Virus record (IMG/VR): IMGVR_UViG_3300028145_000042
Location: 1 to 26,563 of that record
Direction: 5' to 3' (one strand)
DNA from: a virus
Taxonomy: Duplodnaviria > Caudoviricetes
Length of the DNA stretch: 26,563 nucleotides
Shown here: positions 1-26,563 of the stretch, piece by piece
How the letters are laid out: each line of letters opens with the position of its first letter
How positions within the stretch are numbered: the stretch's first letter is position 1
Position numbers and translations under genes: made by a program
Notes under the pieces: model-generated
The model's input: the letters and a program-made list of their open reading frames with translations, nothing else
What the model was told of the DNA's origin: nothing
Databases searched by the model: none

Positions 1-1341
1 ATGCAAGCCATCATCGAAACCAATAGGGGCTGTCCGTTCCCATGTAGTTTCTGCTATTGGGGACAAGGTGGGTTAAGCAGGAAGTATCGTTTTCACGGAG
101 TGGACAGGGTAAAACTTGAGATTGAATGGGCCGCGAAGAACAAGATCAAGTATTTATTCAACGCCGACTCAAACTTCGGGATGCACAAGCGCGACGAGGA
201 AATTGCACAGATATTGATTGATACCAAAGTCAAGTATGGATTTCCTGAGAAGTTTAGAACGTGCTTTGGAAAGAACTCGGACGAACGTATCTTTCAAATA
301 GCCTCAAAACTTCACGACGCAGATATGGAGAAGGGTATAACACTAGCCATTCAAAGCAACACGCCACAAGTGCTTAAAAATATCCAGAGGCAGAATATCA
401 AGATGGAAGCGTATCGCTCTCTCCAGACCAAGTTCAATGAAAAGAACGTGCCTGTCTATACGGAACTTATTTTGGGGCTTCCCGGTGAGACTGTAGAAAC
501 GTGGAAGCAAGGAATCGAGACTCTTTTACAGGCGGGTTTGAAGAACCAGCTATTCGTTTATCTATGTCAGGTATTTCCAAACACGGAAATGTCAGAGGTT
601 GAATATCAGCGTAAGTTCGGCATCAAGACTCTGCCGATTGAACTCAATGAGATTCACGGCGCTATCCATGAATCCGGTAACACCAAGGAATACGAGCATA
701 TCATCGTGACCACGGACGCCATGACGTTGGAAGACTGGAAGCAGATGGTGCTGTTCTCATGGCTCACGATGGTTCTTCACAGTCTAAAAGTCGGCTTTTT
801 CATCATGCTGTATCTGGCTAAACGGCATGGGCGGTCTTATACAGATTTCATTAGTCACGTTCTGAAGTCTGAAAAGCGCGCTATCAAAGCAGAGATAGCT
901 GAATTCAAGTGGCAGATAGACAGAATCCTTGCTGGTCATGGCAGGGGGCGCGAGATTGAGGGTTATGCTCCTATTTATTGGGACGAGGAAGAAGCCAGTT
1001 TCTTGCGGATTTCAGAGGACAGGTTCAGGTTCTATAACGACTTGTTTGATTGCGTTCAAGAGTTTCAGCATTGTGACTTTGAAGAACTGCAGGAGGTTGT
1101 TCGCTATCAGAAATTGAGAATACCGACTTTTGGCGAAACTGAATACCGGACTTGGTTTCGATGGAACGTAGTTGAGTATTTCGACAAGATTCTTAGCGAC
1201 AACCCGATTGAATTAACTCGCGTTCGTCAGATAGCCACATTCACTTCAAAGCCATTCAAAGATAAGAACCAATTTGCAAAGGAAACTCTGATGTGGGGCA
1301 GGAAAAGCGGCACGATCATGAATGAAGTGAGCTACCAATGA
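1..1341 (+). CDS. Radical SAM protein, probably cobalamin-dependent class; 5'-truncated by window edge
   Basis: ETNRGCPFPCSFC (CxxxCxxC) near the first residue, plus ADSNFG and ELILGLPGET motifs. An N-terminal B12-binding domain would lie upstream of the window (inference). Confidence 0.85.
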   Translation: MQAIIETNRGCPFPCSFCYWGQGGLSRKYRFHGVDRVKLEIEWAAKNKIKYLFNADSNFGMHKRDEEIAQILIDTKVKYGFPEKFRTCFGKNSDERIFQIASKLHDADMEKGITLAIQSNTPQVLKNIQRQNIKMEAYRSLQTKFNEKNVPVYTELILGLPGETVETWKQGIETLLQAGLKNQLFVYLCQVFPNTEMSEVEYQRKFGIKTLPIELNEIHGAIHESGNTKEYEHIIVTTDAMTLEDWKQMVLFSWLTMVLHSLKVGFFIMLYLAKRHGRSYTDFISHVLKSEKRAIKAEIAEFKWQIDRILAGHGRGREIEGYAPIYWDEEEASFLRISEDRFRFYNDLFDCVQEFQHCDFEELQEVVRYQKLRIPTFGETEYRTWFRWNVVEYFDKILSDNPIELTRVRQIATFTSKPFKDKNQFAKETLMWGRKSGTIMNEVSYQ

Positions 1342-2285
1342 AGGGTCTTTTCATCGTCACTCGCACAAACGAGATGCACAAGCATTACGAGTCCTTTACA
1401 TGTCTTGGTAATGAAGTAAAGCTCTACACCTACGACCATAGGGCTGACCTTAACAAGTGGGCTAAGGGTGCGGCACTGGACGAGGAAGTTCTGGCGGCTG
1501 TTAAAGACTACTCCCCGGACATAATCGTTTATGTAGGAGCCTGTAAGGGCAATTCGCCTTCCCCGGCGTGTTTCAAATCTCTGCGAGACTTCGCGCCTAC
1601 CGTTCATTTCTGTTCGGATGCTGCTGATGAACCGTGGTGGGAGGAATTGATAATCTTTGATAAGGCTGGTTCGTTCAACGTGCAGGTAGCGTTGGACGGG
1701 AATAAAAACTGGCCTTTGCACAACACTCAAATAACCGCCTTGACCCCTATCGACCCGGCTTGCTTTCCGAATCCTCCAACCCCGCACGCTGACAGGTCGG
1801 TATATTTCGGCTTTGCTGGAAACGTTGGGAGTGTAAGCAAGCTCAAAGATGGCCGCGTAGTAGGCAGGAGACCTTTGGTAGCGGCTATGATGCAGTTCGG
1901 GCTTCAGGTCAGGCAGAGAGACCACGAATCCTTTAAAGACACCTACCCACAAGCGGCTAAATACATGGCTGACTGCCGCATAACCCCTAACTTTCCTGCT
2001 ACTGGTTCTTATGACCGGATGCACGTTAAGGGGAGAGTGGTTGAAACTGGTTTAGCGGGAGCGATGTTGCTGGAACAGGCCGGTTCTCCAACCCCCGATT
2101 GGTTTGAAAAAGGAGTTGATTACCTTGAATGGACGACGATGGATGAGGCAAAAGCAATAGTCGATAAATACATTCGACTACCAGATGAAACTCAAGCCTT
2201 TGGTGAGAGGTTGAGAGCCAAAGTCATGGCGAAACATAGTCCAGAAGTGTTTTGGGGAAATATCTTCCAAAGGTGCGGTCTTTGA
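1338..2285 (+). CDS. GT-B glycosyltransferase, CgeB/Glyco_trans_1_2-like
   Basis: C-terminal FAG...KGRVVETGLAGAMLLEQ...WFEKGVDYLEW...LRAKVMAKHS pattern; ATGA overlap with the upstream gene. Confidence 0.7.
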   Translation: MKGLFIVTRTNEMHKHYESFTCLGNEVKLYTYDHRADLNKWAKGAALDEEVLAAVKDYSPDIIVYVGACKGNSPSPACFKSLRDFAPTVHFCSDAADEPWWEELIIFDKAGSFNVQVALDGNKNWPLHNTQITALTPIDPACFPNPPTPHADRSVYFGFAGNVGSVSKLKDGRVVGRRPLVAAMMQFGLQVRQRDHESFKDTYPQAAKYMADCRITPNFPATGSYDRMHVKGRVVETGLAGAMLLEQAGSPTPDWFEKGVDYLEWTTMDEAKAIVDKYIRLPDETQAFGERLRAKVMAKHSPEVFWGNIFQRCGL

Positions 2286-3247
2286 AAGCATTGTTCGTTA
2301 CGACTGAGACCAACGAGGTTCCGAAGTATGCTCAGTCCTTTGAGTCTGTTAATGGGAATGAGGCAGACAGGTTCGTTTTCACGCACAGAAGGAAACAGGC
2401 GCAAACGCAAGAAATGCTGGATAACGATGTTATCCTAGCGGCGAAAGAATCAATGCCGCAAGTAATCGTTTATCTAGGGGCGTGCGCTGGTTACATCCCG
2501 TCCCCCGAAGTCTTCGCTAAACTGAAATCCGAGATAGCGCCTACGGTTTTGATGTGTTCGGATGCCGGGGACGCGAATAACTCGCCTTGGGGCGCTTTGC
2601 TGAAGGTCTATGACCAAGCAGACTCTTTCAATGTCGTTGTAGCAATCGACGGACGAAAAGATTGGGAGTTTTCTGACAGACACATTACCGAATTGACCCC
2701 TATTGATTACAAACTGTTCAGAAACCCGCCGACCCCGCATAAAGACAGGGAAATGAAGTTCGGGTTTGCAGGGAACATCGGTAGCCATAGGGTTACTAGA
2801 TTCGGCAAGCATCATCCGACCCCGCGCCGGTTCTGGTTGGAGCACATGGCTAATAACTGCGGGCTGCTATGCAGGAACAGGAGTGACACCTACGCCAGCG
2901 ATGCTGACGAAACCTATAAGCAATGCGTAGACTTCCTTTGCGACTCACGGATAACCCCGAATTTCTGCGAGACAGGTTCGCATGAAATGACCCACGTTAA
3001 GGGGCGTGTAATAGAGGTCGGGCTAGCCGGAGGGTGTTTACTTGAACAGAAGGGGTCTCCAACTTGCAATTGGTTTGAGAGTGGGGTAGATTATTTGGAG
3101 TGGGAATTTATACAGGACGTTGAACAGATTTTAGAGCGTCTTGACGACCCGGAAGAATCTCAACAGTTTGGGACGAGGCTACGTGAAAAGGTATTGGCTA
3201 ACCACACGCCAGAGAAATTCTGGTCTCGCGTAATGGCGAGATTGTGA
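2282..3247 (+). CDS. GT-B glycosyltransferase, tandem paralog of 1338..2285
   Basis: Colinear similarity to the previous ORF (FGFAGNIGS, RITPNF, HVKGRVIEVGLAG, WFESGVDYLEW). Start moved to TTG 2282 because of the TTGA overlap and because it aligns with the paralog N-terminus. Confidence 0.7.
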   Translation: MKALFVTTETNEVPKYAQSFESVNGNEADRFVFTHRRKQAQTQEMLDNDVILAAKESMPQVIVYLGACAGYIPSPEVFAKLKSEIAPTVLMCSDAGDANNSPWGALLKVYDQADSFNVVVAIDGRKDWEFSDRHITELTPIDYKLFRNPPTPHKDREMKFGFAGNIGSHRVTRFGKHHPTPRRFWLEHMANNCGLLCRNRSDTYASDADETYKQCVDFLCDSRITPNFCETGSHEMTHVKGRVIEVGLAGGCLLEQKGSPTCNWFESGVDYLEWEFIQDVEQILERLDDPEESQQFGTRLREKVLANHTPEKFWSRVMARL

Positions 3248-3852
3248 TATTCCTTCAGTCCAGAAAGCGCCGCCAGAGCCTTGAGCGGTTCTTTTCCTTC
3301 TCCAAACCTACTGAACGCGGTTGCGTCTTAATTGACGACGACGACGACTCCTACGAAGGCATGTCTTTACCTGCCGGATGGGGTTTTCACCAAGCGCCTA
3401 GAGCCAGCGTTGTAATCATCCTGAACCGGGCCTTCCAAGCCTATCCCAATGAACCGTACTACGCGCAAATAGGCGACGATTACGTTTGCCAGCCGGAAGG
3501 ATGGGACAAAGTACTCGGGGACGCTTGCGGGAGCCACAATATCGCATGGGGGGACGATGGGCGGTTCGGGCCGAAGCTATGTACCTCCTTTTTCGTTGGC
3601 GGCGATCTGGTGCGTAAATTGGGCTTTATAGCGCACCCTTCTTTCGGCCATCTGTACGTCGATACCGTCTGGTGGTCGATAGCTAAAGGTGCTGGTATAG
3701 GGCGCTACCATCCTGAAATATCAACCAAGCACTTGAAGCTGATTGATAAGACCTATCACGAACGGACTGTTCAGGGTGATTACGAGACATTCAACAAGTT
3801 AAGGGAGAAGGAATTGAGCGAACTTATCAACATAGCGGTGAGCCTGAAATGA
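3244..3852 (+). CDS. GT-A (GT2-like) phage glycosyltransferase
   Basis: IDDDD, IGDDY (DxD-like), GWD, GDDG and HLYVD motifs typical of small phage GT2-like proteins; GTGA overlap. Confidence 0.6.
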   Translation: MIFLQSRKRRQSLERFFSFSKPTERGCVLIDDDDDSYEGMSLPAGWGFHQAPRASVVIILNRAFQAYPNEPYYAQIGDDYVCQPEGWDKVLGDACGSHNIAWGDDGRFGPKLCTSFFVGGDLVRKLGFIAHPSFGHLYVDTVWWSIAKGAGIGRYHPEISTKHLKLIDKTYHERTVQGDYETFNKLREKELSELINIAVSLK

Positions 3853-4253
3853 GGAAGTACCTTCCGACTCTAGCCGACCTGATAGACCGCATGAGTATCT
3901 GCCAGCTAAAGGAGATATTCATTCCAGACCAACGCCAAGCCTACAAGGATGAAATATCACTTATCAAGCATGACATTGACCTGATTTTGTCGGAGCGCAG
4001 GTTAAACGCGACTCAGGTTCATGCAATCATGGTCATCATGCTGACGAATCGCTACATATGGGAGAACGAATCCAAGGCTCGGCAAGGCGGTTCGGAACAG
4101 GACAAGCTCTTAAAACTGACGCATAGCATTAACGGAGTCAGGAACACGGCCAAGAATGTGTTGAGCCATGAAAGCGACGAGCGCGTTGACCTGAAGATAG
4201 ACTGTTTCTCCGCTGAGTTAATCGAAGAATTTGGGCATTGGGACATATTTTGA
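3849..4253 (+). CDS. Small helical protein of sugar-biosynthesis clusters (DUF6165-like)
   Basis: LADLIDRMSICQLK...N..IWENE...NGVRN pattern; translationally coupled at both ends. Confidence 0.5.
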   Translation: MRKYLPTLADLIDRMSICQLKEIFIPDQRQAYKDEISLIKHDIDLILSERRLNATQVHAIMVIMLTNRYIWENESKARQGGSEQDKLLKLTHSINGVRNTAKNVLSHESDERVDLKIDCFSAELIEEFGHWDIF

Positions 4254-5218
4254 GGGTTCTAGTTACCGGCGCGACTGGCATGGTGGGGAGTCACCTGATT
4301 GACTACCTGCTCGCCAATACGGATTGGGAAATCTATGGCCTGATTCGCTGGCGCTCGCCATTAGACAATCTTGAGCATATCCTGAACAAGATTAAGTTTG
4401 TCTATGGCGATATTCGGGACGACGTTGCATTGAGAAATGCAATTACTCTCGCTAGACCTGATTATGTTTTTCACTTGGCTGCTCAGTCCTATCCAAAAAC
4501 GTCGTTCGATTCACCTTGCGACACGCTGGATACTAATATTCAAGGGACTGTCCGATTACTTGAGGCGCTTCGAGGACATTTCTGCACCATTCACGTTTGT
4601 TCATCTTCGGAAGTCTATGGGCGCACCAAGATAACGCCAATCACCGAAGGCCACGCTTTCCATCCTGCAAGCCCGTATGCAATAAGCAAGGTCGGAGCCG
4701 ACCTGATAGCTCGGCATTACGCTGAAGCCTATGGCATGAACATAATGACTACGCGCATGTTCACACACACAGGCCCGCGCCGTGGGGATGTATTCATGGA
4801 GTCCACATTTGCCAAGCAAATAGCGATGGCAGAATCTGGACAAATACCGCCAGTGATTAAGGTTGGGAATCTTGAGTCCGTGAGAACGATAGCCGATGTT
4901 CGGGACGCCGTTAGAGCGTATTACATGCTGCTGACAGTCAATCCGCAACGCGGAGAGGTTTACAATATCGGCGGGAATTACACCTGTAAGGTTGACAATA
5001 TCCTTGCGACTTTGCTTGCCTTATCTTCAACCCGAATGGAGGTTGAAGTAGACCAAGAAAGGTTACGTCCGATAGACGCCGATAACCAAGTTCCAGACTG
5101 CTCAAAATTCATGAATCATACCGGATGGAAGCCAGAGATACCGTTTGAAAAGACCATGATTGACTTGCTCAACTACTGGAGGGAACGTGTCAAAAAACAC
5201 GCTCATCTGACGCGATGA
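4250..5218 (+). CDS. gmd: GDP-mannose 4,6-dehydratase family SDR
   Basis: TGATGMVGSHL Rossmann motif, HLAAQS, SSSEVYG, SPYAISK (YxxxK), FTHTGPRRG, GNL..VR. TTG start inferred from TTGA overlap. Confidence 0.8.
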   Translation: MRVLVTGATGMVGSHLIDYLLANTDWEIYGLIRWRSPLDNLEHILNKIKFVYGDIRDDVALRNAITLARPDYVFHLAAQSYPKTSFDSPCDTLDTNIQGTVRLLEALRGHFCTIHVCSSSEVYGRTKITPITEGHAFHPASPYAISKVGADLIARHYAEAYGMNIMTTRMFTHTGPRRGDVFMESTFAKQIAMAESGQIPPVIKVGNLESVRTIADVRDAVRAYYMLLTVNPQRGEVYNIGGNYTCKVDNILATLLALSSTRMEVEVDQERLRPIDADNQVPDCSKFMNHTGWKPEIPFEKTMIDLLNYWRERVKKHAHLTR

Positions 5219-6324
5219 AATATCCGCTAGTAAATCAGTCTTGGGGGCCAGAGGAACGCGAGGCCATTTTAGAGGTTGTTGATTCTGGACGCTTGACTAT
5301 GGGGAGCAAGGTCAAAGATTTTGAGGCCGAGTTCGCCAAATATGTAGGCTCCAAGCACGCGATCATGGTCAACTCAGGGTCTTCGGCTAATTTGGTTGCT
5401 GCTGCCGCTTTCCGTTATCACCCGAAAGCGCCTATCCGCGATGGCGACGAAGCGATAGTTCCCGCAATCGGCTGGTCAACGACCTATAGCCCGTTCCAGA
5501 ATCTTAAACTCAAAGTGATTGACGTAGAGCTAGACACGCTGAATATGAATGTCAGTGAGTTAGGTTCTGCGATGCGTGTAAACACCAAACTAATAGTAGG
5601 AGTAAGCGTACTTGGAAACCCCGCACGACTGGACAAAATGCGCGAGTTCGCAGACGAACACGGTATATGGTTTCTTGAAGACAACTGCGAGAGCATGGGG
5701 GCTACGCTTAACGGAAAGCAATGCGGGACGTTCGGAGACATTGGGACATACTCAATGTTCTTCAGTCACCACCTGAACACTACTGAAGGCGGCATGATCG
5801 TTACGGACAACGATATTCTATACGAGTTATGCCTGATGCTTCGGGAGCATGGTTGGGACAGGTGCATTAAACCGGACGGTGGCTTCTATAACTTCGTCGT
5901 TCCGGGTTTCAATGTCAGACCGACAGAAATAGCCGGTGCTGTTGGCTTGGTTCAACTGAAGAAACTGGATAAAGACTTGGAGGTTCGACGGGCTAATGCA
6001 AAAGTATTCAGGACTGCATTTGGTGGCGACGAGAGATTCATAACACAGCGCGAGCATGGGAATAGCTCTTGGTTCTCGTTCACTATGATTTCTCGCAAAG
6101 ACAGAAACCCGTTTATCCGCAAGATGGACGATGCGGGGGTTGAGTGCAGGAGTATTTGCGGGGGTTGTTTTGCAGAACATCCGGTTGCAGACAAATACAA
6201 CTGGTCGGTAAGTGGGGCATTGAAAAACGCCAATGCAGCGCATCATGACGGATGGTTTGTTGGAAACTGCGGGCGCGATCTGACAGCGGAAATCAATCAT
6301 CTGAAGGACGCGCTATGGACGTAA
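5215..6324 (+). CDS. colD: GDP-4-keto-6-deoxy-D-mannose 3-dehydratase (DegT/StrS fold, ColD type)
   Basis: NSGSSANL, WSTTY, LGNP, LEDNCESMGA, FSHHLNTTEGG (His at the usual PLP-Lys position), PGFNVRP and SSWF closely match ColD/WbdK as recalled. Confidence 0.8.
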   Translation: MKYPLVNQSWGPEEREAILEVVDSGRLTMGSKVKDFEAEFAKYVGSKHAIMVNSGSSANLVAAAAFRYHPKAPIRDGDEAIVPAIGWSTTYSPFQNLKLKVIDVELDTLNMNVSELGSAMRVNTKLIVGVSVLGNPARLDKMREFADEHGIWFLEDNCESMGATLNGKQCGTFGDIGTYSMFFSHHLNTTEGGMIVTDNDILYELCLMLREHGWDRCIKPDGGFYNFVVPGFNVRPTEIAGAVGLVQLKKLDKDLEVRRANAKVFRTAFGGDERFITQREHGNSSWFSFTMISRKDRNPFIRKMDDAGVECRSICGGCFAEHPVADKYNWSVSGALKNANAAHHDGWFVGNCGRDLTAEINHLKDALWT

Positions 6325-7745
6325 TGTTTGTCAGTCCAGACTCTAGCCGCGAGGTCTATCAGTCGTTGGCTGACGATTACGCCGCTATAGAGCCGCCCGT
6401 TTGGTGCTTACTGCTGGCTGGCGCTTTAAGGCCCGAATACGAGGTAGGAATCCTTGACCCCCGCGCAGAAAGATTGGACGACCACGGCGCATGGCTTCGG
6501 ATTGCAAGGCATAGGCCGAAACTGATTTGCTTTGTAGTCTACGGGCAGAATCCGAACTCAGGCACTACCAACATGGCTGGCGCTGAGAGGCTTGCCAAAT
6601 ACATAAGGTTGATTGACGCCTTCACTCCCATAGCTTTCATTGGCCCTCACGCTTCGGCTTTACCAGAAGAATTACTGAAGTCCGAATACGTCAATTACGT
6701 TCTACCCGGCGATGGACTGGACGGGCTACGTCAGATTCTCAAAGAACCTGAAACCGGCGTGGTGCAGAAAAAGATTGTCTGGTCTGGTAAATCGGATTTC
6801 AAAGACTACGCTTGGGACTTGATACCGTCACTAGACCATTACCGCTGCCATGTGTGGCATTGCAATTTTGACGAATCCAAGCGTTCGCCGTTTGCTGCGA
6901 TTTACACTTCGTTGGGATGCCCGTTCAAGTGCGATTTCTGCATGATAAACATGGTCAACCGGGAAAGCCCGGAACAGTTAGACGCCGCCCAAGCATCCGG
7001 TATTCGTTATTTCGATCATGATTTCATATTGGGAGAACTCGAATACCTGTATAGCAAGGGCGTAAGGAACGTGCGTATTCAAGATGAAATGTTCTTCCTA
7101 AACAAAAATCATTATGTTCCATTGCTACTAGGAATAATAGATAGATGTATCCCGCTTAACCTATGGGCTTATGCTCGAGTGGATACAGTGAGGAAAGATT
7201 ATCTTGGTCTATTCAAGGCCGCTGGAGTAAATTGGTTATGCCTTGGTATTGAGTCTTCAAACCAGATTATACGGCGCGAGATTTCCAAAGGGTCTTTCGA
7301 GGAAGTGGACGTAAGGCAGGTTTGCAAGGAAATTCAGGACGCCGGTATCAACGTGCTGGCTAACTTTATCTTCGGATTGCCTGATGATGATATGGCGTCA
7401 ATGCAAGCAACTTTAGACTTGGCAAAGGAACTCAATGCGGAACATACGAACTTTTACCCCTGCATGGCGCTTCCCGGCACTCCGCTATATCGTCAGGCGG
7501 TTGCTAATGGTACTGCTCTGCCGGATAAATTCTCCGGTTACAGCTTTCATTCTGAGGATTGCCTGCCCCTACCGACCAAGCATTGCACAGCCGCAGAAGT
7601 GTTGGCCTTCAGGGATAAGGCATGGGAAGAAGTTTCACTTAACCCTAATTACCTGAAAATGATTGATGAGCGGTTCGGAACGGCATCGCGTATTCAGGAA
7701 CAAGCCAAGACTAAACTGAGAAGAAAAATACTGGAGAAAGCATGA
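6315..7745 (+). CDS. B12-binding domain radical SAM protein
   Basis: N-terminal PPVW..LLA...GPHASALP region, TSLGCPFKCDFC, DEMF, YARVD, LGIES and FIFGLPDD motifs. Start ATG 6315 follows GAAGGA. Confidence 0.85.
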   Translation: MDVMFVSPDSSREVYQSLADDYAAIEPPVWCLLLAGALRPEYEVGILDPRAERLDDHGAWLRIARHRPKLICFVVYGQNPNSGTTNMAGAERLAKYIRLIDAFTPIAFIGPHASALPEELLKSEYVNYVLPGDGLDGLRQILKEPETGVVQKKIVWSGKSDFKDYAWDLIPSLDHYRCHVWHCNFDESKRSPFAAIYTSLGCPFKCDFCMINMVNRESPEQLDAAQASGIRYFDHDFILGELEYLYSKGVRNVRIQDEMFFLNKNHYVPLLLGIIDRCIPLNLWAYARVDTVRKDYLGLFKAAGVNWLCLGIESSNQIIRREISKGSFEEVDVRQVCKEIQDAGINVLANFIFGLPDDDMASMQATLDLAKELNAEHTNFYPCMALPGTPLYRQAVANGTALPDKFSGYSFHSEDCLPLPTKHCTAAEVLAFRDKAWEEVSLNPNYLKMIDERFGTASRIQEQAKTKLRRKILEKA

Positions 7746-7969
7746 AAGACCTCCCGCTGCCCCCATGCTTACAAAAGGATATAACGGATGCTGTAATGGC
7801 AAACGTTGCAGATACGGAGCCTCATTTTACCTACAGCCACTTGTGGCCGTTCACTTTAACTACTTCCACTACTAAATATGGCTCAAAAACATTCACTCTA
7901 GAATTTAGAATAATGAGGAAGTTTTCATTCCACATAGGATTTTTTTGGAAAAGCGAAAATGCTACCTGA
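7742..7969 (+). CDS. Hypothetical protein (75 aa)
   Basis: Fills the gap exactly and overlaps both neighbours; no recognisable motif. Confidence 0.5.
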   Translation: MKDLPLPPCLQKDITDAVMANVADTEPHFTYSHLWPFTLTTSTTKYGSKTFTLEFRIMRKFSFHIGFFWKSENAT

Positions 7970-8561
7970 AACTCTCAGAGAACGCTGCGTAGCCTTACTC
8001 ACGCAAGCCGATGACGGGCATCCCGGCTCAGTCATGTCATTGGTGGACTTCGTTGCCGATCTTGGCATCAAGGAGCGGCTGGTAATCAGCGAAGGCCATG
8101 CGGCTATGGTCGTTTACCCGTTGCTGCACGAAGCCGGTATTTTAACCGACGAAGACATATCCAATTTCCGCAAAGTCGGAGGTAGACTTACGATGTTCCC
8201 GCACAAGGGGATACCCGGAATCCTCTGCGGATGCGGCTCACTCGGTAACGGTATTGGCTACGCCTGTGGGCTGGCTATGGCTGACCCCTCACCGATTACC
8301 TGCATCATCAGCGAGGGCGAGTTATACGAGGGGGCTACTTGGGAAGCCCTGATGTTCGCTCGCCACTACAAGCTGAAAAATCTTCGCATCGTCATTAACA
8401 AGAATGACGCGATTATCATGGGCAAGCCTGAAGATTGCCTGTCTATCCCTTGGGACGCTTTAGAGCCTTTTGACTGCGAGGTTATCCAGACCGTCAAAGG
8501 TAAGGGCGTCCCGGCTTGGGAAGGCAAAGCCAGCAGTCATTATTGGAGCCGAATTTCATGA
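7959..8561 (+). CDS. Transketolase-like protein, N-terminal (TPP-binding) subunit
   Basis: GHPGSVMS, ISEGH, GSLGNG, SEGELYEG...WEA...N (GDG-x-N variant) and TVKGKG motifs. Confidence 0.85.
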   Translation: MLPETLRERCVALLTQADDGHPGSVMSLVDFVADLGIKERLVISEGHAAMVVYPLLHEAGILTDEDISNFRKVGGRLTMFPHKGIPGILCGCGSLGNGIGYACGLAMADPSPITCIISEGELYEGATWEALMFARHYKLKNLRIVINKNDAIIMGKPEDCLSIPWDALEPFDCEVIQTVKGKGVPAWEGKASSHYWSRIS

Positions 8562-9406
8562 CTCAACAGCGCGAAGCCTTCATAGAAGTTCTGTTCGAGG
8601 CGGCGAAGAAAGACCCTCGAATCATTTTCCTGTCGGCTGACTTTGGTTCTCCGAGTCTGGACGTATGGCGTAAAGAGTTACCGGCTCAGTTTGTGCATTG
8701 CGGCATCAGCGAGCAGAACATGATTAACGTCGCTGTCGGGCTGGCTTTGGCTGGCAAACGCCCGTTCGTGTTCGCCATGTCGCCATTCTTCCTGCGGGCC
8801 TACGAGCAACTGAAAATGGCTGCGATGCACCAAGTCCCCATTACGGTCATTTCCGTGGGCGCAGGGCTGTCCTATGCCGGTTCTGGCCCTACTCACTACG
8901 CCACTGAGGATATCGCCTGCTACCGGACTTTGGTGGGGGCGCAGCTTTACACCTGTTCGACCGTCAATCAGGCGAAACTGGTCGCCAAAGCCTCCTTGGT
9001 CACTCATGGGATGCTTATTGCAAGACTGGAGCGCGGGGAACTCCCTGAACTCTACCCGGAAATGGACGTTATCCACGGCTATGTCGCATTGCAGCAAACC
9101 AATGATGCTGCGCCAGCTATTGCTTGCGGCTACCTAGTCCATTGGCTGAAAAACAAGGGCTGGAACGTCATTGACCTTTACCGGATTAAGCCGATTTCGC
9201 CTCAATTAACGGCATTTTTGGGCCAATTTCCATATGTGCATACCTTTGAGGAACAGTATGCTGCTGGCGGCATGGGGGCTGCGGTGATGGAGGCCTTAGC
9301 TGACGCCGGTAAAAAGACCCTAGTAATCCGTAAAACGCTCCCTGACCGCCCGATCTACGAGAACGGGACTAGGGATGAACTCCTGAAGGCTGCATGGTCA
9401 CTATAG
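8558..9406 (+). CDS. Transketolase-like protein, C-terminal (pyrimidine-binding) subunit
   Basis: LSAD, GISEQNM, RAYEQ, GPTHYATED and EEQ...GGMG motifs; ATG 8558 overlaps the upstream TGA. Confidence 0.85.
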   Translation: MTQQREAFIEVLFEAAKKDPRIIFLSADFGSPSLDVWRKELPAQFVHCGISEQNMINVAVGLALAGKRPFVFAMSPFFLRAYEQLKMAAMHQVPITVISVGAGLSYAGSGPTHYATEDIACYRTLVGAQLYTCSTVNQAKLVAKASLVTHGMLIARLERGELPELYPEMDVIHGYVALQQTNDAAPAIACGYLVHWLKNKGWNVIDLYRIKPISPQLTAFLGQFPYVHTFEEQYAAGGMGAAVMEALADAGKKTLVIRKTLPDRPIYENGTRDELLKAAWSL

Positions 9407-10062
9407 CCTGCGTATTGCGTTCTGGAGGGGGTTACGACTGCTCTTGGGCTGAGAAAATCAAGGCTATGGCGGCGAGGAACCTGACCATACCCCATAAATT
9501 CGCCTGTCTCTCTGACCTGAAAGACGCTCCAGACCGCATACCGCTTCCCCATAATTGGGTAGGGTGGTGGGCAAAATTGGCCTTATTTGCTCCTGACTTG
9601 ATTGAACCGCCCTATCTTTACTTCGACCTTGACACCGTGATTTGCGGCAATTTCGACAAATTGACTCAGATTCCGGTCGATTTCGGCATGTGCCGCAACT
9701 TCAATAACCCTGAAATGGTCAATTCCAGCGTGATGCTGTTCAACAAAGTGCCGACTCAGGTCTATGAGAAGTTCGCCAAGCAGCCTGACGCCTATATTCA
9801 CCACTACAACCGCATCGCAAACGAGACCTATGTAGGCGATCAGGCGTTCATTTGGGACGCCCTGCACCGTAAGGTTGACTTGCTAACAGATTCGTTTAAG
9901 GGTATATATTCGTACAAGCGGCACTGTACGCGCCGTTTACCATTGGACACGGCGATCGTGTGCTTTCACGGCCATCCAAAACCCTTGCACGTTTCAGACG
10001 AGTGGGTTAAGGAGCACTGGCATGACGATAAGCACGTATGCAAAAAAACGGTCAGCAGCTAA
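9394..10062 (+). CDS. GT-A glycosyltransferase (GT8-like phage family)
   Basis: GWWAKLALF, YFDLDTVI (DxD), NSSVM, GDQ and VCFHGHPKP motifs. Confidence 0.75.
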   Translation: MVTIACVLRSGGGYDCSWAEKIKAMAARNLTIPHKFACLSDLKDAPDRIPLPHNWVGWWAKLALFAPDLIEPPYLYFDLDTVICGNFDKLTQIPVDFGMCRNFNNPEMVNSSVMLFNKVPTQVYEKFAKQPDAYIHHYNRIANETYVGDQAFIWDALHRKVDLLTDSFKGIYSYKRHCTRRLPLDTAIVCFHGHPKPLHVSDEWVKEHWHDDKHVCKKTVSS

Positions 10063-10612
10063 ATCTCTAGGGGCCAAAAGATATTTTACTGGAAAGCCGT
10101 GCAAACAGGGGCATATATCTACTAGATTTACATGTTCAGGGACATGTTGTGAGTGCCTATTTATCCGCTCAAATACCCCGGAAGCCAAGATACAAAAATA
10201 TAAAATAGCTTCTCTGAGGATTAAAAATAATAAAGAAAAATATAACAAGAAAGCTAGAGACTGGAGAAATAAAAATCCAGATAAAGTGCGCGCTATATTG
10301 CAAAGATACCGGGCATCTGAAAATGGCAAACAAGTATATCGAGGATGCAGTCGTTCCTATGCAATAAAGTTCCCTCAGCGTAGAGCGGCTAATGAAAATG
10401 CGCGCAGGGCTATAAAAATTAACGCCATGCCCGCATGGGCAGACAAAGAAAAAATATCAGAATTCTATAAAAATAGACCCCATGGATATCATGTAGATCA
10501 TGTAATCCCTTTAGTAAATTCTAAGGTATGCGGACTTCATGTTATTGAAAATCTTCAATACCTGAAGCCTGTAGATAACTTTAGAAAACACAATAAATTT
10601 GAGATTTCCTAA
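10022..10612 (+). CDS. HNH homing endonuclease
   Basis: N-terminal YFTGKPCKQGH...C..C zinc motif; C-terminal HVDHVIPL...CGLHV..NLQ...N..KHN. Visibly AT-richer than its flanks. Confidence 0.85.
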   Translation: MTISTYAKKRSAAKSLGAKRYFTGKPCKQGHISTRFTCSGTCCECLFIRSNTPEAKIQKYKIASLRIKNNKEKYNKKARDWRNKNPDKVRAILQRYRASENGKQVYRGCSRSYAIKFPQRRAANENARRAIKINAMPAWADKEKISEFYKNRPHGYHVDHVIPLVNSKVCGLHVIENLQYLKPVDNFRKHNKFEIS

Positions 10613-11226
10613 TGGCTATTACAACTTATAGCCAATTGGAGACCGCGGTATCTAGCTGGCTAGATATTAATTCTGGAGACATATCGAGCCAAATAGCCGA
10701 TATTGTAATGCTCGCGGAACAGCGGATTCTGCGGGAAGCCAGAACCAAAGATAACGAAGCTACCCTTGCGCTGACCATCGGCGCGACTGGTGTTGCAGCG
10801 CTCCCCGCTGACTATGTAGCCCTAAAGTTCTGCTATATCACGACCAGCCCTTCATATGCGCTGGAAAGGCGTTCGGCTGAATGGATTTACTCCGAGTACC
10901 CTGCTCGGACATCTTCAGGGATGCCAAAGTTTATAGCAAGGGAAGGCTCTAACTTCATCTTTGGCCCCTACCCGGACTCTGGCTATTCGATAGCGGGCGT
11001 TTATTACAAGACGCTCGGCCCGCTGTCCAGCGCGGTCTATAACTTGTTCACCAACAATCCTGACCTCTATCTATTCGGCTGTTTGGCTGAAGCTGAGTTA
11101 ATCATCGGGCGCGACCCGCGTGTAGCGATATGGGAGTCGAAGTACCAAAGGATTCTGTCGGACGTAAATGGCTTCTCCAAGGCTGAAGATAACTCCGGTA
11201 GCACTTTGAGGATGCGCCTTGGATGA
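10612..11226 (+). CDS. Podovirus head-tail adaptor protein
   Basis: MAITTYSQL..AV..WL, AEQRI.R, P.PDS.Y and PDLYL.G.L.EA patterns; located before the nozzle gene. Confidence 0.7.
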   Translation: MAITTYSQLETAVSSWLDINSGDISSQIADIVMLAEQRILREARTKDNEATLALTIGATGVAALPADYVALKFCYITTSPSYALERRSAEWIYSEYPARTSSGMPKFIAREGSNFIFGPYPDSGYSIAGVYYKTLGPLSSAVYNLFTNNPDLYLFGCLAEAELIIGRDPRVAIWESKYQRILSDVNGFSKAEDNSGSTLRMRLG

Positions 11227-11789
11227 GCCTATTCCGGCTTGACCTAGTAAACACCATTGGAGCGCGTGATACCTCTACAGACCGCGACGAGAAAATAGTC
11301 AATGGGTATGCTGAGATTGATTCTCAACGACACGCTGTTAAACGTCCCGCGATGGTTGGGGCATATACAGCTATTCCCGGCCATAGCTCGGCTAGTTTCA
11401 TGGGGCAAGGTCTATTTAGTTGGGGTTCTGCAACGGCTTTATCATCCGCATCTTCTGGTAACTCAGGCGGCTTCGTTGCTATCCGTGGCGATACGTTGGA
11501 TACCAGCCCTTCCAAGCGCCGTTCTTATTGCCTGTTCACGGTTCAACCCTCAAGCACTGGCCCCGGCTTGGCTATGTCGCCACCCCCTGTCGTTAAAGTT
11601 TACGACGCAATGGGGAACGTCTTAACCAACTACAGCGGCAACGTGACCATCACTCTAGGCCCAAGCAATCCGAATAACGGTCTGTTATCAGGAACGACCA
11701 CGGTAGCCGCATCTTCAGGTGTTGCGACATTCAGCAACCTGATTATTGACCGGATTGGTTCCTACACTTTCATAGCGACTGCCGCATGA
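11223..11789 (+). CDS. Virion protein: N-terminal segment of a gp10-like nozzle fused to an Ig-like domain
   Basis: RDTSTDRDEKIVNGYAE...KRP resembles the start of packaged-DNA stabilization proteins. From 11532, LFTVQP...VYDAMGN...GVATFSNL.ID..G.YT is an Ig-like motif. Confidence 0.55.
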   Translation: MSLFRLDLVNTIGARDTSTDRDEKIVNGYAEIDSQRHAVKRPAMVGAYTAIPGHSSASFMGQGLFSWGSATALSSASSGNSGGFVAIRGDTLDTSPSKRRSYCLFTVQPSSTGPGLAMSPPPVVKVYDAMGNVLTNYSGNVTITLGPSNPNNGLLSGTTTVAASSGVATFSNLIIDRIGSYTFIATAA

Positions 11790-12448
11790 GTATCAGCAAG
11801 AAAAGCAATTCTTTCTCATGTGAGGCGTTCTTGGCTTTCACCAGTCAACCCGCTGGTGGCCCGATAAACACGCCATTTAGCGCGGTAGTTACTGTGCAGG
11901 ATACGCATGGCGCAACCATCACGGGTTATACCGGGAACGTAACAATATCGAAGGCTTCCGGCACAGGCACCTTATCAGGAACATTGACGGTTGCTGCCGT
12001 TGCTGGCGTTGCAACATTTAGCAATCTGTCAATTGACACGGCTGGATTCTTCACTCTTTCAGCCGCTTCTACAGACCCGACAACTTCAACTGTTTTAACA
12101 GCAGTTACCAGCAGTTCATTTGCGGTGGGGCTATGGACTTTAACAGCGGATTCTATATCCGGTGGTGATATATTTGGGATGAATTTTGCGTTAGGGTCTA
12201 TTTCTCCGACGACCTACAGCGGAAGCACAATCCAATTACTCGCCAATCAAGTTTCTACATCTAAGCTATGGATTCAAATTCAGGGTGTCCATGCACAAAG
12301 TTTCTTTACCTCTATAACCGTGAACGGAACCACCCTGACTTCCGCAAGCGCCACTACATTCACTAATGGCACAAATAGTTATTGGGAATGGACAGGACAG
12401 GCTGGCGTAATCCCATCTATAGGCTCTTACACAGTAGCGTTCGCATGA
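11786..12448 (+). CDS. Virion protein with an Ig-like domain and beta-rich C-terminal domain
   Basis: LAFTSQP...VQD..G...GVATFSNLSIDTAG; Ser/Thr/Gly-rich; ATGA overlaps at both ends. Confidence 0.6.
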   Translation: MSISKKSNSFSCEAFLAFTSQPAGGPINTPFSAVVTVQDTHGATITGYTGNVTISKASGTGTLSGTLTVAAVAGVATFSNLSIDTAGFFTLSAASTDPTTSTVLTAVTSSSFAVGLWTLTADSISGGDIFGMNFALGSISPTTYSGSTIQLLANQVSTSKLWIQIQGVHAQSFFTSITVNGTTLTSASATTFTNGTNSYWEWTGQAGVIPSIGSYTVAFA

Positions 12449-13818
12449 CCACATACTCAATAAGCACGCCTCCCGGTGGGCTTCGCTATCAAGCGAAGCA
12501 AGAGCTTAACGGCGGAGCTTTGTTCGTCAAGAACTCAAGCATCGCTTATCGCCTTACCTCCAGTGGATTCACTCAAATAACCGATGTTGATTACCCCAAG
12601 TCAACCGTATGGGGAGTGGTTTACCTAGACGGATATATGTTCGTTCAGGAGTCCTCCAGCGGCAGGATTTATAACTCCGACTCCCTTGATTCAACGTCGT
12701 GGGGCGCGTTGAATTACATCGTCCCTGAGAAAGAGCCTAGCTTGGCAGTAGCGATAGCCAAGTCGCTTAATTACTTGGTCGCGTTTAAGTCATGGGACAC
12801 GGAGTTTTACTATGACGCTGGTAACGCCGCTCCCGGCTCGCCACTTTCTACCGTGGACAGTTCGTACCTGAAACTCGGATGTGCTTCTGCTGACAGCATA
12901 ATTGAGTTTGATGGTGGAATTGTGTTTATGTCCAAGCGGGACAATAATCAGAGAAGCCGCGAGATTCATGTTCTCAATGGACTGACTCCGAAGAAAATCA
13001 GCACACCGGAAATAGAGAGGCTGATTAACGGCGACGACCTTTCGACGCTCTACGCTCTTTATCTCAGCACGGCGGGGCATCAGTTCTACGTCTTGACTCT
13101 AAAGACTCTTGGCATAACCATCGTCTATGACTTTAACAACGGCGAATGGTATCAATGGACGATGCTTACGGCTGCAACTGCTCAGTCTGTTAGTGCAAGC
13201 AATCTGACTAGCTCCAGTGGCATAGCAACTTGCACTATTACCGCGCACGGATTCTCCGATGGAGATACGGTAACTGTCGCAGGAGCAAATCAGTCTCAAT
13301 ATAACGGCGACCAAGTAGTAACTATTTCTGACGCAAACACATTCACCTATCCGATAGACGATACGCCTGTCAGTCCAGCTACAGGAACGATTACCGCGAC
13401 AGGATATACGGAGAGTTATTTCGCTTTCGTGTCATATGCTCAGTTCGCTAATGTTGACTTGGTTCAGCATGAGACTAACGGCATTATCTACGCTCTTGCG
13501 CCTTCGCTATTCAAGGATGATGGGACACCAATTCAATTCGTTCTGCATACTCAGAATTGGGACAACGGGAATAACTATCGAAAGACTGTAAACTCAGTTC
13601 GGCTTGTTGGCGACAAAGTAACCGGGACTGGATATATTCGTTATTCCGATGACGACTCACTGACAAACTCATCCTACAGACCGATTGACTTGAGCGTTCA
13701 ATCAGCGGCTATGTGGCGAATGGGGCAGACTCGGCGTAGGAATTACGATGTTAAATACATAGACGATACGGCAGTTCGTTTTGAAGCAATAGAGCAATTC
13801 TTTACACAGGATCAATAA
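12445..13818 (+). CDS. Packaged DNA stabilization / tail nozzle protein (P22 gp10-like), main body
   Basis: YLDGY, TEFYYDAG, GCAS..S, KISTPEIER, GHQFYVLT, YD....W and YSDD...R.G..RRR motifs. Start moved to ATG 12445 (ATGA overlap). Confidence 0.7.
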   Translation: MTTYSISTPPGGLRYQAKQELNGGALFVKNSSIAYRLTSSGFTQITDVDYPKSTVWGVVYLDGYMFVQESSSGRIYNSDSLDSTSWGALNYIVPEKEPSLAVAIAKSLNYLVAFKSWDTEFYYDAGNAAPGSPLSTVDSSYLKLGCASADSIIEFDGGIVFMSKRDNNQRSREIHVLNGLTPKKISTPEIERLINGDDLSTLYALYLSTAGHQFYVLTLKTLGITIVYDFNNGEWYQWTMLTAATAQSVSASNLTSSSGIATCTITAHGFSDGDTVTVAGANQSQYNGDQVVTISDANTFTYPIDDTPVSPATGTITATGYTESYFAFVSYAQFANVDLVQHETNGIIYALAPSLFKDDGTPIQFVLHTQNWDNGNNYRKTVNSVRLVGDKVTGTGYIRYSDDDSLTNSSYRPIDLSVQSAAMWRMGQTRRRNYDVKYIDDTAVRFEAIEQFFTQDQ

Positions 13819-13820
13819 TC

Positions 13821-14666
13821 ATGGCTGACTATACTTTTGGATACGGCGGCTCACCCGGAGACTACCTTTATGGTGGGAATGACCAACTAGCCAACCTCTC
13901 CCGACAGCAAGCAAGCCAGTCTCTTGGATATGGCGATGTTGCCGCAGGGTATGCAGACCCCGTTCGCGCACAGCGAGGTCAGTATCAGGAAATGCTGAAA
14001 AATCTCCTGACTAATCCTAATGGCGCTTTGTCCAATGACCCTACTCTGAAATTCCTCCAGAACCAAGGGGCGGCAGCAGTAAATGCTCGCAACGCTGCTA
14101 CCGGAAATCTTCTAAGCGGCGGTGGGCAAGTGGCCTTACAGGACAGGGCGCAGGGAATAGCTGCTTCCTACATTCCTCAGTTAGCCGGTCTCTACGGGCA
14201 GTTCGGTGGATTCAACACAAGTAATCCCGGTGCTGCTGGAAGGTCTTACGCTGAATTTGCTGCGCGCTCGCAAAATCAGAATCAACAAGCGTTAGCACAA
14301 CGTAATGCTCCTACTGGTGGAACTGGATTGCCAAGCGGAGGAGGCGCAGGATCCTTCGGCGGTGGTTCTTCGCCAGCATATAGCCCGCCTGTCAGTAGCC
14401 CAAGCGGAACTTCATCTAATTTCGTTCCTTATACCGGAACCAATGGCACTGGTTATTTCAATTCCGATGGACAATATGTGCCTAGCGGCCAATATGATTC
14501 TGGTAACGGATATATCCAGCGAACTGACGGTGATACACAAAGTTCAGGATGGGGCAATATCTCAAGCGGGGACGCTGGTAACTATCTAGGAAATCAGTCA
14601 TATCAAAATTATGATACGCCAGATTACGGTGGTAATTATGATTTTGGTTATGGAGATTGGGGTTAA
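13821..14666 (+). CDS. DNA ejection/transfer protein (P22 gp7-like)
   Basis: DP..F...QG..AV.A.NAATGNLLSG....ALQ..AQG.A motif; Gly/Gln-rich; position in the tail module. Confidence 0.55.
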   Translation: MADYTFGYGGSPGDYLYGGNDQLANLSRQQASQSLGYGDVAAGYADPVRAQRGQYQEMLKNLLTNPNGALSNDPTLKFLQNQGAAAVNARNAATGNLLSGGGQVALQDRAQGIAASYIPQLAGLYGQFGGFNTSNPGAAGRSYAEFAARSQNQNQQALAQRNAPTGGTGLPSGGGAGSFGGGSSPAYSPPVSSPSGTSSNFVPYTGTNGTGYFNSDGQYVPSGQYDSGNGYIQRTDGDTQSSGWGNISSGDAGNYLGNQSYQNYDTPDYGGNYDFGYGDWG

Positions 14667-14668
14667 TT

Positions 14669-15682
14669 ATGGCTATCGACACTCCATTAGACGGTTACGC
14701 TCTACTCCAACAATACCGGGCGCAAGAGCTTGCCGATGCTGCAAGGCGTCAGGCGATGGGTATTCAGGCCAATCAAGAGGGAAGGGCGGGAGCTTTGTTC
14801 CCTCTCCAGATGCAACATGGTGGCTTGCAGAATCAGGGATTGGCTAATCAGAATGCTCTATTCCCCCTGCAATCGCAGAAAGCCAATCTGGATATTCAGA
14901 AGGAATTGGAAGGATTAAGACGTGCCCAACAACAAAGGGGCGCTCTATCTGCGCTGACTAATCAGGGTGGTATGCCTGACCCCGGAAAAGTAGCGCAAGT
15001 GTTATTGGCTGGTGGAGATACCACTGGTGCTGCTCATTTCCTTAATCTTGCAAGACAATCCGGTTCGACTGTTCCTGCTGGCTATCGAAAGACTGCTACG
15101 GGACTCGAACCTATTCCGGGTGGCCCCGCTGATACCAAGATTCAGGGGCAATTGAATCAGGATACCGCCATGCTTGGCGAGAGTATGAACAGTATGGATA
15201 GACTCGCTGCTGAAGCGAACAGGCTTAAAGAGCATCCGGGGCTTGATAAAGCAACCGGGCTTATGAGTGCAGTTCCTTTGGCTGGCGGCTTTTTAACTGT
15301 GCCCGGAACGGACGCGGCTAACTTCAAGTCTGGATTGGGAACGCTTAAATCTCAGGTTGCATTCGGAACCTTGCAGAACATGCGTAACAACTCCAAGACC
15401 GGAGGCGCGTTAGGTCAGGTATCTAACATTGAAGAAAAGATGTTGATGGATAACCTCGCATCTCTGGACACAGCGCAATCTCCAGAGGAATACCGGAAAC
15501 GGCTGGATACAATAATCAACTATACGAGCGAAGCAAAAGATAGGCTGCGGGGCGCTTACAACATCAAGCATGGCAGCAAGGGGCAATCTTCAACTTCTGA
15601 AAAATACGAAGTAGGCAAGACATACACCGATGCCCAAGGCAACAAGGCGACCTATCTTGGCATGGGTAAGTGGAAGCAATAA
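14669..15682 (+). CDS. DNA ejection/internal virion protein (gp20-like)
   Basis: Q/A/G-rich helical protein with PAGYR....LEPIPGGPAD and GGALGQVS..E motifs; position. Confidence 0.5.
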   Translation: MAIDTPLDGYALLQQYRAQELADAARRQAMGIQANQEGRAGALFPLQMQHGGLQNQGLANQNALFPLQSQKANLDIQKELEGLRRAQQQRGALSALTNQGGMPDPGKVAQVLLAGGDTTGAAHFLNLARQSGSTVPAGYRKTATGLEPIPGGPADTKIQGQLNQDTAMLGESMNSMDRLAAEANRLKEHPGLDKATGLMSAVPLAGGFLTVPGTDAANFKSGLGTLKSQVAFGTLQNMRNNSKTGGALGQVSNIEEKMLMDNLASLDTAQSPEEYRKRLDTIINYTSEAKDRLRGAYNIKHGSKGQSSTSEKYEVGKTYTDAQGNKATYLGMGKWKQ

Positions 15683-17484
15683 TGGCATTCGATCCGGCAA
15701 CCGCTAAACTTTCAGAGTTCGACCCCTCCAGCGCGAAGCTGGTAGAGGACGCTCCTAAGAAAGAATTGAAGGCGCTGACCAAGGAACCGTCTAACGCCAT
15801 AGATCGTTTCCTGATTGAGAAGTTATCTCAGCAACCCGGACTTGGATTGGTTCCTGATATTCAGGGTTCCAAGGGTGGCAGGTTTATTCAGGGCATGGCT
15901 GATTTACCAGTAGGGGCGATGCAGCTCGGGATGAATTTGGTAGGCGCTGGCGACAAAATAAATCCTCAGTTGAAAGACATTAACGCCCGCACTGAACAAC
16001 TACGTGGCCCTAATGCTGGTTTCGACTGGATGCGGTTAGGCGGGAATATGCTTAATCCTGCCACTATCGGGATATTGAGCAAAGTCCCTATGGCCGCTGA
16101 CCGAATGGCTAAGATAGGTCAAGGCATTGGGATAGGAGCTGCGGCAGGCGCTTTAAGCCCCGTTACGACAGGGGACAACTTCGCGGCAGAGAAAGGCCAG
16201 CAAATAGCCTCTGGCGCTACCTTAGGGGGCATTATACCCGCCATAGCGCCATTAGTGACTATACCCGCCAAAGCCGGATACCACGGACTCATTGAGCCTT
16301 GGCTAAATCCTGCCGCTATCAAAGGCAGGGCTTATCTTGAAGCCGCAGGAACCAAGGCCAAGGATATTATTGATTTATTGCGAGAGAATAAGCAGATTGT
16401 TCCCGGTAGTCGTCCTACTGCTGGAGAAGCCGCTGTTCCTGCGGGAAGTGCTGAGTTCTCCGCTTTTGCCAAAGCCGCAGGAGAAACCAGACCTTCAGAT
16501 TATGTTGCTCGCGCTGATGAACAGAACGCGGCTCGCTTGGGACAGATTAGGACTGTTGGACAGACGCCTGAAGCATTAAGTAGCGCCGAATCTGCCCGCA
16601 AGGTAGCTACCGACCCTCTCTATGCGGCGACGAGGGAAGGGGCTACTCCTGTAGATACCACGGAAATAGTTAAAAATGTCAGAGATATTCTTACAAAGAA
16701 TCCGGGTAATCGTGAACTGGTAAGTGAGCTAACAAACGTCCAAAAAGGTCTAGTAGACGCCGAAGGTAACTTACGCACCAATCCGCAGGAAGTCGGTTCT
16801 GTCATAGACGGGCTTAAAGCATCAATTGCCAATAAAGATAATGCCTTTATAAAAGGTCGGCTGTCCCAAATAAAGGAACAACTTACCAAAGCAATTCCCG
16901 GATATACCGAAGCGCAGGCTAAGTTCTCTGAAATGAGCAAGCCCGTTAATCAAATGCAGGTCGGCCAATATCTTGAGGGGAAACTTATTCCGGCATTGTC
17001 GGAAGATGCCAAGCAAAAGGCTACCGTTTACTCAGGAGCATTGCGTGATGCTCCGGGAACGATAAAACGCGCTACTGGCTCTCCAAGATTCCAAGAATTA
17101 TCTCAGGTCTTGGACGAAAACCAACTAGCAGCGGTTAATTCTGTTCGTGATGACTTGGCCCGTGGAGCAAGATTTACTGACCTAGCTAGGGCTGGCGCTA
17201 AAGCCGCTCCCGACGCTGCTGGCCCTGTAGGAAACCATAAACTGACAGGCATGTTTAGCCGTGAAGTCACCATTGCAAACGCCATCATCGGAAGGCTTGA
17301 GGGCAAGATAAACAAAACTCTTGCTGCTGAAATAGCGGTAGAAATGCTCAACCCTCCGAAGGTCGCAGACTCGCTGGAGAAAGCCGCCGCTAATGCTGCT
17401 GCTAATAAAGTCAGGGCAGACAATCTAGCCAAATGGCTTAGATACGGAACCGCAAGCGGATTGGTGGCTGGCGAAAGAAAGTAA
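15682..17484 (+). CDS. Large DNA ejection/internal virion protein (gp16-like)
   Basis: Ala/Gly-rich with hydrophobic GxxxG stretches; third of three ejection-type genes; TAATG coupling. Confidence 0.5.
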   Translation: MAFDPATAKLSEFDPSSAKLVEDAPKKELKALTKEPSNAIDRFLIEKLSQQPGLGLVPDIQGSKGGRFIQGMADLPVGAMQLGMNLVGAGDKINPQLKDINARTEQLRGPNAGFDWMRLGGNMLNPATIGILSKVPMAADRMAKIGQGIGIGAAAGALSPVTTGDNFAAEKGQQIASGATLGGIIPAIAPLVTIPAKAGYHGLIEPWLNPAAIKGRAYLEAAGTKAKDIIDLLRENKQIVPGSRPTAGEAAVPAGSAEFSAFAKAAGETRPSDYVARADEQNAARLGQIRTVGQTPEALSSAESARKVATDPLYAATREGATPVDTTEIVKNVRDILTKNPGNRELVSELTNVQKGLVDAEGNLRTNPQEVGSVIDGLKASIANKDNAFIKGRLSQIKEQLTKAIPGYTEAQAKFSEMSKPVNQMQVGQYLEGKLIPALSEDAKQKATVYSGALRDAPGTIKRATGSPRFQELSQVLDENQLAAVNSVRDDLARGARFTDLARAGAKAAPDAAGPVGNHKLTGMFSREVTIANAIIGRLEGKINKTLAAEIAVEMLNPPKVADSLEKAAANAAANKVRADNLAKWLRYGTASGLVAGERK

Positions 17485-18908
17485 TGCCAGTCCAGAACCT
17501 ACCGCCCGTCCCAAACACTCCTTTAGTCGCAGACCCCGCTTCTGACGCTATCTGGAAGCGTTGGCTATCGACTGCTTTCACTCGAATAGTCGCAGCAATG
17601 ACGGGGCCAGTCTCCGTAGTAACCGCAAACGGAGTATCAGGAAGTGTAGCCAATCCGACGACTACACCGGCGATTACATTAAGTTTGGGCGCGATTACTC
17701 CGACGAGTGTATCGACTGGTAATTTAACGTCCAGTTCGTTGACTGCTGGCAGAGTTACGTTTGCCGGGACAGCCGGGTTATTGTCGGATAATTCCAACAT
17801 GACTTGGAACAACACAACGCGAACATTCTCTATTGGGCCTGGAAATGGAACGCAGGGTGCATTTAATCAAATACTCGGATTAGACGGAGACCCCAATAGC
17901 GGTTCAGGATTTTTTGTAAATAACTATCCGTCTAATAAATATATAGGCTTCGGACAGGCCGCGACCTATGGATGGTTACAGAGTTTCGGTTCTGTAAATC
18001 TAGCTTTAAATCCTATTGGCAATCGAGTTGTAGTTGGTGGCGGTTCTGATAATGGAACTGATTTGCTGCAAGTCACTGGCACTGCTGGCTCTATTTACTG
18101 CACTTCTGCAAGCGTTCCATTGACCACTAATACCACCGCTTCTGGCACTAACGTAAAGACCGGATTACTTCAAAGGAATGGCAATGAGGTAATGTCATTT
18201 CGATACAACACCAGCACGAATGATTCATCAATTTATTTCGCTCAGACTGCTGCCAAAATCAGTGAAGTAAGCTCTACTGGTGTGTTCAAATTTGACCTTG
18301 GTTTTAGTATTCCAGACTTAGCCAAGATCGCAGATGCAAATGCAACGAATACAAACTATATCCAGATGGCGAGCACCGCGGGGGCAAATAATGTCCCCTC
18401 TACATTATTTTCTGGATTTCAGGGGAGCAACGACGGAAATCCATGTTTTAGATTTTGGGATCAGTCAACCAATGCGGGCAATAGATCATTCGGCGTTGGA
18501 ACGGGAGGAACATACGCCGACCTATTCGTAATAATGCAGGGTGGTCAAGTTATTGTTAATGGCGCATCCTCAAAGACTATTGGAAACGCCAACCAGCTTC
18601 AAGTCCAAGGCACCACAGCCGCCACAAACTCCATTGGTATCTCCGCATGGTCAGCCGATGCTCTAGGCGCACGCTTGGAGATGGGCAAGTCACGCGGCGC
18701 AGCGATTGGCACGAATACGATTGTGCAGAACGGTGATGTGCTTGGCGGCAGATATGACTACGGCGCGAATGGTTCAGGATTCACATTGGGAGGCTCGATT
18801 GAAGCTGTTTGTTCTGGAACTCCCGGCGCATCCAATGACATGCCGACTGATTATGTCATTAAGACTACGCCAGATGGGTCTGGAACGCCGACTGAGGGAT
18901 ACGGGTAA
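17484..18908 (+). CDS. Tail fibre / receptor-binding protein, 5' part (continues after a -1 frameshift)
   Basis: VANPTTTPAITL repeat, Gly/Thr/Asn-rich beta segments and a KSRG....TIVQNGD.LG...T.PDG...PTE module typical of phage fibres. Confidence 0.7.
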   Translation: MPVQNLPPVPNTPLVADPASDAIWKRWLSTAFTRIVAAMTGPVSVVTANGVSGSVANPTTTPAITLSLGAITPTSVSTGNLTSSSLTAGRVTFAGTAGLLSDNSNMTWNNTTRTFSIGPGNGTQGAFNQILGLDGDPNSGSGFFVNNYPSNKYIGFGQAATYGWLQSFGSVNLALNPIGNRVVVGGGSDNGTDLLQVTGTAGSIYCTSASVPLTTNTTASGTNVKTGLLQRNGNEVMSFRYNTSTNDSSIYFAQTAAKISEVSSTGVFKFDLGFSIPDLAKIADANATNTNYIQMASTAGANNVPSTLFSGFQGSNDGNPCFRFWDQSTNAGNRSFGVGTGGTYADLFVIMQGGQVIVNGASSKTIGNANQLQVQGTTAATNSIGISAWSADALGARLEMGKSRGAAIGTNTIVQNGDVLGGRYDYGANGSGFTLGGSIEAVCSGTPGASNDMPTDYVIKTTPDGSGTPTEGYG

Positions 18909-19105
18909 ACAATAAGCAAGCGGTCAAGTCAGCAACGACATTAAACACGGCAGGATATACTGTGGCGACTTTACCTGCTGGAGTTCAAGGTGCTTGCGCC
19001 TATTGCACAGATTTGCTGCTCCCCGCTTTCCTTGCCGTGGCCGTAGGAGGTGGGGCTGTAGTTGGGAAAGTTTTTTACGATGGGACAAATTGGGTGACTG
19101 ATTAG
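18896..19105 (+). CDS. C-terminal domain of the tail fibre in the -1 frame (no own start)
   Basis: Reads GIRVNNKQAVKSATTLNTAGYTVATLPAGVQGACAYCTDLLLPAFLAVAVGGGAVVGKVFYDGTNWVTD*. YTVATLP...GGG...YDGTNW is a common fibre C-terminus, and the stop overlaps the next gene's RBS (TAGGAG). Confidence 0.7.
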   Translation, partial: GIRVNNKQAVKSATTLNTAGYTVATLPAGVQGACAYCTDLLLPAFLAVAVGGGAVVGKVFYDGTNWVTD

Positions 19106-19114
19106 GAGAAAAGA

Positions 19115-19528
19115 ATGGCATTTGAAAAAGTAGATCGTCCTTACGAATTTCTGGTGCGCTGGCGTGATGGTAAGATTTCTGGCGCTCATGTTGGCTATGA
19201 GACTGGATTCATTGATGAGAACGGGAAAGGCGAGTTTGTTCCCGGCAAAGTTCAGCCTGTTGCTATAGGAGATGCTAAAGGCTTTCCGCTTAAAACCATA
19301 CTCGAAGCAATACACATAGATGCATTGGCTGGCAGGGATGAGGCTTTAGAGGCACAGAAAGCCGCCGAACAATCCTCTACTGAAGCCCAAGCCAAAGTAA
19401 CCGAAATGCTGGCCGCCGTGGATGCCGCACTCGGACAATTGAACACTCAGGTCGAATCGCTCAACGCGGTGAAGGCAAAGTTTGCGCCTGTTCAATCGGT
19501 AGATGCTGTGGCCGCAAAGGTTCCCTAA
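19115..19528 (+). CDS. Hypothetical protein after the fibre (possible fibre chaperone), C-terminal coiled coil
   Basis: AGGAG RBS; position; helical Ala/Gln-rich tail. Confidence 0.55.
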   Translation: MAFEKVDRPYEFLVRWRDGKISGAHVGYETGFIDENGKGEFVPGKVQPVAIGDAKGFPLKTILEAIHIDALAGRDEALEAQKAAEQSSTEAQAKVTEMLAAVDAALGQLNTQVESLNAVKAKFAPVQSVDAVAAKVP

Positions 19529-19549
19529 CAACCAATAAGAAAGGCGATT

Positions 19550-19870
19550 ATGGACGGCCAAGAAGAACAAGTTGAACTGAGCGGCCCCGGTGGGATGGGG
19601 CTTAAATTCAAGGGGCAAAGCCAGATGTTGCTTACTGTCTTGCTCATGTGCGCGCTTGCTGGCGGACTGTGGTATGTAATAAACGGCCACGCTGCGGAGT
19701 CTAAGAGCGGCATGTCTGAGAATACCGCCGCACTTAAAGCACTAACCGCCGAAGTCAAAAGTCAGGGCGATACGATGAAGGCTGTTATCTACGTTCTGAC
19801 CCTACCTGAAAAGGAACGCGCCAAGCTGGATTTGCAGAAGCCTGAGAAACTGAAGGAGATGCAGCGATAA
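19550..19870 (+). CDS. Putative holin-like membrane protein (single TM plus coiled coil)
   Basis: Hydrophobic MLLTVLLMCALAGGLWYVI segment; immediately upstream of the endolysin (TAATG). Confidence 0.45.
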   Translation: MDGQEEQVELSGPGGMGLKFKGQSQMLLTVLLMCALAGGLWYVINGHAAESKSGMSENTAALKALTAEVKSQGDTMKAVIYVLTLPEKERAKLDLQKPEKLKEMQR

Positions 19871-20343
19871 TGGCCCGGATCACTGAAACCCCGAACGTAA
19901 CCGCCTTCCTCGACATGATAGCCGTGAGCGAGATTGGGAAACCCCTGCTTGCCCATTCGGACGACGGGTATAACGTGCTGGTCGGCTCAACCCCTTCCAA
20001 ACCGCTATTATTCGATGATTACAGCACGCACCCGAATATCCTGAACCGTGCTACCAATTCTACCGCTGCGGGGCGCTATCAGCTTCTACACCGTTATTTC
20101 AAGCCATACCGTGACCAATTGGGACTCCCCGACTTCGGCCCGGAGTCCCAAGACGCTATTGCGGTGCAGCAAATAAAGGAAAGCCATGCTTACGGGTTGG
20201 TGGTGGCTGGACAGTTTGACGCTGCGGTAGCTAAGTGCAATCACATTTGGGCATCACTACCGGGCGCGGGATATGGACAGCATACGAACGACTTGGTGGC
20301 ACTTAGGGACGCATATCTTGATGCGGGAGGGTCGGTAGCGTGA
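19870..20343 (+). CDS. R: Endolysin, lambda R-type lytic transglycosylase
   Basis: AFLDMIAVSE, STAAGRYQ, DFGPESQD and WASLPGAGYGQ motifs. Confidence 0.92.
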   Translation: MARITETPNVTAFLDMIAVSEIGKPLLAHSDDGYNVLVGSTPSKPLLFDDYSTHPNILNRATNSTAAGRYQLLHRYFKPYRDQLGLPDFGPESQDAIAVQQIKESHAYGLVVAGQFDAAVAKCNHIWASLPGAGYGQHTNDLVALRDAYLDAGGSVA

Positions 20344-20477
20344 TATTTAGATTCTTGCACTGGATGCGTATCTATAAAAAGCGTGGTGCTGCGACAGTCC
20401 CATTCTGGCCGTGGTTCAAATGGACGTTATCAGGAGAGATTGACGATAGCCACTGTTATTGGAGGGCAAGAAAATGA
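20340..20477 (+). CDS. 45-aa Trp-rich cationic peptide in the lysis cassette
   Basis: MIFRFLHWMRIYKKRGAATVPFWPWFKWTLSGEIDDSHCYWRARK; GTGA overlap with the endolysin stop and ATGA overlap with the Rz start. Confidence 0.55.
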   Translation: MIFRFLHWMRIYKKRGAATVPFWPWFKWTLSGEIDDSHCYWRARK

Positions 20478-20935
20478 ACCCGATAACCCGATTGGAAATA
20501 TACGCTGGCATCGGCGTAATCTTGATGGCGGTAATGCTCGGCGCTTATCTCAAGGGCCGCTCAGACGGGGCCGAAAAGGTGCAACTGAAGTTCGATGCGT
20601 TCGTTTCCGAAACCAAGGCGCTAGGCATGAAAGCCGAAGCCGACAAAGCCAAAAAGGAGCAAGCCGATGCTGCCAAAATCGCTACTGCCGTTACTACTCG
20701 TGATGCTGCTCTTGCCAGCCTGCGCGTCGCCCAAAGTCGTGCCCGTTCAGGTTTCGTGCCCAACAGTACCGCCGGTTCCAAAGACTCTGGAAACGTCTGT
20801 TATGACCGCCCAACCCTTGACGCCGCGTTACGAAAACTTGATACAGGAGTTTCGAACCTCGTTACAGAAGGCGATGCGGCAATGATTAACGGACGGGCGC
20901 TACTCAGTTCGTGGCCTAGCGCAATACCCAAGTAA
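20474..20935 (+). CDS. Rz: Inner-membrane spanin
   Basis: N-terminal TM, Ala/Lys-rich coiled coil and a C-terminal Cys; GGAGG RBS before ATG 20474. Confidence 0.75.
   Translation: MNPITRLEIYAGIGVILMAVMLGAYLKGRSDGAEKVQLKFDAFVSETKALGMKAEADKAKKEQADAAKIATAVTTRDAALASLRVAQSRARSGFVPNSTAGSKDSGNVCYDRPTLDAALRKLDTGVSNLVTEGDAAMINGRALLSSWPSAIPK
20667..20885 (+). CDS. Rz1: Outer-membrane lipoprotein spanin embedded in Rz (+1 frame)
   Basis: Signal peptide with lipobox LPAC; Pro-rich mature part with a second Cys; AAGGAG RBS. Confidence 0.8.
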   Translation: MLPKSLLPLLLVMLLLPACASPKVVPVQVSCPTVPPVPKTLETSVMTAQPLTPRYENLIQEFRTSLQKAMRQ

Positions 20936-20936
20936 T

Positions 20937-21080
20937 TGGTGCGTTCGGCAGGATTCGAACCTGCAATATGTGCGTCCGCGTCATCTGCCCTAACCTACCG
21001 CACGCTCGGTTAGGGTTCCTCCGATAACGTTGCACGCCATCGGTCATTCTCGGAATGTCTACCATTTCCACCACGAACGC
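20937..21080 (-). ncRNA. 144-nt tRNA-like RNA (Leu-type D arm, T arm, CCA) with no canonical anticodon arm
   Basis: Acceptor stem GCGTTCG/CGAACGC plus A-CCA; D region TGGTGGAAATGGTAGACAT; T arm GCAGG-TTCGAAT-CCTGC. The central region holds two extra hairpins. Confidence 0.75.
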
Positions 21081-21087
21081 AATGAAC

Positions 21088-21096
21088 ATTATATCA
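21088..21096 (-). promoter_or_regulatory. Extended -10 promoter (TGaTATAAT) for the tRNA-like RNA
   Basis: Minus strand reads TGATATAAT, a 7-nt spacer, then G21080, the first base of the acceptor stem. Confidence 0.55.
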
Positions 21097-21139
21097 AAAA
21101 GGTGGGCGACCAGCATATCAGGGAGGTAATATGCTGGTC
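21096..21139 (-). terminator. 11-bp perfect hairpin, possible terminator of the leftward early operon
   Basis: GACCAGCATAT (21108-21118) / ATATGCTGGTC (21129-21139) with a 10-nt loop. T5 follows 7 nt later on the minus strand (spacing non-canonical), right after the stop of the last early gene. Confidence 0.4.
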
Positions 21140-21785
21140 ACGGTACGGGGATACCGTTTGCCCGTTGTTCAGTCTTGCGGCTTGCGATTGAGAGGGCTTC
21201 AGCTACCGCGTCCGCAATGGCGAAATTAAGATTTGGAAACTCCCCATTATTTTGCTTCAGCCACCATTGCTCGGCATGAGAAATTGCAATTTCCTCAATC
21301 TGTTCCTCACTCGCCGCCCCGCGAGATTCGGCGGCTTCTTTAAGCATTTCATCACAGTTCTTTAGACGCACATTGAGGCGCTTATTTTCGATTGTTGCTG
21401 CCTCCAACTGCGCCAACGCGCTTGTCAGTGCGGAGCGGAGAGTGTCGTAATCAATTTTTACTTTACCCGCTCCTTTGCAGATATGGCATGTCTGGAGAGT
21501 TTTTCTTGCATTATCAACAAAGCTAGTAACAGCAACTTTTCCTTCTCCCCTACATGCGTTGCAGATTGGCTCCTCCGGCATCTTCACATCCGCAGTCATT
21601 GATGAGAGGCGGGCGGCGGCTTCTGCTGACACTTTTCCAAACTCTTGCAGAGTTGGAGCATCATTACGATGTTCGCAAATAGCAGAAATCTCTAGCAGTC
21701 GCTTAATAAGTTCGGCATCGTTCATGGCCCGCGCTTTGCCGCGAATCTTGTCTAGTTCTTGTTCGTGCTGCTCAACGGTTTTCAT
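21138..21785 (-). CDS. Hypothetical protein with DnaJ-type zinc-finger repeats and coiled coil
   Basis: CNACRGEG and CHICKGAG (CxxCxGxG) motifs; ATGA coupling. Confidence 0.6.
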   Translation of the reverse strand: MKTVEQHEQELDKIRGKARAMNDAELIKRLLEISAICEHRNDAPTLQEFGKVSAEAAARLSSMTADVKMPEEPICNACRGEGKVAVTSFVDNARKTLQTCHICKGAGKVKIDYDTLRSALTSALAQLEAATIENKRLNVRLKNCDEMLKEAAESRGAASEEQIEEIAISHAEQWWLKQNNGEFPNLNFAIADAVAEALSIASRKTEQRANGIPVP

Positions 21786-21988
21786 ACTGATTTTCTCCTG
21801 TCAATCCGAGAAGGGCGGCGGTCTCTCTTTCGCTTGTTCTTTCTTACAGCGACGCATCGAAAATCATGGACGTAGACTACTGTTTCTGCGCCCGGATACA
21901 GGCATACAGACTCTCCGCCCTCTATATCAATAACAACAAAATCTCCGTTCTCTCCTTCTTCATTCTTTAACTTTATCCGGACTGTCAC
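21782..21988 (-). CDS. Hypothetical protein (68 aa)
   Basis: Coupled overlaps on both sides; basic C-terminus. Confidence 0.5.
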   Translation of the reverse strand: MTVRIKLKNEEGENGDFVVIDIEGGESVCLYPGAETVVYVHDFRCVAVRKNKRKRDRRPSRIDRRKSV

Positions 21989-22530
21989 GAATTTCCTTTC
22001 GCTGCGTCACGAATTGTTTTTGCAGCAGCAGCAAGCAATGGATGATTTGTTGGCTCAAGCAACTTGGCGCACCGTTCGTAAGCCTCCACCAGAGCGCGAT
22101 TGGCGGCGGAGAGTTCTTGCAGAGTATATTCATATTCATCTGCAACACTGTGTAGCCCGTGCGAGCGCAGAAGTTTAATCTGCAACTGTTGCAATGTGGG
22201 GCATGTCGTCCCCTCCGCTGGCGAAGATGGCGGGGGGGGCGTATTGCAATCCATGTGGGCAACTCTAGTTCCAGATGGGAGATATTTGAAATACTGCCCG
22301 ACTTTAATTTCCTGATCGCAATAGGCGCAAGCGGGCAGAACCGCCTGCTGCTCGACAGCGGGGGCGGCATACAAAGGATAAAGCGGCTTCCATGCATTAG
22401 GATATGGGGGACTCTCTGGATTCATTTCATGCAACGCCCTAGCGCATGGCTTAATATTGTCCCCAAGCGGGTCTTTACCGATGTATTCCCACATCCAAGC
22501 AATCGGCACCATCACATTCGGCTCAGTCAT
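21985..22530 (-). CDS. Hypothetical phage early protein
   Basis: PIAWMW...PLYAAP motif common in phage accessory proteins and a CAYC...H.DC zinc site. Start moved to ATG 22530 after AAGG. Confidence 0.55.
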   Translation of the reverse strand: MTEPNVMVPIAWMWEYIGKDPLGDNIKPCARALHEMNPESPPYPNAWKPLYPLYAAPAVEQQAVLPACAYCDQEIKVGQYFKYLPSGTRVAHMDCNTPPPPSSPAEGTTCPTLQQLQIKLLRSHGLHSVADEYEYTLQELSAANRALVEAYERCAKLLEPTNHPLLAAAAKTIRDAAKGNS

Positions 22531-22531
22531 A

Positions 22532-22690
22532 TCAACCTTTCTTGCGGGCGGCTGCACAGGCTTCAAATAAATAATCCTGTGCGTTTCTGAAGTTAATCAA
22601 CGCTCGGCCGGTTCCAGTCCTTCTCAATGTTTGTCTGCGGTAATAAAAATTCATAGCCGCCTCAAACACGCGCTTCTGTGCTTTGGTCAT
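22532..22690 (-). CDS. Hypothetical protein (52 aa, not in the ORF track)
   Basis: MTKAQKRVFEAAMNFYYRRQTLRRTGTGRALINFRNAQDYLFEACAAARKKG; fills the gap exactly with an ATGA overlap. Confidence 0.5.
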   Translation of the reverse strand: MTKAQKRVFEAAMNFYYRRQTLRRTGTGRALINFRNAQDYLFEACAAARKKG

Positions 22691-22857
22691 ATCCCGCTCC
22701 TGAACGAATTACAAATCGCCCGATAGCACCTTGCTGCCGTCACCGGACTTTCCATCGCAACAGTAACCGCCATCTTCTTCGACTCAGCCGACAGTTTGTA
22801 GTGCTTGCAAACGAAGTCCATGTCGGAGCGCAGTTGCTTTAGGTTGGGGCGTTTCAT
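22687..22857 (-). CDS. Hypothetical protein (56 aa)
   Basis: ATG 22857 overlaps the upstream TGA. Confidence 0.5.
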   Translation of the reverse strand: MKRPNLKQLRSDMDFVCKHYKLSAESKKMAVTVAMESPVTAARCYRAICNSFRSGI

Positions 22858-23159
22858 TTGACCGTTATCCTTTCGTTTGTCCACATCCAAAGGATGTATT
22901 GCTCGAAGGCTCGTTGCCAGATTTCATCTTGTACTTCTCGGCTAAGTTGACTCCCGTAATCGAATACAGAATGGCATTCGTTACAGCTAGGAACGGCAAA
23001 ACAATCATCAGACTTATGACCAGCACCGCGGCCATGCCGAAGCCTATTAGAATGAGCAGGGACACTAGGATTGACGCCGGAACAGCAAATATTCTGGATG
23101 CGAAGAAAGCATGGGGCGTCATGGGCTATGTCCAGTAGTTTACGGTTTCGGTAGGTCAC
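22854..23159 (-). CDS. DUF1364/YbcO-like zinc-binding HNH-type nuclease
   Basis: PC.LRI..IC...V.AH......G.G.KSDD...V..C.ECH..FD motif. Confidence 0.75.
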   Translation of the reverse strand: MTYRNRKLLDIAHDAPCFLRIQNICCSGVNPSVPAHSNRLRHGRGAGHKSDDCFAVPSCNECHSVFDYGSQLSREVQDEIWQRAFEQYILWMWTNERITVK

Positions 23160-23476
23160 AATTTCCCACGCTCATTCGCTGACTGAGTTTGCCAAGCCTG
23201 TATTTTCGCTTCAGCAGCCACCCGCAGGAATCGCAGATGTTCGTCGGCCTCGATTGCTGTGCGGATGCAGTCCAGATGCGCTCTGTAACGCTTGTCGTCG
23301 TAGGCTATGGCTTCCTGTGCTCCCAAGGATTCGTCCTTATGCTCGCGCATGATTTGGCCTTTAAGCACCTTCCTGAATTCCTCAAGGTAGGCGCGTTCGG
23401 CGCGAGCTTTGGCGGCTTTCAATGCCGTATCCCGAAGCCAGTCGATTGCCTTTTGAACGTCGTCGTCAGTAATCAT
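23156..23476 (-). CDS. Conserved helical phage protein in the recombination module
   Basis: YLEEFRK...AQE..AY....Y...W.T.SANER pattern; adjacent to the SSB-like gene and ERF. Confidence 0.55.
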   Translation of the reverse strand: MITDDDVQKAIDWLRDTALKAAKARAERAYLEEFRKVLKGQIMREHKDESLGAQEAIAYDDKRYRAHLDCIRTAIEADEHLRFLRVAAEAKIQAWQTQSANERGKL

Positions 23477-23748
23477 CAGAATGGCATGGAATCGTCGTCG
23501 TCAAAATCCGGGCCGCTGTGCTTGCACGGTTCTGGCGGTGGTTTGTCGTCCCGATCTGCGCGGGCGGCTTTGGGCTTGAACGTGCATGAAAGGAAATCTC
23601 CCTTTGCCCCTTTCTTCGTCCATGCCGCGACCTCGATAGGCTTCCCGTCCAAGTCCTTTCCTTCGCCCTTGTAGTCAGGGTGATTGCCGGCTTTCTTGTG
23701 TTCGTTTCTGAACAGGCTGAACGACCCCGGCTTATGCTCGAAAGCCAT
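23476..23748 (-). CDS. Small ssDNA-binding protein (DUF736-like) with acidic SSB-type tail
   Basis: HPDYKG, AAWTK and FLS motifs; C-terminus DDDDSMPF. Confidence 0.6.
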   Translation of the reverse strand: MAFEHKPGSFSLFRNEHKKAGNHPDYKGEGKDLDGKPIEVAAWTKKGAKGDFLSCTFKPKAARADRDDKPPPEPCKHSGPDFDDDDSMPF

Positions 23749-24383
23749 TATTTCTTCCCTTCGCGGTGTTTGGTCATTGCAGACCGTTCCTTGCTATCGA
23801 ACCTGCTCCATAAGGCGACCTTGGAATCGGCGTCCAAATGGGCTTCGTCAATCGCGGTTATGGCGACCTCCATGTTCCCGTCCTTCAGGTGTCCTTTGAC
23901 CACCAGCGCCAAATCCGTAAGCTGATGCCGCTGTTTCTCAGTCAAAGCCTCCCATGCACCCGCTGTCGGGGTAATCGCTTCCTTGGTAGGTTTGTGCGTT
24001 GCAGCATTGGCGTCGTCGTCCACATCCCCCACAACCCCGCAGATCGCCATTAGAGCGTAGCGGCGGGCGTAGGTGATGGCAGAGCCATACCCTTGGGCGT
24101 CCTTCTTCGTGGCGGGCATATAGAACGCGCTGGAGAGCCATTGCCCTGACTGGTGGACAAGCACTGTTTCGCAGACAATGCCGTCTGGTTCGTGGCTGAG
24201 TAGCTGAGTCACAGCCAAGCCCTGTTCGGCAAGGATGGGGGTGACGGTATCCCTGACCCCGCACAGGCTGGCGTATTGGTTCTTGAAGAACGGGTTTTCG
24301 CTGTCCAAGGGCGGGTTTTTCATCTTCAACTGCGCTTTGACGAGCGAGGCGCACAAGGCGTCTATGTTCTCAGACTTTTGCAT
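23748..24383 (-). CDS. erf: ERF family single-strand annealing protein
   Basis: NPFFK.QYA.L, H.SGQW and QGYGSAITYARRYAL...DDDAN motifs. Confidence 0.9.
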   Translation of the reverse strand: MQKSENIDALCASLVKAQLKMKNPPLDSENPFFKNQYASLCGVRDTVTPILAEQGLAVTQLLSHEPDGIVCETVLVHQSGQWLSSAFYMPATKKDAQGYGSAITYARRYALMAICGVVGDVDDDANAATHKPTKEAITPTAGAWEALTEKQRHQLTDLALVVKGHLKDGNMEVAITAIDEAHLDADSKVALWSRFDSKERSAMTKHREGKK

Positions 24384-24555
24384 GTTTGCTCCCTAAAAAT
24401 TCATCGAATCTGTGATAGCTTTCAATCAGTTCAACGAGCCTGTCTCCATTCCAGACCATTTCGTTTCTGCACAGCTAGTCGGAGTAGGCCTCATACATTT
24501 CCTCGTTTTGCGACAAATCTGGATAGTCGTCAAATTGATCTTCGTCTTGCTGCAT
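24370..24555 (-). pseudogene. Small acidic phage protein interrupted by an in-frame TAG
   Basis: AAAGGA RBS; MQQDEDQFDDYPDLSQNEEMYEAYSD*LCRNEMVWNGDRLVELIESYHRFDEFLGSKHAKV, with TAG at 24477-24475. Confidence 0.45.
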
Positions 24556-24569
24556 ATGCTGTCCTTTAT

Positions 24570-24863
24570 TCAAAATTCATCCAAAGGTGACTTAGCTGGA
24601 GGGGAAGATAATTTATTGGGCGGTTGAAGCGATGAAGATACCGGCTCTCCGGGCAGAATGTCGCCAAGTTTCAGGTTGATTCCGTCAGTGGTTATTGGCC
24701 GTTTTCTCCGCTTGATAGCCATCACGATTCCGCATGTATCACATGCCTTATGGTCGCCAGCAATGAACGATACTTGCGACGCTGGAATGTATGACCTTTC
24801 GCCCTTACGAAGTTTGCGCCACTTATGCTTGCCGCGAAGCCAGCAGATTAGTCTGAATATCAT
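24570..24863 (-). CDS. Hypothetical protein (LIC...HKW...CxxC, DUF1660-like)
   Basis: Start moved to ATG 24863 (ATGA overlap). Confidence 0.5.
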   Translation of the reverse strand: MIFRLICWLRGKHKWRKLRKGERSYIPASQVSFIAGDHKACDTCGIVMAIKRRKRPITTDGINLKLGDILPGEPVSSSLQPPNKLSSPPAKSPLDEF

Positions 24864-25117
24864 TTGTGGCCCTTCTGCCCGTATTCGGGTTTCCACAAGC
24901 CGACACAGAATTTCCTGTCTGTCAAAGCGTCCAAGTGAGGCAATGCCATAAATTCCTTGTCGTGTTCCCTGCATGAGCCAGCAGTAACCCCGAATGCGCC
25001 CTCTGGCGTAATCTTCAGAACATAGGCAGTCCATACCGCAACGGGCGTCTGTTTTCCTTGGTCTGCACAGATTAGGCAATTTTCAATGTCGCCACCGTTA
25101 TACATATCGATTTTCAT
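24860..25117 (-). CDS. Hypothetical protein (85 aa, Cys/His motifs)
   Basis: GAAAGG RBS; CLIC...C.EH motif. Confidence 0.55.
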   Translation of the reverse strand: MKIDMYNGGDIENCLICADQGKQTPVAVWTAYVLKITPEGAFGVTAGSCREHDKEFMALPHLDALTDRKFCVGLWKPEYGQKGHK

Positions 25118-25138
25118 CTGTCATTACCTTTCAATATT

Positions 25139-25342
25139 TCAGAGGGTTTGCATCCAAGCGTCTAATTCCATCGGCGTTTTCCATCTGCAATTCGGCCCGT
25201 ATCCGTGAGCAACTTTTCCTTGTTCGTGGCAGTCTATGCAATGGGATGCCGGTGGACTGATTTCAGCACGACCACTCGCAGGAGCAAGCCAGAACTGAAT
25301 CAGCGGTTTCAACTTCAAGCAAGTTAAGCAACGCCGGTACAA
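25139..25342 (-). CDS. Small zinc-finger protein
   Basis: CLTC...K...F...CIDC motif; GGAGG lies 5 nt before TTG 25342. Confidence 0.5.
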   Translation of the reverse strand: MYRRCLTCLKLKPLIQFWLAPASGRAEISPPASHCIDCHEQGKVAHGYGPNCRWKTPMELDAWMQTL

Positions 25343-25379
25343 CTGAACCTCCGAAAAAGAAAGCGAAGGAAACCTCAAA

Positions 25380-25655
25380 CCCCCCTTACCCCCCTTGCAT
25401 TTGCAAAGAGGGAGTTACCGGTCAACAGCCGGAAAGCCCAAAGGAAGGGAAAGAAAAAGGCAGAATGACCTCCGCGCACTCGGTCTTTTTCTCTACCGAC
25501 CACGCGCAAAGAAAAGGCCGATGTAGGCTGCACCGTGATATTGGAAACCTTTGGGCGGCAAGGAGGGCGCGTTCGGGTTACCACGGCACAGGCTAGATCG
25601 GCCTGTATCTCCTTGCTACATACTCGGCTTCCATACCGAGGCGCTTCTAAGCGCG
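25380..25655. other. Densely structured, probably non-coding segment (nested inverted repeats)
   Basis: Stems at 25436-44/25548-56, 25480-89/25512-21, 25558-65/25609-16, 25588-93/25601-06, 25623-27/25636-40 and 25641-46/25649-54. Confidence 0.45.
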
Positions 25656-25685
25656 ACCATATTTTGAACAAGTCAGGATTCATTG

Positions 25686-25859
25686 TCAATAGCTCCCGCT
25701 CCCGCTCCAGCTCCCGCTCCTGCTCCCGCTCCTGCTCCCGCTCCCGCTCCCGCTCCCGCTCCAGCTCCCGCTCCCGCTCCCGCTCCCGCTCCCGCTCCTG
25801 CTCCCGCTCCTGCTCCCGCTCCCGCGCCGGTAACGCGATCTGCAAGTGTTGATGTTCAT
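25686..25859 (-). CDS. 57-aa (G/R/W)S dipeptide-repeat peptide
   Basis: ATG 1 nt after the upstream gene's TAA; MNINTCRSRYRR-(GS/RS/WS)x22-Y*. Confidence 0.5.
   Translation of the reverse strand: MNINTCRSRYRRGSGSRSGSRSGSGSGSGSGSWSGSGSGSGSRSGSRSGSWSGSGSY
25692..25823. repeat. Tandem hexamer repeat GCTCC(C/T/A) x22
   Basis: Directly visible; only one position of the unit varies. Confidence 0.97.
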
Positions 25860-25860
25860 G

Positions 25861-26118
25861 TTATTTCAACTTGCCGAAACTTTCGATTGCGTCAATCTGC
25901 ACATACCATTGTTCGGGCAATTCCTGCGCGTCTTTCCATTTCTTGTCGCCAAACGGCCCCGTTTCGTAGACCACAGCGGCAGAAGTCAGCAGCACACAGG
26001 TTTCATTCACGCCCGACAGTATCCCGGTGTAGATGTAGTTCGCGCAGAAAATGGTAACGCGCTCGCCCAACAGTTTTTCCAGTCCTTCGCCTTCCACTTC
26101 GGTTACGATTTTCTTCAT
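25861..26118 (-). CDS. Small beta-barrel (Sm/LSm-like) phage protein
   Basis: LLGERVTIFC.NYIYTG.L.GVN...VLL..A..V...YVQ..AIESF pattern; GAAAGGA RBS. Confidence 0.6.
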   Translation of the reverse strand: MKKIVTEVEGEGLEKLLGERVTIFCANYIYTGILSGVNETCVLLTSAAVVYETGPFGDKKWKDAQELPEQWYVQIDAIESFGKLK

Positions 26119-26170
26119 TTTCTTCCTTTCAGTTGTTGATAAAACACTCAGGATTCATGAGTCAAGCGGC

Positions 26171-26530
26171 TTATCCGATGGTCAGAATTGCCGGATTGAC
26201 GGTCGCGCCGGATTTGTCCATTTCAGCGGCTTTGGATTCGTCTTTCACGTATTCGCGGTTGTGCCATGCCCGCAGTTGATCGCCATGCTCCCAAAATTTT
26301 GAAAGCCCACTTACCGCAGCGCCATACATGAAGCCGGTTATTCCGTCCGTGTCAGCAGCGCGACTTGTGGCCTCGGCGCACTCCTTGACTGTTGACCCGC
26401 TGGCAATTGCCGCCTCCATCAGATTCGCCCAGTCCTCGCCGTAGGTAACGCAGCGATTGCTGTAGGGGTCGTCTTTGTTGATTGCTTGATAGTCTGCGTA
26501 TTCCTTTTCCAGCCCTTGTTTAATCTGCAT
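26171..26530 (-). CDS. Conserved hypothetical phage protein (119 aa)
   Basis: AAGGAG RBS; GITGFMYG.AV..L...W.HG..L..WHN motif. Confidence 0.65.
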   Translation of the reverse strand: MQIKQGLEKEYADYQAINKDDPYSNRCVTYGEDWANLMEAAIASGSTVKECAEATSRAADTDGITGFMYGAAVSGLSKFWEHGDQLRAWHNREYVKDESKAAEMDKSGATVNPAILTIG

Positions 26531-26563
26531 GATTTTCTCCTTGGTTAGTGTTCCAGATAAAGC

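Follow-up and report, generated by a model that had tools for sequence, protein, structure and literature searches.

Gene content and borders of the cassette

The window (the whole stretch of 26,563 nucleotides analysed here) opens with twelve plus-strand genes that fill positions 1-10062 and are followed by an HNH gene and then by the gene for an SU10-type head-tail adaptor (Table 1). The twelve comprise two radical SAM enzymes (rSAM1 and rSAM2), two glycosyltransferases (GTs) of PF13524, a phrog_14945 GT and a GT8-like phrog_1962 GT, together with an SDR dehydratase, a PLP enzyme, the split N- and C-terminal halves of a transketolase, and ORFs of 134 and 75 amino acids. Taking 2282 as the start of the second GT (GT B), neighbouring genes overlap by 1-41 nt all the way from gene 1 to the nozzle gene, and scans for promoters and terminators returned fewer sites than in shuffled sequence. 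A preliminary description had carried the twelve coupled genes through the HNH gene straight into the adaptor and nozzle; the coupling stands at all junctions, but two Ser/Thr-rich genes separate the adaptor from the nozzle gene. Their products are 47% identical to each other over 88 aa, gave no match in family searches, and are likely to be virion proteins and candidate acceptors for a glycan. The phage is a podovirus with a genome of roughly 45 kb, the cassette taking up ~10 kb.

Table 1. Features of the cassette and of the virion genes that follow it
Feature	Position	Strand	Basis
rSAM1, KedN5-like, predicted B12-dependent radical SAM, C-terminal 446 aa	1..1341	+	NF033712 1e-55, below cut-off
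GT A, GT-B-type glycosyltransferase (PF13524)	1338..2285	+	Pfam 2e-10
GT B, paralogous PF13524 glycosyltransferase	2282..3247	+	Pfam 3e-11; start 2282 (TTG) or 2273 (GTG)
Small GT-A-type glycosyltransferase, GDD motif	3244..3852	+	phrog_14945 6e-19
134-aa protein, DUF4254/DUF6165-like	3849..4253	+	weak Pfam DUF4254; atlas viral clusters 0.94
Predicted GDP-heptose-type 4,6-dehydratase	4238..5218	+	7US5 4e-96
ColD-type PLP C3-dehydratase	5215..6324	+	2GMS 2e-94, full length
rSAM2, Class-B-like radical SAM, core of widespread heptose-tailoring module	6315..7745	+	Radical_SAM 3e-14
75-aa AT-rich ORF	7742..7969	+	GC 0.40
Split transketolase-type ThDP enzyme, shortened N-terminal half	7959..8561	+	6YAK 8e-27
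Split transketolase-type enzyme, C-terminal half	8558..9406	+	Transket_pyr 2e-28; 6YAJ 7e-25
GT8-like GT-A glycosyltransferase, DLD motif	9394..10062	+	phrog_1962 4e-38
HNH endonuclease, free-standing, AT-rich passenger	10022..10612	+	phrog_1035 3e-15; GC 0.37
SU10-type head-tail adaptor, right border of slot	10612..11226	+	PF24175 7e-26
Two Ser/Thr-rich proteins with common repeat domain	11223..12448	+	23% and 32% S+T
Nozzle / head-closure protein	12445..13818	+	phrog_578 3e-33

The presence of the cassette in a short-tailed phage is confirmed. The contig begins inside the cluster, which may be longer than what is visible because gene 1 is truncated at its 5' end by the contig end; the phage's own capsid, portal and TPR-GT genes fall outside the contig. 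Such a start would also fit a host polysaccharide locus misassembled onto a phage, a possibility that the preliminary description had itself raised, and the sole run containing the cluster may be the source of the record, so that it offers no independent sample. Against this, a separate assembly (maybe of the same reads), which ends one base beyond the window, gives a single contig over 1-12436 with even depth and no joint, and identical proteins are recorded on a 45,623-base contig. The cluster and the structural genes also share the same avoidance of palindromes, homologues of the GT8-like gene abut the adaptor in related phages, and rSAM2 groups with phage copies; misassembly is, on this evidence, extremely unlikely.

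Within the visible cassette, family searches and hydropathy agree with the earlier observation that flippase, polymerase and membrane GT genes are lacking, and show no ABC exporter either; the top 19-residue hydropathy among the GTs is 1.33, below transmembrane level. The visible cluster thus carries none of the genes by which an O-antigen locus or a Gtr-type seroconversion cassette would be recognised. A Gram-negative host, also suggested earlier, is likely given an Rz-like spanin.

A predicted route to a branched heptose

The dehydratase had previously been labelled Gmd, but it matches the GDP-D-glycero-D-manno-heptose 4,6-dehydratase 7US5 (325 bits), with which it has its catalytic motifs in common, far better than the GDP-mannose dehydratases (best 1.5e-41, 146 bits), and reaches only 161 bits on the Gmd model TIGR01472, whose cut-off is 415. 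It is predicted to act on GDP-heptose. In phage loci its homologues (55-69%) adjoin genes for heptose-type GHMP kinases, and homologues of the 134-aa protein (45-64%) adjoin dehydratase genes, such that this small protein travels with the heptose enzymes. No heptose kinase gene lies within the window, and GDP-heptose (by way of a kinase and a nucleotidyltransferase) would be supplied from genes beyond the contig start or by the host.

The ColD-type assignment of the next enzyme is borne out: the match to 2GMS has FSHH aligned to YSHH, with His (which we take to be H188 of ColD) in place of the Schiff-base Lys, whereas RfbH-type enzymes align at 5e-46 only and over residues 11-216 only. In the N-terminal half of the transketolase-type enzyme two deletions are common to a 69% homologue in a P22-portal phage locus (L161), with the His residues and ThDP-motif region kept. 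The 75-aa ORF has no family match and no homologue among the fetched loci, and L161 lacks it between the same two flanking genes; it is probably an insertion and may be non-functional.

Both radical SAM enzymes hold the CxxxCxxC core motif. The alignment of rSAM1 to its 653-aa homologue (68%) in an HK97-like locus (L329) starts at residue 193 of the latter, and about 192 N-terminal residues are missing, cut by the contig start; the full-length homologue has a B12-binding domain, the matching part of rSAM1 lying beyond the contig, and we predict rSAM1 to be a C-methyltransferase. For rSAM2, the B12-binding domain scores 31 bits, just under the cut-off of 32.1, and HpnJ and AprD4 are the best named matches. 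Among 80 bacterial rSAM2 loci, a C3-dehydratase is found in 72, a heptose-type GHMP kinase in 68 and a ThDP enzyme in 65.

Synthesising these assignments, from which we infer substrate and product, we propose that the dehydratase would convert GDP-heptose to a 4-keto-6-deoxy-heptose, that the ColD-type enzyme would then take off the 3-hydroxyl, and that the split ThDP enzyme would attach two carbons at the C4 ketone; rSAM2 may rework the branched sugar, through ring closure or methylation, and rSAM1 would add a C-methyl group. Both dehydration steps have been shown for GDP-heptose (PMC10440746), as has ThDP branching for 4-keto-3,6-dideoxy sugars (PMC9306805). The sugar is probably based on heptose rather than on mannose or colitose; colitose was considered as the product and rejected, since no ColC-type reductase is in view and the dehydratase is of the heptose type.

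The Campylobacter jejuni HS:5/HS:11 pathway to GDP-3,6-dideoxy-heptose (PMC10440746, PMC10680097) likewise passes from a heptose 4,6-dehydratase to a PLP C3-dehydratase, but its last steps use an epimerase and a C4-reductase; neither is seen in the visible cassette, which has a single SDR and brings instead the ThDP pair and two radical SAM enzymes. The pathways to yersiniose (YerE/YerF), erwiniose (ErwE) and caryophyllose (PMC9306805) share the placing of a ThDP enzyme beside makers of 4-keto-3,6-dideoxy sugars. These pathways use CDP-hexose acceptors, keto-acid donors and a YerF-type reductase, the YerE/ErwE route being marked by an acetolactate-synthase-type ThDP enzyme, whereas the cassette has a split transketolase fold, a predicted GDP-heptose-type acceptor and no YerF-type reductase in view.

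Recurrence of the slot and cassette

The earlier expectation that the cluster lies between capsid and adaptor is what we see in relatives. We took relatives whose adaptor shares 50% or more identity and whose sequence reaches at least 2.5 kb further upstream. Each of these 18 loci (16 distinct) carries GT or sugar genes ahead of the adaptor, and the gene order of the family is portal, scaffold, capsid, small gene, TPR protein, variable cassette, adaptor. Cassette content is highly variable amongst them, extending to methyltransferases, acetyltransferases and kinases. At its C-terminus the TPR protein is similar to the GT9-like family of the cassette (hhalign 7e-6, probability 84). Loci L004, L104 and L329 hold capsid, TPR-GT and cassette as a full set. 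In the clade with this TPR-GT fusion a capsid loop is longer, Ser/Thr-richer and less acidic (S+T 10.9 vs 7.6; 21 vs 17 sequences, one partial sequence dropped); because this is a single change on the tree, we treat it as a lead only and not as independent support.

GT A and GT B are paralogues (46% identical), GT B falling in atlas PF13524 clusters at 0.97, and profile searches found no solved relative of GT A. The GT A family is centred on phages: of its 83 homologues, 80 have a listed contig size, and in 79 of these it is at most 51 kb. We sorted 38 of its phage loci by hand: 29 lie in virion operons (of T7-like, lambda-like, HK97-like and contractile-tail modules), four among early recombination genes, two at a virion operon's end and one antisense within a structural region, with two not placed. 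The phrog_14945 GT follows GT A homologues in many loci and is present in 18/37, and the GT8-like GT, the most frequent cassette GT of the family, has homologues (46-56%) preceding the adaptor in 16 other loci. Scans of viral contigs with single proteins as queries were nearly empty, those with alignments productive, and no GenBank phage encodes a near relative of GT A, rSAM2 or the transketolase.

Larger parts of the cassette recur in unrelated virion modules. A lambda-like locus (L166) has rSAM1 (66%), rSAM2 (59%), ColD (49%) and three GT A homologues between its head-tail attachment and tail terminator genes; L161 has rSAM2 (71%) and both transketolase halves (69 and 67%); and homologous cassettes sit in the virion modules of HK97-like (L329 and L333), T7-like tail-tube and contractile-tail loci. 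The rSAM2 of the window falls in a small-phage clade separate from the bacterial copies. Literature searches found no description of such a cassette, or of a branched-heptose pathway, for small phages.

A further reading, which we regard as doubtful, is that a cassette for a bicyclic (carbocyclic) higher sugar is exchanged among small phages of five or more unrelated virion designs, which cover their particles with that sugar. In this scheme the ThDP enzyme would add its C2 unit at C4 of a 3-deoxy-4-keto-heptose and rSAM2 would close a bond from C7 to the branch, which would be the missing route to the skeleton of caryose, a 4,8-cyclo-3,9-dideoxy-nonose whose biosynthesis is unknown (PMC9092360); on retro-biosynthetic grounds that skeleton is expected from 3-deoxy-4-keto-heptose, a C2 branch and one radical C-C bond. 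rSAM1 would be the C-methylase needed for a bradyrhizose-type sugar. A heptose-type 4,6-dehydratase, a split transketolase and an rSAM1 homologue cluster together in three genomes, resembling the published bradyrhizose 'gdh' cluster (PMC4743980). rSAM2 itself was dropped as a candidate bradyrhizose enzyme: a close copy was found in only 2/251 genomes of the large genus concerned, where the three dehydratase clusters examined have an rSAM1 homologue in its place. On this reading the phage of the window would produce a novel member of the group, methylated and 3,6-dideoxy, which, being 6-deoxy, would be identical to neither caryose nor bradyrhizose.

Candidate acceptors: the virion and its rivals

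Our preferred reading, at a probability of roughly 0.6, is synthesis by the phage of a 3,6-dideoxy heptose branched at C4, with which its own virion is glycosylated, the four soluble GTs building a glycan on the particle proteins during assembly. The earlier proposal of a rare NDP-sugar of the phage's own, with several GTs within a virion operon, agrees with both family and position data. Timing and acceptor we infer from the latter: as the cassette is translationally coupled to the adaptor and nozzle genes, with no promoter or terminator gap, expression would be late, shortly before lysis; the virion is the likely acceptor on the strength of gene position and of weakened rivals.

The same enzymes might instead use a phage-made sugar to remodel surface structures of the host (a surface protein, the LPS core or the O-antigen) via host export, serving superinfection exclusion or receptor masking. 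Soluble LPS GTs require no phage flippase, bacterial rSAM2 modules sit in O-antigen-type surface clusters with the ABC exporters Wzm/Wzt (L292, L369), distant GT8-like homologues occupy moron positions in coliphages Chlobot and Chuche, and the four early GT A-family loci fit this too. Large cyanophage and pelagimyophage LPS-gene islands (PMC7029224, PMC12801897) also combine phage-borne sugar-synthesis and GT genes, and T4-like loci (L231) carry the same rSAM2-transketolase-C3-dehydratase module; these islands are hypervariable, belong to genomes of 140-250 kb and have been proposed to modify the host surface, but they are not coupled between capsid and adaptor genes. Coupling to adaptor and nozzle, recurrence of the slot within head/neck operons of unrelated phages, and the separation of small-phage from bacterial rSAM2 copies make host-surface remodelling unlikely here.

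Hypermodification of phage DNA with a complex sugar, as a block to restriction, has some precedent, in that phage GT-A and GT-B enzymes can put heptose and other sugars on DNA according to 10.1101/2023.12.21.572611; the GT C family in addition resembles the N-terminal region of phrog_2675, annotated as a DNA methyltransferase, and half of the genome lies outside the window. Six-base palindromes are nevertheless strongly avoided (214 observed vs 687 expected in the window, 72 vs 264 in the cluster, random word sets never falling under 0.86), and avoidance is no less in cassette-bearing relatives (ratio 0.48, n=22) than in cassette-free ones (0.59, n=15). The window holds no C5-methyltransferase with TET/5mYOX and no thymidylate-synthase-type hydroxymethylase; in related records, only 2/15 of which are at least 90% complete, a thymidylate-synthase homologue occurs in 0/15 and a C5 methylase in 1/15, whilst TET was found in 0/15 by a search whose control was silent, most records being incomplete. 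We judge DNA as the acceptor to be very unlikely.

It is also conceivable that what is made is a glycoconjugate, free or linked to lipid, or that a host protein or defence factor is the target of the enzymes, the slot providing only high late expression; cassette content is very variable and several of the GT families are without a characterised member. In the phage loci examined, though, the cassette is never accompanied by lipid, carrier or export genes, and the TPR-GT fusion, fixed behind the capsid gene, suggests a protein acceptor, such that we hold this to be distinctly unlikely.

Virion glycosylation itself has precedents. Glycans are reported on virions of mycobacteriophages, as cited in PMC12363180 (Che8, with GTs gp108-110, Corndog, with gp35-38, and Myrna), and, as here, several small soluble phage GTs lie in or beside structural genes, those of Corndog inside the head operon. 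The GTs of the window show no homology to those of Che8 or Corndog (phmmer and family profiles, none better than E 0.04), which only the GT2-like families of the relatives match, weakly. The fetched Che8 and Corndog regions have no annotated sugar-synthesis genes, whereas here there is a predicted five-enzyme pathway, in a podovirus of a likely Gram-negative host. The fibril-glycosylation clusters of Megavirinae (PMC10117803) come closer in joining nucleotide-sugar synthesis to GTs, in varying between clades and in placing rare bacterial-type sugars on the particle surface; they belong to giant eukaryotic viruses and make amino sugars, in contrast to a phage with predicted heptose, ThDP and B12 radical chemistry.

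If virion glycosylation by such cassettes is true, glycan coats on particles would be widespread and exchangeable among small environmental phages, beyond mycobacteriophages and giant viruses, with some small phages devoting about a fifth of their genome to a rare sugar of their own; this would bear on the survival of particles in the face of grazers, on host adsorption and on antibody recognition. The gene set, compact and entirely soluble, also lends itself to in vitro study of a widespread, uncharacterised heptose pathway that joins ThDP and B12 radical SAM chemistry, and could show directly how caryose and other carbocyclic sugars arise (PMC9092360).

Organisation and integrity of the cluster

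Positions 1-10062 of the window are filled by twelve plus-strand genes (see Table). An HNH gene follows, then the adaptor, a pair of Ser/Thr-rich genes and the nozzle; neighbouring genes overlap at every junction. The preliminary description had the cluster running through the HNH gene into adaptor and nozzle, which holds for the overlapping junctions, although the two Ser/Thr-rich genes separate adaptor from nozzle. 3' of the nozzle lie ejection proteins, a tail fibre, a holin-like gene, an endolysin and an Rz-like spanin; beyond these, an early region that encodes an Erf recombinase runs convergently. An SU10-type adaptor marks the phage as short-tailed, and its host is likely Gram-negative, as had been proposed, given the spanin.

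Misassembly joining the cluster to a phage, raised earlier as a possible undoing of this picture, is very unlikely: in a separate assembly a single contig spans 1-12436 at even depth and without a joint, albeit from the sole run containing the window's DNA (labelled soil metagenome), which may be the window's own source. A 45,623-base contig, which probably represents this phage assembled to a greater length, encodes proteins identical to rSAM2 and GT B. Since the N-terminus of rSAM1 is missing, the cluster is already under way at the contig start.

Features of the window
Feature	Positions	Strand	Remarks
rSAM1	1-1341	+	~192 residues missing from the N-terminus, among them the B12-binding domain that its 68% homologue has; closest to C-methyltransferase KedN5
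GT A	1338-2285	+	PF13524
GT B	2282-3247	+	PF13524, paralogue of GT A
GT C	3244-3852	+	phrog_14945
SDR	4238-5218	+	
PLP enzyme	5215-6324	+	ColD-like
rSAM2	6315-7745	+	closest to HpnJ and AprD4
Transketolase halves	7959-8561, 8558-9406	+	N half shortened, deletions common to L161; His residues retained
GT8-like	9394-10062	+	
Ser/Thr-rich genes	11223-12448		88-residue domain common to both; missing in nearly all relatives (one partial match, locus L090); possible decoration proteins and acceptors of the glycan
Tail-fibre gene	17484-19100		stop at 18908 probably reflects an assembly error in the window; fibre-like frame runs on to ~19100; separate assembly has one extra base at 18899
Ser-Gly-Ser-Arg/Trp repeat ORF	25686-25859	-	short, early region; low-complexity, probably hypervariable; adjoins an 85-aa gene without known family

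Occurrence in relatives and in unrelated phages

Alignment of the adaptor yielded 160 locus rows; the adaptor gene was located by ORF calling in 149 loci as well as in the window and missed in 10, and the window's own record was set aside. Gene order in this family is terminase, portal (PF23899), scaffold, SU10 capsid (PF17236), small gene, TPR protein, variable cassette, adaptor. The proposed search for a cassette between capsid and adaptor was productive, with GT or sugar genes ahead of the adaptor in all 18 loci (16 distinct) whose adaptor shows 50% identity or more and which retain 2.5 kb or more of upstream sequence. Across 105 representatives scanned, this ‘slot’ holds GT2, GT9 and PF13524 enzymes, methyltransferases, DegT-type PLP enzymes, dehydratases, SIS and cytidylyltransferase-like heptose enzymes, PfkB kinases, split ThDP enzymes and radical SAM proteins; homologues of the GT8-like gene (46-56%) lie 5' of the adaptor in 16 other loci.

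Among 39 distinct capsids linked to an adaptor, the TPR protein occupies the slot in 22 and a cassette gene is absent in 17. The TPR protein has no Pfam GT match; its C-terminus is similar to the cassette's GT9-like family. Capsids of the TPR-bearing clade (L005, L086, L098 and 18 others) have a longer loop rich in Ser/Thr, in most cases carrying a TTP motif, at a site where the loop of cassette-free capsids is shorter and acidic; this is a single change on the tree. One cassette-free relative (L071 and L150, 6549-7904) has an O-antigen-ligase-like (Wzy_C) gene in the interval from capsid to adaptor. In L065 and L066 a sugar set (cytidylyltransferase, Gmd, ColD-like) lies between portal and scaffold, not after the capsid, and single genes occupy this second slot in L086, L089 and L104.

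Further afield, 41 more rSAM2 homologues (468-505 residues, 56-82% identity) all lie on contigs of at most 42 kb; below them comes a longer group at ~50% that includes bacterial proteins, and in a quick tree the window's rSAM2 clusters with the small-phage copies. In L166, a lambda-like siphovirus, the cassette fills the gap between head-tail attachment gene and tail terminator, and comprises GT8-like, ColD, nucleotidyltransferase, SDR, GHMP kinase and rSAM2 genes, a small ThDP alpha/beta pair, rSAM1, three GT A homologues, a dehydratase-like gene and GT C; an intein interrupts its rSAM1 homologue exactly at the radical SAM core (L166:12543-15590). In the phage locus L161, rSAM2 and both transketolase halves lie directly 3' of a P22-type portal.

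Alignment of GT A gave 38 viral loci (four near-duplicate pairs among them) which, sorted by hand, place 29 in virion operons: 14 at a T7-like tail tube or capsid, 6 at a contractile-tail neck, 3 HK97-like, 2 lambda-like and 4 after a terminase-like gene. Of the others, 4 lie among early recombination genes, 2 at a virion-operon end and 1 antisense within such an operon, with 2 undetermined. Neighbours, counted in 37 loci (omitting L330, the L166 contig), include C3-dehydratase (23), rSAM2 (22), ThDP enzyme (21), GT C (18) and GHMP kinase (14).

A putative route to a branched heptose

The PLP enzyme carries His at the catalytic position, bearing out its ColD-type assignment, whereas the SDR first called Gmd is nearest to GDP-heptose 4,6-dehydratase. 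This step and that of a C3-dehydratase yield GDP-3,6-dideoxy-4-keto-heptose (PMC10440746). Among 80 bacterial rSAM2 loci, C3-dehydratase occurs in 72, heptose-type GHMP kinase in 68, a ThDP enzyme in 65 and one SDR family in 56. The L166 member of that family matches 6VO6, the heptose C4-dehydrogenase Cj1427, at 1e-103. The role of Cj1427 is described in PMC10680097. Across 198 loci, the 6VO6-type SDR (98) and the heptose-type 4,6-dehydratase (16) never co-occur (Fisher p 0.004 over 18 long GT A loci with rSAM2, which are related and non-independent), and this fits two alternative routes to one 4-keto-heptose.

We suggest that the ThDP pair would most likely add two carbons at C4 of the 4-keto sugar, because a C4-reductase is absent from view, and by analogy with YerE and ErwE, which do so on 4-keto-3,6-dideoxy-hexoses (PMC9306805). 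HpnJ and AprD4 rearrange sugars (see PMC9092360 for part of these roles), and both radical enzymes would require host cobalamin. Beyond family assignment, we infer these steps from sequence.

A carbocyclic product of the caryose or bradyrhizose type is an unlikely extension of this scheme, a plain branched and methylated sugar being at least as likely. Bonding of C7 to the branch carbonyl of a C4-acetyl-branched 3-deoxy-heptose would give a 4,8-cyclo-3,9-dideoxy-nonose, the same skeleton as caryose. PMC9092360 calls the origin of caryose unknown, and refers to calditol and BHT cyclitol ether as cases in which radical SAM enzymes form a ring. Both radical enzymes are present together in the window, and the bacterial rSAM2 module (kinase, C4-dehydrogenase-like SDR, C3-dehydratase, ThDP pair and rSAM2, as in L369) may hold the enzymes for a caryose-skeleton route.

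Bradyrhizose is a 6-deoxy, C-methyl sugar. A heptose-type 4,6-dehydratase occurs in 5 of 301 genomes of one large genus, and in three of the four loci examined its neighbours include a split transketolase, an RmlC-type epimerase and an rSAM1 homologue; the cluster examined throughout also carries genes for reductases and an ABC exporter, and the fourth locus has an alpha/beta ThDP pair in place of the split set. By text description, these clusters resemble the eleven-gene ‘gdh’ cluster proposed for bradyrhizose (PMC4743980). The dehydratase, split transketolase, B12 radical SAM and RmlC cluster is conserved in L375, L376 and L378 (genomes G506, G537 and G476), and in two of these the heptose kinase 3' of the dehydratase is reduced to a 30-residue remnant.

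The acceptor, and known systems

The strongest argument for an acceptor on the virion is that the cassette recurs in five unrelated morphogenesis modules; the strongest one against it is the early-region copies of GT A. Were the GTs instead to hypermodify phage DNA, the shielded genome should relax its avoidance of palindromes; relative to expectation, six-base palindromes reach 0.31 in the window as a whole and 0.27 within the cluster (floor for random word sets, 0.86), and 0.48 and 0.59 in cassette-bearing and cassette-free relatives, although such avoidance can be inherited. In 10.1101/2023.12.21.572611, DNA GTs are accompanied by base-hydroxymethylation genes. We found none in the window; 15 relatives, most of them with incomplete records, yielded a single C5 methylase, though the control for the TET search was silent.

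Modification of the host surface is possible, because LPS GTs are soluble, and distant homologues of the GT8-like enzyme include phage P1 pmgQ, a gene 5' of terminase in phiNP and, in Chlobot and Chuche, genes at moron positions. In the window, the coupling of the cassette to late structural genes speaks against host-surface modification. In P1 (L324, pmgO-pmgQ) the late ‘putative morphogenetic’ pmgQ lies near a sialyltransferase-like gene, and phiNP (L321) has the same pair 5' of terminase.

As for a virion acceptor, glycosylation of virions has been shown in mycobacteriophages (Freeman et al. 2023, as cited in PMC12363180, PMC12619734 and PMC12691614) and in Megavirinae (PMC10117803). The window's GTs have no detectable homology to the Che8 or Corndog enzymes, such that the window would work like the mycobacteriophage systems without belonging to them. 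Sugar islands are known from large myophages, where they have been interpreted as modifying the host (PMC7029224, PMC12801897); in the open-licence literature we found no paper on such cassettes in small-phage head operons, nor on this enzyme set. The cassette is real, and is a large allele of a widespread, unexplained phage cassette.
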